Below are positions 1 through 60,012 of a stretch of 60,012 nucleotides of DNA, piece after piece. The position numbers were made by a program, and so were the translations under genes. This DNA comes from a virus (lineage: Duplodnaviria > Caudoviricetes): the IMG/VR virus record IMGVR_UViG_3300021956_000015, positions 1 to 60,012 of that record, one strand, 5' to 3'. Position 1 is the stretch's first letter. Each line of letters begins with the position of its first letter. The notes under the pieces were generated by a model that saw nothing but the letters and a program-made list of their open reading frames with translations, did not search any database and was not told where the DNA came from.

Positions 1-140
1 TCATGGCGTCCATTCCGGTGCCGGTCCCCTGGATCATCCGCAGCCGCTCCATGTCCATGAACGGAGCATCACGGCGGGCCTCTTCAATGAGGCGCCGGAT
101 GAACTCCAGGTTGGCGATGGCGGCATCCATACAAGCGAAA
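1..140. repeat. Terminal direct repeat, left copy (assembly overlap of a circular contig)
   Basis: 1-140 equals 59873-60012 except T14 vs C59886. Confidence 0.97.
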
Positions 141-172
141 AGCCTCTGACCCAGTTGCCCAGGTCAGAGGCT
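137..172 (-). terminator. Intrinsic terminator after capsid genes
   Basis: Stem agcctctgacc (141-151) / ggtcagaggct (162-172), followed by TTTT on the minus strand. Confidence 0.7.
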
Positions 173-200
173 CCCCCCTTAGCCCCCAGAAGGGCAAGTA

Positions 201-755
201 TCAGCTGCGAACGAGGTTGACGACGGCGAGGACGTTCTGGGCGGTGGTGCCCGCCGAGATCGCCCGGCCGATGTAGCCGTTCTGCATGAACGTGGCAGCC
301 GCCGTCTGGGCCTGGCCAGCCGTGGTGGACGCCGTGCTGGCAGCGGCCGTGAGGGCCACCAGCGTGGTGTCAGCCGCGGCCTGGAGGTCCGGGCCGAGCT
401 TGACTTCGGTCGGCCCCTGGACGGTCAGCCAGAAGACGTCGTTGGCAGCCACGCCGCTGGACGGAAGCCACTCGTCCACCACCCCAGCCGAGGCGGCGTC
501 GGTGAGGCGGGTGTAACCGTCCACCTCCGAGAAGCTGCCAGACTTCCACGTGACGACACGCTTGGGAAGCAGCGACACCCCGGACAGGTTCCGGACGGCG
601 ATGCAAATCTTCCGGCGGTTCGACCGCACCTTGCCGGTGGTCGGATCGACGTCAGGGAACTCCTTGACGGCGCCAACCCAGCTGCCGCCGTCCGCGGTGG
701 ACGTCACGCCGAGGGTCTGGCCGAGCGGGAACGGAGGATCATTCAGCAGAGACAT
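201..755 (-). CDS. Putative capsid decoration/cement protein
   Basis: 184 aa, directly downstream of the major capsid gene, GGAG RBS, A/T/G/V-rich. Confidence 0.6.
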   Translation of the reverse strand: MSLLNDPPFPLGQTLGVTSTADGGSWVGAVKEFPDVDPTTGKVRSNRRKICIAVRNLSGVSLLPKRVVTWKSGSFSEVDGYTRLTDAASAGVVDEWLPSSGVAANDVFWLTVQGPTEVKLGPDLQAAADTTLVALTAAASTASTTAGQAQTAAATFMQNGYIGRAISAGTTAQNVLAVVNLVRS

Positions 756-771
756 TCTTCACTCCTTGGGA

Positions 772-1884
772 TCAGGCCGCGTAGCTCTTCCACTTGATGA
801 AGTTCCGCGGGCTCTTGAACTTGAGATTGCCCAGCGTGCTCACCACATACCTATAGCTGTTGCTGATTTCGTCGTAGAACGGTCCCTCGCTGTTGAACAT
901 CTGCCCCTCCATGTTGAGGAGTTCGATGTTGCCGATGGAAAGCCCGTACGCCGTGTTGGCCGGGACACCGTACTCGGTGCCAACCTCCACACCGTCGAAC
1001 TCCACCGTGGTGAAGCCCAGCGACTTCAGCCCGTTCTCCTTGGTGACGATGAACCGCTGCTTGTCGTCATAGGCGTTGAGGAAGTCGGTGTACAACTTCC
1101 GGTCCATGACGATCAGGTCGATGGAGTCCTCCTTGGTGTCGTTCCGCTTGGCCGTGTGGAGGCCCTCGCGGAGCGCCTTGATGCAGTTCGACGCCCAGGT
1201 GCTCGCACCGAAGTAGCTGCTGGTCATGTTGACCAGGATCGGCGAGTAGAAGTCGTACTCACTGTCAGCCTTGCCGTAGGGCCAGACGCCTTCCAGCTGC
1301 GAGCCACCGTACGCACCGAGCGCCGTCGAAAGGCCGGCGTAGGAGTCGTTGGGGAACGCGAACGGGTCCAGGGCGCTCGCCGAGCCGCGGTCGCCACCGC
1401 TGGTCACGTTGACCGTGTTGGTGGCGCCCATGAAGGACTCCAGGCCGTGGTAGCGCAGCTCGTTGCCGGCCGCATTACCATCGATCCATACCTCCTGGCT
1501 GAGGTACTGTTCGATGCTGGTCAGGAGCCGCGAGGCCATCTTGCCAGCGACGTTGATAAGCGCGCTGGTGCCACGGTTCTCAAGCATCTCTTTGCGGTAC
1601 AGGACGTCAGTCGCTTGGTAACCACGGTAGTCAAGGGTCGCATTCTTCCAGAGGTTCTGGCGGCTGAAGGAACGCGGAGTCTCCCCGTTGTTCCCGGTCG
1701 GCTTATGCAGCCGGTACGACACCTCCCAGTCCACGCCGCGCCCGGCCATGTTCATCCGGACGTTGCCGCGCTGTTCGATGGCGGCAAGCACCATGTAACG
1801 CCGGAGGCTGGCAACTTCCTCTTCGCGGAGGTAGTTGACAATCGATGTTGCAATGGATCGCGCGAAGTCAGTCGTACTGGGCAT
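772..1884 (-). CDS. Major capsid protein
   Basis: 370 aa between scaffold-like and decoration-like genes; GLESF, FDGVEV and GNLKFKSPR segments typical of HK97-fold coats. Confidence 0.85.
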   Translation of the reverse strand: MPSTTDFARSIATSIVNYLREEEVASLRRYMVLAAIEQRGNVRMNMAGRGVDWEVSYRLHKPTGNNGETPRSFSRQNLWKNATLDYRGYQATDVLYRKEMLENRGTSALINVAGKMASRLLTSIEQYLSQEVWIDGNAAGNELRYHGLESFMGATNTVNVTSGGDRGSASALDPFAFPNDSYAGLSTALGAYGGSQLEGVWPYGKADSEYDFYSPILVNMTSSYFGASTWASNCIKALREGLHTAKRNDTKEDSIDLIVMDRKLYTDFLNAYDDKQRFIVTKENGLKSLGFTTVEFDGVEVGTEYGVPANTAYGLSIGNIELLNMEGQMFNSEGPFYDEISNSYRYVVSTLGNLKFKSPRNFIKWKSYAA

Positions 1885-1887
1885 GGT

Positions 1888-2886
1888 TTAGATCACTCCG
1901 TCCTTAACGAGTTGGCCCCGTAGTTGTTCCTCAAACGAACGCTTGGGCTTGGGAGCCCTGGGCTCCGTTGCCCCACCGCTCCTGCTGGGCGCACGCGTGG
2001 CACGCTCCCGCAGGAACTGCATGTTCGACTGCTCAACAGGCGACGGGGCAGGGGCCGGCGGCTCCATCGGAGCCATCTGCGGCGGCTGCGCCATCATCTG
2101 CTGATATCGCAGGTTCAGCAGGTCGCGCTCCAGCATGCTGGTGGCGTAAACCCACCGGGCCTGCGGATCAGCGATACCTGACCGAGCTGCTTGATCGATG
2201 TACTGCTGGATGGCGCGACCCTCGTTGGAGACGCTGCCGTCCGGGTTGTACAGCCAGTCGGAGTTCTGCTGCTCCAATGATTGCACGTAGTTTTGTGTGG
2301 TGTACTGGCCGAGATGCTGCTGGACGATCTCTTGGGCCTTCTGCTGGACCAGGTCCTCAACGAACGGCTTGAGGGTGCCTTCCGGGTCCGTGACGAACTT
2401 CTTGGCGAACTGCGCCGTGTAGGCCTGGTAGGACTTGATGGCGGCCTGAGCGTCGAACGGGGCGTCCTGGGCGATGACCTCACGGCCAGTCTCAGGGTCC
2501 CGGACGATGTACTGCTTCCACTCGTCCTTGACCTGCGGAGGGTCCCACCACTTGGGCTTCTCCTGCGGCTTGGGCTGCTGGGCCTGCTGCTGAGCAGCCT
2601 GCCACTGGCGGAACTGGTCGGCGTTGCGAGCGTACTCCGACGCGTACTCCTGGTACTGGCGAAGCTGCTGCTGGGCCTGACCGAAGCCCTGGTATGTCTG
2701 GTACAGGTTCCGGGCGATGGCCAGGTCATCCTGGCCGCGGAACTCTGGCAGAGACTTGAACGCGTCATAGACGCTGCCTTGCGGCTGCGATGACGGTTGC
2801 GATTCAGGCGAGTTGTCAACGATCTGCGGGGCCGAAGTTGCCTCAGGCGCCTCAGGGGCCGGAGACTGCTGTACTTCGTCGCTCAT
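1888..2886 (-). CDS. Capsid scaffolding protein
   Basis: Q/P/A-rich helical 332 aa with acidic disordered N-terminus, immediately upstream of the capsid gene. Confidence 0.7.
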   Translation of the reverse strand: MSDEVQQSPAPEAPEATSAPQIVDNSPESQPSSQPQGSVYDAFKSLPEFRGQDDLAIARNLYQTYQGFGQAQQQLRQYQEYASEYARNADQFRQWQAAQQQAQQPKPQEKPKWWDPPQVKDEWKQYIVRDPETGREVIAQDAPFDAQAAIKSYQAYTAQFAKKFVTDPEGTLKPFVEDLVQQKAQEIVQQHLGQYTTQNYVQSLEQQNSDWLYNPDGSVSNEGRAIQQYIDQAARSGIADPQARWVYATSMLERDLLNLRYQQMMAQPPQMAPMEPPAPAPSPVEQSNMQFLRERATRAPSRSGGATEPRAPKPKRSFEEQLRGQLVKDGVI

Positions 2887-2958
2887 GCTTTCCTCTCTGA
2901 CGGCAAAGGGGGTGCCTGAGGAAAGAGTGTCCGCATGCGTTGAATCGCAAACGGATTT

Positions 2959-3699
2959 TTACTGTGCGTACTGGAGGCGCGGCGCCGAAGCCGCCGGAGA
3001 GTTGAGGAGGCGACGGATGGCAACACCACTCTTGTCCTCAAGATAGGTGCGTGCGCCCGCCCCGTAACGCATCCTGTCCACGCCGCGCACCAGCGGGTTT
3101 CCAACAACATCCAGGCCAGGCATCGCAACGAAGTCAACGAACGCGCCCTTGACTGGGCCAAGCTCGCGATACATGCGGTCGTACGCCGGCTGGACTGGGT
3201 AGCCGACCTCAGGGAAGAGCGAGGCCGGCACGGCCATCGCAAGCCTGCTTGCTACTTCCGACGCAGGGCGAGGCGTGTCGCCATCGGACGAGAACGCTTC
3301 CATGGTGTGCATCAGTGCATGCTCAGGGGCGAGCATGGCCTGCATGAAGACGCTGCGGCTCTCCGGCTCTGACGCCGCCCACGCCGACGCGTTTGCGAGC
3401 CCTGATGCGTACTGCGCGCCAATCCCTCTTCCTGTTGCACCGTAGCGGTCCGCGAACCGCACGCCGTCGCGGATCGCCGCCTCCTGGTCTACCTCGCGCC
3501 CAGAGAGCCCGCCGTACCTTCCGCGTCGCATCAGCCTCTCGGACTGACGCTTCTGGGCGGCGATGTAGGCCAGCCGCTCAAGGTCCAGCGCTCGCTGATA
3601 TGATTCCAGGTCGGACGCGGTCGCCTTCGCGTCCTCGTACACGCGGCTGTTGTACGCCGCGTCGTCCTTCTGCAGTAGTGCTCGCCAGCGGAAGTCCAT
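2959..3699 (-). CDS. Hypothetical protein, possibly internal virion protein
   Basis: 246 aa ORF in tightly packed late operon. Confidence 0.7.
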   Translation of the reverse strand: MDFRWRALLQKDDAAYNSRVYEDAKATASDLESYQRALDLERLAYIAAQKRQSERLMRRGRYGGLSGREVDQEAAIRDGVRFADRYGATGRGIGAQYASGLANASAWAASEPESRSVFMQAMLAPEHALMHTMEAFSSDGDTPRPASEVASRLAMAVPASLFPEVGYPVQPAYDRMYRELGPVKGAFVDFVAMPGLDVVGNPLVRGVDRMRYGAGARTYLEDKSGVAIRRLLNSPAASAPRLQYAQ

Positions 3700-3702
3700 T
3701 GA

Positions 3703-4047
3703 TCAGCTCAGCAGCGAGCGAATCGCGGCGCCGTAGATGTCGGACTGAGTCTTCATCCGCATCAGCTCCTTCTCATGCTCCAGCCGGCGGGCCTCCCTCT
3801 CCTGGTTGACGCGGGACTGCATCTCGCCGGAGATGGCGCTGTTCAGCTGGTTCATCATGCCGTTCATCTGGCCGAAGTGCTGCTGCCCCGCCATCTGGGC
3901 GGTGACCGCAGGGTGCACGCCGACCATGGAGTCGATGGCGTTTCCGCGGGCACGCAGGTCGCTGTAGTACTGCTGCGCCCTGGCGATTCGCATTCGCTCC
4001 TGCTCTTGGCGAATCTCGTCCTGGACGTTGACGTTTTCTTCTGCCAT
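3703..4047 (-). CDS. Hypothetical Q/M-rich protein, possibly internal virion protein
   Basis: 114 aa, GGAGG RBS, ends AAIRSLLS. Confidence 0.75.
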   Translation of the reverse strand: MAEENVNVQDEIRQEQERMRIARAQQYYSDLRARGNAIDSMVGVHPAVTAQMAGQQHFGQMNGMMNQLNSAISGEMQSRVNQEREARRLEHEKELMRMKTQSDIYGAAIRSLLS

Positions 4048-4058
4048 GGTGTCCTCCG

Positions 4059-4838
4059 CTACTTAATGCCCTTTTTCCTCGCCCGGCGAATCGCCAGCTT
4101 CACAAGCTGTTCCGCGGCCAGGGAGGAGAATGGAATCAGCATCTTCTGCCGATCATGCTCCTCGCGGAGCCAGCCGACGATGGTCTGGATGTTTTGCTCG
4201 CACCAGTCGCAGCCCATGTGGTCCATGTAGCGTGCGCGACGCTCGCACTTGCACCCTTTGGCGGCCTTCAATCCCAGCCAGGACAACAGCGACTTCAACT
4301 CCGCCCCTGCGCCGCCTATGGACATGGCCATGGCGCTGACCATGGGCTTGCAAGCCGTTGTTTGAATGTCGTCAATGGAAGGGTTTTCGACAGTCGGCTC
4401 GGCGCCGCTGCAGGTGCAATCGCGGTCAACGCATCCATCGGCCGTGAGCTGCCACCCGGATTCTGTGTATATCCAATCGCATCCGTTGATGTTTGGGCAG
4501 CACGGATACTGGCGGCACTTGGAGTCACAGCAGTTGCCAACACAGAACACCGAATAGCCAAACATTTCCACGCTATTGCAGTAGGACTTCAAATACTCAA
4601 CGTAGTCCAAGACCGCCTGCAGTCCTCCGCACGTGACGTTTCCGGGATCGTTTGGGTCGTCGCAGCGAGTCGCGTTGTAGTCAGTAACCTTGAAGTACTT
4701 GATGCACCCCCACTCGCCGCCATCTGTCTGGCAATCGCCGTCCGGGGTGCCAGTTGGGTCGAAGCAGTATGAGCTGACCACGCACCATCGCTGGCACTGG
4801 GAAGAGTCGGAACATTGCTCGCAACAACGGCAAACCAT
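4059..4838 (-). CDS. Cysteine-rich hypothetical protein
   Basis: 259 aa with many Cys; C-terminal GAELK..CKC...GCDWC module; coupled to upstream gene. Confidence 0.75.
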   Translation of the reverse strand: MVCRCCEQCSDSSQCQRWCVVSSYCFDPTGTPDGDCQTDGGEWGCIKYFKVTDYNATRCDDPNDPGNVTCGGLQAVLDYVEYLKSYCNSVEMFGYSVFCVGNCCDSKCRQYPCCPNINGCDWIYTESGWQLTADGCVDRDCTCSGAEPTVENPSIDDIQTTACKPMVSAMAMSIGGAGAELKSLLSWLGLKAAKGCKCERRARYMDHMGCDWCEQNIQTIVGWLREEHDRQKMLIPFSSLAAEQLVKLAIRRARKKGIK

Positions 4839-5104
4839 CAGCAGTTCCAGGCTCGCCTGGCCTTCCGTAGCCGACTGTTAGGGTCTTTGGCAGCCTCTGG
4901 CCACATCTTCATCTGGCCAGCACTACGCGCGCAGAACGAGTCACGGCGTGGCCCACCTTCCGGCTGTGGCGGCTTGAGATTGCCGCCAGTCTCACGGTTG
5001 TAGGACGCTCGCCCCTTGGCGTTCAGGCCTCCGTCAGGGTCCTTGCCCTCGGCGCGCGTCCAGGCTGGGGATCGCAGCCGGCGGATGTTGTCCTCGGCGG
5101 CCAT
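4838..5104 (-). CDS. DUF6321-like conserved phage protein
   Basis: AWTRAEGK..GGLNAKGRASYN..SFCAR..KDPNSR..WNC pattern recognised from memory. Confidence 0.75.
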   Translation of the reverse strand: MAAEDNIRRLRSPAWTRAEGKDPDGGLNAKGRASYNRETGGNLKPPQPEGGPRRDSFCARSAGQMKMWPEAAKDPNSRLRKARRAWNC

Positions 5105-5157
5105 CAGTCCTCCATCCAGTCGTCGGAGTACAGGAAGTAGTAGGGGTTATCCATCAT
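5104..5157 (-). CDS. 17-aa micropeptide MMDNPYYFLYSDDWMED
   Basis: Start overlaps the upstream stop (ATGA) and stop overlaps the downstream start (TGATG). Confidence 0.5.
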   Translation of the reverse strand: MMDNPYYFLYSDDWMED

Positions 5158-5966
5158 TGGTCGTCCTCCATCAGGGCAGGCGCCATGAGTGGCGGGAGAA
5201 GGCCGTACTTGCGGAGGATTTGGATGCGATCCTCTCCTCCAGGGAAGATCACGTAGTTGCGAGTACCCTCGCCGGCTGTGCGCGAGTTGCCGTCGAAGTA
5301 CTTGAGCCCCGGGATTCCAGACCTGTACATGCGGCGAGACGCCTCCTGCATGGCGTCCCCAAAGCCACCAGGCGCGGCTGCCATGTACGCGTTCTTGCCA
5401 GTCCATCCTTCCTGGCCAAGCGTGAAGTGACGCGGAGCCGTTGCGAAGTGCCCAAGCGCCTCTCGGATCGCTGCCGGCTGGCCATCAACCGGCGCATCTA
5501 GGTCCAACAACGACTCCTCCGGGTATCCGATCTCCACCTCGTACATGTGGCCTGTCGGAACGGGAGGCAGCTCTTCCCCGGAACGCAAGTAATCCAGCGC
5601 GCCAAGGTTCAGCCGCGAGTCCAAGCTGTCCCTACCAAACATGCTGCTGTCGATTGTGTTCTGTATGGCCAAAGCCGCGTCATCTGCGTTTCCGCGACGA
5701 TGCACCCACATCGCAGCGCGCATGGCCGGGTCTGTCAGATCAACGCCTCTCCACCGCAGCGCGTCGCGATATCCGCTCGCCACATCCTCAGCTCCAGAGA
5801 AGTACAGGCCATGGCCAAACGCCTGTTCGCCCTCTCCAGTGCCGATCTTGCTGGCGTCAAACTTGGTGAAGCTGTGTGGGCTGCCGTGGTAGGCGCGGAT
5901 CGTCCCCCTGGCAGCGTCAGCAGCCTCCGCGATCAATCGGCGAACTGTGGACTCAGGCCCCGCCAT
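5154..5966 (-). CDS. ADP-ribosyltransferase-like protein (ART-PolyVal type)
   Basis: AYHGSPH-F-KFD-SKIGTGEG, GHGLYF, YEVEI, GIPGLKY..NYVIF motifs. Confidence 0.75.
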   Translation of the reverse strand: MAGPESTVRRLIAEAADAARGTIRAYHGSPHSFTKFDASKIGTGEGEQAFGHGLYFSGAEDVASGYRDALRWRGVDLTDPAMRAAMWVHRRGNADDAALAIQNTIDSSMFGRDSLDSRLNLGALDYLRSGEELPPVPTGHMYEVEIGYPEESLLDLDAPVDGQPAAIREALGHFATAPRHFTLGQEGWTGKNAYMAAAPGGFGDAMQEASRRMYRSGIPGLKYFDGNSRTAGEGTRNYVIFPGGEDRIQILRKYGLLPPLMAPALMEDDQ

Positions 5967-6270
5967 CGGCCCTCCTCACATCAGACCCACGCAGGATCAT
6001 GGCGATGTGCCGAACGTCGTTCCGCCAGGCATGCCAGTCGCACGCATGGCCGACGACGAAGTGACAGTCACGGCAGAATGTGATCAGGTTGGTGGGGTCC
6101 AGCTCGTCTCCGCCGGCATGCACCGGGTGGATGTGGTGGACCTCCAGGTCCGTGTCACGGCCGCAGCACTGGCACACCGCCTGGACGGCCAGGTGCTTCT
6201 TGCGGACCGTGGGCCAACGCCCGGAGCGGGCGAGTGCCTGGACGGTGTTCCAGAGGTAGGAGAGCATCAC
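5953..6270 (-). CDS. HNH endonuclease
   Basis: CQCC..EVHHI-P...NLITFCRDCH. Confidence 0.9.
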   Translation of the reverse strand: MMLSYLWNTVQALARSGRWPTVRKKHLAVQAVCQCCGRDTDLEVHHIHPVHAGGDELDPTNLITFCRDCHFVVGHACDWHAWRNDVRHIAMILRGSDVRRADGGA

Positions 6271-7682
6271 TCACCGTCCTGCATGAGGAGCGGGGCCATG
6301 ATGGCTGCGCCAACGCCTTGCTCAAGGAGGCGGCGTCGCATTTCGTCGGACATGATGTAGCGGCGGCCGGCTGTGGGCTGCGCATTATCAACAGCTTCAA
6401 CCCCTCTGTTGATTGCCTGCGTGCGCGCCGCGTGAGCTGCGGCCAACTCCCTGGCCTGCAAGTACATTTCGTTCATGCGTTCCGGACCTACGATGCCAGC
6501 AAGATCGGCCGCGATGTTGTCCAGCACGGTTTTGGCGCTTTCCGCTCCGTCATGGAAATGCCCGGCGTTTATGCGATGTGTCTGCCCGCCCAACATGGAC
6601 ATCAACACCCTTGCCCTGGCCTGCACAGCAGAAGCGCGATTGTCTAAGCCGGTCACATTTGAGCGGTTCACTATCTCGGAATAGGCCTCGTCCATGGCCT
6701 GCCTGTTGGTTGGGACCGGAGCGGGTGGCACCTCCTCCACAAGTCCACCCATCTTCCTGCCAAGTCTCTCCAGCGCGCCGGGAACCACCTTCCCGTAGAA
6801 GTGCTCGTAGTTGTCGATGTTGCCGCCCACCTTGTCAGCGATTGCCCTGGGAGCGGCGACTTCGATGGCGCGGTGGCCCTGGCGAGCGGCCTCCAGGGCG
6901 AGGCGTTTGATTAGGATGTCTGACCATGCGTCTTCAAGCGGGAATGGGAGTTCCGTCCCGGCCTCACGGCGAGCCAGCTCCAGGTCAACCGCCGGCATGT
7001 TTTCGGCGGCCTCCTGGTAGCCAGCCATGAACTCCCTCGCCTTGCGGTTGTGAATCCCCAGGTCTGACTGGAGTTCGTTGATCCGCAGGGCGTCGCCGTG
7101 GGTGTCGTAGCGGGCGTGGGCTACTGCGGAGTCTGCGCCACGCGGGTACGTGCCACCGTAACCGCCGCGCCAATGGCTGTTAAAATCACTCCCCCTCGCG
7201 CCTGGCTGTAGCAAGAGCAGTTCCGCGTAGTCGCTTCCGCCTTGCCCGTAGTCTGCGTACTGCGGGGAAGCTACTGATCGTCCCTGACCTATTGGGGACG
7301 GGGCGCCACCGCGCACTGCCACCATGTGCGGCGTGTCATCTTCGTAGTTATACGCACCTGGCACGTACTCCATCACTGGCCTGCCGCCAAGGATCGTCTC
7401 CTTGTGCGTGTAGACGGGGCTCAGTTGCTGGACGCGCCTGAGGATTTCTTCTCGCGGCACAACGTCGCGCCCGGCGACAAGCGAGTCCAGGTCAACGGCC
7501 TTCAGCTCCCAGCCCGGGACGCCTTCCTTGTGCCGCTTGAGGAGCCCCGGAAGCTCTTGCACGCGGACGTTCTCAGGCATGGCCTGGATAGCCCGCTCCA
7601 GGCGAGAGTAGATGCCAGGCCCCGGGTTGTAAGTCAGCAGGCCAGCGATCTTCCGGCCCATGGCGTCAAGCGTTGCCATCAC
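6267..7682 (-). CDS. Stand-alone large-polyvalent-protein-associated domain protein
   Basis: YSRLERAI, Y-ELLL, SHW, AHARY..LRINELQSD, PFP..W...IKRL motifs seen in phage polyvalent proteins. Confidence 0.6.
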   Translation of the reverse strand: MMATLDAMGRKIAGLLTYNPGPGIYSRLERAIQAMPENVRVQELPGLLKRHKEGVPGWELKAVDLDSLVAGRDVVPREEILRRVQQLSPVYTHKETILGGRPVMEYVPGAYNYEDDTPHMVAVRGGAPSPIGQGRSVASPQYADYGQGGSDYAELLLLQPGARGSDFNSHWRGGYGGTYPRGADSAVAHARYDTHGDALRINELQSDLGIHNRKAREFMAGYQEAAENMPAVDLELARREAGTELPFPLEDAWSDILIKRLALEAARQGHRAIEVAAPRAIADKVGGNIDNYEHFYGKVVPGALERLGRKMGGLVEEVPPAPVPTNRQAMDEAYSEIVNRSNVTGLDNRASAVQARARVLMSMLGGQTHRINAGHFHDGAESAKTVLDNIAADLAGIVGPERMNEMYLQARELAAAHAARTQAINRGVEAVDNAQPTAGRRYIMSDEMRRRLLEQGVGAAIMAPLLMQDGE

Positions 7683-8716
7683 TCATCCTCCGACGGCATG
7701 AGTGCTGGAACAGACAGCAGCCCACCGTTGCGGATGAAGTCTCGCAGCACCCAGGCTGGCGTCTCTCCCATTCGCAGCCCCTGTTCTGCGGCCGTCGCCT
7801 CAACGGCGTGCGGGAACGTGGGATCGCCAGACTCAACGCCAGTCACGTGCGCGCCGCCAATCCAGCGGGCTGACTGCAGCTCTGCCGGCGACAGCCCGGC
7901 CTGGTCCGCGAGCCGCTGCGCCATTCGTTCGGCCGCCACGTATTCATTGGGCGTGAGTTTTCCCTTGACGTACGCCTTCTCACGCGCGTTCCATTTCTGG
8001 GGAACGCCAAGCCGGGCTCCCTCATGTCGGTCGCCAGTCCATGGCATGAGATTGCCACGCAGGTCTTCCCGGAACGACAGGATTTTGTGCGACGCACCTG
8101 GCCGAGCGGCGCGATGCAGCTGATCTCCTGCGAGGAACCTGCTGGTCCACATCGCGTCGTTGATGCTGGCGACAGACCCATAGCCCTCCGGCGGCGGGTT
8201 GTCGGCAAGCCACGCCTCGGCAGCAGCCTTGGAGTCGATGTCCGGAGGCAGCAGCCCTTGCAGAGCCTTCTGCCGATACCAACTCGCCTTGCGGATGTTG
8301 GCCCGCACCGGGGCCGCAGAGGATGACCCGGCCACCATAGCGGTGAACAGGTCGAACTGGCGATTGCCCTCGTCTTCTCCAAGCTCCATGACGAACTGCT
8401 GGCGAAGCGGCTCGTTGTGATACCAGGTGTGTGCGCCCTGCTCCATGCCTCGCTCAACGTCGCGGAGAATAGTCCTCCTGCGGTTGGCAAACCCAGCCTG
8501 AACTTCGGATGGCGGGCGGCTTGTCTGATATCGAATAATCGGAGACTGCTCAACGCCCACCACCGGGGCAACGTCACGCATCGCCAGGAGGCTCAGTGCC
8601 GGAGGGCGGACCTCTCGCAGCCGGCGGATGCGAGCCAGAATCTCATCGGCCGATCTGGACGACGGGCGGACGGACCACTTGAGGACGTCGTCCGTGAGGG
8701 ATGCTGGATTAGCCAT
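7679..8716 (-). CDS. Putative helix-hairpin-helix DNA-glycosylase-like protein (DUF7178-like)
   Basis: WY..A-SS....-N...KI-SF-..L..T-DRH...Y......A...G-SPAELQS--W pattern. Confidence 0.5.
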   Translation of the reverse strand: MANPASLTDDVLKWSVRPSSRSADEILARIRRLREVRPPALSLLAMRDVAPVVGVEQSPIIRYQTSRPPSEVQAGFANRRRTILRDVERGMEQGAHTWYHNEPLRQQFVMELGEDEGNRQFDLFTAMVAGSSSAAPVRANIRKASWYRQKALQGLLPPDIDSKAAAEAWLADNPPPEGYGSVASINDAMWTSRFLAGDQLHRAARPGASHKILSFREDLRGNLMPWTGDRHEGARLGVPQKWNAREKAYVKGKLTPNEYVAAERMAQRLADQAGLSPAELQSARWIGGAHVTGVESGDPTFPHAVEATAAEQGLRMGETPAWVLRDFIRNGGLLSVPALMPSEDE

Positions 8717-8733
8717 ACAGACCAATGCCCGGT

Positions 8734-9408
8734 TTAGGGGATCGGCCCGTCGTACCGCAACGCCCGGATGGCGTCCTCAGGGGTCTTCCAATCGCTCCAC
8801 TTTGCGATGAACCCGGGGGTTTGGTCGTACTGGTAAAGCCGCCCGTCGATGACTGCCATGGTCTTGTCAGGCATGATCCCAAGGTTGGCCGCGTGGTTGT
8901 CAATCCAGGTCCAGCCCCTCGCCCGCAGGTTGTCGGATAAATCCTGGGCCCTGTCCCACCAGAATGCCGTGCGCGGGTTGTCCTTGAACTCGTCAAGCAC
9001 CGCGGCTGCGCGAGGCTGCACGCCGTACTTCACTGGACCCTCAGAGCCGTTGATCCAGTACGGAGCGACCCCAGGGACGTCAGGCAAGTCAAATGGCTCA
9101 ACGGTATCCGATTCATGCAATGGCGCGGCCAGCTTGAGCACGTGCCTGTCAGGACCTCCAGCCGCTGGGCGGACGTCGAACACCAGGCTCGTTCCGCCAG
9201 CGCCAACGGGACCGTCATGGACATACAGGCCGTGATCGCTGATAGCATCCTGGACCCTGCGAAGGGCGTCCTCGGCCTCAGGGCGCAGGAGCGATCTGAT
9301 GCGTGCGGAAGCAGCTTGTCCCTCGCCAAGGCCTATGCCAGTGCGAGGGATTGATGCCGTCGCCATGGCGGCGCGGATGCGAGCGAGGAGCGGGGACATG
9401 TCTGCCAT
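8734..9408 (-). CDS. Protein kinase-like enzyme
   Basis: Gly loop VGAGGTSLVF, VLKL lysine, catalytic DNHAAN, VIDG. Confidence 0.75.
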   Translation of the reverse strand: MADMSPLLARIRAAMATASIPRTGIGLGEGQAASARIRSLLRPEAEDALRRVQDAISDHGLYVHDGPVGAGGTSLVFDVRPAAGGPDRHVLKLAAPLHESDTVEPFDLPDVPGVAPYWINGSEGPVKYGVQPRAAAVLDEFKDNPRTAFWWDRAQDLSDNLRARGWTWIDNHAANLGIMPDKTMAVIDGRLYQYDQTPGFIAKWSDWKTPEDAIRALRYDGPIP

Positions 9409-9628
9409 GCAGACAAGTGCCCGCCAGCTGCGGTGAGAAACTCTGGTGTGGTTTTCTTACGGCCATAACCACGCGGCGCTAGAAGGTTACGAGACTCCGG
9501 GACGGCGACCACGGTGGGGAAAACCACGGGAAACTAGGGTTTTTTGAAAAGTCCAGGGAGGGATATGACAAACAACCTCATAATCTCCGGGGGGGGAAGG
9601 GGGTGGTCCCCTTCCTCCCTCCATCGGT

Positions 9629-9657
9629 CGCAACCCCAAGCCGGGCAGCGGGTTACG
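9629..9657. promoter_or_regulatory. 29-bp imperfect palindrome, left border of GC-rich island
   Basis: CGCAAC-N17-GTTACG; same geometry as 12345-12373. Confidence 0.4.
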
Positions 9658-9774
9658 CGTTCGGCGGGGCTTGACGCGGCGAAGCCGGGTCGCCATGGCA
9701 TGGCCATGGGCAGCCGCAGCCGGGCCGGGCCGGTGGCGGTGCATTGCCCCCGCCTCCCCGCCTGCTAGCTGGAC

Positions 9775-9945
9775 TCACCGCCCGCGTGCGTCGTCTACCT
9801 TCGCAAGGGCTGCGGCCAGTGCGGGCCGCATGGCGTCCGCCCGGGCGGCGTCGCCCCCCGCGGCCTCCACGGCTGCGGCGTGTTGCATGGCCAGTGCCAC
9901 GCGGACGGCGAGCAACTCGGCGGCGGTCAGTTCAAGCGTGGGCAT
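9775..9945 (-). CDS. Small helical protein, paralog family member 1
   Basis: 56 aa MPTLELTAAELLAVRVAL..., GGAGG RBS; below the ORF-track cutoff. Confidence 0.65.
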   Translation of the reverse strand: MPTLELTAAELLAVRVALAMQHAAAVEAAGGDAARADAMRPALAAALAKVDDARGR

Positions 9946-10277
9946 GGGTCCCCTCCGGTGTCGTCCAGGTGGCGCGTGTCATGTCTTCGACCTGGCCGCG
10001 GGCCGGTCGGTGTACGGTGCCCGGGCCGGCGGCAGCGTGGCCTACGCTGTCGGCTAGCCCCGCCCGGGGGTGCGTCCGTCGGCTGGCGGGAGTCCCCGTC
10101 AGCCGCTGGTCATGGTGTACGGTGACCGGCGGGCACGTTCCCCGCCGGGCGTCCCCTGAGGCCGGGCACCGGCGAGTGCCGGGTCGGCTGCGACGGCGGG
10201 GGGCGTCGCGGTTGGTTCGTCCCCCGGGCTGCGGGCGGGTCGCCTGGCTGGCGCTCGCTCGCCCGCTGCCCGGTCTG

Positions 10278-10469
10278 CTAGGCCTGCTGGGCGGCGCGGG
10301 CCGCCTTGATGGCCTGCACCGCCTCCCGTAGGGTGCGCTGCTCTTCGCGGGCCGATGCCCGGACGTAGCCCAACTCGCTCTTGAGGTCTTCGGCCACCTC
10401 CACCAACCTCCGAAACAGGGCGGCGTGGGTGATGCTCAACTGCGCGGCGGTCATGGTAACGGTGATCAT
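10278..10469 (-). CDS. Small helical protein, paralog family member 2
   Basis: 63 aa MITVTMTAAQL...AAQQA, AGGAG RBS. Confidence 0.75.
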   Translation of the reverse strand: MITVTMTAAQLSITHAALFRRLVEVAEDLKSELGYVRASAREEQRTLREAVQAIKAARAAQQA

Positions 10470-10500
10470 GGCTGGGGCTCCTGTGGTGATTGGCGGTCTG

Positions 10501-10692
10501 CTAGGCCTGCTGCGCTGCGAGGGCCTCGGCGAGCAACGCGGCGGCCTGCCGCGTGATGACGTAGGCCTCCCGGGCGGCCTGCCGGGCATCCTCGTCTGCG
10601 CTGGTGAGTTCCGGCCGGAGATACTGCAGGCGGCTCAGCAAGGCGACGCGTGCGGCGGCCACGTGTTCGGCGGTCATGGTCAAGGTGATCAT
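10501..10692 (-). CDS. Small helical protein, paralog family member 3
   Basis: 63 aa MITLTMTAEHV...AAQQA. Confidence 0.75.
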   Translation of the reverse strand: MITLTMTAEHVAAARVALLSRLQYLRPELTSADEDARQAAREAYVITRQAAALLAEALAAQQA

Positions 10693-10882
10693 GGGTCGGC
10701 TTCTGTGTTGGTGTACGGTGCCCCCGGGGGCGGCTGCGCTGCCTGCCCCCCGGGGGTGATGCGGCGACCGCCTCCGGTGGCGGTGCCGCTGGTGCCTGAC
10801 GGGCTGCGGGGTTGCCGCCGTCGCGGTCCCCGTGCCCGTTGCCCCGGCTGGGGCATCGCCCGCTAGGGGCTGTGGCGTTGGT

Positions 10883-11500
10883 CTACTCGCCCCGGGCCTC
10901 GCGGAGTTGCTCCCGGTAGGCGTCAAGGTCTTCCCCGGTCCGCCAGGTGGGCGGCACGCTGCGGTGGGTCCGCTCCAGCGTCCGGGCCGCGTTGGGGTCC
11001 ACGTACAGGTGAAGCCCCCGCACCCCCGCCACGGGCGGCGGCGTGGCCGGGCCGCTGCCGTAGACGCTCGGAGCGTGCCCGGGCTCGGCGAGGGCCCCGG
11101 GGCCGATGCCGTTCGCGGCGTGGACCCGGTCCACGGGGACGCGGAACCGCTCGGCCTGTTCGGCCATGTCCGCCGGGCTGGGGCTGTGCATGTTGCCCCG
11201 GTCCATCACCGGACGGACCATGTCCTGCTTCCGGTCGCGGGCCCTCTTGGCCTCCGGGTCGAACATGGCCCAACCATGCTTCCGGGCCGCCTTCCTCAGG
11301 ATCAGGGCCGCATGCTTGACGCTCTCCGGCTGCGTCTTCCAGCGGATGGACATGATCCGCAGGATCACCTCGGACGCGACGTCTTCGGCCGTGCTGGCGC
11401 TGGCCATGGTGACATGGTCATAGCCGTCTCGCCTCGCTGACGCGGTGATCATGCGGTGGGCGTCGGACCATTCGTCGGGGGTGGCGTTGGGGAAGTTCAT
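10883..11500 (-). CDS. Hypothetical protein with sigma-70 region-2-like N-terminal part
   Basis: AEDVASEVILRI resembles ECF sigma region 2; AGGAG RBS; own promoter. Confidence 0.5.
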   Translation of the reverse strand: MNFPNATPDEWSDAHRMITASARRDGYDHVTMASASTAEDVASEVILRIMSIRWKTQPESVKHAALILRKAARKHGWAMFDPEAKRARDRKQDMVRPVMDRGNMHSPSPADMAEQAERFRVPVDRVHAANGIGPGALAEPGHAPSVYGSGPATPPPVAGVRGLHLYVDPNAARTLERTHRSVPPTWRTGEDLDAYREQLREARGE

Positions 11501-11548
11501 CGAATCGGCTCCTAGTGTGATGCTGCGGTGACAGCCGCAGCGTGAGTG

Positions 11549-11577
11549 ATTGTAACGGCGGGGCGTGGCGTTGTCAA
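11549..11577 (-). promoter_or_regulatory. Near-consensus sigma-70 promoter
   Basis: TTGACA-17 bp-TACAAT on the minus strand upstream of 11500. Confidence 0.85.
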
Positions 11578-11602
11578 GTGGTTGTAACTCCCGGGTGTAA
11601 CG

Positions 11603-11824
11603 CTAAACCCGCCGCCACTGCCACGCGTGGACGATCCGCCCGGCATCATCGCGGAGCGTGGCCCGCATGGTCGCATCATGCCTCCACCCGGGTTCGGTGG
11701 CCTGCCAGACGGAGCGGGCGTAGGCGAGGGCGGCGGGCACGTTGGGCTGACGGCTTGCCCTGTAGCCGGTGACGATGCCCCGGCGGGCGGTGCGGTGTTC
11801 CAGTTGGAGTTCTACGGTGAACAT
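11603..11824 (-). CDS. Hypothetical protein
   Basis: 73 aa MFTVELQLEH..., AGGAG RBS. Confidence 0.65.
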   Translation of the reverse strand: MFTVELQLEHRTARRGIVTGYRASRQPNVPAALAYARSVWQATEPGWRHDATMRATLRDDAGRIVHAWQWRRV

Positions 11825-11910
11825 GGGGACGACTCCTAGGGTGAGGGACTGAGGCTCGCAGCCGCCCCCGGCCGTGGGCACCGGGGGCGGTTCGCGAGGC
11901 TCAGGCCGCA

Positions 11911-12186
11911 CTAGGCCTGCTTCACGGCGAGCCGGTCGGCGTTGGCGACGATGAAGGCCTTCAGGCCCTCCACGTTCGCGGGGTCCAGCAGCCGCTCCCA
12001 CTGCGAGCGGTAGAGGGTCTGCGGGAACCTGCCGAGGCCGTAGACGCTCACGGCACCCTTTTCGGACACCTTGAACGAGATACGGCTGCCGCTGGCCTGC
12101 GAGGCCTTGAGGGCGGCCAGTTCGGCCCGGAGGGCGGCCAGTTCGGCGGCGGCGGCGTTGTCGGCGGCGGGGGTCGGCTTGGGCAT
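11911..12186 (-). CDS. Conserved hypothetical protein
   Basis: Coiled-coil start plus KVSEKGAVSVYGLGRFP-TLY--QW motif; AGGAG RBS. Confidence 0.8.
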   Translation of the reverse strand: MPKPTPAADNAAAAELAALRAELAALKASQASGSRISFKVSEKGAVSVYGLGRFPQTLYRSQWERLLDPANVEGLKAFIVANADRLAVKQA

Positions 12187-12344
12187 GGGATCGGCTCCTG
12201 AGTGGTGGCGGTTGCGGTGCTGCGGAGTGCCTCACCGGCCGCCATCCTTCTCTGCGACTCCGAACCTTTCTTTTTCGTAAGGCGCGAAGTCGCATATATG
12301 GATGCGGTCGCGATTCGACCGCGGCGGCGGCAGCGTCCACGTGA

Positions 12345-12373
12345 CGCAAACTCTTGTCCCGCCAGTACTTACG
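12345..12373. promoter_or_regulatory. 29-bp imperfect palindrome, right border of GC-rich island
   Basis: CGCAAA-N17-CTTACG. Confidence 0.4.
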
Positions 12374-12481
12374 CCCGGACCTCTGCCGGGCGTGGCACCC
12401 GTACCCCCCCGCCGGGGGACACCACGTAGCCCCCTCCCATGGGGTGCGTGGCCGGTGCGGACAGCACAAGGAGTTACATCC

Positions 12482-13366
12482 ATGGCTTACAAGGTTGCGA
12501 CAATCCTCCAGCCTGGCGAGAGCAATGCGAAGGTGTCACACCATGGCACGGAGTACAAGGTGTTCACCATATCCCTTGCCTCGTCTGACTCTTCTGGACA
12601 CAACGTCTGCCCACGGGCACTGCGACGCTCTGTCCTGCAGGGCATGCTGGACAAGGGGATGGACATGCAGGAGATCGGCCAGTGGGCCAACAAGCGTGGC
12701 CTGTCCGTCTGCTCTGGCCCCTGTGTCACGTGGGAGGCTGGGCATGGAAGAACGGACTATGTCAGGGATGCCCGTATCAACCTGACCAACTGGCTGTACG
12801 AGAACCCACGTGGTTTCAAGGCTGCTCTGCTGAGGCAGATGTACGGTCTGACCAAGTACCACACCGGGCAGCAGATTGCCTGCCGGGCTGACCTGGACTC
12901 CGACGTCAAGTGGGAGAAGCTCATCCCGGAGATGTTCGACTACCCATGGCAGTTCTGGGACTACACCAAGCTGTCCGAGCGGCTGGGCAACGTCCCTGCC
13001 AACTACCACCTGACCTACTCGTACAACGACGGCACGCTCGCCAAGGACTGGGAGCGTGTGTACCGCACCGGGTCGAACATCGCCGTGGTGTTCGACTCCA
13101 TGTGGAACCCGTGGGGTAGCAGGTTTGGCTACCTGCCGGCCACGTGGACTGACCCCAATGGGAAGGTCTGGCGTGTTGTTGACGGGGATCGGCAGGAACT
13201 TCGGTTCCTTGACCAGCGTGATGTCTGCGTCGGCCTTAGGCTCAAGGGCGACGAGGACAAGCGAGAGGATGCCTGCGAGGCTGAGTTTGCCGTGCCGTCC
13301 GGCCGTGACGGTGTTGGGGATGTCCATCCTGCGGACGCCCCTGAGAACTACTACCTTCTGGCTTAG
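12482..13366 (+). CDS. GP88-family protein
   Basis: NVCP..C---C, SD--W, FWDYTK, NYHLTYS, AVVF, DGD--ELRFLD, VGLRLKG; AAGGAG RBS before ATG 12482. Confidence 0.8.
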   Translation: MAYKVATILQPGESNAKVSHHGTEYKVFTISLASSDSSGHNVCPRALRRSVLQGMLDKGMDMQEIGQWANKRGLSVCSGPCVTWEAGHGRTDYVRDARINLTNWLYENPRGFKAALLRQMYGLTKYHTGQQIACRADLDSDVKWEKLIPEMFDYPWQFWDYTKLSERLGNVPANYHLTYSYNDGTLAKDWERVYRTGSNIAVVFDSMWNPWGSRFGYLPATWTDPNGKVWRVVDGDRQELRFLDQRDVCVGLRLKGDEDKREDACEAEFAVPSGRDGVGDVHPADAPENYYLLA

Positions 13367-13374
13367 GAGTAACC

Positions 13375-13740
13375 ATGCACAAGGAAATCGCTGAACAGTG
13401 GGTCGCTGCCCTTCGGTCCGGTGAGTACCAGCAGGGGCGTGGGGCGTTGCATGACGGAGACACCTTCTGCTGCCTTGGAGTGCTTTGCGATCTGTTTCCG
13501 GGCAGGCAGTGGTCGCGGACGTCCAAAAACGCCAAGCATCTGTGCAGCGCTGGCGAATGCTCCGACTATTCCGTGCTGCCGGAGTCTGTTCGCAAGTGGG
13601 CCGGCATCTGCGACTCCAGCCCTCCGGGCACAGAGACAGACTCGCTTGCTGAACTGAACGACGGAGAAGGGCTCAGTGGCGGCCAGTGGACGTTTCACCA
13701 GATCGCAGACCTGATCGAAGAGAAATGGGAGGACCTGTGA
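13375..13740 (+). CDS. Conserved phage hypothetical protein
   Basis: WVAALRSGEYQQG..FCCLGVLCDL..LNDG..F-QIADLIE. Confidence 0.85.
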   Translation: MHKEIAEQWVAALRSGEYQQGRGALHDGDTFCCLGVLCDLFPGRQWSRTSKNAKHLCSAGECSDYSVLPESVRKWAGICDSSPPGTETDSLAELNDGEGLSGGQWTFHQIADLIEEKWEDL

Positions 13741-13961
13741 GATACAGCGTTCGCATCGCACCGCAGTACGAGGTCCGGTTCATCCGGCCACACCAAGTTC
13801 ACTACGTCAGCATCTGCTGGCACGCATCCCGTGGCTACGGCAGCAGCAGGCATGAGCGGCTGATGTACGTGGTCCGACAGTTCGTCCGTCGGTTCCCGGA
13901 GTTTGAGGGCCGTGCCACGGCCGTCTACAAGGACGTCACCTGCCTTCTGGAGAACGCATGA
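13737..13961 (+). CDS. Hypothetical protein
   Basis: GTG start overlapping the upstream stop; GGAGG RBS. Confidence 0.65.
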   Translation: MRYSVRIAPQYEVRFIRPHQVHYVSICWHASRGYGSSRHERLMYVVRQFVRRFPEFEGRATAVYKDVTCLLENA

Positions 13962-14431
13962 CCGCAGTCAAGAACTTCGCCGACCTGATCGCTGAGAAGG
14001 GCATCACCATCGAATCGGATTACGTCCTCCCCGGCCCAGGCATCTCGGAACTCCAGTGGAAAATCAACGTGCTTGTCGATGGCGACAAGGTTCACTCCTG
14101 CACCTACACCGCGGGCATCGCCCACGCTCCCAGTTACCCAGCCATGGTGGCGTATGACGAGAGCCAGACGGGCCTGTGCCTGAAGCGCGGCAAGGGCTAC
14201 CGACAGCCGCTGAAGCCAGACATTGAGAGCGTAATCGGCTCTCTCTGTCTGGACGCATCGGCCATCGACTATGCCTGCTTTGAGGACTGGGCCCGGGAGT
14301 TCGGCTTCGACACCGACAGCCGGGCAGCGGAGAAGTCCTACCGGCAGTGCATCGACACGGCGTTGCGTCTCCGGGCAGCGCTGGGCAGCAAGGCGTTTGA
14401 GGAACTGCAAGACCATGCGAGGGCGCTGTGA
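13958..14431 (+). CDS. Conserved hypothetical protein
   Basis: P....V--SL-LDA..FEDWAREFGFDTDSR-A--Y--C motif. Confidence 0.8.
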   Translation: MTAVKNFADLIAEKGITIESDYVLPGPGISELQWKINVLVDGDKVHSCTYTAGIAHAPSYPAMVAYDESQTGLCLKRGKGYRQPLKPDIESVIGSLCLDASAIDYACFEDWAREFGFDTDSRAAEKSYRQCIDTALRLRAALGSKAFEELQDHARAL

Positions 14432-15063
14432 GCGTCACGCACCAACCCACCACCCCTGAGGAACCCATGAGACTCCCCGCCGCCATCGCACAACTCGTCA
14501 AGTGGACAGAGCCCGGCTCCACCCGCTACCCCCTGTCCGGAGTTCGCATCGGCCGCTCGTCCGGCAAGTGCTTCGCCGAGGCCACCGACGGCAGGCGTCT
14601 GGCCCTGCTGGAGTGGGAAGACAAGGGCGGCGCCGTGGACTGCATCGCCGACGGGAGGCCGCTCGCCAAGGCCATCCGGGCAGCTGGCCGCAACAAGCCG
14701 TCCAGCATTGACATGCTTGGCGTGGACAGCGCGGTGGTCAACGGCGAGAACGTGCCCCTGATCCCAGGACAGTGGCCGCAGAGCGAGGACCTGTTCGCCG
14801 AGGAACGCATCGGCCAGCAGACGGCCTCGTTCTCCGCCCAGCAACTGCGTGATCTGGCCAAGCGTACGCCGGTCAAGATCGGCGAGGCGACGGTCCTGCT
14901 GAACGTGAAGTATCTGGAGGACCTGGCCGACGCCATGGACGCGGCCGACGCTCCGGTCGCCACGTTCAAGGCGAGCGATGCCCAGAGCCAGGTGCTGGCG
15001 GAGTGCGTGTCGCAGCGTGGCACCAACCTGACAGCGGTCATCATGCCGATGGCGGCTGACTGA
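14428..15063 (+). CDS. DNA polymerase III beta-clamp-like protein (partial)
   Basis: TRYPLSGV, ATDGRRLA, N-KYL-D, VIMPM resemble DnaN central and C-terminal motifs; start may be ATG 14467. Confidence 0.65.
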   Translation: MSVTHQPTTPEEPMRLPAAIAQLVKWTEPGSTRYPLSGVRIGRSSGKCFAEATDGRRLALLEWEDKGGAVDCIADGRPLAKAIRAAGRNKPSSIDMLGVDSAVVNGENVPLIPGQWPQSEDLFAEERIGQQTASFSAQQLRDLAKRTPVKIGEATVLLNVKYLEDLADAMDAADAPVATFKASDAQSQVLAECVSQRGTNLTAVIMPMAAD

Positions 15064-15112
15064 CCGCGTGGTAGACTGAGTGTGGGCAGCGGCTTCGGCC
15101 GCTCCTAGTGGG

Positions 15113-15157
15113 CCCCTGCCGGGGAAAAACGACATAAGTACCCGGCAGGGGTTTTTT
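15113..15157 (+). terminator. Hairpin with U tract
   Basis: cccctgccggg (15113-23) / cccggcagggg (15141-51), then T6; long loop. Confidence 0.55.
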
Positions 15158-15190
15158 CGTATCCTGTTCGATACCTATACGGAGGTACAC

Positions 15191-15415
15191 ATGGGCGACG
15201 AGATGGACAAAGACACCACCATGCCTTCGTCAGCATGGTGGCTGGTCAAGAAGGCCCTCAAGGAACTTCGCGGCCATGGCTACGCCGCCGTGATCTTCAG
15301 TCCTGAGGAACTGGATGGCTGCCCTGCAAGTGACCTGGAAGGGAGCCTTGTGGAATACGCGTGGGAAGCAATCGATTCGCTTAAGAAGTGCGCCAAGCAG
15401 GAGCCCAGCAAGTGA
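15191..15415 (+). CDS. Hypothetical protein
   Basis: GGAGGT RBS before ATG 15191. Confidence 0.75.
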   Translation: MGDEMDKDTTMPSSAWWLVKKALKELRGHGYAAVIFSPEELDGCPASDLEGSLVEYAWEAIDSLKKCAKQEPSK

Positions 15416-15681
15416 AGACCATCACCATCGGCGACGCCCGTGATCAACTCGCGGAGTTCGTCGGCAACTGCAACGACGACATGGTTGCCCTGCTGCATGC
15501 CGTGGCATTCGCGAAGACCCCGGTGGAGTACATCGACCTGTACGGTGACACCCATGAATCATGGGGGCCGTACATGTTTGCGGCCGGAGAGGACATGCAC
15601 CTGTCCAGACGGATGACGATTGAGGCGAACTGGTTTGCCGAAAAGCAGGAGGCTTACAGTGAAGACCATCGTTCACGTTAA
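15412..15681 (+). CDS. Hypothetical protein
   Basis: GTGA coupling. Confidence 0.65.
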   Translation: MKTITIGDARDQLAEFVGNCNDDMVALLHAVAFAKTPVEYIDLYGDTHESWGPYMFAAGEDMHLSRRMTIEANWFAEKQEAYSEDHRSR

Positions 15682-15880
15682 CCAACACGTGATCAAGCAC
15701 AACCAACGCACCGGGGAACGTGAGCCGGTGCTGACCGTGAAGACCTACAAGGACAACCGCTACGCACACTCCGTGCGGATAGACGGCCCTTGTGTGGTGC
15801 GATACGAGCCGGACTGCCCGCTGAACTGCGGAGCCCGTGTGTGGATCGAAACCGAAAGCCCCGTGGAGGTGGATCGATGA
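15659..15880 (+). CDS. Conserved phage hypothetical protein
   Basis: IVHVNQHVI..PVLTVK..GP..PL-CGARVWIET motif. Confidence 0.85.
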   Translation: MKTIVHVNQHVIKHNQRTGEREPVLTVKTYKDNRYAHSVRIDGPCVVRYEPDCPLNCGARVWIETESPVEVDR

Positions 15881-16116
15881 GCGGATATTACTACATCAAC
15901 GTAGACATCGTCATGCGTGACTGCCGTTCGGCTACCGACGCCGTGACGCAACTGATTCGCCTGATGCCCTGCAAGCCTGACGAGACGACGGCGTTTATGG
16001 AGTCATGGTCTGTGGAGTCCGTGTCCACTAGCGAGGCCACGCAATATGACCGCATGAGTACTTCCAGGGAGTTCGACATGGAGTCGATGCTTCACATCGC
16101 GGAGGAGAACGCCTGA
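15877..16116 (+). CDS. Hypothetical protein
   Basis: GGAGGT RBS, ATGA coupling. Confidence 0.7.
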   Translation: MSGYYYINVDIVMRDCRSATDAVTQLIRLMPCKPDETTAFMESWSVESVSTSEATQYDRMSTSREFDMESMLHIAEENA

Positions 16117-16439
16117 TGAGTCACACATCCGGACCTTGGTACACCAGCGGCAAGGCTGGGGATGCGTTCGACATCTCCACCGCCACGCCTGACGAGAACG
16201 GCGAGTGCGAGCATGTCATCGCCACGGTGTGGGCCAACCGCCCCTCTCTCCGTGACGCCGCCGACGACGCTCGCCTGATCGCTATGGCCCCGGACCTGAT
16301 GCACGTTGCCTTGCTGCTGGACTACGCGACACACCACCAAGACGGCGACTGCCTCGCCGCCGCCGTGCAGAAGGCACAGGAACTGATCACTGCCTCCGGG
16401 CAGAAGACCGCCGAGGAAGAGGAGGAGGAAGACGAGTGA
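16116..16439 (+). CDS. Phage early protein (HT-GPW / ARLIA-APDL family)
   Basis: MSHTSGPW...DARLIAMAPDL. Confidence 0.8.
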   Translation: MSHTSGPWYTSGKAGDAFDISTATPDENGECEHVIATVWANRPSLRDAADDARLIAMAPDLMHVALLLDYATHHQDGDCLAAAVQKAQELITASGQKTAEEEEEEDE

Positions 16440-16777
16440 ACAGGACCTACGTTGACAACCTGAACCCACACTCACCAGTCCGCACGTGGGAGATCAGCCC
16501 GTGCCTACGGGAGATCGATCCGCGTGGCGAGCAAGACCAGGTCGAAGCGTTCGATTCCTACGAGGAGGCGGCGCTGGAGGAGGGCGAGAACCATGACGTC
16601 TATGCCGGCCCCGTTTTCTGGGGCGTGTACATGAACATGCGGCATTCGGTCATCGCTCTCGGCGGCGTGAATCCGACGATCCACGTGCAGGACTTCCCGT
16701 CGTTTGACGATGCCCTGTCGTTCGTCACCTGCATCAATGGCGTTCCGCAGATCACCTACAGGGAGGAGGACGAGTGA
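16436..16777 (+). CDS. Hypothetical protein
   Basis: GTGA coupling with GGAGG RBS. Confidence 0.7.
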   Translation: MNRTYVDNLNPHSPVRTWEISPCLREIDPRGEQDQVEAFDSYEEAALEEGENHDVYAGPVFWGVYMNMRHSVIALGGVNPTIHVQDFPSFDDALSFVTCINGVPQITYREEDE

Positions 16778-16965
16778 CCACCGACGAGGCATACGATCTG
16801 GCAGAACAGGTGGACGCGTTGCGTGAGCGTCTCTGCGAGGCGTTCCCGTGCGAGTCCTGCGACGGGCAAGGCGGCAGCGCCGGCCATGACGTTCCGTACC
16901 CTGAGCCGTGCGCCGACTGCTGGGGGCGTGGATGGAGCATCCCGGACGACGAGGACGACGAGTGA
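16774..16965 (+). CDS. Small zinc-finger protein
   Basis: CESCDGQG and CADCWGRG (DnaJ-type CxxCxGxG). Confidence 0.7.
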   Translation: MTTDEAYDLAEQVDALRERLCEAFPCESCDGQGGSAGHDVPYPEPCADCWGRGWSIPDDEDDE

Positions 16966-17246
16966 CCAACGAGCAGTTCATCTTCGCCAACTTCAAGGGC
17001 CATGACTGGACTGATCTCGGCGTCGATGGCATAGCCCCGTACCGCGTCTGGCGGATTGCGGGCAGCCGTAAGCGGCGTGCCATGGGATGGAGCGACTGGA
17101 AGTTCTCTGGCCCCACGCCGGAGAGGATTCCGCAGGTGATCTTCATGGTCACCAAGGGAACCATGGACCCCATCCAGAAGTTCCTGAAACTGCGTGATGC
17201 GAAGGAGTTTGCGTACCTATTGGCTACCGGACAGGAGGACACATGA
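16962..17246 (+). CDS. Hypothetical protein
   Basis: GTGA coupling. Confidence 0.65.
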   Translation: MTNEQFIFANFKGHDWTDLGVDGIAPYRVWRIAGSRKRRAMGWSDWKFSGPTPERIPQVIFMVTKGTMDPIQKFLKLRDAKEFAYLLATGQEDT

Positions 17247-17599
17247 GCTTGGACTGGGACACCACAGCGTGCGACGAGCCGACGCCGAAGACAGACGAGG
17301 AACGTGACCTGCGAACAGCCCTGATCTGGGGCAGCATGGCCATTGGACTCGGCTCCATCACTAAGGACAACGTCAATGAGTGGGTATGGCGCCTTTGGCA
17401 CCAGCGTTCCACCATCGACGACATCCACCTTGGCGATGATGCCACGCCTGAGATGGTCAAGGAATGGGTGGAGCGGTGGATCGGCCTGTCAACCAACGCA
17501 CCCACCATGCCCCGCCCTCGGTGGCTGAACCGCGTCAAGGACATCATGGCAGAGAGGACCGACCGTGCGCTGCGGTGCATCGAAACCGAAAGCGTGTGA
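17243..17599 (+). CDS. Conserved hypothetical protein
   Basis: MSLDWD..IG-GSIT--N..IGLSTN; AGGAGG RBS. Confidence 0.8.
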   Translation: MSLDWDTTACDEPTPKTDEERDLRTALIWGSMAIGLGSITKDNVNEWVWRLWHQRSTIDDIHLGDDATPEMVKEWVERWIGLSTNAPTMPRPRWLNRVKDIMAERTDRALRCIETESV

Positions 17600-17757
17600 G
17601 TGGGGCCGGCATGAGTGGACGGACCGGCCGTCCACTCGCCGGCCGGGGTGGGTGACAACGTCCTGCCGTACGTGCGGCAAGGTGTTGGGCACCCGCCCAA
17701 GCGACCTGAACGAACCAAAGTCCGGGCAGCGTGGCCCGGGCGGAACCTGGAGGGGCA

Positions 17758-18009
17758 ATGGCTGAAGACACACACCGGCAGACGCGTACGTACACCGTGA
17801 CGCTCTCTGGCCGTGAACGCGAGGATCAGGCGAAGCCGTACGACTACGTTGTCAACGCCGCGTGCTTGGCGGACGCAGTGAGAGCAGCCGTGCGATGGCA
17901 CCTTGCTGGCGACGATGAGTCGGAGGAAAAGATATGGGTGGAGTCCTGCCGCCCTGGCGTGATTCGGAACGGACACTTCAACGATCTCCGGGAGGGCACA
18001 GACCAGTGA
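17758..18009 (+). CDS. Hypothetical protein
   Basis: GGAGG RBS before ATG 17758. Confidence 0.65.
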   Translation: MAEDTHRQTRTYTVTLSGREREDQAKPYDYVVNAACLADAVRAAVRWHLAGDDESEEKIWVESCRPGVIRNGHFNDLREGTDQ

Positions 18010-18674
18010 CCAAGACGATCAGCATCCTTGAACGCATCAACGGCGACGCCGTTGCGTTCAGCAAGGCGCGAGCCAAGTACGACAAGGCGTTTCGCCATCT
18101 CATCATCACCACCCCCAGCCTGTCTGCTTCACACTTCTGGCCCATGCTGGACGCGTTTCGGCTGACCGTCCTGCAGGCCATGCAGTGGCGACAGGAGAAG
18201 GTTGCGGAGGCTGCGGCAGACGAGTTCATGCGGAACGCCAAGGTTACTCCGGTGGACGGTGGACTTCCGGCCGCCGTGCATTTCGCCATCTCCTACCGAG
18301 ACTTTGCCCGCAAGGCGTACTCCGGTGGCGACCAGTGCAACTTCAGTTTTGAACGGGGCGACGACGGCTACGGCGATCTCATGGACGCCGTAGTCCTGCT
18401 GGGGCGTGAGTTCAACGAGCGTCTGTACGAGGGTGACTTCGGCAACCTCGCTGAGTTCAACAAGACTGTTATGGACGTCTGTTGCAACAGCGTGACGGAG
18501 CGCAACTTCCCGTTTCGGTACGCCGACGACCCTACGGGCAGCCGCACGTCGCTCGGCAGCAGGCTTCGCAAGATGGTCCTGCAAGGTGAGAACTACTTCA
18601 GCATGTCGCTGGAGGAGGCAGCCCAGCGTTGGGTTGCCATTGCCGCGTTCGATTCGTCCGAGGAGAACGACTGA
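18006..18674 (+). CDS. Hypothetical protein
   Basis: GTGA coupling, 222 aa. Confidence 0.7.
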   Translation: MTKTISILERINGDAVAFSKARAKYDKAFRHLIITTPSLSASHFWPMLDAFRLTVLQAMQWRQEKVAEAAADEFMRNAKVTPVDGGLPAAVHFAISYRDFARKAYSGGDQCNFSFERGDDGYGDLMDAVVLLGREFNERLYEGDFGNLAEFNKTVMDVCCNSVTERNFPFRYADDPTGSRTSLGSRLRKMVLQGENYFSMSLEEAAQRWVAIAAFDSSEEND

Positions 18675-18874
18675 TGCCGTATCCTGACAGCGAATACCCC
18701 AGCATTCTGAGGGGGCGTGACAAGCGAGAGAGTCAGCGGTTGCTTGAGGCTGCGCCGGCGCTTCTTGCGGCCCTTAAGGCCCTGCGACCTGATGCTTGTT
18801 CGCATATCCATTGCGGTCATCCGTCTTGCCAGCAGGCTGACGCCGCCATCGCCAAGGCAGAAGGGAGGAACTGA
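18674..18874 (+). CDS. Phage early protein (AAP-LL family)
   Basis: RLLEAAPALLAAL...AAIAKAEG. Confidence 0.7.
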   Translation: MPYPDSEYPSILRGRDKRESQRLLEAAPALLAALKALRPDACSHIHCGHPSCQQADAAIAKAEGRN

Positions 18875-19188
18875 TGGCAGCGATCCAAGGCAAGTGGTAT
18901 GCGGCATCCAACGGGCATGACGCCTACCCTGCTGACCCAAGCACGGTGAGGTTTGTCTATGCCACACAGCCAGATGGCGAGCGGTACATCGTCGCCAAAG
19001 TGTGGTCGGATGGGGATGACTATGGGTCCACGGCCAGGCTGGTCGCCGCTGCACCGCAGTTGCTGGCTGCGTGCAAGCAGATGATGGGCCTGATTCAGGA
19101 CATCGACCGGGCACTGGGCCGAAACCCGGGCCTGATCTTCGATGCGATGGCTGCGATCCGGCAGGCAGAAGGGAGGTCCGATGCATGA
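18874..19188 (+). CDS. Phage early protein (AAP-LL family)
   Basis: ARLVAAAPQLLAAC...AAIRQAEG. Confidence 0.75.
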   Translation: MAAIQGKWYAASNGHDAYPADPSTVRFVYATQPDGERYIVAKVWSDGDDYGSTARLVAAAPQLLAACKQMMGLIQDIDRALGRNPGLIFDAMAAIRQAEGRSDA

Positions 19189-19355
19189 CGCTGAGCTGGT
19201 AGTGCTGATCGTCCGGCTGATTCTGGTGCTGGCAGGCAAGTTGATGCTGGTCATCAACTGAGGTTTTGCCCGTGCCTGAGTGACGTTTCGGCGACTTCGG
19301 TCGCCTGAGTTTATTCATCGCCGTAGCCTCGCCGGTACGGCACTGACTTGGTTTT

Positions 19356-19391
19356 CCCAGTCGGCAGCGTGCTGACTGGGTTTTCTTTTTT
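19356..19391 (+). terminator. Intrinsic terminator directly before the DUF932 RBS (possible attenuator)
   Basis: cccagtcggca / tgctgactggg stem followed by ttttctttttt. Confidence 0.75.
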
Positions 19392-19404
19392 CTAGGAGGT
19401 TCCC

Positions 19405-20133
19405 ATGACTGGCCTGATCGTTCACGCTGGCGGCACGGTGGTTGGCCGCAACGACATCGACGCCGTTCCCGTCCCTGGCGGCACGCACACTTGGACCCCC
19501 GTTGCCCACGGCGACGTCGTCCGCATGGTCGAACGCTCGCTCACCAGCAGCGGCATGGAGATCACCGACGCGTCCTTCGCCCTCGCCGCTGGCGGGGCCC
19601 GGATGTTCGGCGTGATCACGCTCGGCGGCGGCACCGACTACGCCACCGTCGTCGGCGTCCGGAACTCCCATGACAAGAGCTTCCCGGTGTCGTTCTGCCT
19701 GGGCTCCCGGGTGTTCGTCTGTGACAACCTGGCCTTCTCCGCCGAGGTGGTGGTGAAGACCAAGCACAGCAGACTGGTGCTGGACCGCCTGCCTCGCCTC
19801 GTCAACGAGGGGGTTGCCAAGCTGATCGATCAGCGTGGCAATCAGCACAAGCGGATCGAAGCCTACAAGACCATTGAGGTCAAGGGGCTGCCGCACCTGC
19901 ATGACCTGACGCTGCGGGCGTACCGTGCCGGTGCGATCCCGGCCCGGGCCATCGCCGATGTGCTCAACGAGTACGACAGCCCGCGGCACCCGGAGTTCCA
20001 GGAGCCCACCCTGTGGTCCTTCTTCAACTCCGTGACCGAGGTTCTCAAGGAGTACGGCGATCTGCCCCGCCGTACGCAGCGTCTGCACGGCGTGGCCGAC
20101 GCGGAGTGTGGCAGCGTTCTTCTGGCGGTCTGA
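19405..20133 (+). CDS. DUF932-family protein
   Basis: T-TWTPVAH, RNSHDKS, RVFVCDNLAF, KHS, TLWSFFN-VTE. Confidence 0.85.
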   Translation: MTGLIVHAGGTVVGRNDIDAVPVPGGTHTWTPVAHGDVVRMVERSLTSSGMEITDASFALAAGGARMFGVITLGGGTDYATVVGVRNSHDKSFPVSFCLGSRVFVCDNLAFSAEVVVKTKHSRLVLDRLPRLVNEGVAKLIDQRGNQHKRIEAYKTIEVKGLPHLHDLTLRAYRAGAIPARAIADVLNEYDSPRHPEFQEPTLWSFFNSVTEVLKEYGDLPRRTQRLHGVADAECGSVLLAV

Positions 20134-20164
20134 GTTCTCCCCCCCCCACAGCAAGGAGGTTGAT

Positions 20165-20500
20165 ATGGCGAAGCGGTATGACAAGTCGGCGTTCATCTCT
20201 GCGTACCACCAGGCATACCTGGCGGGCAAGACGGCCACTCAGCTGGCGGCGGAACTCGGCATCCCCGTGACCACTGTGCACATGCGTGCGTTCACGGTCC
20301 GGGATGACGGGATTCCGCTGCCCAGCCTGAGGCGGTCCCGCACGCTGGCGGCCAAGCCCGTGCAGGTGCGGGAGCCGACGCTGGGCGACGAGCTGGAGTT
20401 CGATACGGCGTTCCTGCACAAGCCCGTCAAGGTCACGGTGCATGCGCCGGCTACGTTCACCATCACCATCACCACGGAGGGCGTCGATGCTGCCGTCTAA
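20165..20500 (+). CDS. Putative HTH DNA-binding protein
   Basis: TATQLAAELGIPVTTVH; AAGGAGGT RBS. Confidence 0.7.
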   Translation: MAKRYDKSAFISAYHQAYLAGKTATQLAAELGIPVTTVHMRAFTVRDDGIPLPSLRRSRTLAAKPVQVREPTLGDELEFDTAFLHKPVKVTVHAPATFTITITTEGVDAAV

Positions 20501-20687
20501 GGTCACGCTGGAACTGTCTCCGCAGATGTTTGCCTACCTGCAGAGGGTAGTGGAGAGGGACATTGAGGATGCCAAGTCCATCCTCATCGCAGAGGATTGC
20601 GAGCACACGGAGGAGGAACTGTCCCACGCTCGCCGGATGCAGCAGTTGCTGCACACGGTGGAGCAGGTGCAGGTCTACTCGCACTGA
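20487..20687 (+). CDS. Hypothetical protein
   Basis: GGAGG RBS. Confidence 0.65.
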   Translation: MLPSKVTLELSPQMFAYLQRVVERDIEDAKSILIAEDCEHTEEELSHARRMQQLLHTVEQVQVYSH

Positions 20688-20722
20688 TGATTGCTCGGTA
20701 AACTTCACAGAACGGAGGGCCT

Positions 20723-21061
20723 ATGGATTTCTCAGCGATCTCACCTGATGACTGCATGCACAAGGTGTCAATGGAAGTAGCCGACGAGCTGCGCGACACC
20801 CTGCGAGAGTTGTATGTCGGCATGTATCAGCGGAGCGAAACCCTGGATGGCACCATGCCCAACGTGGTGCTGGCAGGATTCACGCTCTTGTGGCTGGAGT
20901 CCGTGCACGCCGTGCACGGGACGATGGACTACGAGACGGCCATCAGCCTGCTGAAAAGCATCCGGCCTGATGACCCGTCCGTGGCGAAGGAGATGAAGCG
21001 TGCGGCCAGGGATTTCCTGCGTCGCTCTCGGTGGTTGCCCAAGCAGAGGAGGAGCACATGA
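20723..21061 (+). CDS. Hypothetical protein
   Basis: GGAGG RBS, 112 aa. Confidence 0.7.
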   Translation: MDFSAISPDDCMHKVSMEVADELRDTLRELYVGMYQRSETLDGTMPNVVLAGFTLLWLESVHAVHGTMDYETAISLLKSIRPDDPSVAKEMKRAARDFLRRSRWLPKQRRST

Positions 21062-21423
21062 GGAAGCAGTTCTACATTGTCGGACAACTGTCTGACGGCC
21101 ACGTGCCTGGCTATGTCTTCCGGAGGTTCACTGTTCCCGTGCGGGAGGTTGAGGGCATGTGGATTCCTGACGGCGAACCCACCGAAGAGACGCACCTCTA
21201 CGACCAGGCAGAGATTGCGATAGACCTTGACCACTGGCAGGTGAACACCACCAACACGGCCGGAAGTCTGGACGACATTGTCGGACCTAGCGGGTGGAAG
21301 GTCATGGCCAGGGACTGGCTTCCTGACGACTATGTTCCTCCACCTGACGGTGAGATCGAACAGCGTCGCAAGGACGCCATTGCGTACCTCAAGAAGATGG
21401 GGGTGTGGCGTGATCCATCCTGA
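21058..21423 (+). CDS. Hypothetical protein
   Basis: AGGAGG RBS, ATGA coupling. Confidence 0.7.
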   Translation: MRKQFYIVGQLSDGHVPGYVFRRFTVPVREVEGMWIPDGEPTEETHLYDQAEIAIDLDHWQVNTTNTAGSLDDIVGPSGWKVMARDWLPDDYVPPPDGEIEQRRKDAIAYLKKMGVWRDPS

Positions 21424-21483
21424 GTTCATCTTCGCAGTGATCGTTGGCGTCCTGATCTTCTTCGGCACCACACCGAGGCACTA

Positions 21484-22233
21484 ATGGCAAAGGTCTGGGG
21501 ATACGTTCGCGTCAGCACCGACGATCAGGAGAACTCTGTCCACAACCAGATCGAACGCATCAAGGAGCAGGCTGCCAAGGAGGGCATGCCTCTCGCCATG
21601 ATCTATGTGGACGAGGATGTGACCGGGAAGATTCCACTTCGCAACCGGCCGCAGGGCCGGCTGCTGTGGGATGCGTTGGAGCCTGGCGATGTCATCGTCT
21701 TCAACAAGGTGGACCGCGTGTTCCGCAGCGTCCGAGACGCCACGGACACCGTGCACACCTGGCTGGACAAGGGCATCAGCCCCGTGATCTTGGACCTGGG
21801 GATCGACCTGCGGACGCCTGCCGGCCGCCTGTTTTTCCACCAGCTCGCCTCGTTCGCGGAGTTTGAGAGGGAGATGATTGGCCAGCGGGTACGCGAGGTC
21901 CACTCTTATTTAAGGAAGCACGGGCTGCCACGCGGTAACCGTCCCTTCGGCTGGCAGCGTGACCGCCCGGGGAAGGGTGCGCGGTTCGTTCCTCTGGACG
22001 CAGAGCGGCGACTGGCTGAGCGGGTGTGCGAGATGCACTCTTCCGGGATGTCTTACTCCGCGATTGCCTGGGCCCTGATGCGGGAGCGGGTGACGAAGCC
22101 GGGGAAGAAGCCGTCCGACAAGCGGGGCGTTTGGTACTCCGTGTCGGAGATTCACGGGCTGGCGAATGCTCATCGGCAGGGATACCCAATCGTCCCGCGA
22201 CGTCACGTGCGAGCCGGCGGGACGCAAGGCTAG
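21484..22233 (+). CDS. Serine recombinase (resolvase/invertase catalytic domain plus short C-terminal DNA-binding region)
   Basis: YVRVSTDDQ, DRVFRS, FAEFEREMI-QR, PFG motifs. Confidence 0.92.
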   Translation: MAKVWGYVRVSTDDQENSVHNQIERIKEQAAKEGMPLAMIYVDEDVTGKIPLRNRPQGRLLWDALEPGDVIVFNKVDRVFRSVRDATDTVHTWLDKGISPVILDLGIDLRTPAGRLFFHQLASFAEFEREMIGQRVREVHSYLRKHGLPRGNRPFGWQRDRPGKGARFVPLDAERRLAERVCEMHSSGMSYSAIAWALMRERVTKPGKKPSDKRGVWYSVSEIHGLANAHRQGYPIVPRRHVRAGGTQG

Positions 22234-22687
22234 CGGACCGGATGTTGAGCGAGAACTGCTCGCTCATGTCCACTATCCTGGCCTTGCCGATGAACCTGGC
22301 CTCAGCCATCTCGCGGTCCCTGGCTGGCATGCCTGAGATGGCGTCGCTGAGGTGGTCTATTTCGTCCGTGACGCCCGTCTCTGCCTCAGCCGCCTCCATG
22401 CCTACCCGCTCGCCGGGTGCCCGCGTAAGCCTCCGTATGGCCTTCAGCATGCCATTGAGGATGGCCCTGGCGAAGTACTTCTTGGGGTAGGGGAGGAGGG
22501 CCGGGTTGTAGGTGCGGGCAGCCCGGCACATGGCCAGGTATCCCTCTCCCTCCAGGTCCGGGATCAGCGCAGACCGCTGCCACGCCGGCCGGCTCTGGAC
22601 GAAGTAGTGGGCCGCGGTGGCGACCAGGTCATAGTACTCAGTGACGAGCTGCTGCTGCTGCCTGGAGAGCTTGGATCGCTTGCTCAT
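21776..22687 (-). CDS. Sigma-70-family RNA polymerase sigma factor
   Basis: DLEGEGYLAMCRAARTYNP (region 2) and helical region-4-like segment; C-terminal tail runs antisense into the recombinase. Confidence 0.75.
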   Translation of the reverse strand: MSKRSKLSRQQQQLVTEYYDLVATAAHYFVQSRPAWQRSALIPDLEGEGYLAMCRAARTYNPALLPYPKKYFARAILNGMLKAIRRLTRAPGERVGMEAAEAETGVTDEIDHLSDAISGMPARDREMAEARFIGKARIVDMSEQFSLNIRSASLASRRLARDVAGRLGIPADEHSPARESPTRSTKRPACRTASSPASSPAPASGPRQSRSKTSRKSASRTPAQPVAALRPEERTAHPSPGGHAASRRDGYRVAARASLNKSGPRVPAGQSSPSQTPRTRRAGGKTGGRQASAGRSPGPRSRG

Positions 22688-22838
22688 GATGTTCCAGTCT
22701 GGCCTGAGTCTTGCTGACAAACTCAGGCATGCCCTCCATGGCGTGCGCGATCAGCGCCACCTTGGCGTGGATTGACATGGCCCATGGGACCACGGCAATC
22801 AGGACGGTGATTACGATCAGCATCTGGTCAGCAGTCAT
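22638..22838 (-). CDS. Small membrane protein (holin/XhlA-like)
   Basis: N-terminal TM helix followed by coiled coil. Confidence 0.55.
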   Translation of the reverse strand: MTADQMLIVITVLIAVVPWAMSIHAKVALIAHAMEGMPEFVSKTQARLEHHEQAIQALQAAAAARH

Positions 22839-23004
22839 CCTCAACCCCCTCAGCAATCATCTCCAGCATCCCGCCGGCCGCCTCGTCCGGCAGCTTCCCC
22901 TTCCGGGTGTCAGCCATGATCCGTCTGACAGCGTCCGCCCATTCCTCCGGAGGGAACTGGTAGACCCAGGCCTCCGTCGCTGAGTAGGCGGCCAGGCGGA
23001 TCAC
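22828..23004 (-). CDS. Hypothetical protein
   Basis: GTGA coupling, 58 aa. Confidence 0.55.
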   Translation of the reverse strand: MIRLAAYSATEAWVYQFPPEEWADAVRRIMADTRKGKLPDEAAGGMLEMIAEGVEDDC

Positions 23005-23231
23005 TTCTTTTCGATGCACTGCCCATCCGGGCAGGCGTCCTTTCGCTCCGTGCATGGGCAGTTCGTCCAGTTCAGGTTGTCTCCGGTCCTCACCTTTCCA
23101 GTGCCCTTGCACTTAGGGCAGTTCGGCAGCGGGGGCTTGGGGGCCGGCTTGGCCTCTTCCATCTGGGCGACGATGGCCGAGGTGGTGGCGATGATGGCCA
23201 CGTAGTCAGGCGTGTAGGCGTCGAAGAACAT
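23001..23231 (-). CDS. Small Cys-rich protein
   Basis: CPKCKGTGKVRTGD..CPC..CPDGQC. Confidence 0.7.
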   Translation of the reverse strand: MFFDAYTPDYVAIIATTSAIVAQMEEAKPAPKPPLPNCPKCKGTGKVRTGDNLNWTNCPCTERKDACPDGQCIEKK

Positions 23232-24187
23232 CAGATTCTCCCAATGGTTCCGAGGTCAGGGAGCGTGTTCGGCGGGAATCCCTGGACGTCGGAGTACGCC
23301 CAGATGTCCTCCGACTCCACGCACACGGAGTACCCGGCATCGTCGGTGACGATCATGCCAGGGACCTGGGGCGGATAGTCATCCGGCCAGTTGGGGACTG
23401 GAGTGTTCCACGCCGCCCAGCTGTTGGCGATGAACCAGACGCGGAACGGCCAGAAGGTATGCGTGTCGTCATACCCAACCGTGGCCATGTCATGTCCCCA
23501 CCCTGGCGATGAACGCGGGTGGATGTTCTTGCCGTTTGGCTTGCTGCTCCACGCGGCGTTCTGCCCGGAGTGGATGCCGTACCCGTTGAACAACGCGTCC
23601 ATGGCGTCGTCCATGCTCTTGACCAGGGCGATGGTGCCAACCTTGTTCCGGTTGCACAGCGTCTGGACGTCCGGCGGGACGCCTCCGTTCCTGCCCCAGC
23701 GTGTTCCGATCTGGCCATCGTAGTTCGTCAGGTCCACCACGCCCGGGAAGTTGTCACGCGGCAGGAACCCAACGTCACGCTCAAACCGGCTGGCCCTGGC
23801 TGGGCTCATGCCCTCGCCGCCGTGACCGCGGGCCCCGTATGTGGGCTCCGTCGCGGTTCGCCTGAACCAGGAGAACGGTGCGCCGTGTACCAAAAGCGAT
23901 ACAGCACGCGTGCAGTCCCTGGCGTTGCGGCTGCCATGGCTGACACAGTCGCCTACGGTTTGCCTCTCGGAGAATGCCTTGGGGTCCAGCTTCAGCACGT
24001 AACCCCAGAGCAATGCACGCTTGCCCTTGCCAGACGACGGCGACGAGAAGTAACGCACGGGGTTTGTGGCGAGGAACTCTTCCTTGTCACGCGGAGACGG
24101 CACATAGCCAGCGAATCCTCCGGCCTCGTACGCCCTGACAAGCTCGTCGGAATTGTGGAACAAGTCTTCATCTTGCGGCATTGGCAA
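23231..24187 (-). CDS. Papain-like (C1) cysteine peptidase
   Basis: Q--GDCVSHG, GHDM-TVGYDD, IANSW: Gln/Cys/His/Asn catalytic set. Confidence 0.85.
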   Translation of the reverse strand: MPMPQDEDLFHNSDELVRAYEAGGFAGYVPSPRDKEEFLATNPVRYFSSPSSGKGKRALLWGYVLKLDPKAFSERQTVGDCVSHGSRNARDCTRAVSLLVHGAPFSWFRRTATEPTYGARGHGGEGMSPARASRFERDVGFLPRDNFPGVVDLTNYDGQIGTRWGRNGGVPPDVQTLCNRNKVGTIALVKSMDDAMDALFNGYGIHSGQNAAWSSKPNGKNIHPRSSPGWGHDMATVGYDDTHTFWPFRVWFIANSWAAWNTPVPNWPDDYPPQVPGMIVTDDAGYSVCVESEDIWAYSDVQGFPPNTLPDLGTIGRI

Positions 24188-24671
24188 CCTCCTTCAGAGC
24201 AGCCACCAACGCGGCACGCTTCTCGTCAGTCAGAGCCACATCGTCCTTGCCAATCGCCTTGACCAACAGCTCATCGATGGCGACGTCCAGCCCGGAGTAC
24301 TTCCCGGGCAGGTCGGTTCCCTTGAACGCCAGGTCCAACGCGTCGGCATTGGCTTTCCGCCACTTGCCCACGGTGGCGATGATGTGGTCATCCCGCGACA
24401 CAACGTCCGCCATGGCCGTGTAGTACGCGCGGACGCGTGCCTTGTCCTGCTGGCTGGCGGACTTCAGGATCGTCTGCACCTTGCTCTGCGGCCCGGACGG
24501 CCCGGCCGTGTCCTTGGGCGGAATGAACGCCACCACCAGGACCACCGCGGCGATCACCGCAAACAGGTGCTGCAGCACCACGGCCGGCGTCATCGACTTG
24601 ATCAGCGGCCACGCGTAGCTCAGGGCCACACACGCCGCCACGCACACGGCAACGATCTGATAGTGGGTCAT
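24168..24671 (-). CDS. Membrane protein
   Basis: Two N-terminal hydrophobic helices plus a soluble helical domain. Confidence 0.75.
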   Translation of the reverse strand: MTHYQIVAVCVAACVALSYAWPLIKSMTPAVVLQHLFAVIAAVVLVVAFIPPKDTAGPSGPQSKVQTILKSASQQDKARVRAYYTAMADVVSRDDHIIATVGKWRKANADALDLAFKGTDLPGKYSGLDVAIDELLVKAIGKDDVALTDEKRAALVAALKEVANAAR

Positions 24672-25558
24672 ACGATTCGCTTCTCGCTTTCGTCCAGGAG
24701 GCTTGCGGGGTTGATAAGCCCCCAGCCGTACAGGTGGTCATGCCCTGGGGCGCCTGCATCGACCGAGGTGTTCTTGACCAGGGCGTGCGCCTTCGACCCG
24801 TTGCGAGGGGGAGGCATCTGATTCCAGCCCAACGCCAGCACGCCGGCCACAAACGGCGCCGCCATGCTGGTGCCGGAGAGCGTGGCGTACCCGCCACCCA
24901 GCCAGCAGGATGTGATCTCCTCCCCTGGGGCGACGACGTCGATCTCCCGTCCACGGCTGGAGAACTCGCACACCCCTCCATGCCGGCCGGCGGCACCGAC
25001 GGCGATGGCCTGCTCGTAGGCGGCAGGGTAGGACACGCGCCCCCCGTCATTGCCGGCGGCGCAGACACAGACAACGCCTGACGCGTCCGCCGTCTTGATC
25101 GCATCCGTCAGATCGGCGGTGCGGACAATCGACCCAAGGCTCATAACGATGATGTCGCACTTGGCTTCGATGGCGAACAGGATTGCTCTGGCAACGGACT
25201 CCAGCGACCCGGAGCCGTTGTTGTTCAGCACCTTGAGGCTGACGATCTCGGCCTGCGGGGCGACCCCAGTCATGGGCCCGCGGGCAGCGATGACGCCAGC
25301 CACGTGAGTACCGTGACCGTTGGTGTCCGTAGCAGAGCAGTCCTTGGTGAAGTTCCGGTGCAGCTTGACCACGCCCTGGAGCGCCGGGTGGCTGTCGTCC
25401 ACGCCGGTATCAAGCACACCCACCCGCACGCCGGCCCCCTGGTGACGACTCCAGAGGGCCGGCAATCCGTACGCGGAGATAGACCAGTCCAGGCCTGAGG
25501 AGGGGAGGGCCTGTGCGACTGCCTCAACGCGGTACGGCGGCAGGTGAGCGAGCATCAC
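24668..25558 (-). CDS. Subtilisin-like (S8) serine peptidase
   Basis: VLDTGVD, HGTHVAG, AAGND, SGTSMAAP. Confidence 0.95.
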   Translation of the reverse strand: MMLAHLPPYRVEAVAQALPSSGLDWSISAYGLPALWSRHQGAGVRVGVLDTGVDDSHPALQGVVKLHRNFTKDCSATDTNGHGTHVAGVIAARGPMTGVAPQAEIVSLKVLNNNGSGSLESVARAILFAIEAKCDIIVMSLGSIVRTADLTDAIKTADASGVVCVCAAGNDGGRVSYPAAYEQAIAVGAAGRHGGVCEFSSRGREIDVVAPGEEITSCWLGGGYATLSGTSMAAPFVAGVLALGWNQMPPPRNGSKAHALVKNTSVDAGAPGHDHLYGWGLINPASLLDESEKRIV

Positions 25559-25878
25559 TCATCCCTGGAGATCAGGACGCGGATGAGTGAGGTGACGATG
25601 GGGGCCACCACGTTCAGCAGGATCGGCAGGGCGATGCCCAGGCTCTGGATTTTGGCCAGGTCCTCCTGGGCCTCCTGCTCCGTGATCGCCTGGGCCTGAG
25701 CCTGGAACAGCGGGAACGATTCGATGATCGGCAGCAGGGCCTTGGCGACCTGGTAGACGATCTCCAGCTTCTCGGCCAGGCCGGCGGCGTCGTTCCACTT
25801 GGAGACGATGGCGGAAATCTCCCGCAGCACCCCCACGTTCTGGAGCAGCCACCGGACAACGACGAACTTATCGACCAT
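25555..25878 (-). CDS. Hypothetical amphipathic/membrane protein
   Basis: GAGGAG RBS; hydrophobic C-terminus. Confidence 0.7.
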   Translation of the reverse strand: MVDKFVVVRWLLQNVGVLREISAIVSKWNDAAGLAEKLEIVYQVAKALLPIIESFPLFQAQAQAITEQEAQEDLAKIQSLGIALPILLNVVAPIVTSLIRVLISRDE

Positions 25879-26176
25879 GCTTTCTCCTCTCGCAGGCAAT
25901 GGCCACAATGGCGTGGCCGGCAATGTCCATCAGGGTCTTGTCCCTAGTAATTGTCTCCAGCGGGCCCCTGAGCCGCCGGGATTTCTCGCCGATGCGGGCG
26001 GCCTGGTAACGCCAGGCTTCGATGCCGTCCTGCTCCACGCCCAGGGCGTTTTCCAGGCAGTCCTCGCCGCATCCGTAGTAGGTCCTCTTCCTGGTCAGCA
26101 GCCGGTACAGCTCGTCGCACAGCTCCCGGTACGGGTCACCAGTTGACGTCTCTTGAGGCTGAGACGATTCGTCCAT
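25868..26176 (-). CDS. DUF1599 / nucleotide-modification-associated domain 1 protein
   Basis: LTRKR--YG..D-LEN..RIGEK--RL..DKTLMDIAGHAI. Confidence 0.7.
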   Translation of the reverse strand: MDESSQPQETSTGDPYRELCDELYRLLTRKRTYYGCGEDCLENALGVEQDGIEAWRYQAARIGEKSRRLRGPLETITRDKTLMDIAGHAIVAIACERRKHGR

Positions 26177-26474
26177 ACTCAGCCCAGAAACTGGCTGTGT
26201 GAGGGTCCTCGTCGTCGGTGCAAAGGTACGCAGTTCTGGCATGGGCCCACTCCTCGCAACAGGTGTCAATGAAACTATCTGCGCCGCACGTGTTGGCGAT
26301 GCAGATCACTCCTCTGTTCTCGTCCTCGTCAAAGCAGAAGTAACCCAGCATGTCAGGCATGCTTTTGGGGTCCCTCAGGTAGCACCTTAGCGGGAACGGA
26401 ACTGGGAACTTCCTCTGAGCCCACCTCCGAAACCGCTTTAGCAACAGCCTTCTCCAGTCGCAGGACGAACTCAT
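26136..26474 (-). CDS. Zincin-like metallopeptidase homolog
   Basis: EEWAH (HExxH variant) with downstream H..FW-EYG. Confidence 0.5.
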   Translation of the reverse strand: MSSSCDWRRLLLKRFRRWAQRKFPVPFPLRCYLRDPKSMPDMLGYFCFDEDENRGVICIANTCGADSFIDTCCEEWAHARTAYLCTDDEDPHTASFWAEYGRIVSASRDVNW

Positions 26475-26775
26475 ACAGGCGCTCCGCCGGCAGGGTCACC
26501 AGCCATGGCGACCGGCTCTTCCGGTGGAGCACAACCGGGATGGCATCCCCGGCGTCGTCGGCTGCCTGTTTCATCCAGGCCCGGACCGACTCCCGCTCCA
26601 CAAACTTGACCTCCCAGTGAATGCCCTCAATGTCCACGCGGATATCCGCGGAGTCCTTGCCGCCCTGAAACTGGACGCCACGCCTGGCCGGATTCGCCAG
26701 CCGCAGGGCCGCGGTAATCGCCTTGGCAGCGGCCCGCTCGCCTCGCTTGCCCTTCTCACGCTGGCTGCGGCTCAT
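26353..26775 (-). CDS. Holliday junction resolvase (PD-(D/E)XK, Hjc-like)
   Basis: KGKRGER..D....EVK..W--QA..PVV-HR..W. Confidence 0.8.
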   Translation of the reverse strand: MSRSQREKGKRGERAAAKAITAALRLANPARRGVQFQGGKDSADIRVDIEGIHWEVKFVERESVRAWMKQAADDAGDAIPVVLHRKSRSPWLVTLPAERLYEFVLRLEKAVAKAVSEVGSEEVPSSVPAKVLPEGPQKHA

Positions 26776-27035
26776 TTCAACCTCACAAACAGGGGGCCGT
26801 TGTCACCCACGTAGGCGCCCAGGACGTTGAAGTCCATGTACTCCTCCGCCTCTTCGTCGGTCATGCCGGAGTCAACGAGAATCTGGACGCACTTGGCCAG
26901 GTCATACACGGCGACAACAGGGTGGTGATGGTTCGCGGTGCGTCCGATGACGGCATCCTCAAACCCGTCTGCCAGCAGGGCGTCAGGGTTCTCGTCCTCA
27001 AGGGCCCAGTCATCGTCGTTACGGATGGAGATCAT
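26772..27035 (-). CDS. Conserved phage hypothetical protein
   Basis: ADGFEDAVIG..VYD..GM--EEAEEY-DFNV-GAYVG. Confidence 0.8.
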   Translation of the reverse strand: MISIRNDDDWALEDENPDALLADGFEDAVIGRTANHHHPVVAVYDLAKCVQILVDSGMTDEEAEEYMDFNVLGAYVGDNGPLFVRLK

Positions 27036-27433
27036 GGCTTCCTTGCCCAGTCCAGGTTCGTCTGCCTCTCTGCGAGGTAGAACGCGTGCGGTTCTTCCGG
27101 CTCGTATCCAAGGTGCTTCTTGTGCCGCAGCGAGGCGAGGTACGCCGGATCGTAGTTCTCCGGGTCGCACTGCTGCTTCGCCCACAGCATTGTACGCTTG
27201 TACAGTTCCGGGAAGTTACCAGCTATTCGTCCGTTGTGCAAAACGTCATGGCATCGCGAGCACAGCCGGAGAAAGTTTCTGATGTCATGCTTCCTGCCAG
27301 CGCCCTGCTGAAGGTGATGGACTTCCAAACGTCTGCGGCCATCTGACTCCGGCCACCAGCACACAGCACAACAGCGATGCAGCTGCACCCACTCTTCCAG
27401 CGCCGCCTGCTCCGCCTTCGTCATCCTCGCCAT
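27032..27433 (-). CDS. HNH-like nuclease
   Basis: CAVC..EVHHL..N-LRLCSRCH. Confidence 0.75.
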   Translation of the reverse strand: MARMTKAEQAALEEWVQLHRCCAVCWWPESDGRRRLEVHHLQQGAGRKHDIRNFLRLCSRCHDVLHNGRIAGNFPELYKRTMLWAKQQCDPENYDPAYLASLRHKKHLGYEPEEPHAFYLAERQTNLDWARKP

Positions 27434-27783
27434 CAGCGGTCAAACGGGCATGAACGCGGGTCGCCACCCATCGCCAGCCACTCTCCGCGACTCTTCTGAA
27501 ACCCTTCGCCGATAAACTCGCCGGCATGGGCCACCTTCGCGGGCCTTGCCGCACGGGCCACCGTTGGCGCGCTGCGGGCCCGCTTGAAGTCAAAGGCCCC
27601 TATGGCCGCCTGCGCCGCAATCGCGTCTCTGGAGCCCGCGCAGGAGGCCCTGCGGCGAAGCTCGTCAATGACGCACTGATGCGGGCTGGCCATCGTCTCC
27701 ATGGCCCACTCCAGGTACTTCATCGGTACGTCGCATGCCGGAAGACCCCTGTGCTTGCCGAACGTAAAAGTGCCGCAATCCAT
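27433..27783 (-). CDS. DUF3820-like protein
   Basis: FTFGKHRG----DVP--YLEW; AGGAGG RBS. Confidence 0.75.
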   Translation of the reverse strand: MDCGTFTFGKHRGLPACDVPMKYLEWAMETMASPHQCVIDELRRRASCAGSRDAIAAQAAIGAFDFKRARSAPTVARAARPAKVAHAGEFIGEGFQKSRGEWLAMGGDPRSCPFDR

Positions 27784-28064
27784 GCGATTTTCCTCCTGTT
27801 TGCGCAGCCCGGCTTAAATGAGAGGTAGGGACCACTCACCGACGCCGCAGCGTCACGGGCCACCGGGCCGCTTATCGTTTACCTCATTGCCAGCTCCCGC
27901 CGGGGGTGGAGCTGGACCTTCGTCAGCCGGTGGACTGCCTTGTGCGGACTAGCCGCTCCTGCGATAGGGCAGGCGTTTGTTTATGCTCGCGCTTTTGGTT
28001 ACCAGTCGGCGGGTGCTGCGAGAAAATGAACCGCCTCGGACACTCCTGTATCACGGTGCGTGTG
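27784..28064 (-). ncRNA. Candidate structured non-coding RNA or origin region
   Basis: About 280 bp gap in a tightly coupled operon with nested inverted repeats; strand inferred from flanking genes. Confidence 0.35.
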
Positions 28065-28280
28065 TCACGCAACCGAACTCTCCAACTCACCCACTCTCGC
28101 CCGCAAAGAGGCCACTTGGGCCTTCTGCTCGGCAAGCAGGTCCTCAAGCTCGCGGATGCGAAACTGGGCATCGCCCAGGGCGCCTGCCGCAATCTTCAGG
28201 AGGCTGCGCGGGTCATGGTCGGTTGCGAACGGATCGTTGTAACACTTAAGAAGTGTTACTATCAGAGACTCTGTACTCAT
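28065..28280 (-). CDS. Hypothetical coiled-coil protein
   Basis: ATGA coupling, 71 aa. Confidence 0.65.
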   Translation of the reverse strand: MSTESLIVTLLKCYNDPFATDHDPRSLLKIAAGALGDAQFRIRELEDLLAEQKAQVASLRARVGELESSVA

Positions 28281-28516
28281 GTGAACCTTTCTGCTCTCAG
28301 CTGTTTGATCTCACGCGCTGCGGCTGCCGCAGAGTCGGCGTAGCAGTCGATCACGGTGTACAACCGTTCGATCTCATCGGCTGCCTTGCGAAGCAGCTCT
28401 GACCTGTCAATCGCCCTGGCTTGCGATGCGCTCTCGCGCAGAGCCGACGGCAGCAGCGAGCGATAAGACGGCGACATGTCCAGCGGGTCGCTCATATCAG
28501 ACGCCACCGATAGCAC
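28277..28516 (-). CDS. Hypothetical protein
   Basis: KAADEIERL motif; start uncertain. Confidence 0.6.
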   Translation of the reverse strand: MLSVASDMSDPLDMSPSYRSLLPSALRESASQARAIDRSELLRKAADEIERLYTVIDCYADSAAAAAREIKQLRAERFT

Positions 28517-28607
28517 AGGCCAATGGCGACGCCCAATGTCAACAGCATGCAGGCGAACAGATCGGTCATTCCTGAATCATCCTCGGCGTGTTACGAAGCA
28601 CACTGCT

Positions 28608-28626
28608 GCATAAACACTGGTTCTGT
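28608..28626 (+). mobile_element. attI-like recombination site
   Basis: GCATAAA-CACTG-GTTCTGT, same L-5bp-R geometry as attI1; R box complementary to R'' of the downstream attC. Confidence 0.5.
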
Positions 28627-28628
28627 GG

Positions 28629-28940
28629 CTACTTGTCGTCGCTCGGCGGGGCCGGGAGCGGCATCCAGTGCGTGATCTTCTTGCCTGGATTGTCGTCGGC
28701 GTCTCGCCATTGTCGGTACGAATCCAGATAGGCGAGGTGTAGGCCATTGCTCTGGCTCCACACCAGCACCATCAAGTCATTGACCGGGCACCGCTCCGTC
28801 ACCGAAATCCAATCCGGCTCGGCTGCAATCCGAACGATGTCCGCGATGCCTTTCGCCAGCACTTCGGCTTGATCGTTCGCCACAGAACCAGCGGATGCAA
28901 GAGACGGCTCGGCACCGTCCTGCGTGTTGTCGTCGTTCAT
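28629..28940 (-). CDS. DUF551-family protein inside an integron-like cassette
   Basis: WISVTERCP...VLV...ITHWMPLPAPP. Confidence 0.85.
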   Translation of the reverse strand: MNDDNTQDGAEPSLASAGSVANDQAEVLAKGIADIVRIAAEPDWISVTERCPVNDLMVLVWSQSNGLHLAYLDSYRQWRDADDNPGKKITHWMPLPAPPSDDK

Positions 28941-28971
28941 CGTTCGCCGCTCCTGATCCTGCGTGTTCTCA
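28882..28971 (+). mobile_element. attC-like integron cassette recombination site
   Basis: R'' ACAGAAC-5bp-L'' GATGCAAG ... L' CCTGATC-6bp-R' GTTCTCA, with two extrahelical bases. Confidence 0.75.
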
Positions 28972-29352
28972 CTCTAGCCGATCAAGCAAACCGCGCAACG
29001 CGGCCAACTCCTCGTCGCACTCAGTTGCGGTCGTCGCAGCCATCTCCACGCACCACACAATGGCAGACCGCTCCTCGTCGGTGAGCGTGAACGGCGTTAG
29101 CGTGCAGTATTGCGTCACGGTTCCGGTGACGTGCGGGCAGGCTGGCGAGTTTTCCTGCGACGAAACTTGACGCGGGTCATCAATCTGGACGATCACGCTT
29201 CCGTTGACAACCGACAGCGTGGCGTCCTGATCTGCGAAACGGCGGATGGCTGTGCGCAGCCGCTCAATCTCCTCCGCCGCACGCTCGCACAGCGCGTCCA
29301 CACCCTTGCCGGCGTACGCCCTGTCGCGGAGCTGGTCAACGATGTCGATCAC
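28969..29352 (-). CDS. Hypothetical protein
   Basis: DIVDQLR..AAEEIERLR..TLTDEERSAI; stop codon lies in the attC R' box. Confidence 0.75.
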   Translation of the reverse strand: MIDIVDQLRDRAYAGKGVDALCERAAEEIERLRTAIRRFADQDATLSVVNGSVIVQIDDPRQVSSQENSPACPHVTGTVTQYCTLTPFTLTDEERSAIVWCVEMAATTATECDEELAALRGLLDRLE

Positions 29353-29558
29353 GGATGGGCCTCCAGCATCGCGTCAGGAATCATGCCCCTGACCTCCTCG
29401 GCCAGGAGCACGGCGTCGTCGCTTGCGTCACCGTGCTTGATCAGGCTCCTGCAGCGATGGTCGATGTCCCATAGCGCGCATATGGCCTTCTGCCCTAGCA
29501 GGGCTGCCTGAAACTCGTAGTCATCGTCCGGCAGGTTGAAGTTCAGTGATGCTTTCAT
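29349..29558 (-). CDS. Conserved phage hypothetical protein
   Basis: MKASLNFNLPDD--EF..LWDID--CR--IKHG. Confidence 0.75.
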   Translation of the reverse strand: MKASLNFNLPDDDYEFQAALLGQKAICALWDIDHRCRSLIKHGDASDDAVLLAEEVRGMIPDAMLEAHP

Positions 29559-29640
29559 CGCTCGCTCACCAGTGACACAACCAGGACAATGGAAAACACC
29601 ATGATCCAGAACAGTTCGACCGGCATCGCATCGATGGCGT

Positions 29641-29910
29641 TCATGGCCAACTCGGATACAGCAGGACACCGCACTTGGTATCCGGGTCCAGGACTTCCAC
29701 GGCGGCCGTCCGCGGGAACGTAGTGCTGACCAGGTTGCAGATGTCGTCGTACGGCATCTCCGCCAGGACCTCGGCGTGCTCGTCGGCCCACATCTGCACG
29801 GCGGCGTGATCCCTGGCGAACCCAGGATCATCGTCCCCGCAGTTCATCCACAGCCGCATATCGAACCGCGGGTTGCGGATCATCACCATGTTCTCCCTAA
29901 CGCTGGCCAT
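29641..29910 (-). CDS. Hypothetical protein
   Basis: AGGAGGT RBS; AAVEVLD..GV. Confidence 0.65.
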   Translation of the reverse strand: MASVRENMVMIRNPRFDMRLWMNCGDDDPGFARDHAAVQMWADEHAEVLAEMPYDDICNLVSTTFPRTAAVEVLDPDTKCGVLLYPSWP

Positions 29911-29969
29911 GATGGACCTCCTTGGTGTCCTTGCAGTAGTAGCCTTCCCCAGGGACCTCCCCCCAGGAA

Positions 29970-30632
29970 TCAACCAGAATCTTCCGGAGCCTTGCGACCT
30001 CGGCCTCTAGCCGACGGATCACACCGATCATCTCCGTCGCCTTCTTCTCCGAACGCTCCAGTCGCTCCGTCAACCCACTGCAGGCCTGACGTTGGGAACA
30101 GCATGGCGCAGAGCTGGTCGGCGTGCCTGAGGAAACTGGACGGGGCGACGAGGGTTGGCATTGCGAACCCTCGCATGCCGTCATAGACGACACGCTCTTC
30201 CCAGGATTCGTCGCGGTCGATGGAGCAGAGCCACACCCACTTGCCGGTGACCTGGGACACATAGACCCAGGCGAATGGCTGCTCGCCCTTGCGGAGTCCG
30301 GTGACGTCATCAACGAAGACGGTGTCATAGGGGAAGTCGTCTGGTCCTGTGAACTCAAGGCTTCGGAGCTTGATTTCGATGGCGACTGCCGCCACCGCGT
30401 CCGGGGTTGGACAGAAGTCCTTGCGAGGGTTGTGTTCCGGCAGGACGAGTTTGATTCCGTCGGCGACAGCGCGGCCGTGGATCGTCCGCATCGACTCCAC
30501 CCACGCGTGCTCTGCCTTGTGGGCCTTTGACAGGACGTTCAGGAACTTCTCCTTGGACCATCCGGTCGATGTTGACTTGCCTGACCCGCGCTGCCCTCCT
30601 GGCGATCTCCGCGGGGCTGATCTCTTTGGCAT
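29970..30632 (-). CDS. PD-(D/E)XK nuclease-like protein
   Basis: E...PD......IEIK-R; start uncertain. Confidence 0.55.
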   Translation of the reverse strand: MPKRSAPRRSPGGQRGSGKSTSTGWSKEKFLNVLSKAHKAEHAWVESMRTIHGRAVADGIKLVLPEHNPRKDFCPTPDAVAAVAIEIKLRSLEFTGPDDFPYDTVFVDDVTGLRKGEQPFAWVYVSQVTGKWVWLCSIDRDESWEERVVYDGMRGFAMPTLVAPSSFLRHADQLCAMLFPTSGLQWVDGATGAFGEEGDGDDRCDPSARGRGRKAPEDSG

Positions 30633-30990
30633 CGATGTCCTCCCAGAACTCCGTGCTCAGCGGCTCTGCCCTGCGGATGTCCGATGACCTCCGCTCGCAG
30701 TCCGCCACCTGGTCCACCGTGACCCTGAACGCACTGGCGATGTCAGCGTGGGTACGTTCCGGATAGCCAAGACTCAGGACTATCAGCCGCTCCCGGCTCG
30801 GCAGGCGATGCCGCCGCAGCAGCGACACCATCCTCTTGCCGACGTCCGGGCTCAGCTCCAGGGACTCCCACACTCTCCGCGGAGGCTCCCTGTTGACGAA
30901 CACTCGCCGCCAGATGTCTGGCGCTACGGCGAGCGGAACGCCCAAAGAACCAATCCTTAACTCTTGTCCACAACGAACGCCTTGGCTCAT
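30355..30990 (-). CDS. Hypothetical protein with HTH-like segment
   Basis: GAGGAG RBS; THADIASAFRVTVDQV; 3' end overlaps the next gene. Confidence 0.55.
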   Translation of the reverse strand: MSQGVRCGQELRIGSLGVPLAVAPDIWRRVFVNREPPRRVWESLELSPDVGKRMVSLLRRHRLPSRERLIVLSLGYPERTHADIASAFRVTVDQVADCERRSSDIRRAEPLSTEFWEDIDAKEISPAEIARRAARVRQVNIDRMVQGEVPERPVKGPQGRARVGGVDADDPRPRCRRRNQTRPAGTQPSQGLLSNPGRGGGSRHRNQAPKP

Positions 30991-31052
30991 GCTCTTTCTC
31001 CTCCTCAGAAGCAAACGGGAAAGCCTCGTCAAGCCTGAACACCGATGCGATC

Positions 31053-32594
31053 TCATCCAGGGTGTCCTGCAGAAGCGCGTCGCCTCGCCTTCTCCCGCTG
31101 GAAGAAGTTCTTCTGCCATCCCTTGATGTTGGGTTGCCGCAGGGCCCAGTCGATGTAGCCATCGTCAAGCTCTCCCATGGTTCGACCCGCCATCCGCCCA
31201 CGCAGCGGGCAGCGGTACTCGCTGATGCATTTCTTCTTGCCGGCCAGCTCAACGTCATGGCCATGCAGCCGCCCGGTGGCCGTGCCACGCATGGCCTTCA
31301 GGCCCTCCTCCAGCAGCTTGGCCGTGCGGACGTCTTCCGCCGCCTGGGCCAGAAGGTCGCCAGGGTCTTCGGCGTCGCCCTCCGCGGCACGCCCGCGGGC
31401 ACGGGCGATCACTTCCTTGTCCTCGTCGTCCTTGGCGAACATGTCCACCGCGGTGACGATGGAGTGATCCTCCGTGGAGCCGGTGATATCCACTATCTTG
31501 AACCAGGGCTTGTCGCCGCTGGCGATGGACAGGAGCCTTGCGGCAACGCCCTCCATGCCTGGAGCGGACAACTCCTCCCGGCCGTCCACATCGCCAGGAG
31601 CGGGCCGCGTGGCACGGCCGATGACCTGCTTGAAGAGCACGCGGCTCTTCGTCGGCCGGAACATGAACACCGTCCTCGTCACCGGGGCATCGAAGCCCAT
31701 GGTGGCGATCTGGCAGTTGCACAGCAGGTCAATCTCGCCGGCCCGGTAGCGGTTGATGATCAGGTTCCGCTCGTCATCCGACTGGATGCGGGTGTCGCCA
31801 ACGATGAACTCAGCCCGCATGCCGTATGCGTTCCGGGCCAGTTCTGCCAGGGACATGGCCGTCCGCACGCCAGGCAGGAACGCCAGCGCTGCGCCGACTC
31901 GCTCCTTCTGGACGATCAGGCACATCTGGTGCAGCGGCCTGGAGGCGCCGAGCACCAGGTCCAGGTCGCTCGCGGAGAAGTCGCCACCAGTCACCTTGAC
32001 CTGGCTGGTGTCCAGCCCGTCCACGCGGACGATCTTGGCCCGCGGAGACAGGCACCACCCGTCTTCAATGCCACGCTTCAGGTCGTACTCAAACGCGACC
32101 GTCTCGTAGAAGTCCATCAGCCGCTTGCCGTCCATGCGGAACGGCGTGGCCGTGAAGCCGATGATGATCCCGCCGTGATCCTGAAACTCCCGCAGCATCG
32201 CCAGCACGGCCGGCGAGTACTGTGTGTGGGCCTCGTCAACGATGACGATGCGAGTGCCCAGGAATCGCTTGTATCTCGGCGTCTTCCCAGAGAGCAGCGT
32301 CTGGCGGCTGGCGATGGTCACGCGACCGCGGTAGCAGTTCGCCCACTGGTCGCTCATCTCCAGCTGCGACGTCTCTCCGGTGATCTTGTCGGCGGTGGTG
32401 GCGCACTGCCACACCAGCTCACGCATCGGTGCGATCACCAGCACCTTGCTGTTGCTGCACATCCGTGCCAGCAAGCTGAAAACCACAGTCTTGCCAGCCC
32501 CCGTGAACAGGACGGCCAGCATCGACCTGGCCCCCTGAGCGATGGCCGCGAGAATCCGCTCGCAGCATTCCGTCTGGTAATCCCTTGCCTTCAT
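31053..32594 (-). CDS. Superfamily 2 (DEAH) helicase
   Basis: RDYQ, TGAGKT, DEAH, TATP, GFDAP, QVIGRATR. Confidence 0.95.
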   Translation of the reverse strand: MKARDYQTECCERILAAIAQGARSMLAVLFTGAGKTVVFSLLARMCSNSKVLVIAPMRELVWQCATTADKITGETSQLEMSDQWANCYRGRVTIASRQTLLSGKTPRYKRFLGTRIVIVDEAHTQYSPAVLAMLREFQDHGGIIIGFTATPFRMDGKRLMDFYETVAFEYDLKRGIEDGWCLSPRAKIVRVDGLDTSQVKVTGGDFSASDLDLVLGASRPLHQMCLIVQKERVGAALAFLPGVRTAMSLAELARNAYGMRAEFIVGDTRIQSDDERNLIINRYRAGEIDLLCNCQIATMGFDAPVTRTVFMFRPTKSRVLFKQVIGRATRPAPGDVDGREELSAPGMEGVAARLLSIASGDKPWFKIVDITGSTEDHSIVTAVDMFAKDDEDKEVIARARGRAAEGDAEDPGDLLAQAAEDVRTAKLLEEGLKAMRGTATGRLHGHDVELAGKKKCISEYRCPLRGRMAGRTMGELDDGYIDWALRQPNIKGWQKNFFQREKARRRASAGHPG

Positions 32595-32684
32595 GTCGCC
32601 CTCCTCCTTGGCGGCGGCGCCGGGGGCATCCCGCCCCCAGCGCCGTAATCCGTTCGCCAGCCGGCCTCATGCCAGCACAGTGCC

Positions 32685-33020
32685 CTAGAACGCAGACTCC
32701 TCCTGCCGCTCACGGGCACCACCCAGCAGCGTCACCTCACGGACCTGCAGGCCCGTGTGCGTGCGCTTCTGTCCGTCCTTCTCGTAGCTGCGGCTCTTGA
32801 GCGATCCGGTCACGCAGATCGTCTTGCCGCGGGTCAGGTACTCAGCCACCTGGCCCGGCCTCCAGTAGTCGCAGTCCAGGAACAGGACGTCGCCGTCCTT
32901 GCGTCCATTGACTGCGATGGCGAACGAGGCGACCTCGTTCTCACCGACCATCTTGACCTCGGCATCCCGGGTGAGATTGCCGACAAACGTGCACACATTG
33001 ACTCCGCTGGCCATCGTCAT
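32685..33020 (-). CDS. ssb: Single-stranded DNA-binding protein
   Basis: GNLTRDAE, F-IAVN, YL-RG--I-VTG-L-SR-YE-DGQKR, acidic-aromatic C-terminus. Confidence 0.93.
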   Translation of the reverse strand: MTMASGVNVCTFVGNLTRDAEVKMVGENEVASFAIAVNGRKDGDVLFLDCDYWRPGQVAEYLTRGKTICVTGSLKSRSYEKDGQKRTHTGLQVREVTLLGGARERQEESAF

Positions 33021-33670
33021 GCCTCCTGGAAACGGGTGGAAACCAACTCACTCATCCGGTCGAACACGGCCTGATCGCAGACACGCTCGCTCACGCGGAG
33101 CTTGATGCGGTCCAGCGTCTTCTGGGCGTCGGCCATGGTCTTGGCCTTGTCGATCTCGCCCTTCGCAATGGCTTCGATCTGCAGGCTCTTGTCCGTGCGT
33201 TGCGGAGCCTTGGCCTTGGCGGTCGCCTGCGGCATCACCTTCTGGGCGTCGTCGTCGTCCTCGGCCCACGCACCGACCAGACCCAGCAGCAGGTACTTCT
33301 TGGCGTAGGTGTAGGCAGAGCCCAGGGACTGCATGTCCTTGCGCTCCACGCCCTCCTTGTCCACCCCCAGGTACACCGGGCACAGGCTGGTGACGAACTC
33401 GCCACTGCTGTGCCGCAGCGTGCCCACCGCGATCCACTCGCCGCCGACACGCGTCAGGCACACCTGCGGCAGCGGGAACCCGTGCTGGTTGAGAGGCTCC
33501 CGCAGGGCCTCGCAGATGTCGCTGTACCGCATGTACTTGTAGCGACCGAACGTGTTGTTGCCGCCCTTCTCAACGGCAGGGAACTTGGCCTGAGCCTTCA
33601 CCAGCGCTCCGACCAGAGTCGTCGTCTCCGGGCTCGTCGTCAGTCCCGGCAATCCATGGTCAACAATCAT
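33017..33670 (-). CDS. ERF-family single-strand annealing protein
   Basis: ALVKAQ, N-F--YKY, H-SGE, Q-LGSA-TYAKKY-L, EDDDDA. Confidence 0.9.
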   Translation of the reverse strand: MIVDHGLPGLTTSPETTTLVGALVKAQAKFPAVEKGGNNTFGRYKYMRYSDICEALREPLNQHGFPLPQVCLTRVGGEWIAVGTLRHSSGEFVTSLCPVYLGVDKEGVERKDMQSLGSAYTYAKKYLLLGLVGAWAEDDDDAQKVMPQATAKAKAPQRTDKSLQIEAIAKGEIDKAKTMADAQKTLDRIKLRVSERVCDQAVFDRMSELVSTRFQEA

Positions 33671-34542
33671 CGCCTTCCTCCTGTGAAAAACGCTGGGAAC
33701 TCCAGCTCCGTCTCCTCGTCGTCCTCCGGTGCCCTGTACTCGCTCAGCTGTCGCCGCAGCCGAATCTGGTCCAGGGTCACCTTGATCTGCTCGCGAGCCT
33801 CCTCCACCAGTTCCTCTGGCAGGGTAAGCACACGCACCGCGTGCGGCTTGCTCGTCTGGGCGAAGATGAATCGCAGCTGGTGGTAGTCCCAGCCGCAAGC
33901 CATCGCTGCGTCCACGTACCATGCTGCCTGCCACAGGTAGCCGAACGAGTCGCAGGAGCGCCACAGGTCCTTCCAGTCGGAGGATGTGGTCTTGTAGTCC
34001 CAGAGAAACGCTTCGGTCACACCGTCAGCCAGTGACTTGCGCTTGTGACCGTGAGCGTCCTCATGCCGGAACGCGGCCTGCATGTCCTTGGTCGCTTCCA
34101 GAATCTGGCGAGCACGCTTGTTCTTCAGCGTGTTCTGGACGATGCGGTTGAGCTTCCACCAGTCGGCCGCCGACACTTCCATGCGGCCCTGGTTCTGCTC
34201 CTTCCACTCTGTGTACGCCTTGCCACGGCGAGCCCCGTTCGACAGGACCTCCTCAGGCGGGATCACGTAGCGGTCTTCCAGCCGCACGCCGGCCACCACC
34301 ATTGGGATGGCCCGGTCCACAAGCGTTCCGAAGTCCGTTCCGGCGTTGCCGCTGAACAACTGTTCCCCGTTGTCCAACGCCTCCTGGGCCAGGCCGCCGC
34401 CCTTGAAAACGGAGTGGGCGAACGAGCGTGTCAGGTAGCCGTCGTCCTGCCGGTACGCCCTATCTATGGCGTCCTGGTCAAGGAGTGTCCCGTTTGTGGA
34501 ATCCAGGCAACCTGGGGAATACGATCCAAATGTGACGGTCAT
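33667..34542 (-). CDS. RecE/exonuclease VIII-like PD-(D/E)XK exonuclease (DUF3799-like)
   Basis: FGT-V, K--AD, DYKTT, Y--QAAWY, FIF; next to ERF gene. Confidence 0.8.
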   Translation of the reverse strand: MTVTFGSYSPGCLDSTNGTLLDQDAIDRAYRQDDGYLTRSFAHSVFKGGGLAQEALDNGEQLFSGNAGTDFGTLVDRAIPMVVAGVRLEDRYVIPPEEVLSNGARRGKAYTEWKEQNQGRMEVSAADWWKLNRIVQNTLKNKRARQILEATKDMQAAFRHEDAHGHKRKSLADGVTEAFLWDYKTTSSDWKDLWRSCDSFGYLWQAAWYVDAAMACGWDYHQLRFIFAQTSKPHAVRVLTLPEELVEEAREQIKVTLDQIRLRRQLSEYRAPEDDEETELEFPAFFTGGRR

Positions 34543-34692
34543 CGGACCGCCTCCCGCAGGCAGACGACGGCCTGGCGAGGGAGTCCAAGGACCAGCAGCG
34601 TCAACGCGGCGCCGCAGAGGATGGAGGCAGAGGCGGCCAGAATGCCAAGCCTCAGGGCAGCGCTAGCCAACTGAGCTAGTTGCCCGGGGTGC

Positions 34693-34722
34693 TTGACAGG
34701 GCCGCAAATTGCGCAACTGTCA
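34693..34722. promoter_or_regulatory. Palindromic site overlapping a TTGACA upstream of the tyrosine recombinase
   Basis: TGACAG-GGC-CGCAA-A-TTGCG-CAA-CTGTCA. Confidence 0.5.
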
Positions 34723-34731
34723 GGTATCGCC

Positions 34732-35550
34732 ATGCTACTCTCCGATTACGCTTCCCGCTACGCCAACCGAATAGGGGCTTCGGCCGGCTATTTGGAGCAA
34801 CTTTTGGTCTTCACCAAGAGGCTGCCGTGGCACGTTGAGGAGATCACCACCGAGATGGTGGACGACTACCTGACGGACGCTCTCACCCATTTGGGGGCTC
34901 AGACAGTCGCCAATCACCGCAGACTCCTCACAACCCTCATGCGCGACGCAGCCCGCAACGGACTGAACACGTGTATAGCACGTGGATTCCGCCGGGTCAA
35001 GGTGCCTAGACCCGTCCCCAGAGCGTTGTCCCTGAGCGAGATCAGAGCGGCAGTAGAAGCTGCTCGCAAGACCAAGGGTCATTTCCGTGACCTCCGAAAG
35101 TCGGACTTCCTTGTCGCGTGGTTCCTGACCGCCTACTGCACCGGCTTGCGTGCCGGCGACCTCATGGAGGCGAGGTGGGATCAGATTCGCGGCCGACGAA
35201 TGTATGTGCGTCAATCCAAGACGTCAAGACCACACGTGGTGGTTTTCACCGACGAAGCGTTGGAGGCGTGTAAGGCCCTTCCGCGGAAGCCCCGCATCTT
35301 CGGCGACCATGCTGCGATGAACACCATACAGCAATGGGTGAAGGTATGCATGCTGTCAGCGGGCTTGGATGCCAGCACCAAGTTCCTGCGGCGCTCTGCA
35401 GCTACTTACGCCAAGGTGCAGGGCAAGAACCCCAAGAACGTGCTGGGGCACCTTACCGACGGACTCGCCGAACGCCACTACGTCGATCAGCTTCTGTACG
35501 AGGAAGAGGCCGGCATCAACGGTGAGCCGCTTCCGTCGGTGCTGAGCTAG
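34732..35550 (+). CDS. Tyrosine recombinase/integrase
   Basis: TGLR-GDL, QSKT, KFLRRS (HxxR variant), LGH, HY. Confidence 0.88.
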   Translation: MLLSDYASRYANRIGASAGYLEQLLVFTKRLPWHVEEITTEMVDDYLTDALTHLGAQTVANHRRLLTTLMRDAARNGLNTCIARGFRRVKVPRPVPRALSLSEIRAAVEAARKTKGHFRDLRKSDFLVAWFLTAYCTGLRAGDLMEARWDQIRGRRMYVRQSKTSRPHVVVFTDEALEACKALPRKPRIFGDHAAMNTIQQWVKVCMLSAGLDASTKFLRRSAATYAKVQGKNPKNVLGHLTDGLAERHYVDQLLYEEEAGINGEPLPSVLS

Positions 35551-35553
35551 CGA

Positions 35554-38500
35554 CTAAACCCCCATAATGGAGAGCGGGTCGTCCTGCATCTTCTTCCGCT
35601 CGCGAGCCTTCTTCGCAGCCTCGCTCTGCAGGATGCGATACAGCAGGTACTGACGCTGCTCCTGCGGCGAGAGCTTCACCAGGTCCTCAGGCTTGATGAA
35701 CAGGTTTTCGTAGGAACTCATGCCCTTGGCCTGGTCCAGGAGCTGGTTCAGCGTGGTGCGTGCGGCAAGCCGGACGGTTCGCTCCTGGTCAACGTCCTGC
35801 AGCTTTAGCCCCGTGAGCATGTTGAAGAAGAACTTTGCCGCTCGCTCTTGCGGGCTGATGCGGGAGTCCATCGCCTGGCGGATGGCCCCAACAACTCGCG
35901 AGCCGCCAGGCGCATTGAATGCGACCTGGTCCCACAGCCGCCCGCCCGGGAGGTTCATCTGCTCGGCGAGCGAGTACAGGTCGGACAACTGGCGACCGCT
36001 GTAGAACTGACGGTTGGTGGCCACTTCCAGCGGCGCCTTGATCAGCGGGTTCGTCTGACCCAGCAGGTTCTGACCAGTCTTGGTGACCGCGTCCAGGAAC
36101 TGGCCGGTGAGCGTGTTGCCCACGCCAGGGGTGAGTAGGTTGATCAGCCCCTCATGCGGCAAGTCCAGGTTGGTGAGCACGCGGGTGATGCCTGGCGTGT
36201 TCACTCCCAGCAGCGGGACCGACGAGTCGATTGGGATCGCAGCCGACTGCCTGAGGTACTCAGGAGTGAACCGATCCTCGGATGGCGCAGACGCCCGGTT
36301 GATCGCCCGGATGCTCTGCCCCGTGATCCCGGACGGGTTGTACAGAAGCTCCTGCGCCACCAGCGGGGTGATGCCCTTCTGGTAACTGTAGAAGGGCACT
36401 ATCCGCTTCAGGATGTCGCGCTCAAAGGAGCTGAACGCCTCAGGCCGGTAGTTAATCTGAGTCAGGTCTGCCACCGCCTTGGCTGCCGCAGGAGCATCGC
36501 CCTTACGGACACGCGTGAGGTACGTGCCGATGCGGTTGAACGCGTCGCTCCCCTCGGCGGCCCGGTCGCCAAGCTCAAGCAGCCAGTTGGGATTACCCTC
36601 AGAGGTGCGGAGCGAGAAGATGTTGAGCGGCAAGGGGCGGTTGCGAATGCGCGCGCCCATGCCCTGGAGGATCGCACCAGACCCACCCGGGAACGTCTCG
36701 GCGTACGTGAGGTTGCTGCCCATCCTCCCAAGGTCGTCGGACACCGTGCCTGACGTCAGCCCCTCGCCGCCGGCCTCCGTCAGAAACTTCCGGACGCGGG
36801 CTGCGGAGAGCTGCTCCGCAGACGGCGCGGCACCGACAGGGAACAGGTCGTCCACCTGGTAGCCTGGGGCAGACTCAAGTCGGCGGGCCAGCGGCCCGTA
36901 GTCTCCGCCCCTGGCCCGCACTCCGGCAAGCGCGTCGAACAGATTGAAGCCGCTCTGCGTGGCTCCGGCAAACGCACCGGAGTACATGTCGCGGACATAC
37001 CGGGCAGGCCACAGCAACGCCAGCGTCTTGAAGCTCTGCGTGTACTTGTCGGCTAAAGCAAACAGCCCGGTCGCTTCCCTCGGAGCCCTGGCACGCACCA
37101 GGTTCTCGTTCATCCGGTCCACCATCTCACGCGAGAAGGACCGTCCGCCCAACAGTTCCTCAGGGGTGATGCCCATGCGGTTAGCCAGCGCAAGCACGCC
37201 AGCGTCGCCCTCGGACTTGGCCATGAAACCAAGCTCGCGAAGTGCCTCCATCGGCGTGTAGGACACGCCCCCCGCAACATCGTCAGCAGACTGGAGCAGG
37301 GCGTTGGACGACAGTTCGTCCAGCAGCAGATCGGCCGTGGCCTCGCGCCTGGCGTTGTGGCGGATGTAGTGCGTCAGATCGTTGAGCGCGTTGCCGTACA
37401 GCGGAATGCCTTCGGACGCTCGCTGCAGCGGCGTTCTCCGGAGGCTGTCGGCCAGGTCTTCGTAAGCCTTCTGCTGCCGACGGCTGACTTCGGCCGCAGC
37501 CGCAATCCCTTCCTCGCTGAAGTCATCTGGGTTAAGGTGCTCCCCCATGTACCCAAACGGCGTGCTGCCTTCGCGGATCGGCTTGAACTGGTCGGCGTTC
37601 GCCGCCAGCCACTCGTCAATGAGGTTGCGTGCCTCAGTGTTTGGCGCATTCCGGAGAGCGGCCTGCAGGTCGGCGTCCTGGTACATCTTGTCCAGGACCC
37701 ACCGCGGGAACGCCTCCGTGTACCCACGCCGCGACGAGCGAGTGCCGTCATTAATAGACGCCACGGCGCGGTCACGCAGCGGGATGACCTTGGACCCCTG
37801 GAACCGCGGATCGAACCTGGCGTTGGGGATATCAATCGCCTGACGCGTGAAGTAGTCGATGCCGTTTGGCAGGTCTTTGTGGCGCAGCGGAACGCCAAGG
37901 CGCTCAGCCCTGGCCAACGCATCTGCCTGTGCGTCGGTGGCGAACCGCACGGCACGCTGCACGCCGGGGTCGCGGAACAGGCTGCGCATCTCCGGCGGCA
38001 GCTGCTCCAGCTGGTTTTCCATGACGTTACCAAACGCCCTGGCAAAGTCCTGCGAGCGGACGATGTCCTCGCCAGACCTGCCTGCAAGCGGCGTTCCGGC
38101 GATGGCGTTCGCGTTGTTCTGCAGGTAGGCCGAGACGTCGTCAAAGAGCTGCTGATGCATGTCAGCCAGCCGCCTGTTCGCCTCCCGCGAGGAGAGCTGC
38201 TCGGCCCGCGTGACCTTGCGGCCGAACATCTGCCCAGGCTCGTCCGTGAAGCCCTTCACGCGAGCATCGAACATCGCCTGCGCAGCCCGCAGGGCAGGCC
38301 CCAGCACGGGCGTCGCCCTGGCGTTTGTCTTCAGCCAATCGCTGCCGCGGGCCAGGTAGTCGCCGACTGTGGACCCGTACATGTCGAACGCGTCGTCAAC
38401 CAGGTACGGAACCTTGACGTAGTTGCTGCGAGTGAGCGGTTGCGTCCACTGCTCTGCCGTGCCGCCAACCTGTTCAAACGCCCGCCTCGCTGCCTGGAGC

Positions 38501-39153
38501 GTCTCTTGGTGCGCGGCGTCCTCTGCCATGGACCGCAAGGCGGCGTCGTCAATGCCCTGCCCGGCCCGCCTGGCGGCCTCTGTGGCGTTGTCGATGGCAA
38601 GCGTTTCAGGGGTGCTGTTGCGGAGAAAGGTCGCCGGGCCGAAGTTTGGAACCGCTCCAGACTCGGCGGCGCGAGCGGCGCGCAGCACCAGGTCGTCGCC
38701 GGCCGTTCCCATCAGACCGGCACGCGTCGCGGCCTTGGCGGCAGCGGTTTTCGCCCCAGTCCCCAGCAGTGCCGACAGTCCAAATGAGGCGTATGTCAGT
38801 GGGTCCAGAAGAACCTCGGCCCCAAGGCCTCCAGCGAAGTTCCCCCACGTGTCGTTCTTTCCAACCAGGCCGTACTGCCGAAGCAGCTCACGGCCAGTAA
38901 CTCGGTCCTCCGACGTCCCAAACACCGACAGCGGGTCGCCTGCCAGCACGCCACGGACAAAGGCGCCTGGAGTATCCAGGAGGTATCCGACTGCCGACAG
39001 ACCAGACGATCCCTGGTTGGCAAGGTCACGGAGGAGGGAGGTCTTCTCCTCCTCTGGCATAAGGTCTGCGAGGGTGCGACGCGTCCGCAGCGGGACGATC
39101 CCAATCGGATCGATGTCGTCGCCGTAAATGTCAAACAGCGGTGATTGCGCCAT
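35554..39153 (-). CDS. Large internal virion/ejection protein
   Basis: 1199 aa, last gene of the tail operon; DPLTY, PFYSYQ, NPLIKAPLE..N motifs typical of podovirus ejection proteins. Confidence 0.7.
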   Translation of the reverse strand: MAQSPLFDIYGDDIDPIGIVPLRTRRTLADLMPEEEKTSLLRDLANQGSSGLSAVGYLLDTPGAFVRGVLAGDPLSVFGTSEDRVTGRELLRQYGLVGKNDTWGNFAGGLGAEVLLDPLTYASFGLSALLGTGAKTAAAKAATRAGLMGTAGDDLVLRAARAAESGAVPNFGPATFLRNSTPETLAIDNATEAARRAGQGIDDAALRSMAEDAAHQETLQAARRAFEQVGGTAEQWTQPLTRSNYVKVPYLVDDAFDMYGSTVGDYLARGSDWLKTNARATPVLGPALRAAQAMFDARVKGFTDEPGQMFGRKVTRAEQLSSREANRRLADMHQQLFDDVSAYLQNNANAIAGTPLAGRSGEDIVRSQDFARAFGNVMENQLEQLPPEMRSLFRDPGVQRAVRFATDAQADALARAERLGVPLRHKDLPNGIDYFTRQAIDIPNARFDPRFQGSKVIPLRDRAVASINDGTRSSRRGYTEAFPRWVLDKMYQDADLQAALRNAPNTEARNLIDEWLAANADQFKPIREGSTPFGYMGEHLNPDDFSEEGIAAAAEVSRRQQKAYEDLADSLRRTPLQRASEGIPLYGNALNDLTHYIRHNARREATADLLLDELSSNALLQSADDVAGGVSYTPMEALRELGFMAKSEGDAGVLALANRMGITPEELLGGRSFSREMVDRMNENLVRARAPREATGLFALADKYTQSFKTLALLWPARYVRDMYSGAFAGATQSGFNLFDALAGVRARGGDYGPLARRLESAPGYQVDDLFPVGAAPSAEQLSAARVRKFLTEAGGEGLTSGTVSDDLGRMGSNLTYAETFPGGSGAILQGMGARIRNRPLPLNIFSLRTSEGNPNWLLELGDRAAEGSDAFNRIGTYLTRVRKGDAPAAAKAVADLTQINYRPEAFSSFERDILKRIVPFYSYQKGITPLVAQELLYNPSGITGQSIRAINRASAPSEDRFTPEYLRQSAAIPIDSSVPLLGVNTPGITRVLTNLDLPHEGLINLLTPGVGNTLTGQFLDAVTKTGQNLLGQTNPLIKAPLEVATNRQFYSGRQLSDLYSLAEQMNLPGGRLWDQVAFNAPGGSRVVGAIRQAMDSRISPQERAAKFFFNMLTGLKLQDVDQERTVRLAARTTLNQLLDQAKGMSSYENLFIKPEDLVKLSPQEQRQYLLYRILQSEAAKKARERKKMQDDPLSIMGV

Positions 39154-39156
39154 TTG

Positions 39157-41472
39157 TCAGAAGCTCGGCAGTCGGCCACCCGGCATGAACGGCGGTAGGC
39201 GTGGGTCCACCGGAGGTAGAAGCGGCTGCGGCGGTGAGTTCTGAACGCCAGGTATTGGCGTTGGCATCGGCACAGCGGGTGCGGCCGGCGCTACAGGTGC
39301 AGCCTGTGGCTGCGCTGCCGCTGGTGGACGAAGGTCCCTGAGAATGGCTTCAATCTCATGCGACTGCGCACCTTCTCGCTGCATGGCTTCACGCGCGTCG
39401 TTCTCTTCGTACCCGGGCCAAGCATCATGCCACGCCGCCGCGGCAGCCCTTCGGATTCGTTCCTGTCTCGCCGCAGCTGCTGCCGACTGTTGCGCGGCAA
39501 GCTCCTGCAGCGTGGCGCTCCCTTCTGCAAAACCGGCGCCGGTGGCGACTCTCATGCCCAGGTCGGTCAGTTGCTGGTTGTGAGCAGCCTGCACATCGTT
39601 TGGCGTCGCACCACGGATGGTTCCGCCGCTGAGTTGGTTCGCCAGGACCTGGTTCTGCCACTGGTCAGGAAGCATCCCAAGCCCCGCGGCAAACGCACGC
39701 GTGCCACCGGGTCCGCCAGTCGGCTGGCCTCCAGCCAGCATCGCCTGCCGGCGGGACTCCTTAACGCGAGCGAGGCGGTCCTTGTCTCGGTTGGTTTGGG
39801 CCTGGTCGCGAGCGGTGTCATAGACGGCAGACGAACCTGGGGCGCCAACCCCGTCCCTCTCGGCCTTTGCGACAAGCGCCTCGGCTTCGGCGTAGGTCAT
39901 GTTGCCCTGCTCGGCAATGGCCTTGATGCGAGCCCTGCGAGCCCGTGGCGATCCGGCGGGGTGTCCGCCAAACCCTACCGGCGTCCCCTTGTGAGCCCTT
40001 GCTGCCCCTGCTCCAGTAAGCTCATAGACCTGAACGTCATTGCCAGCGACGTCCTGTCGCGTGACGATCTCGTATCCTCGGTCGATCAGGTCTTGACGAT
40101 ATCCCGGAACTCCATCACGGCCGGGCTGATTGGTCGCAACCGCCCGGACCATGTAGTGAACGCCGGTTGGCGTCTGGATCGGAACCATCCCGCGGTCCAT
40201 CTGTGCCTGGTCGCGGCGAGAGTAGTCATACGCGCCGGAACCAGACGGGGCCCGGTAGTTGTACTGGTACTCCTCCTCAGGGCTCATTTGGCGAGACACG
40301 GAGGTCGGAACGCCTGTGGGGTCATTCGGACCAGGAACCGTGAAGTTTGGCGTCTGCAGCTCAGACTGCGATCCGCCGCGCTGTCGCGAGTCCAGCTGGG
40401 CGTGCGTGCTAGTGGTTCCGGTGCGGACTTTGCGAGACGCCTCAACCTGCGCAGCATTCCATGCTTCGTCACGGCCCATGTTCTGAGTGCGAACAAGGTG
40501 CGTCGCAATCTGCTTCACAAGGTCCGTGTCGGCGCCATCGAACGCTTCCCATCCGGCCCACTCGTCAGCCGGTGCCGCCGGGCCGGGGGCCCTCGCCGGA
40601 ACTCCGCCGCGTCCCGGGCCGCGCAGCAGGTCACGCTGAGCACGCGACCACGCCTCGTCGCGCGGAATGCCCTGCGCCACAAGATCATTAGCCACCTCTT
40701 CGACGCGGGCCCTATCAAGACCTTCGGCAGCAGTCGGCTTGTCGTCCCATGACTGCCGGGAGCCGAACGGAACCTCTCGTTCGACAGGCAGTGGAAGCGA
40801 CGCCCCGGAGGTGCGGCTCTCGCCAGCGGACTGCGGAGCTGCTGGCGGTGGCCCGGACGCCGACGCCTCGGCATTTACCCGCCGCATCGCCTGCGCCACC
40901 GCGTTCCTCAACGCTTGCTCCTGCTCCCTGAGCACATCAGGGCGCACGCCACGCGGAGGGTTGGTCAGGAACTGCTGGAGCCTGGCCTGGTGATATTGCA
41001 GTTGCGTTGCCGCGCTAGGCGTCTTGGGCTGTGCTGGGCTGGCGGACTGCGAGCGAGCTTCGCGGGATCGCTGCTGCCAGGCGGCCTGCTCCTCGTCCAT
41101 GGCACGCGCACGGGCGTCGTCAGGATGCAGCCCCCTCTTGATGAAGTAATCCTCCATCTCGCGGATGCGCATCTCGCTATCCGTGTACTCTTCCTTCTCT
41201 GCCATGGCGATGGCCATCTCTGGCGTGTAGACGCCAGGGTTTTCCACCATGATCCGATGGGCGCGCGTCTGGACGGCGTCCTTGCGGTCCGGGTATCCTC
41301 CAGCCATGCCGTGCGGGTTCTGTCCAGGCTGCAGCCACTCGTCGGCGCCAACGACGTCCAGCGGAATGTCAGGCAGCGGGAACGGGCGGTTCCACAGGTC
41401 CCGCGACATCCGCTCAACGCCCTGCGCCTGGCGCGCGTCCCATTCGGCTGCAGGCATCACTCCGCGGGGCAT
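39157..41472 (-). CDS. Putative internal virion protein
   Basis: 771 aa, A/Q/P-rich, in ejection-gene cluster. Confidence 0.6.
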   Translation of the reverse strand: MPRGVMPAAEWDARQAQGVERMSRDLWNRPFPLPDIPLDVVGADEWLQPGQNPHGMAGGYPDRKDAVQTRAHRIMVENPGVYTPEMAIAMAEKEEYTDSEMRIREMEDYFIKRGLHPDDARARAMDEEQAAWQQRSREARSQSASPAQPKTPSAATQLQYHQARLQQFLTNPPRGVRPDVLREQEQALRNAVAQAMRRVNAEASASGPPPAAPQSAGESRTSGASLPLPVEREVPFGSRQSWDDKPTAAEGLDRARVEEVANDLVAQGIPRDEAWSRAQRDLLRGPGRGGVPARAPGPAAPADEWAGWEAFDGADTDLVKQIATHLVRTQNMGRDEAWNAAQVEASRKVRTGTTSTHAQLDSRQRGGSQSELQTPNFTVPGPNDPTGVPTSVSRQMSPEEEYQYNYRAPSGSGAYDYSRRDQAQMDRGMVPIQTPTGVHYMVRAVATNQPGRDGVPGYRQDLIDRGYEIVTRQDVAGNDVQVYELTGAGAARAHKGTPVGFGGHPAGSPRARRARIKAIAEQGNMTYAEAEALVAKAERDGVGAPGSSAVYDTARDQAQTNRDKDRLARVKESRRQAMLAGGQPTGGPGGTRAFAAGLGMLPDQWQNQVLANQLSGGTIRGATPNDVQAAHNQQLTDLGMRVATGAGFAEGSATLQELAAQQSAAAAARQERIRRAAAAAWHDAWPGYEENDAREAMQREGAQSHEIEAILRDLRPPAAAQPQAAPVAPAAPAVPMPTPIPGVQNSPPQPLLPPVDPRLPPFMPGGRLPSF

Positions 41473-41475
41473 GTG

Positions 41476-42399
41476 CTATCTCCCGTAACGCTTGTCCAAA
41501 ACCCGCTGAATCGCCGCATAGGGATCGTCTGGCTCCCATGAAAGCGCTGGGTCATCCTGAAAAATGTCCATTTCAGGCATGCGTGGCTCCGGAATCACCG
41601 GATTTGTCCATCCGCGGACGTCGTCTTCCATGGAGCCCATGGCCGACGAAAATGTGATTTCGTCGGCCATTTGGCCCAGCGCGTCCTGCACGCCAACTCG
41701 GTTGTCTAGGTGAGAGATTTTCCTGGACAGCCGGTCGTCCAGCACCCGCTGGTACTCCTCGCGGGCCGCCGCCTCGTCGGCCATCTCCTGTCGCTTCCTG
41801 GAGACGGCGTCGTAGACCCCGTACCCGGTGAGCCCAGCAGCCACGGCTGGCAGCGAGTACTTTCTGGCGGCCGTGCCGATAGCGTCAGCCACGGCCTTTG
41901 TCTGCACGCGGCGGCGCTCGGCTGCGGCCTGCCGCTGCATGGCGGCGACGGCGGCGTCGTCCTGGGCCTGGAACGCAATGGTGGCGATGGACTGCGCCCG
42001 CTGCTCCGGGGTCAGCCGCTCAAGGCGGGACCGCATCAGGGCATTTCCGCGGAGAGCGTCTGTGACTTCGCTGGACGGTCCGGCAGCGTTCTCCATGGCG
42101 GCGTTCCCGGCCTGGTTCAGAACGCGCTCCTCCGCCCACGCCCGCGGCCCGCCAACGGCCGCGTATTCCACCGACACTGGGTCAAGCACTGGGCCCGGGA
42201 CCTCCAGTCGCGGAGCCGCAGGACCCTCAAGCTCAGCAAGCTTCCTTGCCAGGTCGTCAATGACGTCCTGCGACCGGCCGAAGTGACGAGCGTCGTTCAG
42301 GGCCGTCCTGGCCAGGTTCCGCGCAACCTCGGCGCTGCGGGCCTGGTCGGCAAGCTCGGCGAGGAACCGGCGGATCGGAGAGCTTGTCGCACCGTTCAT
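41476..42399 (-). CDS. Putative internal virion protein
   Basis: 307 aa, helical, one hydrophobic segment. Confidence 0.6.
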   Translation of the reverse strand: MNGATSSPIRRFLAELADQARSAEVARNLARTALNDARHFGRSQDVIDDLARKLAELEGPAAPRLEVPGPVLDPVSVEYAAVGGPRAWAEERVLNQAGNAAMENAAGPSSEVTDALRGNALMRSRLERLTPEQRAQSIATIAFQAQDDAAVAAMQRQAAAERRRVQTKAVADAIGTAARKYSLPAVAAGLTGYGVYDAVSRKRQEMADEAAAREEYQRVLDDRLSRKISHLDNRVGVQDALGQMADEITFSSAMGSMEDDVRGWTNPVIPEPRMPEMDIFQDDPALSWEPDDPYAAIQRVLDKRYGR

Positions 42400-42638
42400 G
42401 CCTTCTTCCCCTTCTTGGGCATGTCGTCTTCCACCGCAATCTTGCTGACCTTGCCGCGGGACTCCTCAGCCAGGTCGGCCAGGTCGCTGGACTCCTTGTG
42501 GGCCTGGTCCAACTGCTCCAGGACGTCTTGCTCTTCCTCGCCGTCGCTCGCGGCCATGAGCTGCTGAATGATGCGGGCCATGGCAGACTTGGTGAGGTCA
42601 CCAGGGATCGCGACGCTGACGGTTTTTTTGGCGGCCAT
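42396..42638 (-). CDS. Hypothetical protein
   Basis: GAGGT RBS before ATG 42638. Confidence 0.65.
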   Translation of the reverse strand: MAAKKTVSVAIPGDLTKSAMARIIQQLMAASDGEEEQDVLEQLDQAHKESSDLADLAEESRGKVSKIAVEDDMPKKGKKA

Positions 42639-42640
42639 GG

Positions 42641-43060
42641 TTACCTCAAGAGTCCCCCAAGGATGTTCCCAAACAGATTCATCATCATGCCCTGCCTCTG
42701 AAGCGCTTCCGACTGTTGTGCGTAGGCATTCTGTTGCTGCAGCCCGCCAAGGGCCTGTGCAAACTGCTCGTTCGCCTGCTGGCCCTGCATCTGCGTGCCG
42801 GCGTTGTAGGCGTTCTGCGACAGGTGCTGCGAGTACGCATCTGCGATTCCGGCGGCCATGTCGTTGGCGCCCTGGATGCCAGCCTGGTTCATCTGGCCAC
42901 GGCCAATCGACATGCCGGGGCGGATCAGGTTGTTCCTCTTGAGTGACCCTCGCGGGTCGCCAAGGGCCAGGGCCTGCGCCTGCGCATTGTTGAAGGACGC
43001 CTGCATCTGCTGCGGCGTGTACCCGGTCGGATACTGGGCGTTGGAGGTGACGTTGTTCAA
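42641..43060 (-). CDS. Q/G-rich putative ejection protein
   Basis: TTG start overlapping upstream TGA; ends NILGGLLR. Confidence 0.65.
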   Translation of the reverse strand: MNNVTSNAQYPTGYTPQQMQASFNNAQAQALALGDPRGSLKRNNLIRPGMSIGRGQMNQAGIQGANDMAAGIADAYSQHLSQNAYNAGTQMQGQQANEQFAQALGGLQQQNAYAQQSEALQRQGMMMNLFGNILGGLLR

Positions 43061-43404
43061 GAGAACAGCCCTTGGAGGAGCGGGCTAATGAAACTGTTGG
43101 CAACGCCGAGACGTTGCGTGGCGAGCTGATTCTGCTGCTGCTGCCCTTGGGACATCTGCTGCAGCCCAGTCAGGGCGAGTTGCTGCTGAGCCTGCAGCCG
43201 CTGCAACTCAAAGTCGCTGTTGGCCTTGGTGGCGGCGGCGTCCAGGGACGCGGCGTTGGCGTCGCCGGCAGCATTGAGAATGTCCTGCTGGTTCTGCCCG
43301 TACGCCTTGTACGGAGACTGCATGTGCAGGCCAGCGAGAGCATCAGACCGCTGTTGCTGGGTGTACGGCGTCGGCGGATTGAACTGCGACTGGTACTGCA
43401 ACAT
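43057..43404 (-). CDS. Q-rich putative ejection protein
   Basis: Ends PLLQGLFS; resembles its neighbour. Confidence 0.65.
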   Translation of the reverse strand: MLQYQSQFNPPTPYTQQQRSDALAGLHMQSPYKAYGQNQQDILNAAGDANAASLDAAATKANSDFELQRLQAQQQLALTGLQQMSQGQQQQNQLATQRLGVANSFISPLLQGLFS

Positions 43405-44756
43405 TACGCTGAATACCGGCGGGGGAAAGACGCATTTCGTCCCATGCTAATCAGCTCGTTTTCGCGTCGCATGCGCCTGTCGTCGGCGGCGTACCTGTCA
43501 TTGAGCATGCGGACAGACGGCCCCATGTTCAGAATGTTTCGCAATACAGGGTCTGCGTCCTGCCGGAAGTTGCTGGCCATGCCACCGATCTGGCCGGCGA
43601 CGTCTCGGTATCCGCTTCCGATCTGCCCTGCCATCGTTCCGAACTGTCCGGCCGCGTTAGACCAGCCTGAGGAGAGGCGGTCCAAGATGGGCGAGTAGTC
43701 GCCTCGGTTCCGTGGATCGTTCTGCGTGGCGTAGAACTGGTCCATGCCGCGGCTCGTCTCGCCATACCCCTGCCGTCCAAGCTGCATCAGGCCTTGGAGC
43801 GACTGGCCAAGCATCTCCGACGGCTGGCTGCGAGACGAGTAGTGCTGGTTGTTGAGGGAGTCCAGCCCCGCACCGTAGTTACGCGACATCATTCCAGTGA
43901 CGTCACCGGCCATCAGATTGTTCTGGATTCGGCCAAGCCCTTCGTAGGTTGGGTCCGCGAACCTGCCAGGGCCTCCGGAATCAGTCTTCCGCGAGGCGTT
44001 GATATAGAAACCGTCGCCGCCGCCGGGCGATGGGCCAGGCCCGTATGATCCGCTTGCAATCGGACCGCCAGGTCCAGACGCCGAGAAGCTATCGCCACCA
44101 CCGCCACCGCCACCAAACCCGCCAAAACCAGCGGACAGATTCAGGTCGGAGATTGCGCCGGCACCGGCGAAACCCTTCCCGGCGCTGGCGTATGCGTCTC
44201 CAAGCTGCCCCAGCGCCGAGCTTCGGCCAACGCCGTAGTTGGACAGGGCCTGCTGGTTGGCCACAGACATGTCGGCCAACGCCTTGTTGTAGGCCGTCTG
44301 GTTTGTGGCCCAGGCCCCCAGCGCAGTGTTCGCTGCTCCACCGTAGGCCCCAAGCGCGGCGGCGCCGATGTTGCCTGCGGCGGCCTGGCGGGCGGCCTCA
44401 GCCATGGCGTTGGAGCCGTAGAAGTTGGACCGCTCGTTGGCCATCGCCGTGGCCGTGTTGCCAAGGCCGGTGGCATATCCGCCGAACGCGTTGCCGAGCC
44501 CAGCGCCAAGGCCTCCGATGCCCTGCGACATGCCGCCATAGGACTGGGCGAGCGCGTTGGCGAAGTTAGCCGGCTGGCTAAAGAGCGAGCCAAGGACAGA
44601 CGCTTGGGCTGCTGGGACAGACTGATTCGCGGCGGCCTGCGCGGCCCCTTGGGCTGTGGCTTTGGCGGCGCGCACGCCAGCGTCATTCTGGTGCGCGCGG
44701 ACGGAGGCCACCTGCGCAAGTGGATCGCCCCAAAACTGATACTGCGGTGCGGCCAT
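43404..44756 (-). CDS. G/A-rich putative ejection (pilot) protein
   Basis: 450 aa, Gly/Ala/Gln-rich, AGGAG RBS. Confidence 0.65.
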   Translation of the reverse strand: MAAPQYQFWGDPLAQVASVRAHQNDAGVRAAKATAQGAAQAAANQSVPAAQASVLGSLFSQPANFANALAQSYGGMSQGIGGLGAGLGNAFGGYATGLGNTATAMANERSNFYGSNAMAEAARQAAAGNIGAAALGAYGGAANTALGAWATNQTAYNKALADMSVANQQALSNYGVGRSSALGQLGDAYASAGKGFAGAGAISDLNLSAGFGGFGGGGGGGDSFSASGPGGPIASGSYGPGPSPGGGDGFYINASRKTDSGGPGRFADPTYEGLGRIQNNLMAGDVTGMMSRNYGAGLDSLNNQHYSSRSQPSEMLGQSLQGLMQLGRQGYGETSRGMDQFYATQNDPRNRGDYSPILDRLSSGWSNAAGQFGTMAGQIGSGYRDVAGQIGGMASNFRQDADPVLRNILNMGPSVRMLNDRYAADDRRMRRENELISMGRNASFPRRYSA

Positions 44757-44782
44757 GAAAGTCTCCTGCTATCTAATGCCCT

Positions 44783-45574
44783 TTAGGCGACAAACACAGG
44801 CTCCTGGGCCCGCGGAACCGACCCGGCCTGCGACGGCACAACCAATGCCGGCTCAAACTCGCCAGTGGGGACGATTTCGCAATCGTCCGACAGGGTGTAC
44901 GTGGGGATAAACACCTGCGGCAGGTCCTGCGGCGCCGCCGGCTCGCGGACATGGACGACGCGGGTGATGATCTCAAACCTGTTGCGGCCGTCACGGCCTG
45001 GTCGGCCGGCGGCCCCGGGGAGCCCGTCGAATCCGTTGAATCCATTCAGGCCAGGAACGCCTGCGGCCCCCGGTGTTCCGGCAGGTCCGGCCGGGCCGTC
45101 GGCGCCTGGGTCGCCCTGAACGGGCTCTCCGTTGACGGTGGTGGTGTTGATGTTGTTGGTGGTGATGTTGTTTGTAAACGTGTTTGTAAACTGCACGCTT
45201 CCGCCGACGTTGAACGTCGGACCGCCGAAAAACTGGTTCTGCGTGAAGTCCTGCGACAGCGGGAAGAAAAAACTGTCGCCGCCGTAGTTCACCGTGTTCC
45301 AGTTGCTGGTGAACCCTGGGAGTTCGATGTACGGCCCCTCATTGACGATGTTCTGGAGGATGTTGTTGTATTCGCTTGGGTTCCACTGTCCGCCACCGTA
45401 CACGCCGTTGTTGTTGCCGTTGGCGCCTGGGGCCTGGACGTTCAGCGGTCCGCGGTGCGTGGCCGGCTGACCGCAGTTGCCGAACGCCTGCATCATCATC
45501 TGCAAGAGCTGCGGGTCCATCTGCGAGCCGACAGTAGACGACAGCAGCGGCATGCTCTGCGTGGTGAAGGCCAT
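44783..45574 (-). CDS. Collagen-repeat tail-associated protein
   Basis: Gly-X-Y run GDPGADGPAGPAGTPG...GRPGRDG. Confidence 0.75.
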   Translation of the reverse strand: MAFTTQSMPLLSSTVGSQMDPQLLQMMMQAFGNCGQPATHRGPLNVQAPGANGNNNGVYGGGQWNPSEYNNILQNIVNEGPYIELPGFTSNWNTVNYGGDSFFFPLSQDFTQNQFFGGPTFNVGGSVQFTNTFTNNITTNNINTTTVNGEPVQGDPGADGPAGPAGTPGAAGVPGLNGFNGFDGLPGAAGRPGRDGRNRFEIITRVVHVREPAAPQDLPQVFIPTYTLSDDCEIVPTGEFEPALVVPSQAGSVPRAQEPVFVA

Positions 45575-48183
45575 TAGCCGGCGCCCTCCACGGCAATGGT
45601 GTGCAACACCACCTGTTCCGTCGCGGTGCCTGCAGTGATCACGGCAACATGCCTGTCGCCGCCGGACGATACCGGCTCAATGCGTCCGGAGAAGTTGGCA
45701 CGCGCCACGCCGGTCGCGTCGCCCAACGGAGAACGCGTGGTCTTCATGTTGAGCGTGGCGTTGGTAGACCCCGTGGTGGTCACAAACCCGGTGCCGCGGT
45801 CTGAGGCGACGGCGTTCTCCCGTGGCGTGGAGGAGTTGTTGTAGGCAAGCCGCAGGTTGAGCGTGCTATCAGCCGCGGTCGGCTTGTACAGGAACGTGAT
45901 CGTTCTGCTGCCGCGTTCGTCAGACAGCGGGAGCGCCCCCGTGCGGTACTCGTAGGGAATGGCGGACCCGGAGTCCGATGTCCCGGACGTCTTCAGGAGC
46001 ACGCCCCCGGAGGTTCCGGAGATCGCTTCCTGCTTGCCAGATATCAGGACTCGGCAGGTGGCCGTGATGGCGGACGGATACGTCTCTTCCCACCAGGCCT
46101 TGGTTGCCACGCAATAGCACAGGGCCCGCGACGGATTGGTATCGCTGGACTTGCAGTAGTAGAAGCGGACCGTACGCGTCCCCATGTCAGCCCGCACGTG
46201 GAACTTCTCTGCCTTGGAGAAGTCGATGACGTTGTCTCGCCAGTAGTTGTCGATGGGCGCAGACACGGCCTCCTCGCTCTGGCCGTCATAGGCATACATG
46301 CCGTTGGAATCGACCATGAACGCCACTCCGCCAATGACGTCCCAGCACCGGCTGTTGAGCACGCCACGGTAGGCGGCCAGGACAATCGACGCATCGATCA
46401 CCGGCTGCGCCACGTAGGTCAGGCGATACAGGTGTCCCGTCTGGGCCAGGAGCAACATGCCGCCCAGCGGGATCATGGCGACGAGCCTGTCCGGCTCCGC
46501 CGTGTTCTCCTGGATGATCAGCTCGTTTTCCTCAGGCACTGACTCCGGCTCGTCTACCTCGGAGAAGAGCAGGGCATTGGGTCGCTGCCCCGTGGTGTCC
46601 ACGCCATACCAGGCCCTGTCCTGGAACATGCAGGCGACGGCGAACTCGTCCGGCGGCACCTGGAACCGCCTGGCATTGATCTGGCCGGACGGGAGCGTGA
46701 CAGGCATCAGCCCGTAGCCGTCACGTGCGGAGTTCGACAGGTCCTTGTCCGACAGCGTGTCTGAGTACGTGGAGAGGCCAGAGATGGCCAGCGTGGCGAC
46801 GCGGAACAGGATCACCGACTGGTTGGCGGTGGTCCTCCACAGCTCCACGTGTGTGGCCCTGGCGTCGGCGCCGGTCGTTGGGATCGTCCAGGTGAGCCGC
46901 GACGAGCCGCTGGTGGCATCGACCGACACAAGCTCGGAGATGGACGACGGGATTGGGCCGCCCTGCGACTCTGGCGTGTCGTCCAGGTAGCGGAAGCAGC
47001 ACTTGTACGTGCCGCGGAGAGGCGGGCTCAGCGTGGCCGTGGCCTTGGCGGATGTGTCCAGCACAACAGCCGTCGGCGGCTTGCTGTAGGTTCCCCCGGC
47101 CAGGACGGTGACGGCGCTGATCTGGCCAGTGGTGTTGACGGTGCAAGTCAACGCCGCCCCAGAGCCAGAGAGGTCCGTCTTGTCCGGCAGCACCGTAATG
47201 ACCGGAGCCGCCATGTACCCGGAGCCAGACGAAGAGGCGGTCACGGAGGACACGGCGAAGAACTGGTCCACGGCCAGCGTGGCGCCAGAACCAGGCGTGG
47301 CGATGACAGACGCCGTCACCCCGGTGGTTGTGCCACCCGTCCCAGCAGACTTCAGGACAACGTCCGTGATCTTGCCCTGCGGGCTGACCACCACCTCGGC
47401 GTGTGCGCCAGTAAGGCCGTTGGTGTTGTTGAACTGCACGTACGGTGCGACAAACGTAGACGCCGCAGATGTCACGGCGTACCCAGAGCCTCCGGCGGTC
47501 ACGCGGATTCGCTGGACTCCGCTGACAACGCCAACGCCAAATGACGCCCCTGTGCCGATGCCTCCGGAGAACGACAGGCTAGGAGCTGCCGTGTACCCGC
47601 TGCCGGGGTTCACAATCGACACGGTTGTGACGCGGCCGTTGACGATAGACGCGGATGCTGTCGCACCAGAACCACCGCCACCCGTGAACGACACTGAGGG
47701 AGCGCTGTTGTAGCCGGCACCACCGTTGACGATCTGCACGCCAACGACGGCCGACGTTGTTCCGGATGCCGCTGCAATCGATGGCCCCACGCATGGCTTG
47801 TGGATGCCGATTGGCTCCACTGACGCGTCGTCGCCGTTCCAGCGAATCCCGCGGCCCATCCCGTCAACGCCGTAGACGTCGTTGTATCGTCCCTTGAAGA
47901 ACGTCAGGTAACGCATGGCCCCGGCATAGACGGTCGCCGTCGCCGCTGCCCCGCTGCCGCTACCTCCGGAGAACGACACGCTTGGCGCCGCCGTGTATCC
48001 CGTTCCAGCCGCCGCAACGATCACAGAATCCACCATCGTCCCGGCCATCACGGCGTACGCGGTCGCCCCGGTGCCTCCGCCGCCAGAGAGGGCCACAGTC
48101 GGCGCAGACGAGTAGCCGCTGCCTCCGGTCGAAACCGAAACCTTGACGAGCCCCCCGGTGGTGCGTCCGCCAATCTGCGTCAA
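45574..48183 (-). CDS. Tail nozzle/stabilization protein (P22 gp10-like) with G-S-G-Y repeat insertion
   Basis: Beta-propeller-like C-terminal part (LFSEVDEPES, G-Y-YDG) plus 6-8 GSGY-AP-V repeats. Confidence 0.65.
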   Translation of the reverse strand: MTQIGGRTTGGLVKVSVSTGGSGYSSAPTVALSGGGGTGATAYAVMAGTMVDSVIVAAAGTGYTAAPSVSFSGGSGSGAAATATVYAGAMRYLTFFKGRYNDVYGVDGMGRGIRWNGDDASVEPIGIHKPCVGPSIAAASGTTSAVVGVQIVNGGAGYNSAPSVSFTGGGGSGATASASIVNGRVTTVSIVNPGSGYTAAPSLSFSGGIGTGASFGVGVVSGVQRIRVTAGGSGYAVTSAASTFVAPYVQFNNTNGLTGAHAEVVVSPQGKITDVVLKSAGTGGTTTGVTASVIATPGSGATLAVDQFFAVSSVTASSSGSGYMAAPVITVLPDKTDLSGSGAALTCTVNTTGQISAVTVLAGGTYSKPPTAVVLDTSAKATATLSPPLRGTYKCCFRYLDDTPESQGGPIPSSISELVSVDATSGSSRLTWTIPTTGADARATHVELWRTTANQSVILFRVATLAISGLSTYSDTLSDKDLSNSARDGYGLMPVTLPSGQINARRFQVPPDEFAVACMFQDRAWYGVDTTGQRPNALLFSEVDEPESVPEENELIIQENTAEPDRLVAMIPLGGMLLLAQTGHLYRLTYVAQPVIDASIVLAAYRGVLNSRCWDVIGGVAFMVDSNGMYAYDGQSEEAVSAPIDNYWRDNVIDFSKAEKFHVRADMGTRTVRFYYCKSSDTNPSRALCYCVATKAWWEETYPSAITATCRVLISGKQEAISGTSGGVLLKTSGTSDSGSAIPYEYRTGALPLSDERGSRTITFLYKPTAADSTLNLRLAYNNSSTPRENAVASDRGTGFVTTTGSTNATLNMKTTRSPLGDATGVARANFSGRIEPVSSGGDRHVAVITAGTATEQVVLHTIAVEGAG

Positions 48184-48446
48184 CTTGGCGTCCTCCCAAT
48201 CCTGATCTGCCCAGCCGCGTTCTGGTACAGCACGTTTTCGGCGTCACGTGGGTAACGAAACATCAGCACCACCGCCGACGTTGTCCCGGAGTGCGTGGCA
48301 AACGTGAGCGTGGTGCTGCCAGGCCGGACGGACACCTGCCCCGGGACGATGGCCTGCAAGTTCACTTGCGTGACGGCGGCCCCAGGGGGAATGGCGTACG
48401 GGCTGGCGTTGGTTACCAAGCCGGCCCACTTTTCGATGACGATCAT
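48180..48446 (-). CDS. Small protein resembling a nozzle N-terminus
   Basis: W-GLVT-ASP--IPPGAA----N------G-V-VRPG. Confidence 0.55.
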   Translation of the reverse strand: MIVIEKWAGLVTNASPYAIPPGAAVTQVNLQAIVPGQVSVRPGSTTLTFATHSGTTSAVVLMFRYPRDAENVLYQNAAGQIRIGRTPS

Positions 48447-49567
48447 CCGACGTCCGCCCGGATCGGCGACCTCCAGCCACCGTTGTGCCAGACCCTCCGG
48501 GACCGGCCGGAGATCGGAGCGAGCTGGTCCTTCTCCATCGCCAACCGCAAGTCGCGCTGATACAGCTGTGCCGCCTTGTCAACGTCCTTGCCGCGGATGC
48601 GAGCCAGGTAGTACTCGCAGGCGCTGTTCATCACGCCCCACATATGAGCCGGCAGGTCGATGGGGTCTGTGATGATGGCCTTGGTGCCGTACGCGTACGT
48701 CCCGCTTTGGTCAACAACGGCAAGGCTATCGGTGGAGCGGGTGACGATCCGGTGCTCGCTGGAGTACGGGTTGAGCGACTCCGTCTGGCCTGGGTAGTCG
48801 GATGCAGTCCCAAAGCGAACGATGGCACCCTCGCATGACGCCGGAAGCGACAGCGGGCTAACGTCGAACGTGGTGCCGCTCAGCTGCGACTCGGCGAACC
48901 TGGCCGCCGGCTCATGGCCGGAGTACTTAATCGGCCGCGCAGTTCTCCGGTACGTGAAGTCAATCGTCTCGGATTTGTTGGGGTAGCCGATGAGCTTGAG
49001 CGCCCACCCGTTGGAGTCCGGGTCCTTGAGCACCGTCCAGTGGTACGGCTTTCCGGATGTCTTGTTGACACGCTCAACCTTCATCGCCTCGTCCGGCGAC
49101 AAGTACATGCCGGACCACCAGTTGAACTCGTCGGACGGCTCGTCCAGGTTGCGGAAGTCGTCCGGGAGCGCGTAGACAGTCCGGTAGAGCGTGTAGGGCT
49201 CGTTCGCCACGTTCTCCTTCAGGCTTAACGTGGGGTCCAGCACAACGACGGTCCCGCTGGTGCGGCTGGCGACCCTGGCAATCTCGTTGCCGATGCGGAG
49301 GTACGCCCCGGTAGCAGCCCAAGACGGCCACGTGCCGCCCGTAAGCGTCACGGCCGTTCCGCTGGAGGTGATGGTGCCGGTGCCATACGGCGCCTCCGTG
49401 ATGACTCGTCCGTGAACGGAGTAGTACGCCCAGTCGTTAATCGTCGTCAGCTCAGCGTACGCACGGTGCACGGCCGTGCGAATGTCACGCTGCTCGGCGT
49501 CCTGGGGACCACCGTAGGACGCGGTGATCAGCGACTCAACGAGGTCGAAGTATGTGAGGTATGCCAT
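48443..49567 (-). CDS. Head-tail adaptor (tail tubular protein A-like)
   Basis: TYFDL..AY-EL..W..YALPDDFR..YP..YRR..DLP; position before nozzle gene. Confidence 0.7.
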   Translation of the reverse strand: MAYLTYFDLVESLITASYGGPQDAEQRDIRTAVHRAYAELTTINDWAYYSVHGRVITEAPYGTGTITSSGTAVTLTGGTWPSWAATGAYLRIGNEIARVASRTSGTVVVLDPTLSLKENVANEPYTLYRTVYALPDDFRNLDEPSDEFNWWSGMYLSPDEAMKVERVNKTSGKPYHWTVLKDPDSNGWALKLIGYPNKSETIDFTYRRTARPIKYSGHEPAARFAESQLSGTTFDVSPLSLPASCEGAIVRFGTASDYPGQTESLNPYSSEHRIVTRSTDSLAVVDQSGTYAYGTKAIITDPIDLPAHMWGVMNSACEYYLARIRGKDVDKAAQLYQRDLRLAMEKDQLAPISGRSRRVWHNGGWRSPIRADVG

Positions 49568-49878
49568 CAGCCACCACCCTCCTGCGGCAGCAATGCCAAC
49601 GCGTCCGCGAGCGGCACCACCTCCACGGCCTGCATCATCTCCGGCGTGATGTAGCCGAACGCCTGCGACAGAATCCCCCCCTCGCCGACCTCGCTGAGAA
49701 CGTCGCCGCAGAGCATCCAGCGACCGTCGGTGAGTTGCCGCCCAGCCGGAACGTGGCGGTGGTCGCCGTGTTCCTCCTGCACGCCGTACAGCGCGACGGC
49801 GACCTCATAGGGATAGACCAGTGCGAGGTCGCGGCAGTCAGCGTAGGGCAGCGGCAGCGTCAGGTCAGAGAGCCACAT
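49567..49878 (-). CDS. Putative tail-fibre-associated small protein
   Basis: Follows the lectin-like gene; LTDGRWMLC-D-LSEV. Confidence 0.55.
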   Translation of the reverse strand: MWLSDLTLPLPYADCRDLALVYPYEVAVALYGVQEEHGDHRHVPAGRQLTDGRWMLCGDVLSEVGEGGILSQAFGYITPEMMQAVEVVPLADALALLPQEGGG

Positions 49879-50720
49879 CAGACGTTCCTCGCGAGTGCCG
49901 TCTGAAGCGCCTGCATGGCGGTGTAGTACGCGGCTGCCTGCGACGCCGACATTCCAAGGCCGATTGAATACCCGCCCATACGCGCCGCTGTATAGTTGCC
50001 AGGCGCCACTGAGTTTGGGTTGGTATTGGATGCAAAAACCAACACAGTTCTGGCGTTTGCCGTTGCCTTGGTGGTGTTGGCAGACGACGCAGAGATCACG
50101 CCGTTCTTGTATAGGCCAAAGTAGTTGCTGGCGGCATCACTCGCCACCCAATGCCCACCCACGGTGTTGTTGGTCGAACTTACGGAGAAATAGAACGACG
50201 CAGAAGTAGTGGTCGCAGCTGCCCCATTTCCAAGAGTCCAGTAATACGTGCCCCCAGCATCATCCTGAACACCCATGAGCAGTCGATAGGCATTCGGATC
50301 GCGCGCAATCTCGTATGCAGACTGATGGCGATTGCCGGCCAGCACAGTGTTTCCCGGAAATCCTGTTTGCAGGTACTTGCTGGTGCCGTTTCCTTGAAGG
50401 CCGGACGACTCGCTGTAGTCGCCGCTGACGAACGGGCCGACGTTGGTATCGACCGTGTTTCCGTACTGCGTACCGGAAGACGACGGACCGCGATACAGCG
50501 GGACCAGCGCTGCGTTAAGTCCCGTTCCGGCGAACAGGTTAAGCCTGTAGAATATCCCGCGTAGCCCAGCAGCATCGATGTCTCGGCAGAACTTCGACAC
50601 TGCCTTGAGCGTCGATCCGCTCACGCTCCCGCCATTCGATACGACGGCTGTCTTCCACGCTGCGGCTTCCTTGTGGATCGCAGAAGACGACGGGCGCAGC
50701 GTGCGTGGCGAGAGCGGCAT
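49878..50720 (-). CDS. Tail fibre/receptor-binding protein, lectin-like beta-sandwich
   Basis: MPLSPRTLRP start; GLQGNGTSKYL-TG; YSIG-G-S..A..YYT..QTALAR. Confidence 0.65.
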   Translation of the reverse strand: MPLSPRTLRPSSSAIHKEAAAWKTAVVSNGGSVSGSTLKAVSKFCRDIDAAGLRGIFYRLNLFAGTGLNAALVPLYRGPSSSGTQYGNTVDTNVGPFVSGDYSESSGLQGNGTSKYLQTGFPGNTVLAGNRHQSAYEIARDPNAYRLLMGVQDDAGGTYYWTLGNGAAATTTSASFYFSVSSTNNTVGGHWVASDAASNYFGLYKNGVISASSANTTKATANARTVLVFASNTNPNSVAPGNYTAARMGGYSIGLGMSASQAAAYYTAMQALQTALARNV

Positions 50721-51169
50721 CAGACCTGCCCCCCGGAAACCTTCAGCGTCCCGGCATCATTCCATAGTTGGCCAGCGCTCCCCGGATCGGACGTCGGCAG
50801 GTTCTGCAGAATGACCGTGCCAACGCCGAAGAAGCTGATGCCGTCGTTTGGGGTGTCGTAAAGCAGCAGCCCGTAGCCGGGCGATCCGTCGTTGATGGCG
50901 ACCGTAACGCCGCTGGTTCCGATGGCACCGGACGGAAGGTAGTCCAGCGTCACAACGCCGGTAGCTCCGTTGACGCTCTGGACCGGACCCTCGGACGGGA
51001 CATACGGAGTCGCCAGCCAGCGACTCCCAATGCCGTACTTCATCCTGCCGGTGTCGGACTCCAGGCCCAGCTCTCCGTCAAGAAGCTCCCAGTTGGCAGA
51101 CGCCCACTTAGCAGCCGGGTAGCTGCGGATCAGTGGGTCGATCCCGCGGTTGGGGTCAAGGACACCCAT
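50720..51169 (-). CDS. Tail fibre adaptor with Mtd-N/hyaluronidase-N-like domain
   Basis: W---N--LLDGELGLESDTGRMKYG-G--W---PY; LPTSDP--AGQLWND-GTLKVS. Confidence 0.7.
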   Translation of the reverse strand: MGVLDPNRGIDPLIRSYPAAKWASANWELLDGELGLESDTGRMKYGIGSRWLATPYVPSEGPVQSVNGATGVVTLDYLPSGAIGTSGVTVAINDGSPGYGLLLYDTPNDGISFFGVGTVILQNLPTSDPGSAGQLWNDAGTLKVSGGQV

Positions 51170-51171
51170 GG

Positions 51172-51498
51172 CTATCCCTTCAGGGAGATGGTCAGTCCGC
51201 AGCTGGTAGCACCGGAGATAACCGGCGCGATGAACGGAAGGGCGAAGCAGGCGTCCGGGATGGGGTGGACGCCCACGGTGAGCGACGTCGTTACGGCCGC
51301 ACCGTCGGCGTAAATCTGGACAGGCGTGTCGCTGGCTCCGGCAGAGCCGTACCAGTTGATCTGCGTGCCGCCGCCGGTCGCGGCGATGATCACACAGCCT
51401 CCGGCAAACGGGCTGAATCCGATCCGTGGCGTTGTGGTCGCCGCAGAGCTGGACGCCGTGATCGCAACCGTGTCGCGGAACCTGGTGATGTCGTTCAT
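51172..51498 (-). CDS. Hypothetical structural protein
   Basis: 108 aa, beta-rich, in head-tail region. Confidence 0.65.
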   Translation of the reverse strand: MNDITRFRDTVAITASSSAATTTPRIGFSPFAGGCVIIAATGGGTQINWYGSAGASDTPVQIYADGAAVTTSLTVGVHPIPDACFALPFIAPVISGATSCGLTISLKG

Positions 51499-52019
51499 CG
51501 CTTCCTCTTCAGTGCATGCTTGGAAATGACGATCTCTCGCAACTCGGCCGTGCTCTTGCCGGGGTGCAGTTTGCGGTAGTGCTTGATGTCCTCTTTGATG
51601 ATCCGCTCGTTGAGGGCAGGAGCCTTCTGCGGGATGTACGTTCCCTTGTGGCTGACGATCCCCTCAACCGTCAGGTTCCGCTTCTTGGCGACTCGGAGGA
51701 CGTCTGCAGTCGAATCGACCCAGGCCTCCGGGTCCTTGTGGGCCCGGTGGTCCGCGAGCCCACCGACGTACGTCTTCCCATTAGGGTTAATGCCCGCCTT
51801 ACGGGCATCGCTGAGAATCCGCTGGGCCTGGCGCTTTGGCATGTCGTCCAGCCACTGATCGTTCAGGCGGCCCTCCATGAAGGCGCGGTCCGTTCCGCGA
51901 GTGCCCGGGGGCGTCTGTGTAGCGCACATGATCGCCCACCGCTCGCCGTAGGGCAGGGCACGGGTGTAGGTGGCCACGGCGTCAGGGCCGAGATCACTGA
52001 CTTCCTGCGGGATTTCCAT
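51495..52019 (-). CDS. Hypothetical protein downstream of portal
   Basis: 174 aa, coupled on both sides. Confidence 0.7.
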   Translation of the reverse strand: MEIPQEVSDLGPDAVATYTRALPYGERWAIMCATQTPPGTRGTDRAFMEGRLNDQWLDDMPKRQAQRILSDARKAGINPNGKTYVGGLADHRAHKDPEAWVDSTADVLRVAKKRNLTVEGIVSHKGTYIPQKAPALNERIIKEDIKHYRKLHPGKSTAELREIVISKHALKRKR

Positions 52020-53985
52020 TGGGCGGAGGTCCTTGAGGTTGCGGCGGCGGTGGAGGTGGTGGCGGGATCATGTACTTGGAGACGTCGATGTCCATCGCCC
52101 GTCCCCAGTCTTCCAGGAGGGCGTTCATCAGGCCCGGCTGACCCGCCTGGAGCATGCCCTGGGCAATCGGCGCCAGAATCTGGAGCGCCTGGTTGATCTG
52201 CTCCACCTTGGTGCCCTTGTTGGGCTTGCGGGCGCTGCCGGCCTCAACGCGGAAGTCGAACTCGCGGAGCACCTCGTCCGGGTTCATCGCCTGCACGTGG
52301 AGTTGCCAGGCCTGGGCGGCCATCGGCCCCAGGAGCGGCGCGACGTCCTCAGGGTTGACGAGCCAGCGGGCCATCAGGGCTTCCTTCCTGGCCAACGCCG
52401 ACAGGGCGTCCTCCAGCGTGTTGGCCATGTCATCCGGCCTCACGCTGATCTGCTCGGCCTTCACGGAGGCCTCTGCGGCACTTCGGAACTGGTTCCGCGA
52501 CATGCCGTACACCAGCTCCGTCAGGCCGACGCGGCGGTCAAACAGCTCGGTGACGGAGGCGATAATGTTCCACATGTCGGACGAGACGCCCGGCAGGTTG
52601 AACACGGACATGACGTCGTTGACCGACCGTCCAATAGCCTCAGAGATTTCAACGATCTTGAACCCGGACTCGTCTGTGTCCAGGATTTTTGCCTTGAGGT
52701 CGTTGTCGGCAGCCTTCGCCACGCCGATCATGGTGCTGGCGGATGTGGCGATCTTGGTCGCCATGAAGCTCATCGCGTAGTTGATGAACCGAAGCTCGCC
52801 GATGCCGGGCTTGATCAGCGAGATGGGGTACGAATACCCCGGCTTGCCGTGCCACTGCAGAATGGTGCACGGCCACCCCTCCGGCTCGGCCCAGAATGGC
52901 ACCGGCCACTGGGCTGCCTGGAAGAGGGACGGCGGAATGCCAGACTCGTCCACTTCCTCCTGCATGACTTCCGGAGGAATGTTGAGCGGGCGGTTCACTC
53001 CCTCGCAGACGACGATGTAGCAGTAGGGGCCCAGGGCGTCGAACTTGCCCCGCAACTCCTTGTCTGCGTCCTTCAGGCGGTCACCAAACCCAACCTTGCT
53101 GTAGACCTCCCAGTAGGTGACGAGGTCCATGGACTTGCCGTTGCGTTGACGGGTCTTGTAGCCACGCTCGTCAATCTTGCTGCGGGAATCGTAGCTCTCG
53201 GACGATCCCTTGAGTTCTTCGACCGGAATGCCGAACCGGCCAGACACAAACTCCTTGGAGTGCGTCCGGCGGCGAGCGATCCACTGAATGTCCGACTGGT
53301 CGTCGGCGTCCGGGTCCCACACTACGTTGTCAAACGTCTCAAAGAACGATCCGGCGATGCGGATGTTCGACCCAGGCGGCTGGTAAAGTTCAGTGAACCA
53401 GCAGCCGGCGCCCTTGATCAGGGCCTCGTCCACCACCTTCCGTGAGTGGGTTTTCAGGTCCAGCTCGTTGGGGGTGTAGTTCAGGTAGTCCTCAAGCAGC
53501 TTGGAGATGACCGCACGCTTCTCCGACAGGAACTGCGTCTGCTGCGTCATCTGCTGGTAGAACATCGCCCCCGGGTCTGGGGCCATCACAGGCTGCCCGT
53601 CTGGACCGATGACCGGCTGGCCATCAGGGCCCATCTGCGGAGTCGGAGGCTGCGGGTAGATGCCCAGCATCTCCGGCTTGATCAGCGGGTACTGACGCGG
53701 CGTGACGTTCCGCACCGGGTTGCGGTGGTGGATGACCGATCCGAAGAGGCGAACAGCCTCCCAGACGCGGTTGATGGTCATCCTGAAGGCAGGCGGCGCA
53801 ATGCCCTTGATAAACCCCTTCTCGCCGCGGGTGTACTCGTTGCGGAACATCCAGGCGTTGTCGCCGTCATAGAACGACATCGCCTCGTCGGCGTCATCCT
53901 GGAAGGGCTTCTTGTGTTTGAGGGCTAGATCGATCTTGTCTAGCCAGCCCTTCACAATGGGCCGAAGCGGGTTAGTGTCCGACAC
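51994..53985 (-). CDS. Portal protein
   Basis: 663 aa after terminase; FYDGD, IN, WDPDA, SAAEA motifs and P/Q-rich tail typical of P22-like portals. Confidence 0.85.
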   Translation of the reverse strand: MSDTNPLRPIVKGWLDKIDLALKHKKPFQDDADEAMSFYDGDNAWMFRNEYTRGEKGFIKGIAPPAFRMTINRVWEAVRLFGSVIHHRNPVRNVTPRQYPLIKPEMLGIYPQPPTPQMGPDGQPVIGPDGQPVMAPDPGAMFYQQMTQQTQFLSEKRAVISKLLEDYLNYTPNELDLKTHSRKVVDEALIKGAGCWFTELYQPPGSNIRIAGSFFETFDNVVWDPDADDQSDIQWIARRRTHSKEFVSGRFGIPVEELKGSSESYDSRSKIDERGYKTRQRNGKSMDLVTYWEVYSKVGFGDRLKDADKELRGKFDALGPYCYIVVCEGVNRPLNIPPEVMQEEVDESGIPPSLFQAAQWPVPFWAEPEGWPCTILQWHGKPGYSYPISLIKPGIGELRFINYAMSFMATKIATSASTMIGVAKAADNDLKAKILDTDESGFKIVEISEAIGRSVNDVMSVFNLPGVSSDMWNIIASVTELFDRRVGLTELVYGMSRNQFRSAAEASVKAEQISVRPDDMANTLEDALSALARKEALMARWLVNPEDVAPLLGPMAAQAWQLHVQAMNPDEVLREFDFRVEAGSARKPNKGTKVEQINQALQILAPIAQGMLQAGQPGLMNALLEDWGRAMDIDVSKYMIPPPPPPPPQPQGPPPNGNPAGSQ

Positions 53986-54397
53986 GCTGTCTCTCCAGCC
54001 TCTTCAGCACGTGGTCCAGGTGAATCGCAGTGCCCATGGCCGCCATTCGCTGGTCGAACGTCGGTTTACCGGCGCTTGGGTCGCCGGACATGATCCTGGC
54101 GACAACCGTTTGGCGTGCAGCCGCAGGATCGTTCTCGTACGCGGAGCCCATGAGCGACTGTGCTTGTGAGTCGGTCAAGGGAAACGAATAGTCCAGGCCG
54201 TGCTCCCGCTGATGCAGACGGATAGCCTCGTTCCTGGCAACGCCCATCTTTTCGGCGTCCGACAGGCTGCTGTGAGGATTCAGCGTGACCTGGCCGTCCT
54301 CGCCGGCCATGCCTGCAACCGTTGGGTGAAGCCAGAAAAACTCGTCCTCTCCCGGGTAGGGAGGCCGAATGGTTCTGCCGAGGACTGTGTCTGCCAT
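53972..54397 (-). CDS. Conserved hypothetical protein
   Basis: R-PYPGEDEFF--HP-VAGMA-ED--V-LNP-S..NEA-RL. Confidence 0.7.
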   Translation of the reverse strand: MADTVLGRTIRPPYPGEDEFFWLHPTVAGMAGEDGQVTLNPHSSLSDAEKMGVARNEAIRLHQREHGLDYSFPLTDSQAQSLMGSAYENDPAAARQTVVARIMSGDPSAGKPTFDQRMAAMGTAIHLDHVLKRLERQRVGH

Positions 54398-54408
54398 GCG
54401 GGTTCCTG

Positions 54409-54714
54409 CTACTTCTTATTGCCCCCGTGCGACTTCTCCAGGGCCGAAACCCTCTCCGAGAGCTGGGCGATGCGGGGATCGCGGGGGCGGTGCTCCCACG
54501 TTCCGAACGCCTTCAGGTTGGGGTTTTCCAGGGCCGGATCGTCCTTGTGGTGCACGCTGGTGCGGTCCACGCCGCCGTAGCCAGGCGACAGCGACCAGCA
54601 TTCGATGGTTTCCCGGCCCACCTTGGTTACGAACGCCATGATCGGCTCGGCGCCCTCATGGACCCGGTACAGCACCGTCTCGCCCAGGCTCACCGCAGGC
54701 ATCTCATAGGACAT
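54409..54714 (-). CDS. Hypothetical protein
   Basis: 101 aa between terminase and portal. Confidence 0.7.
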   Translation of the reverse strand: MSYEMPAVSLGETVLYRVHEGAEPIMAFVTKVGRETIECWSLSPGYGGVDRTSVHHKDDPALENPNLKAFGTWEHRPRDPRIAQLSERVSALEKSHGGNKK

Positions 54715-54717
54715 AAA

Positions 54718-56406
54718 TCACCCCTTTCTGGTAGGACCCAAAACGACATACCCACGCCCGTCATCCCCTTGCCGCTTCTTCTTCTCGGCCAGCCACTTCA
54801 CGTACCACGGCTCCGGGCCGGGGTTCGTAGGGGGAGCGTGATACTGCGGCTCATACGCACAGAGGTATTCCAGGCACTGAACAGCGTGGACCTCGCCACG
54901 CGTGTTGGGCATATCCGTGATGAACGGACCGCTGTTGCTCTGGACCACTTTTTTCTTGTATCGCTTGATCTCTCGGAAAAGCTCCGGAGTGCCGCCCTCC
55001 AGGAACTTCAGCCGCGTGCTGCCGTCCCCCTGGATGTGCAGCATCTGCCGCACCAGGTTTGTGCGGGCGATGATGTCGTCTGACCCGGGGACGAACTGGT
55101 GCCCGCTCATCTGGGCACGGATGTTCCGGATTCGCAGCTGCTCGGAGTACAGGTCGCATGGCAACCGGCCGGACCCCAGGTCGCGCAGGGTGCCGCCGTG
55201 CATGTCCATGATGAAGGCGTAGAAGTGCTGGTCTTGCACCTTCCTGGCAAACTCATCGCCCCAGATCAGGGCATTGGCATTGCGGATGTACAGCTCGTCA
55301 TAGATCAGCAAGAACTTCTCGTCCGGCGGCACCGCACCGAAGACGCACGCCATGACCGTGTGGCCAGGGTCGATGGCCACGTACCTGGTCCAGGTCGGAG
55401 GAATGCCGTTGGGCAGCTCCTCTCGCCGCAGCACGTGCACGGCCGGATTGAATGACGGGTACATGAGGATGGAGTCCTGAGTGAACTCACCCTCCGCACG
55501 CATGCGAAGCTCATCGACGCCCAGGGCCGACCACCGGCTGATGTTCTTCTCCTTCTCAGCCTGGTCGATATGCGCGTTGTCCAGAAACCGGAAGACGAAC
55601 TTCTTGATGATGGGGTTCTCGGTGCCAAGCTCGGCCTCGCGGTCCGCACGCTCACACAACCCCAGCAAGGCGTCGTTCTTGGAGTGCGGCATCGCGCTCC
55701 ACATCAGGCGCCCCTTGCGGTCTGCGAGGCGGGCCTGCATTTCACCTACCCAGGCGGGGTTGGAAATATCCTCGTCCAGGTGCACAAGATCGGCCTGAAA
55801 GCCCTGGGGCGGCTCGCCTTCCGACGAGAAGAAGTTAATGACCCAGCCGTTGGTCAACGTGACCTTCTGGCAGTAGCCGGCGTTCTTCAGCACCCATGAG
55901 GTGTCAACGACATAGCGCGGCGGGATCAATGGCGGGGCGGGCTTGGCCTCAGCGATTCGCTCGGCGTCCTCCTTGGGCCTGAACGCACGCCACTCATTGG
56001 TCTGCAAGTCACGGATGATCTTGAAGGCTCCAGCCTTGAAAAGCATCGGATAGCACACCAGGCCGATGTGCGGCCAGTTGCGGCCGACGATGACCATAAT
56101 GCCGTCACGCTCAGGATACTTGCCGTACGGGTCTTGCCCGGTAGCGGCTCTGGCGTCCTCCACAAACGTGGACAGGCTCTTTCCGCTGCGGTTGCCGCCA
56201 AGCACCACACGCTCAGAGCATTGCTCGGCGTGCATGGCGTCCTGGTGAGGCATCGGCTCATACAACCGCAACGCCTCAATGCGCCGGCTTTTCAGCTCGG
56301 CCTGAACTTCCTTGAGAACTCCCAGCGAGTGCTGGGTGAGCGCGGCCTTGAGGTCCACCCCTTCAGGCTTGGGCGGATCAGGAATCTGGCGCGGGTGCTT
56401 CTTCAC
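54718..56406 (-). CDS. terL: Terminase large subunit
   Basis: Walker A GGNRSGKS, Walker B LVHLDE, RNase H-like YVAIDPG and IYDE. Confidence 0.92.
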   Translation of the reverse strand: MKKHPRQIPDPPKPEGVDLKAALTQHSLGVLKEVQAELKSRRIEALRLYEPMPHQDAMHAEQCSERVVLGGNRSGKSLSTFVEDARAATGQDPYGKYPERDGIMVIVGRNWPHIGLVCYPMLFKAGAFKIIRDLQTNEWRAFRPKEDAERIAEAKPAPPLIPPRYVVDTSWVLKNAGYCQKVTLTNGWVINFFSSEGEPPQGFQADLVHLDEDISNPAWVGEMQARLADRKGRLMWSAMPHSKNDALLGLCERADREAELGTENPIIKKFVFRFLDNAHIDQAEKEKNISRWSALGVDELRMRAEGEFTQDSILMYPSFNPAVHVLRREELPNGIPPTWTRYVAIDPGHTVMACVFGAVPPDEKFLLIYDELYIRNANALIWGDEFARKVQDQHFYAFIMDMHGGTLRDLGSGRLPCDLYSEQLRIRNIRAQMSGHQFVPGSDDIIARTNLVRQMLHIQGDGSTRLKFLEGGTPELFREIKRYKKKVVQSNSGPFITDMPNTRGEVHAVQCLEYLCAYEPQYHAPPTNPGPEPWYVKWLAEKKKRQGDDGRGYVVLGPTRKG

Positions 56407-56920
56407 GTACCTCCGGGAGTGCCTGGACCGTAATGGTCTTCAGCGTGGCTGCAGTTTCGATGAGTCGCTCGCGAAGCTCGTCCTCCAGCTCGTCCTCGCT
56501 CCAGAGCGTAAGCGGCTTCTTGGCCCCGCCCATCGCCGTGTTATTGGTGACCAGGCGGACGATGGTTTCCAGCTGTTTGGTGCGGAACGCGCCCCCGGGA
56601 GGGCTGTCGTAGAACTGCTTCATAAACAGGTTGGCGAACCCGCGGGTGCCGCCCATGTAATCCAGCAGCGTCTCCAGAAGCTCGGCGCTGTGCGGGATGT
56701 TCCCTCCGCCCAGCCTCGCCGCCTTGCAGAACACATCGACGGCGTCCCGTTCGATCTGGTCAAGCCTGTCGTCCTTCTTCTGCTTGCGTCGCTTCCGCTC
56801 ATAGGCCGTGCGGCAGGTCTTGCACCGTGGATGCCGCTTCCCGTCCGACGCCAGGTGGAAGGCGTCGTCAGGCAAATCCTTCTTGCACTTGACGCACGTT
56901 CTCACCGCTCTGCCATCCAC
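56378..56920 (-). CDS. Putative terminase small subunit with N-terminal Zn finger
   Basis: CVKC/CKTC; directly upstream of terL; WSEDELE. Confidence 0.55.
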   Translation of the reverse strand: MDGRAVRTCVKCKKDLPDDAFHLASDGKRHPRCKTCRTAYERKRRKQKKDDRLDQIERDAVDVFCKAARLGGGNIPHSAELLETLLDYMGGTRGFANLFMKQFYDSPPGGAFRTKQLETIVRLVTNNTAMGGAKKPLTLWSEDELEDELRERLIETAATLKTITVQALPEVREEAPAPDS

Positions 56921-58314
56921 ACGTGGCCATCGGTCTGGAATCCAACGAACAGCTCGTTGACTGCCCGGTTGACGCCCGGGAAGACGTCATAGTCATGGCC
57001 GGCGATCATGTGCTTCGCCAGCGGCTTCCACACCAGGACGTCCTGCCGGACGCTCTCATAGGAATGCTCGGCATCGATGTAGACGATGTCGAAGTCCTGC
57101 CCAGAGGCGAGGAAGTGCACGGACGCACTGACCGAATCGTCACGGTGCGGGATGATCTTGCCGTCACTGCGATACCGCTCAGTGTTCCGCAGGAACGTCT
57201 GGTACGCCGTCTCAGGGTCCACGCCCTGTGTCCCGCAGTCGTACTTGTTGCCCTTCCAGTGATCGATGCAGTGCACCGTGGCGCCAGCGTCGGCCATGGC
57301 AATGGCTGACCTGCCTGCCCATGATCCGATCTCTGCGATCACCGGATACCGGCCGTGGCGGGCGTGGAACTCACGGACCATCCGCTGGAGCGCTTCAACG
57401 TCACGCTCTGGAAGCTCCATGCCCAAGCCGTCGAACGTCCAGGACTTCTTGGCCTTCTCCAGCCACTCCGGGGCCTTGAGATCGCAGAGCTTTACGCCCA
57501 CCTCATGCCGCCCGGACCAGCAGTCCTTGAGCTTGGCGGACACTCCTGCAGCATCAATGACGATAGGCTTGCCGACGCACTTCGGCTTCCAGTGACCGGC
57601 CCACGCATCCCAGTTGCAGTACACCGGGTTGTAGCCCAGCTTCTGCGTGCCGACGAGCGACAGGTCGCGGGTCATGGTGACGTCCTCGGTAGACGCCTTC
57701 TCGGCAGCGAACTTGTCTTTCCATTCGTAGTAAAACCATGGCTTGTCGTCGGACGTCTTGGGCTCCGTCAGGTCGAAGGCCCGCATGTCATACATGATCA
57801 GACCCGTCGGCAGGGCAGCGCACTCCTGGATGCCGGCCATCTTGACCGCCGTATGACGGTCATACATCTCAAGCTGGAAGTCCGGGGCAGGGTGCTCGCT
57901 CTGCATGTTGTTCCAGCGGAACACGTAGACAGACTCTGCCGGCGGAGGGCCACAGTAGGGAGCCCCAACGACGCACGGCCCCTTGGCGTAGTGGCCGACG
58001 AAGAAGTCGAAGCTCGTTGGGAAGAACGGCTTGGCGTCAGGTGCTCCGGCGTGGACGTCCGGGTGCATGTCGGAGTCGATCATCACCAGGCAGTCGATGC
58101 CGAACTCGCGAGCCATGACGACGGCGCGGTTGCGAGTCATGGTGATCGGCGTGTCGGCCAGGTTCCAGACGCGGATGTTGTCCACCCGCGAGTCCTTGGC
58201 CAGTTCCGCGACGAGCGGGACCATCCACTCCCGGATGTTGGGCACCTCAGATGAGATGCCGCCGTTGCCGCCGTAGGAAAAGGTACAGAATCCGACGTTG
58301 AACTTCTGCTGCAT
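56902..58314 (-). CDS. GT-A glycosyltransferase fused to a class I SAM methyltransferase
   Basis: RN, MIDSD, TG, ED--M-R; then EIGSWAGRS, IDHW-G, IYIDAEHSY, GHDY. Confidence 0.85.
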   Translation of the reverse strand: MQQKFNVGFCTFSYGGNGGISSEVPNIREWMVPLVAELAKDSRVDNIRVWNLADTPITMTRNRAVVMAREFGIDCLVMIDSDMHPDVHAGAPDAKPFFPTSFDFFVGHYAKGPCVVGAPYCGPPPAESVYVFRWNNMQSEHPAPDFQLEMYDRHTAVKMAGIQECAALPTGLIMYDMRAFDLTEPKTSDDKPWFYYEWKDKFAAEKASTEDVTMTRDLSLVGTQKLGYNPVYCNWDAWAGHWKPKCVGKPIVIDAAGVSAKLKDCWSGRHEVGVKLCDLKAPEWLEKAKKSWTFDGLGMELPERDVEALQRMVREFHARHGRYPVIAEIGSWAGRSAIAMADAGATVHCIDHWKGNKYDCGTQGVDPETAYQTFLRNTERYRSDGKIIPHRDDSVSASVHFLASGQDFDIVYIDAEHSYESVRQDVLVWKPLAKHMIAGHDYDVFPGVNRAVNELFVGFQTDGHVWMAER

Positions 58315-58341
58315 GGCACACCTTGGGGGGGAAGGGGTGTT

Positions 58342-58370
58342 AGTGTACGTGCGTCTACGCACTTGGTCAA
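58342..58370 (-). promoter_or_regulatory. Sigma-70 promoter with palindromic spacer
   Basis: TTGACC-17 bp-TACACT; spacer holds GTGCGT-NN-ACGCAC. Confidence 0.7.
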
Positions 58371-58372
58371 AG

Positions 58373-59857
58373 TCACTGCCTGAAGTCGGCGACGGCGGCC
58401 CGCTGCTGAGGACTTAGCCCAGCGTCGTTGTAGGCGAGGGGGACAGCCCACCGCAGGAGCGACTGGTATTCGTCAAGCCACGGCCTCGCCGTCCTGCCCT
58501 GGGCAGCCGGAGAGAGCTTCCCCCATGACAGCGATTTCTTGCGCAGCTCCTTCAGGCGCGCCAGCTTGGCGTCCGTTTCTGCAGACCTCTGGGAGGTTGC
58601 GGTACGCTCGCGGTCCTGCGCCGCCCGCAGCCGCTCCGCCAGCTCTGCAGACCCCTGCGGCGTCTCGCCCCACATGGTCCTCCCAGTTCTTCCGCCGGCC
58701 ACCTGCCCTATTAACGCGCCGGATGAGTTGTAGGACTGCACGCTTCGTCCGGCCGAATCAAATACTTGGTAGTTCCCGTTTGCGTCACGGCGAACTGTGT
58801 CACCCATGAAAAGTGATTTATACATAGGCGTGTCCTCAGGGCGGACAACGCCAGGCTGCGGCGATGAAGGCCTTGCCGCTCGCGTATGCGTTGGCGCCGG
58901 CGTGGCGGCGGAGGCCTTCTGCTCGTCCGACCGCTCGTCCGGCACGCCAGGGTCTTGTGGGTAGTAGTCCTGGACGCCCGGAACCTGCGGAATCGTCGGC
59001 TCCTGGAACTGGGGCTGGCGGTACGGATTGGACGATGGGTGCATGACGCCGTAGCCACCCGCAGCCGGCAATCCTCCGGAGTACTCGTATGTCGTCGGAC
59101 CTCCTCGCCCGCTCATCCAATCGTCCGGAGTTGGATGCGTGACCTGGACAGTCTGCCCACGGCCTCCGTAAGACGGGTCTTCCCACGCCAGCCTCTGGCT
59201 TAGCCCTGCCGGCTGCGGAGCAAACGGGTTCTGCCAGCCATCCGAAACCATCTGGTTGGCTTGCCCCATGAGCGTGTTGAAGTCCATCTGCGGCTTCTGC
59301 CCCCATGACGGCGGCGGTGCGCCATCACCGAGATACGTGCCGGCTCCGGCAAACATAGGACCTCTCGCCTCGTTGACCCGCTGGATCATGGCGTCCCGCT
59401 GCGTGAATGCTTGCTGTGGGGCAGCAAACTGCTGGCCGTCGATTCCAGTCGCGGACTGCGTAAACGGCTGAGGCCGCGGGGCCGTGGCATCATTGGCCAT
59501 GTTCCCCATTGGATTGTTGTAAAACGTGTTGACTCGCGGCTGTGCGCCACCAGGAGGCTGTGCCTGGCTGTACGCCCAGTTGCCGGCCCCCCAGCGGTTG
59601 TCGTTCTGCTGAGCGTTCTGCTGCGGGCTGTAGGCCTGGAATGGCGTGCCCTGCGACTGCGGCTGGACTGGGCGGGCGCGGCCAGGAGCGTACGCCGACA
59701 TGTCCGTGGCCTGCGGCTGACCCCATCCCATGGTCGCCATGGTCTGCTGGTTCTGCTGCTGCCCGGCCGTCTGTTTCTGGGCCGGCGGCTTCGGCTGCCC
59801 CGGCATGCCGTAGGTGTTTTCGCCCAGCGACGTCCCGTACGCACCCTTAGCGAGCAT
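58373..59857 (-). CDS. Q/P/G-rich hypothetical protein, possibly virion-associated
   Basis: 494 aa low-complexity ORF, AGGAG RBS. Confidence 0.65.
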   Translation of the reverse strand: MLAKGAYGTSLGENTYGMPGQPKPPAQKQTAGQQQNQQTMATMGWGQPQATDMSAYAPGRARPVQPQSQGTPFQAYSPQQNAQQNDNRWGAGNWAYSQAQPPGGAQPRVNTFYNNPMGNMANDATAPRPQPFTQSATGIDGQQFAAPQQAFTQRDAMIQRVNEARGPMFAGAGTYLGDGAPPPSWGQKPQMDFNTLMGQANQMVSDGWQNPFAPQPAGLSQRLAWEDPSYGGRGQTVQVTHPTPDDWMSGRGGPTTYEYSGGLPAAGGYGVMHPSSNPYRQPQFQEPTIPQVPGVQDYYPQDPGVPDERSDEQKASAATPAPTHTRAARPSSPQPGVVRPEDTPMYKSLFMGDTVRRDANGNYQVFDSAGRSVQSYNSSGALIGQVAGGRTGRTMWGETPQGSAELAERLRAAQDRERTATSQRSAETDAKLARLKELRKKSLSWGKLSPAAQGRTARPWLDEYQSLLRWAVPLAYNDAGLSPQQRAAVADFRQ

Positions 59858-60002
59858 CGCCGTTCTCCTGCGTCATGGCGTCCATCCCGGTGCCGGTCCC
59901 CTGGATCATCCGCAGCCGCTCCATGTCCATGAACGGAGCATCACGGCGGGCCTCTTCAATGAGGCGCCGGATGAACTCCAGGTTGGCGATGGCGGCATCC
60001 AT
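59847..60002 (-). CDS. 51-aa hypothetical protein spanning the terminal repeat
   Basis: MDAAIANLEFIRRLIEEARR...; the repeat mismatch is a synonymous GGA/GGG in this frame. Confidence 0.65.
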   Translation of the reverse strand: MDAAIANLEFIRRLIEEARRDAPFMDMERLRMIQGTGTGMDAMTQENGDAR

Positions 60003-60012
60003 ACAAGCGAAA
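59873..60012. repeat. Terminal direct repeat, right copy
   Basis: Matches 1-140 with one mismatch. Confidence 0.97.

Follow-up and report, generated by a model that had tools for sequence, protein, structure and literature searches.

The segment between positions 28585 and 28971 of the window, by which we mean the whole stretch of 60,012 nucleotides analysed here, carries a probable attI-type double-strand site (28585-28626), a single integrated gene cassette (28621-28965) and an attC site (28882-28971). The cassette is 345 nt long on the plus strand, running from T28621 to G28965, and holds one gene together with its own attC. This gene (28629-28940, minus strand), taken from the list of open reading frames, encodes a protein of 103 aa with a DUF551 domain (Pfam PF04448, E 4.7e-11) and with matches in PHROG. 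The array is adjoined by a backbone gene for a protein of 127 aa (28969-29352, minus strand), whose TGA stop codon (28969-28971) lies inside the R' core and is overlapped by attC, and whose C-terminal part reappears in cassette arrays of other phages. A megablast search with positions 27500-30500 recovered no match among 50,697 deposited phage records. Our analysis confirmed that this temperate freshwater phage carries a genuine attC cassette beside an attI-like site and has no integron integrase, and the interpretation originally placed on the locus largely holds. We consider it probable that the segment is a one-cassette integron platform without an integrase, situated in the early region of a temperate tailed phage.

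Structure and conservation of the attC site

The attC site (28882-28971, top strand plus) was delineated from its sequence, its predicted folds, two covariance models (R1 and R2), its geometric correspondence with the attC of aadA2 and covariation across 34 copies. On the plus strand it consists of R'' (ACAGAAC, 28882-28888), a 5-nt spacer, L'' (GAT(G)CAAG, 28894-28901, with G28897 bulged), the segment AG(A)CGGC (28902-28908, with A28904 bulged), a variable loop (about 28909-28945), GCCGCT (28946-28951), L' (CCTGATC, 28952-28958), a 6-nt spacer and R' (GTTCTCA, 28965-28971), with a predicted crossover at G28965|T28966. All the letters that the original prediction had assigned to this site are present where it placed them, and the two extrahelical bases that it described are reproduced by folding, as the minimum-energy structure of either strand is this hairpin with two bulged bases. 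In integrons the recombining strand of attC is the bottom strand, which in this case is the minus strand of the window and the mRNA-sense strand as well.

The energy of the fold by itself gave no signal beyond shuffled sequences on either strand, with the bottom strand at -14.7 kcal/mol (z -0.12; 82 of 200 shuffles as good) and the top strand at -14.1 (z -0.28; 74 of 200). The 13-nt inverted repeat that had been put forward as the mark of an integrated cassette (28617-28629 with 28879-28891) is real and perfect, with 249 nt between its arms, but taken alone it lies within chance: the window contains three perfect repeats of this length within 400 nt where 0.94-1.27 would be expected, and at least one is present in 57-64% of simulated sequences. 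It is the comparative evidence, namely the arrays in related phages, the compensatory changes and the covariance models, that lifts the element above chance.

Several of the properties by which an attC site is recognized are present. These include the imperfect inverted repeats R''-L'' and L'-R' with AAC and GTT triplets at the outer cores, which are invariant or nearly so in 34 phage copies and 74 copies from metagenome-assembled genomes (MAGs), and a hairpin with an unpaired central spacer (5 nt between R'' and L'', 6 nt between L' and R', on the top strand) and two bulges on the R''/L'' arm. The corresponding 6/5 spacer pattern of the bottom strand was seen in 247 of 275 scanned sites. Two textbook properties are not met. 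The cores GTTCTCA and ACAGAAC match GTTRRRY/RYYYAAC only in the GTT/AAC triplet; according to the available part of Loot 2017, only three core nucleotides are truly conserved in attC. The first extrahelical base of the bottom strand, a conserved G in classical attC sites as far as the same source extends (Loot 2017), is a C in 262 of the 275 sites, the window included. The MAG arrays beside intI also have a C as the first bulged base, and this looks like a trait of the lineage, which does not exclude the sites from the attC family.

As a class 1 integron reference we used the attC sites (59-base elements) and attI1 of plasmid CP142539.1 (locus L281). Position by position, the window attC reproduces the attC of aadA2, with a 7-nt core, a 5-nt spacer, an 8-nt L'' bulged at its fourth base, a second bulge (A on the top strand) 6 nt further on, a 7-nt L', a 6-nt spacer and a 7-nt core. 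The two sites differ in the first bulged bottom-strand base, which is G in aadA2 and C in the phage, and in their cores beyond GTT/AAC.

Covariance models built in this study served as a surrogate for that of IntegronFinder. Model R1 was derived from an alignment of 34 phage copies (A1), which omits one of 35 distinct copies (L009:3332-3421) with unrelated sequence in its 3' half. Model R2 contains no phage sequence and was derived from 74 sites in 16 MAG loci; three of the bacterial arrays behind it adjoin integron integrase genes, and both R2 and the alignment of MAG sites (A3) draw on 16 of 120 bacterial-genome contig loci. R2 recovered 28882-28971 on the minus strand with 50.0 bits (E 1.5e-10), the runner-up in the 60 kb reaching 16.1 bits, and the site thereby passed the model search proposed for it at the outset. 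R1 gave 88.8 bits for the window site, which belongs to its training set, and all 18 model pairs are formed. When run on the class 1 integron, R2 detected four of four attC sites (42.4, 36.6, 26.8 and 25.7 bits; runner-up 11.5), as did R1 (35.9, 30.4, 24.8 and 20.4 bits; runner-up 9.2), with all eight matches on the bottom strand and nothing else below E 0.1. It should be noted that the two models are not fully independent, since the R2 sites were picked and aligned with R1.

In A1, 94.2% of the cells were paired, against 27-44% when the partners were slid, and double changes were observed in 10 of the 18 pairs. Compensatory cells numbered 91 against 27 in shuffles, a value that none of 500 shuffles reached, and the same covariation pattern was seen in A3. 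The structure is kept through compensatory change while the sequence varies, as is characteristic of attC sites. By structure, geometry and covariance-model score, the element at 28882-28971 belongs to the attC family.

Arrays in related phages and the limits of the cassettes

A single attC pattern search of IMG/VR returned at least 120 stretches, and relatives of the phage were found to carry same-strand arrays of up to 15 sites. R1 yielded 214 matches in 80 phage loci, with a maximum of 15 within 4.8 kb (L059), and a structural scan detected 275 sites where a shuffled set of the same size gave 14. R1 was applied to L016-L095, L137-L236, the 16 chosen MAG loci again, the L129 record and L281; L096-L135 were covered by the structural scanner only, L002-L015 by nhmmer and the scanner and not by the models, and L237-L256 lay outside all searches. 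The pattern scan of bacterial genome contigs drew in mostly single chance matches from unrelated taxa, and only loci with model matches were used. Our counts of cassette ends, breakpoints, array ends, start signals and gene clusters rest solely on the 247 scanner sites with 6/5 spacers, of which 215 were kept after removal of duplicate contexts. With its single attC the window falls below the usual rule of at least two sites and is not a CALIN, the term for clusters of attC sites devoid of an integron integrase; the rule is met in relatives, for example by the close relative G016 with two sites and by L059 with 15. The modules had been predicted to measure about 345 bp, which fits the cassette found here, but a fixed size was not established, as the spacings within arrays range from about 300 to 1200 nt.

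In keeping with attC cassettes, which start with a TTxxxx complementary to the R'' of their own attC and vary at G|TT, the first bases of the window cassette, TTCTGTGGC, are complementary to the R'' region of its attC. Across 121 neighbour pairs, with gaps of up to 2500 nt allowed, 71% showed complementarity between the first four variable core bases following one site and the core preceding the next, against 15% within a site and 16% in random pairs. The limits of the window cassette (28621-28965) rest on its 13-nt inverted repeat, on this rule of complementary ends in relatives, and on the variation seen at its border in G016 and in metagenome runs X3 and X4 (see below).

Pairs of sites with identical hairpin interiors shared the sense-downstream gene and differed in the upstream gene in 24 cases, against one case of the reverse, while in 97 further pairs identical hairpins had different neighbours on both sides. 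Where the upstream gene was common and the hairpins unrelated (39 pairs), identity was 1.0 through the AAC and 0.18-0.62 over the next six bases. Seven pairs with a common downstream gene and unrelated hairpins show some exchange at the other core too, and these, together with the 97 pairs in which both neighbours differ, show that other processes, such as top-strand events, gene conversion or homologous recombination, act as well. Comparison of the sequences of relatives shows that cassettes have been reshuffled, gained and lost, with breakpoints at the invariant GTT/AAC triplet. The relatives with arrays of such cassettes indicate that integron-style gene swapping appears to shape this part of their genomes.

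The attI-like site

The attI-like site (28585-28626, plus strand) is a short variant in which GGCGTGTTACG.. is followed by ..GCATAAACACTG and then by the core GTTCTGT (28620-28626), with a predicted crossover at G28620|T28621; it is without the second repeat unit that is present in most relatives. Of 62 distinct array ends, 27 fall into class A, within three mismatches of one 14-nt motif, and nine more are variants of it, bringing the number to 36. The motif also lies between the last cassette and intI in the MAG contigs of G004 and G005 and, in looser form, G001. The reading of this site as an attI, which had been suggested from its layout, is supported by the conservation at 36 of 62 array ends and by this likeness to sites beside intI in three MAG contigs. 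It shares with attI1 a layout of GTTA-type repeats, then ..TAAA.., 5 nt before G|TT, while overall identity is low (mean column identity of 50% in A5, a gapped alignment). Like an attI, it stands at the end of the array, has its predicted crossover at G|TT and is the place at which cassette number changes. What is missing in the window is an adjoining intI, which the homologous site does have in G001, G004 and G005. Downstream of the site, positions 28000-28619 had no blastn match in the fetched phage loci or in the close relative L129, and hence give no information on a conserved attI neighbour.

It had been predicted that related phages would differ in the cassettes inserted exactly at G28620|TT and that an empty site might be found. 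Over 6.3 kb G016 shares 84.8% identity with the window, and in front of the same short variant of the attI-like site it carries two cassettes. In record 9 of run X3 the site is joined directly to the end of a homologue of the 127-aa backbone gene, constituting an empty site in one metagenome contig, and in record 15 of run X4 it is joined to a different cassette, with one mismatch in 129 nt. All these variants break at G28620|TT, and both expectations are borne out. The evidence from X3 and X4 comes from assembled metagenome contigs, and therefore shows strain variants and not excision.

Cassette genes and translation signals within attC

A new feature of the phage cassettes is that all their genes are encoded by the attC bottom strand, in the opposite orientation to those of ordinary cassettes; class 1 integrons have theirs on the top strand, with expression proceeding from the attI side. 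Consequently, the phage array is read from the phage side towards attI. Also new is that attC itself contains the ribosome-binding site and start codon of the phage cassette genes along with about 20 codons. In the DUF551 gene the ribosome-binding site AGGAG (28951-28955, minus strand), the ATG (28938-28940) and codons 1-19 (about 19) are all inside attC. The attC loop and 3' arm encode a leader of about 15-22 residues that ends roughly in S-x-A-S-x-G-S. Of 181 long copies, 148 carry the ribosome-binding site in their stem and the start codon in their loop; short-loop copies of 48-58 nt have no start codon.

The 168 cassette ORFs of relatives formed 77 clusters, 65 of them singletons. DUF551 genes constitute the second largest cluster, with 18 of the 168 ORFs, and orphan DNA methyltransferases (PF00145, PF01555) are also among the cassette genes.

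Integrases and related chromosomal integrons

The absence of an integron integrase, as originally predicted, is upheld by the lack of any TIGR02249 match in the window (E 0.01) and in ten other array-bearing phage records (E 0.001), six of which are at least 90% complete. A tblastn search of the phage loci with four MAG IntI proteins returned nothing except one weak match of 25% identity in L128. With no intI gene encoding the IntI-specific domain, the window does not satisfy the definition of a complete integron. The sole tyrosine recombinase of the phage (34693-35550, plus strand, 285 aa; PF00589, 33.5 bits; NCBIfam Xer-like, E 5.7e-7) is weakly XerC/XerD-like and adjoins a gene of tail-fibre size. 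It had been judged not to be an IntI, and in agreement with this it has no TIGR02249 match at E 0.01; it is most likely the lysogeny integrase.

The same type of attC as in the phages was observed in the chromosomal integrons of G001-G005, which are MAGs titled Planctomycetota, Planctomycetaceae or Pirellulales, and of G320, titled Cyanobium sp. FGCU52. Common to both groups are the 6/5 spacers on the bottom strand, a bulged C and T, stems such as GATCAGC/GGCTCGCG, an attI-like site (in the bacteria between the last cassette and intI) and complementary cassette ends. Unlike the phages, these bacteria have their own intI over the TIGR02249 cut-off, 53% identical to IntI1 (53.4% for G001), their cassette genes are mostly on the top strand, and their attC loops are without start signals. 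The strand that carries their intI is also that of the attC top strands, a layout termed 'inverted integrase' in the available part of Cury 2016 (PMC4889954). Matches to IntI were present in all five MAG genomes with arrays, above the curated cut-off in four. Phage-type cassettes are also present beside intI in the chromosomal array G320:C39, and one of them matches part of phage locus L033 with 92.2% identity over 359 nt.

Searches with the large terminase (54718-56406, minus strand) found no match in 301 genomes from the phylum of G001, 251 from the phylum of G320 or 94 other genomes from the order of G319. In the genome samples searched, matches came only from short contigs of the MAG G319, at 82% and 61% identity, and this genome, with the closest terminase, had no IntI match at E 1e-30.

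Proposed mechanism and alternatives

We propose, tentatively and at somewhat less than even confidence, that temperate freshwater phages of one widespread lineage have remodelled their variable early region into an integron lacking an integrase, keeping an attI and borrowing the integrase of the host to exchange cassettes with bacterial chromosomal integrons and other phages. The attC, reshaped in the course of evolution, would then have a dual role, being a DNA recombination site and, on the sense strand, providing the ribosome-binding site, start codon and common N-terminal leader of reverse-oriented genes. An integron integrase supplied by the host, which has not been identified, is inferred and not shown to fold the attC bottom strand. 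Recombination would follow at G|TT with the phage attI or another attC, an inference made without direct observation of any recombination event. Cassettes, as circles, could in this way pass from one phage array to another and to or from bacterial integrons. In many integrons the integrase is expressed under SOS control, and prophage induction is likewise linked to the SOS response; shuffling might therefore be timed to induction, when the phage DNA is replicating and single-stranded.

The sites could be of the attC type and yet be acted upon by the phage's own tyrosine recombinase (34693-35550) instead of a host IntI. Each of five near-complete array-bearing phages, like the window, encodes exactly one such recombinase, no IntI was found on the phages and no host has been identified. 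Nevertheless, we regard this as unlikely, since these recombinases diverge strongly among array-bearing phages (21-45% identity to the window protein in other loci, with only the close relative L129 at 94%) while the types of attC and attI remain constant. Furthermore, at E 0.001 none of them could be assigned to the integron integrases, true IntI genes adjoin attC and attI sites of these types in bacteria, and a position beside tail genes is, by inference, that of an ordinary lysogeny integrase. Slightly less probable still is that the cassette and attI-like site were acquired earlier from an integron and are now an immobile relic, the variation being either old or due to homologous recombination. 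The single attC and shortened attI-like site of the window are compatible with such decay, the phage encodes an Erf-like annealing protein (33017-33964), and the hairpins common to unrelated cassettes in 97 pairs offer homology for recombination. Against this, the attC is fully intact, with every one of its model pairs formed, and the short attI-like site is found in four different states (those of the window, G016, X3 and X4) against almost identical backgrounds. Moreover, where breakpoints join unrelated types of hairpin, only the 3-5-nt core is common to them, which is too little for homologous recombination.

The conserved strand is also the mRNA-sense strand, and the hairpin might accordingly act only as RNA in the early transcript, perhaps as a translational operator that masks the ribosome-binding site and has been copied ahead of many genes, with no part in recombination. 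Most long copies have a stem containing the ribosome-binding site and a loop containing the start codon, which fits this reading, and covariation cannot distinguish DNA from RNA pairing. However, a pure RNA element leaves unexplained the complementarity of cores across gene bodies, the breakpoints at AAC, the conserved terminal site and the short-loop copies lacking a start codon. The same element is found in chromosomal arrays beside intI in which the genes are mostly on the other strand (7 of 7 in L209, 6 of 9 in L186), and class 1 attC sites match the same model; hence we hold this explanation to be highly improbable, while an additional role of the hairpin at the RNA level is not excluded.

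Relationship to known systems and implications

Our preferred reading, of an integron platform that relies on a host integrase, has a precedent in phage CALINs. As far as the accessible text of Qi et al. 2023 (Front Microbiol, PMC9892861) indicates, 17 CALINs and 21 phages in all were reported among 10,705 NCBI phage genomes, and IntI1 acted on five of six phage attC sites tested. These resemble the present arrays in having attC sites and cassettes on phage genomes without intI and in the DNA methyltransferases among their cassette genes. On the same partial view of that source, the arrays described here differ in their number, at least 120 IMG/VR stretches from one pattern with up to 15 sites per array, and in the conserved attI-like array end, the placement of all genes on the attC bottom strand and the start signals inside attC. 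In the portions of the literature available to us, no earlier description of such arrays was found beyond PMC9892861 and general integron papers, though the presence of a relative in the phage list of the former is not excluded.

Structured elements repeated between small accessory genes of a plastic early region are also a feature of T4-type phages, with their promoter/stem-loop 'mobile regulatory cassettes', and of lambdoid phages, with their mosaic nin region. Regions of this kind typically contain DUF551 genes, and their repeats are thought to shuffle by homologous recombination. In contrast, the phage repeats studied here are attC sites with site-specific breakpoints and an attI-type end. 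Homologous or illegitimate recombination is the usual explanation for mosaics of small accessory genes in phage early regions; in the present case they appear, across a whole group of phages, to be built by a defined site-specific system, the integron.

These observations further indicate that an attI-type site can exist apart from its integrase, and that start signals for translation, and with them a portion of a reading frame, can be located on the bottom strand of attC. Since genes in reverse orientation with a start inside attC would be mis-annotated, cassette finders need a wider scope. The very diverse cassette pool represents a candidate list of phage accessory and counter-defence genes, and the cassette that is 92% identical in a phage and a bacterium points to a concrete route for gene flow between bacterial chromosomal integrons and phages.

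Gene context of the attC site

The phage genome is complete (60,012 nt, about 63% G+C, CheckV completeness 100) and encodes a large terminase, a portal, structural proteins, an Erf-like single-strand annealing protein (33017-33964, minus strand), a helicase and one small tyrosine recombinase. The minus strand carries all genes around the stretch 28882-28971 in the list of open reading frames (ORFs). This stretch reaches into a 127-aa gene (28969-29352, minus strand), whose TGA stop it overlaps, and encloses the start of a 103-aa DUF551 gene (28629-28940, minus strand; Pfam PF04448, E 4.7e-11), namely its ribosome-binding site, its ATG (28938-28940) and roughly its first 19 codons.

A short minus-strand ORF read by eye (28495-28572, about 25 codons, rich in hydrophobic residues) directly follows the attI-like site and runs into the start of the following gene, with which it overlaps. 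The same strand encodes an HNH endonuclease (27032-27433; PF01844), a protein with a DNA-methyltransferase-like C-terminal part (56902-58362) and a 296-aa subtilisin-like (S8) serine protease (24668-25558), whose top NCBIfam match is a type VII secretion mycosin family (E 1.5e-55, below cut-off) and which also weakly matches the anti-phage peptidase IteS. A 2-kb block at 10001-12000 reaches 72% G+C, against about 63% elsewhere, and has a strong AT skew.

Structural identification of the attC site

Each of the boxes listed in the original prediction is found in place in the window, as is the perfect 13-nt inverted repeat (28617-28629 and 28879-28891), and the hairpin described is the fold of both strands of 28882-28971. 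Taken by itself, the window would make only a weak case for an attC, since the fold energies are ordinary (-14.7 kcal/mol, z -0.12, with 82 of 200 shuffles as good; -14.1, z -0.28 and 74 of 200 for the other strand) and the repeat lies within chance. The window has three perfect 13-nt inverted repeats less than 400 nt apart versus about one expected, and approximately 60% of simulated sequences have one. The other two are at 31278-31290/31607-31619 and 41639-41670; the arms of the latter are only 6 nt apart, giving a tight hairpin that is perhaps a terminator. Searches of the window with covariance models from phage sites (R1) and from sites in metagenome-assembled genomes, or MAGs (R2), detected no other copy of the 90-nt stretch, leaving a single site.

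For reference we used the class 1 integron of plasmid record CP142539.1, which comprises intI1, dfrA12, a DUF1010 gene, aadA2, cmlA1 and aadA1. On its top strand the attC of aadA2 runs from a 7-nt core through a 5-nt spacer to an 8-nt L'' whose fourth position is an extra base, followed 6 nt on by a second extra base (A); L' (7 nt), a spacer of 6 nt and the other 7-nt core complete the site. The plus strand of 28882-28971, for which attC geometry had been proposed, has exactly this layout; the sole difference is the first extra base, which on the top strand is C in aadA2 and G in the window (G versus C on the bottom strand). R1, built from phage sites only, recovered all four attC sites of this integron (35.9, 30.4, 24.8 and 20.4 bits; next match 9.2), in each case opposite to the cassette-gene strand, that is, on the bottom strand, and R2 likewise recovered the same four. 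Given this match in layout and the recovery of the class 1 sites on their bottom strands, the element is an attC by structure and by model, with its bottom strand on the window minus strand.

Covariance-model support also came from R2, built solely from 74 sites of 16 MAG loci, which matches 28882-28971 on the minus strand at 50.0 bits (E 1.5e-10; next match 16.1). The two models are not fully independent, because the training sites of R2 were chosen with R1; the class 1 test depends on neither. The window cores match the consensus GTTRRRY/RYYYAAC poorly. According to Loot et al. 2017, attC sites have only three conserved nucleotides in common and are recognized as imperfect hairpins of 57-141 bp that carry extrahelical bases, leave a central spacer unpaired and vary in their terminal structure; on that account the poor core match is not disqualifying, and the phage element fits the description.

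Conservation and abundance of the site in related phages

Fourteen related IMG/VR loci were gathered via the proteins on either side of the site. Each contains 2 to 10 copies of the 90-nt stretch, spaced 300-1200 nt apart and without exception on the gene strand. In an alignment of 34 distinct copies (one of 35 was omitted, its 3' half being unrelated sequence) the pairing is kept despite sequence variation: 94.2% of cells are paired, against 27-44% when the partners are slid, and both sides have changed in 10 of 18 pairs. There are 91 compensatory cells versus 27 in shuffles, a level attained by none of 500 shuffles, and the two bulged bases occupy fixed positions.

A pattern derived from the conserved arm retrieved at least 120 further stretches from IMG/VR, and R1 detected 214 sites in 80 of those loci; the largest array among the loci listed has 15 sites in 4.8 kb (L059). 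A structural scan of 1.26 Mb of loci gave 275 sites against 14 in a shuffled copy, with spacers of 6 nt and 5 nt in 247 of them and gene-strand bulges of C in 262 and T in 242. The sites come in two size forms, short-loop (48-58 nt) and long (85-93 nt). Short-loop forms alternate with 90-nt forms within single phage arrays, for example in L059 (622-670, 889-937 and 1483-1531), and the gene after a short-loop form starts anywhere from 2 nt before the site end to 109 nt past it.

Cassette exchange and the attI-like site

If circular cassettes are excised and inserted at the core, cores should be complementary across cassettes. In phages, 71% of 121 neighbouring pairs show such complementarity between the four variable bases that follow the GTT of one site and the four that precede the AAC of the next, versus 15% when both cores belong to one site and 16% when pairs are drawn at random; the 13-nt repeat, originally read as the mark of an integrated cassette, is one instance of this rule. 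Among site pairs with identical hairpin interiors, 24 keep the initiated gene and differ in the preceding gene, one shows the reverse, and both neighbours differ in 97. Another 39 pairs have a common upstream gene but unrelated hairpins; their identity stays at 1.0 up to and including the AAC and then falls to 0.18-0.62 over the next six bases. Based on this bias and on the drop just past the AAC, the exchange unit is inferred to match that of integrons, an attC together with the gene on its R'' side, and the putative crossover lies at the R' triplet. Exchanges at the other core are a minority (7 pairs).

At their window-left ends the arrays close with a lone core complementary to the start of the last cassette; another 23 arrays had no such core in the 2 kb searched. 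Among 62 distinct ends, 27 continue with at most 3 mismatches from a 14-nt motif and 9 with close variants of it, 11 run into a further attC missed by the scanner, 11 belong to two other recurrent classes and 4 are unclassified. In the window this site lies at 28585-28619, directly before G28620|TT, in a shorter form that lacks one repeat unit; phage G016 and locus L076 have the shorter form too. The motif also occurs between the last cassette and intI in two bacterial genomes (G004 and G005), and in looser form in a third (G001), which supports the attI-like reading of this site. The layout recalls attI1, with GTTA-type repeats, then ..TAAA.., then 5 nt ahead of G|TT. The two other classes have their own recurrent sequences after the last core, class B with five distinct ends (L028, L093, L013, L029 and L041) and class C with six (L102, L107, L091, L017, L085 and L116), and may be attI sites of other integrase types.

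Relatives vary precisely at G28620|TT, as had been anticipated. Phage G016 (locus L129), which is 84.8% identical to the window over 6.3 kb and has a 94% identical recombinase, contains two attC sites. Ahead of the same short attI-like site it has one cassette that is DUF551-like and another of about 150 codons, and the junction there is again an AAC/GTT core. In assembled contigs of other freshwater metagenome runs, one copy of the site (X3 record 9; 5 mismatches in 118 nt) has its GTTCT joined directly to the terminal part of a gene homologous to the 127-aa one and is an empty site, and another (X4 record 15; 1 mismatch in 129 nt) passes from GTTC into a different cassette. These contigs represent strain variants, not excision in progress; the window itself may come from the sample of another run, X1.

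Reversed cassette genes

Ordinary integrons have their cassette genes on the attC top strand, whereas every phage cassette gene is on the bottom strand, so that the classical arrangement is reversed and reading proceeds along the array from the phage side towards attI. Of 181 long sites, 148 have a start codon in the loop whose ORF (median 105 aa) continues through the 3' arm into the cassette, and the stop of the preceding gene lies within the core or at most 9 nt from it at 168 of 200 sites. In these reading frames the constrained attC arm encodes a leader common to the cassette proteins. The pool is very diverse, with 168 ORFs falling into 77 clusters, 65 of them singletons, and includes DUF551 proteins and C5 and N6/N4 DNA methyltransferases.

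Chromosomal arrays linked to integron integrases

A scan of one genome per prokaryote species with the conserved-arm pattern yielded mostly chance single matches, and also arrays in MAG contigs titled Planctomycetota, Planctomycetaceae, Pirellulales and Candidatus Kuenenia; R1 gave 117 matches in 100 loci searched. The integron-integrase family TIGR02249 is present in all five array-bearing MAG genomes tested, above the curated cut-off in four, and the IntI of G001 is 53.4% identical to IntI1 over 313 residues. In G001 and G003 intI sits right past the final attC of the array and is encoded on the same strand as the attC top strands, a layout termed 'inverted integron-integrase' by Cury et al. 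2016 (PMC4889954). As in ordinary integrons, the longest cassette ORF is mostly on the top strand (7 of 7 in L209, 6 of 9 in L186). The cassette nearest attI in G001 (L186, 6107-6600) has two small overlapping top-strand genes that by eye seem toxin-antitoxin-like.

A contig of a genome titled Cyanobium sp. FGCU52 (G320:C39) has the same intI layout in a backbone of ordinary bacterial genes (an ABC transporter, an LCP-family protein, an HlyD-like protein and a radical SAM protein). Its array beside intI includes three attC sites of the phage type whose loops contain start signals, and one stretch is 92.2% identical to phage locus L033 over 359 nt; on these grounds traffic between phage arrays and intI-linked arrays is supported, as a sequence-based inference. 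The array also has two near-identical attC sites of another, 103-nt type (L220, 6860-6962 and 7622-7724; cores CTCTAAC ... GTTAGAG), and one array therefore mixes attC lineages.

Integrase, host and earlier work

The expected absence of an integron integrase holds: nothing in the window matches TIGR02249 at E 0.01, and nothing does at E 0.001 in ten other array-bearing phage records, six of them at least 90% complete. In tblastn searches of the phage loci, four MAG IntI proteins gave no match beyond one weak one at 25% identity. The window recombinase (34693-35550) is weakly Xer-like. Its homologues in other array phages are very divergent, and five near-complete relatives have one such gene each. 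Since no IntI was found on the phages and their own recombinases are of this kind, a host integrase acting in trans is the most economical reading; this enzyme step is an inference.

The host was not found in terminase searches of 301 genomes in the phylum of G001, 251 in that of G320 and 94 others in the order of G319, the MAG with the closest terminase. G319, titled 'bacterium', has three different terminase homologues of the phage group on short contigs (C76, C391 and C531; 82%, 61% and about 70-74% identity) and phage-type attC arrays (L147 and L201). It gave no IntI match at E 1e-30, and may be a bin that collected phage contigs.

That attC cassettes occur in phages without an integrase is already known from Qi et al. 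2023 (PMC9892861). Among 10,705 NCBI phage genomes that study reports 17 CALINs (attC clusters without an integron integrase) and 21 integron-bearing phages; it also reports recombination by IntI1 of five of six phage attC sites assayed. What is new here, in that no earlier account turned up in the literature (the supplementary data of that study not being covered), is this phage family with its attI-like array end, its abundance in viromes and its reversed genes, which start within the attC. The observation at 28608-28971 is confirmed and, leaving aside host IntI as the enzyme, which is the untested step, the interpretation that the phage carries an integron platform is supported.

Follow-up and report, generated by a model that had tools for sequence, protein, structure and literature searches.

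The described systems closest to the locus analysed here are the attC sites and gene cassettes of integrons. The 7-nt boxes of attC sites follow the consensus RYYYAAC/GTTRRRY, as quoted in PMC9892861, and the bottom strands of these sites carry two extrahelical bases on one side, arranged as T-N6-G or T-N6-C (Larouche and Roy 2011, PMC3053210). In one type of integron, the Treponema type, intI is transcribed toward the array, and the intI clade concerned includes a Synechococcus sp. (PMC3607928). Integron components also occur in phages: Qi et al. 2023 (PMC9892861) report them in 21 phages, together with 17 CALINs, a term used for at least two predicted sites, and IntI1 recombined five of the six phage attC sites tested. 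Furthermore, a recombination site can contribute to translation. In attI1, as set out in a review (PMC8876359), the Shine-Dalgarno sequence and ATG of ORF-11/ORF-18 serve cassettes that have no initiation region of their own. A search of titles and abstracts in the literature yielded no description of an attC site that supplies the start of a gene, of reversed cassettes of that kind, or of the phage family treated below, and those parts of PMC9892861 that are drawn on here give no account either of attC sites supplying a gene start or of this element family.

The DNA analysed here, referred to as the window, is a virus record of 60,012 nt that is rated 100% complete and has ~63% G+C. It encodes virion genes (terminase, portal, major head protein and virion proteins), and its leftward early operon encodes an exonuclease VIII-like protein, an Erf-like annealing protein, SSB and a helicase. 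A megablast search of positions 24000-36000 against GenBank phages gave no match. The record is classed as 'linear', and its two ends (1-140 and 59873-60012) form a 140-nt direct repeat with 99% identity, a terminal overlap that suggests a circularly closed assembly or terminal redundancy.

On the minus strand of the window, an attC-like element of ~90 nt overlaps the start of a gene for a DUF551 protein (Table 1). The original prediction had placed the ribosome-binding site and ATG of this gene inside a recombination site and had ascribed the N-terminus of the protein to that site. Both statements agree with the positions found, as AGGAG and ATG lie within the element, 9 nt apart, and residues 1-19 are encoded by it. 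It was also correct that the upstream gene stops within a box of the site. The distance of the DUF551 stop codon from the GTT, by contrast, had been given as 8 nt, and six bases separate the two. In the canonical layout an ORF lies on the top strand and ends before or in its attC; here, instead, it starts within the site and is encoded by the strand that bears the extrahelical bases. Over 28882-28971, this gene-sense strand corresponds to an attC bottom strand. Judged from sequence comparison, the element is probably a member of a homogeneous family of integron attC sites and, with the DUF551 body, makes up one cassette (~28621-28965) mounted opposite to the canonical direction.

Table 1. Coordinates of the attC-like element, its parts and neighbouring features in the window.
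Feature	Position	Strand	Basis and remarks
attC-like element, ~90 nt	28882..28971	-	Covariance model R1, 81.8 bits, E 1.6e-19, full length 1-90; nhmmer E 1.1e-21
5' box TGAGAAC	28965..28971	-	Upstream gene stops at its TGA; sequence
AAC, putative crossover triplet	28967-28965	-	Breakpoint profiles; run X3 contig matching only from 28965 upward
5' stem arm GGAT-CAGGAG-CGGC	28946..28959	-	Holds Shine-Dalgarno AGGAG, 28954-28950
37-nt loop	28909..28945	-	Contains ATG 28940-28938 and codons 2-11; homologues start at the same ATG
3' arm GCCG-T-CTCTTG-C-ATCC	28893..28908	-	Extrahelical T 28904 and C 28897, pattern T-N6-C; encodes (E)PSLAS
3' box GTTCTGT	28882..28888	-	GTT 28888-28886; encodes part of G18, S19, V20
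DUF551 gene, 103 aa	28629..28940	-	Pfam PF04448, E 4.7e-11, residues 44-99; residues 1-19 encoded by the element
Orphan box GCCACAGAAC at cassette end	28620..28629	-	Complementary to body start GTTCTGTGGC; no element after it
Putative cassette, 345 nt (element and DUF551 body)	28621..28965	-	Linkage and breakpoint analyses
Upstream gene, 127 aa	28969..29352	-	C-terminus of a common cassette family (..TLTDxER..LRGLLxRxx)
Phage tyrosine integrase, 285 aa	34693..35550	+	PF00589 E 1.1e-9; phrog_1 E 2.3e-27; best PDB match lambda Int

At the far end of the DUF551 body, the stop codon TAG (28631-28629) runs into the orphan box (28629-28620). Read on the plus strand, positions 28620-29 are GTTCTGTGGC and abut the stop (CTA 28629-31), base 28629 being common to both. 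The two ends of the body in the window, CTGTGGC and GCCACAG, are complementary. Straight after the orphan box there is a hydrophobic ORF of 27 codons (28489-28570, minus strand), which by eye has an ATGA overlap with the start of the next gene. On the other side of the element, the 127-aa upstream gene looks like a hybrid of two cassette genes from which an intervening element may have been lost. In a related locus (L138, 2486-3073), the N-part and the C-part are encoded by two neighbouring genes that flank an element (2723-2811), and the second of these genes starts just after that element, not inside it. A joint from 29170 to 29255 (run X3, depth 3.4) falls within the upstream gene of the window.

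Nothing in the window by itself sets the site apart from chance, and the evidence that it is real comes from its relatives. The DNA folds of 28870-28985 gave z values of 0.06 and 0.17 against shuffles on the two strands, a measure that tells little in DNA of 63% GC, and the 13-nt inverted repeat has an E of about 0.1. A search for the peptide motif in all six frames of the window returned a single occurrence, nhmmer and the covariance model each detected one copy of the element and no second, and scans of the window with Rfam and for tRNA (ARAGORN) gave no matches. A further covariance-model match at 25191-25220 (13.4 bits, E 0.52) was rejected as chance; a long open reading frame passes through it.

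Relatives of the element are numerous. Homologues of the DUF551 protein number 111 at E <= 1e-3, and the EPSxASAGSV... N-terminus is kept among them even where the DUF551 core diverges (alignment A1), while tblastn with the protein retrieved only distant homologues from enterobacterial phages, matching from residue 22 or 44 on. Related IMG/VR contigs have this same leader at the start of successive small genes that are unrelated to each other. The likeness lies in the DNA, over ~77-79 nt with 90-96% identity and several copies per locus (L007 was omitted from the first DNA alignment). More than 119 further viral stretches were gathered by a pattern scan, and an nhmmer profile built from 22 copies was searched against 129 viral stretches, some from one contig, and the window. 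This search found 303 copies in 100 of the 130 sequences. At least two copies with no nearby integrase, the feature of a CALIN, were present in 78 of the 130 and at least five in 20, with up to 10 in a single array; the window itself, with one site only, is not a CALIN, which takes at least two attC sites and no nearby intI. The copies were co-oriented, all on one strand, in each of the 25 copy-richest loci inspected, at a spacing of about one small gene. Short IMG/VR contigs classed as viral could in fact be pieces of bacterial integrons. Arrays are found in records rated at least 98% complete, with ten copies in L099, five in L040, four in L065 and three each in L077 and L084. These loci resemble the CALINs and single attC sites of phages, as described in PMC9892861, in that attC clusters occur without IntI and DNA methyltransferases are among the cargo. 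What sets them apart from the CALINs of that study is that all 303 copies, in arrays with as many as 10, belong to a single sequence family.

The cargo was assessed by a Pfam search of 117 representative element-headed proteins. DUF551 was found in 15 and most had no family, and the methyltransferases comprised three DNA_methylase (C-5), three N6_N4_Mtase, one MT-A70, one Dam and one N6_Mtase; HNH was present in three to four. If the cassette reading developed below is right, the presence of several DNA methyltransferases among the cargo suggests anti-restriction roles.

Read along the gene-sense strand, the element begins with an AAC box and a spacer of 5-6 nt; the 5' arm (4 + 6 + 4 nt) and the 3' arm of the stem then enclose a loop of ~37 nt, and a spacer of 3-4 nt leads to the GTT box. 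The length from AAC to GTT is 82 nt in 162 of 259 copies, with a range of 77-84. The triplets are at the expected place in nearly all copies (AAC in 279 of 301, GTT in 289 of 301) and stand in inverted orientation. The AAC box is usually [GTG/CAC/CTG]AGAAC and the GTT box usually begins GGTTCT. The 7-nt consensus RYYYAAC/GTTRRRY is not matched by most copies, the window's included, the usual form being GTTCT[CG][AT]; the commonest boxes are GTGAGAAC, CACAGAAC and CTGAGAAC, with GGTTCTCA and GGTTCTGT. Only minor variants (GTTAGCC, GTTATGC) and two bacterial sites described below (CTCTAAC/GTTAGAG) fit that consensus.

The hairpin between the boxes was examined in 44 copies no more than 80% identical to each other, with 500 shuffles for comparison. 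In the stem, 88.2% of cells were paired, as against 68.9% in the shuffles, and two-sided changes were found in 172 cells, as against 51.7; none of the 500 shuffles reached either observed value. When the partners were slid, only 29-43% were paired. Independently, RNAalifold returned the same stem, with 13 pairs and two 1-nt bulges and with compensatory changes in 11 of the 13 pairs. Among 208 unique copies, the inner extrahelical base is a T in 189 and the outer a C in 200, the two standing six nucleotides apart in the 3' arm, and 2754 of 2912 core pairs are Watson-Crick. The mismatches favour one strand, with 51 G.T against 17 A.C on the gene-sense strand. By these alignments, AAC and GTT boxes enclose a covarying stem of 14 bp and a loop of ~37 nt, which gives the element the geometry of an attC bottom strand, and the expectation that the DNA under the peptide folds as an attC thus holds in the relatives as a conserved covarying hairpin. 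Among 45 non-redundant elements, two (L011:8554-8643 and L018:677-768) lack a homologous 5' half and for that reason were not included in alignment A2. In both, the 5' half is replaced by unrelated sequence, and in the former the upstream ORF appears to run directly into the 3' arm. Covariance model R1 was built from 44 non-redundant copies.

A link to bacterial integrons comes from a search with a 24-nt pattern against one genome per species, in which the sole match was a 15.8-kb contig (L144) titled Cyanobium sp. FGCU52. This contig carries chromosomal genes and an integron integrase, IntI, at 10050-10982 (TIGR02249, 457 bits, cut-off 265). Six R1 matches lie on one strand at 13070-15724, ~2 kb beyond the 3' end of intI. 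With intI on the plus strand and the array on its 3' side, this bacterial relative, though not the phages, resembles the Treponema type as outlined in PMC3607928. One gene of the contig starts inside a site with the same leader (MNDDDTQGASEPSPASAGSQPVAWAV...), and a cassette of the contig is 92% identical over 359 nt to the viral stretch L018. Two further sites follow mazEF cassettes; their boxes read CTCTAAC/GTTAGAG and their stem has the same 4-6-6 form. The extrahelical bases of these two sites are on the strand antisense to mazF, so the mazEF layout is canonical and the phage-type genes are reversed relative to mazEF within one integron. This comparison, together with the T-N6-C bases on the gene-sense strand of the phage copies, bears out the original claim that the DUF551 gene runs antisense to its attC.

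Several other features of these bacteria were recorded. The two mazE-mazF cassettes (14129-14962 and 14890-15724) are in tandem and apparently identical, with a 103-nt attC each. At 13782-13830 of the same contig there is a loop-less site of 49 nt (46.5 bits), whose gene has its own Shine-Dalgarno sequence and ATG just outside the site. Of 101 genomes from that bacterial family, 21 contain matches to the site model, and these 21 all measure 2.5-3.6 Mb. In the same bacterial assembly (G037), a second full integron integrase (446 bits) is encoded at 231-1169 of contig C66 (L145), a 6.9-kb contig with no match to the site model, and partial IntI matches are present on C13 and C80, the former of which also has one site match (67.7 bits). 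The phage helicase, tried as a host marker, had only matches of ~30% identity in the bacterial family, and so it provides no evidence on the host.

The phage family thus shares with the attC sites and cassettes of chromosomal integrons its AAC/GTT ends, an imperfect hairpin, T-N6-C on one strand and a length of ~90 nt, as well as co-oriented arrays spaced by one gene, complementary cassette ends, sites that are highly similar within the family and, on one bacterial contig, co-occurrence with IntI. Unlike chromosomal integrons, it has genes that are read on the bottom strand and start in the site, its boxes are mostly GTTCT[CG][AT], and its arrays lie in early operons without an integrase.

If the element and the gene that it heads were mobilized as a cassette, the body ends should carry a trace of this, since a circular cassette intermediate predicts that the bases after GTT are complementary to those before the next AAC. 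In 119 de-duplicated bodies, the mean complementary run was 4.34, whereas shuffled pairing of the body ends gave 1.78 +/- 0.11, with a maximum of 2.21 in 2000, and the two flanks of one element gave a run of only 1.88. At least 13 covarying types of body end were found. Linkage was assessed by comparing elements that share a neighbouring body. For pairs with the same upstream and different downstream bodies (n = 59), the identity of the element was at background, whereas for pairs with the same downstream and different upstream bodies (n = 116) it was 0.75-0.82. In 30 pairs with the same upstream body, identity fell from 87-100% to background exactly across the AAC. As read from these profiles, the element travels with the gene that it heads, not with the preceding gene, and the breakpoint is at the AAC box.

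The window shows the same boundaries in comparison with other freshwater metagenomes, for which assembled contigs, which drop rare variants, were used; these contain no excision product or circular cassette. Some contigs match the window only to 28624, among them a contig of run X3 that follows it to this point and then diverges, others only from 28965 on, and others only over 28884-28960. Taken with the body ends and the linkage profiles, these matches place the window unit at 28621-28965.

Two observations count against a strict cassette reading. Copies that share a body have loops of only 65-73% identity, compared with 94% for the body itself, and in one array (L002) identical elements head different bodies. 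The imperfect linkage implies that another exchange, such as gene conversion or homologous recombination, also acts. This raises the question as to whether the element is simply a conserved linker for homologous recombination, comparable to lambdoid boundary sequences or the promoter-stem-loops of T4 and used by the phage Erf and exonuclease. The phage does encode an Erf-like annealing protein, an exonuclease VIII-like protein and SSB, and gene conversion would account both for the identical elements on different bodies and for loops that are less conserved than the bodies. Yet exchange within an 82-nt repeat should scatter the breakpoints, while background identity is already reached 3 nt past the AAC in the 30 pairs. 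Nor does such a linker predict covarying complementary body ends, the T-N6-C pattern or co-occurrence with IntI, and we give this explanation only a small chance of being correct.

The site also has a coding role. Among 267 elements with both boxes, 217 contain an in-frame ATG, of which 197 encode proteins of at least 55 aa that fall into 116 k-mer clusters. It had been anticipated that an EPSxASAGS-type peptide would mark such cassettes and that the domains downstream of it would differ, and these figures bear out both points. About 50 of the 267 elements have no in-frame ATG, which counts against a reversed cassette with a built-in gene start. Translation of the 3' arm gives E-P-S-x-A-S and that of the GTT box G-S, and the peptide shifts in step with the 5' arm, appearing as EPS.AS, ERS.AS, EMS.AS or EMSAPM. 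Because the peptide changes whenever the 5' arm changes, it is the nucleic acid that is constrained and not the peptide. Conservation at the nucleotide level is seen in the GGT and TCT codons and in the AAC box, which is non-coding. On this comparison, the leader peptide is a by-product of the stem.

A hairpin that is translated might act only in the mRNA, as a translational operator or processing site (a stem sequestering the Shine-Dalgarno sequence, or an RNase III-like or protein-binding site), and be spread by duplication and ordinary recombination. The folding strand is indeed the sense strand, as the excess of G.U (51) over A.C (17) shows, the subfamily of the window has its Shine-Dalgarno sequence in the stem and its ATG in the loop, the 217 copies with an ATG head in-frame ORFs, and an influence of attC hairpins on cassette translation is known, according to the review cited for attI1 (PMC8876359). 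However, this explanation leaves unaccounted for the conserved AAC and GTT triplets, the complementary ends of bodies of 155-1614 nt and the location of the breakpoints at AAC. The same model also detects sites next to IntI and, on the non-coding side, after mazEF cassettes, and the copies without an ATG have no place in this explanation. An exclusively mRNA-level function is accordingly very improbable, whereas a role of the hairpin in the mRNA may well be true in addition to recombination, not instead of it.

Recombination of the site by an integron integrase requires a source for that enzyme. In 37 viral records, the window included, no integron integrase (TIGR02249) was found, nor in the six of them that are at least 90% complete (L005 was left out of this search). 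The window likewise does not contain a complete integron, with intI, an adjacent attI and an array on one replicon. Its sole tyrosine recombinase, considered as a candidate integron integrase, was ruled out, as it has no TIGR02249 match and resembles ordinary phage integrases. The site could instead be recombined by another hairpin-recognizing enzyme, such as a phage tyrosine recombinase of ~300 aa or a single-strand transposase. The lack of IntI in the 37 viral records would fit such an enzyme, and one small tyrosine recombinase is present in four of five array-bearing records and in the window. These phage integrases, however, lie 12-50 kb from the arrays, and the one in the window is of the ordinary type described above. 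The geometry is that of an IntI substrate, and IntI is present on the one bacterial contig with sites, which makes a different enzyme most unlikely.

The internal proteins of T4 share a capsid-targeting sequence, which offers an analogue for a functional leader. That the N-terminal peptide is itself the functional unit, as a targeting or processing signal common to accessory proteins, is scarcely credible: a common N-terminus does occur on many unrelated small proteins, with M1, S13, S16 and G18 nearly invariant in the 117 representatives, but the peptide is not conserved independently of the nucleic-acid structure, as a targeting signal would be, and instead covaries with the opposite stem arm, GGT, TCT and the non-coding AAC box are conserved as nucleotides, about 50 of the 267 elements are untranslated in that frame, and the same structure is untranslated after mazF.

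The reading of 28882-28971 as an attC site with a reversed cassette suggests a mechanism. The loop and 3' arm would double as translation-initiation region and as the first 19 codons. The site would supply the initiation region and first codons, and therefore a body without a start of its own would be expressed at any landing point where the cassette is aligned with transcription, here the leftward early operon. A host-encoded integron integrase would insert such cassettes into phage genomes, excise them and carry them from one phage genome to another. At the mRNA level, the stem may sequester AGGAG, in which case initiation would depend on ribosomes that terminate at the TGA of the 5' box. 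The arrangement resembles ORF-11/ORF-18, as presented in PMC8876359, in that the recombination site carries a Shine-Dalgarno sequence and ATG for a gene. It differs in that those lie in attI, as a separate short ORF that acts by translational coupling and for the first cassette only, whereas here an attC is fused in frame to its own gene. The inverted-cassette interpretation in the original prediction is largely supported, as each part of it that could be tested was observed in related sequences. That the benefit of this layout lies in joining the leftward operon with built-in translation signals is a point that we, too, infer.

A broader proposal can be advanced tentatively, with a chance that we put slightly below even: one pool of 'phage-ready' cassettes would be common to temperate phages from fresh water, whose hosts may be picocyanobacteria, and to the chromosomal integrons of those hosts. 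The attC of such cassettes would have been co-opted as a universal translation-initiation module. Host IntI would plug start-less accessory genes (DUF551, orphan DNA methyltransferases, HNH and many unknowns) into the phage early operon, and the host integron would serve as a borrowed gene-shuffling machine. If this is true, mosaicism in the accessory early genes of phages would have a site-specific mechanism with predictable junctions, and phage genomes and bacterial integrons would be joined as one cassette pool. One recombination site would then be under dual constraint, as the DNA that folds into a substrate would also serve for initiation and coding. The element, or its translation E-P-S-x-A-S-x-G-S, would also provide a tag with which to harvest hundreds of mobile phage genes of unknown function.

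Three further features of the window lie outside the cassette region or are of a different kind. A protein of 486 aa (56902-58362), outside the cassette region, matches a DNA methyltransferase PHROG (E 1.8e-14). The stretch at 9890-12150 has 72% G+C and contains several repeat families (D3, D5, D10-D12 and D20), some of them spaced 223 nt and 524 nt. Finally, a 53-nt unit occurs four times at 47546-48117, with spacings of 117, 285 and 117, within a virion structural protein of 869 aa (45574-48183) that matches PHROGs of repeated structural domains.
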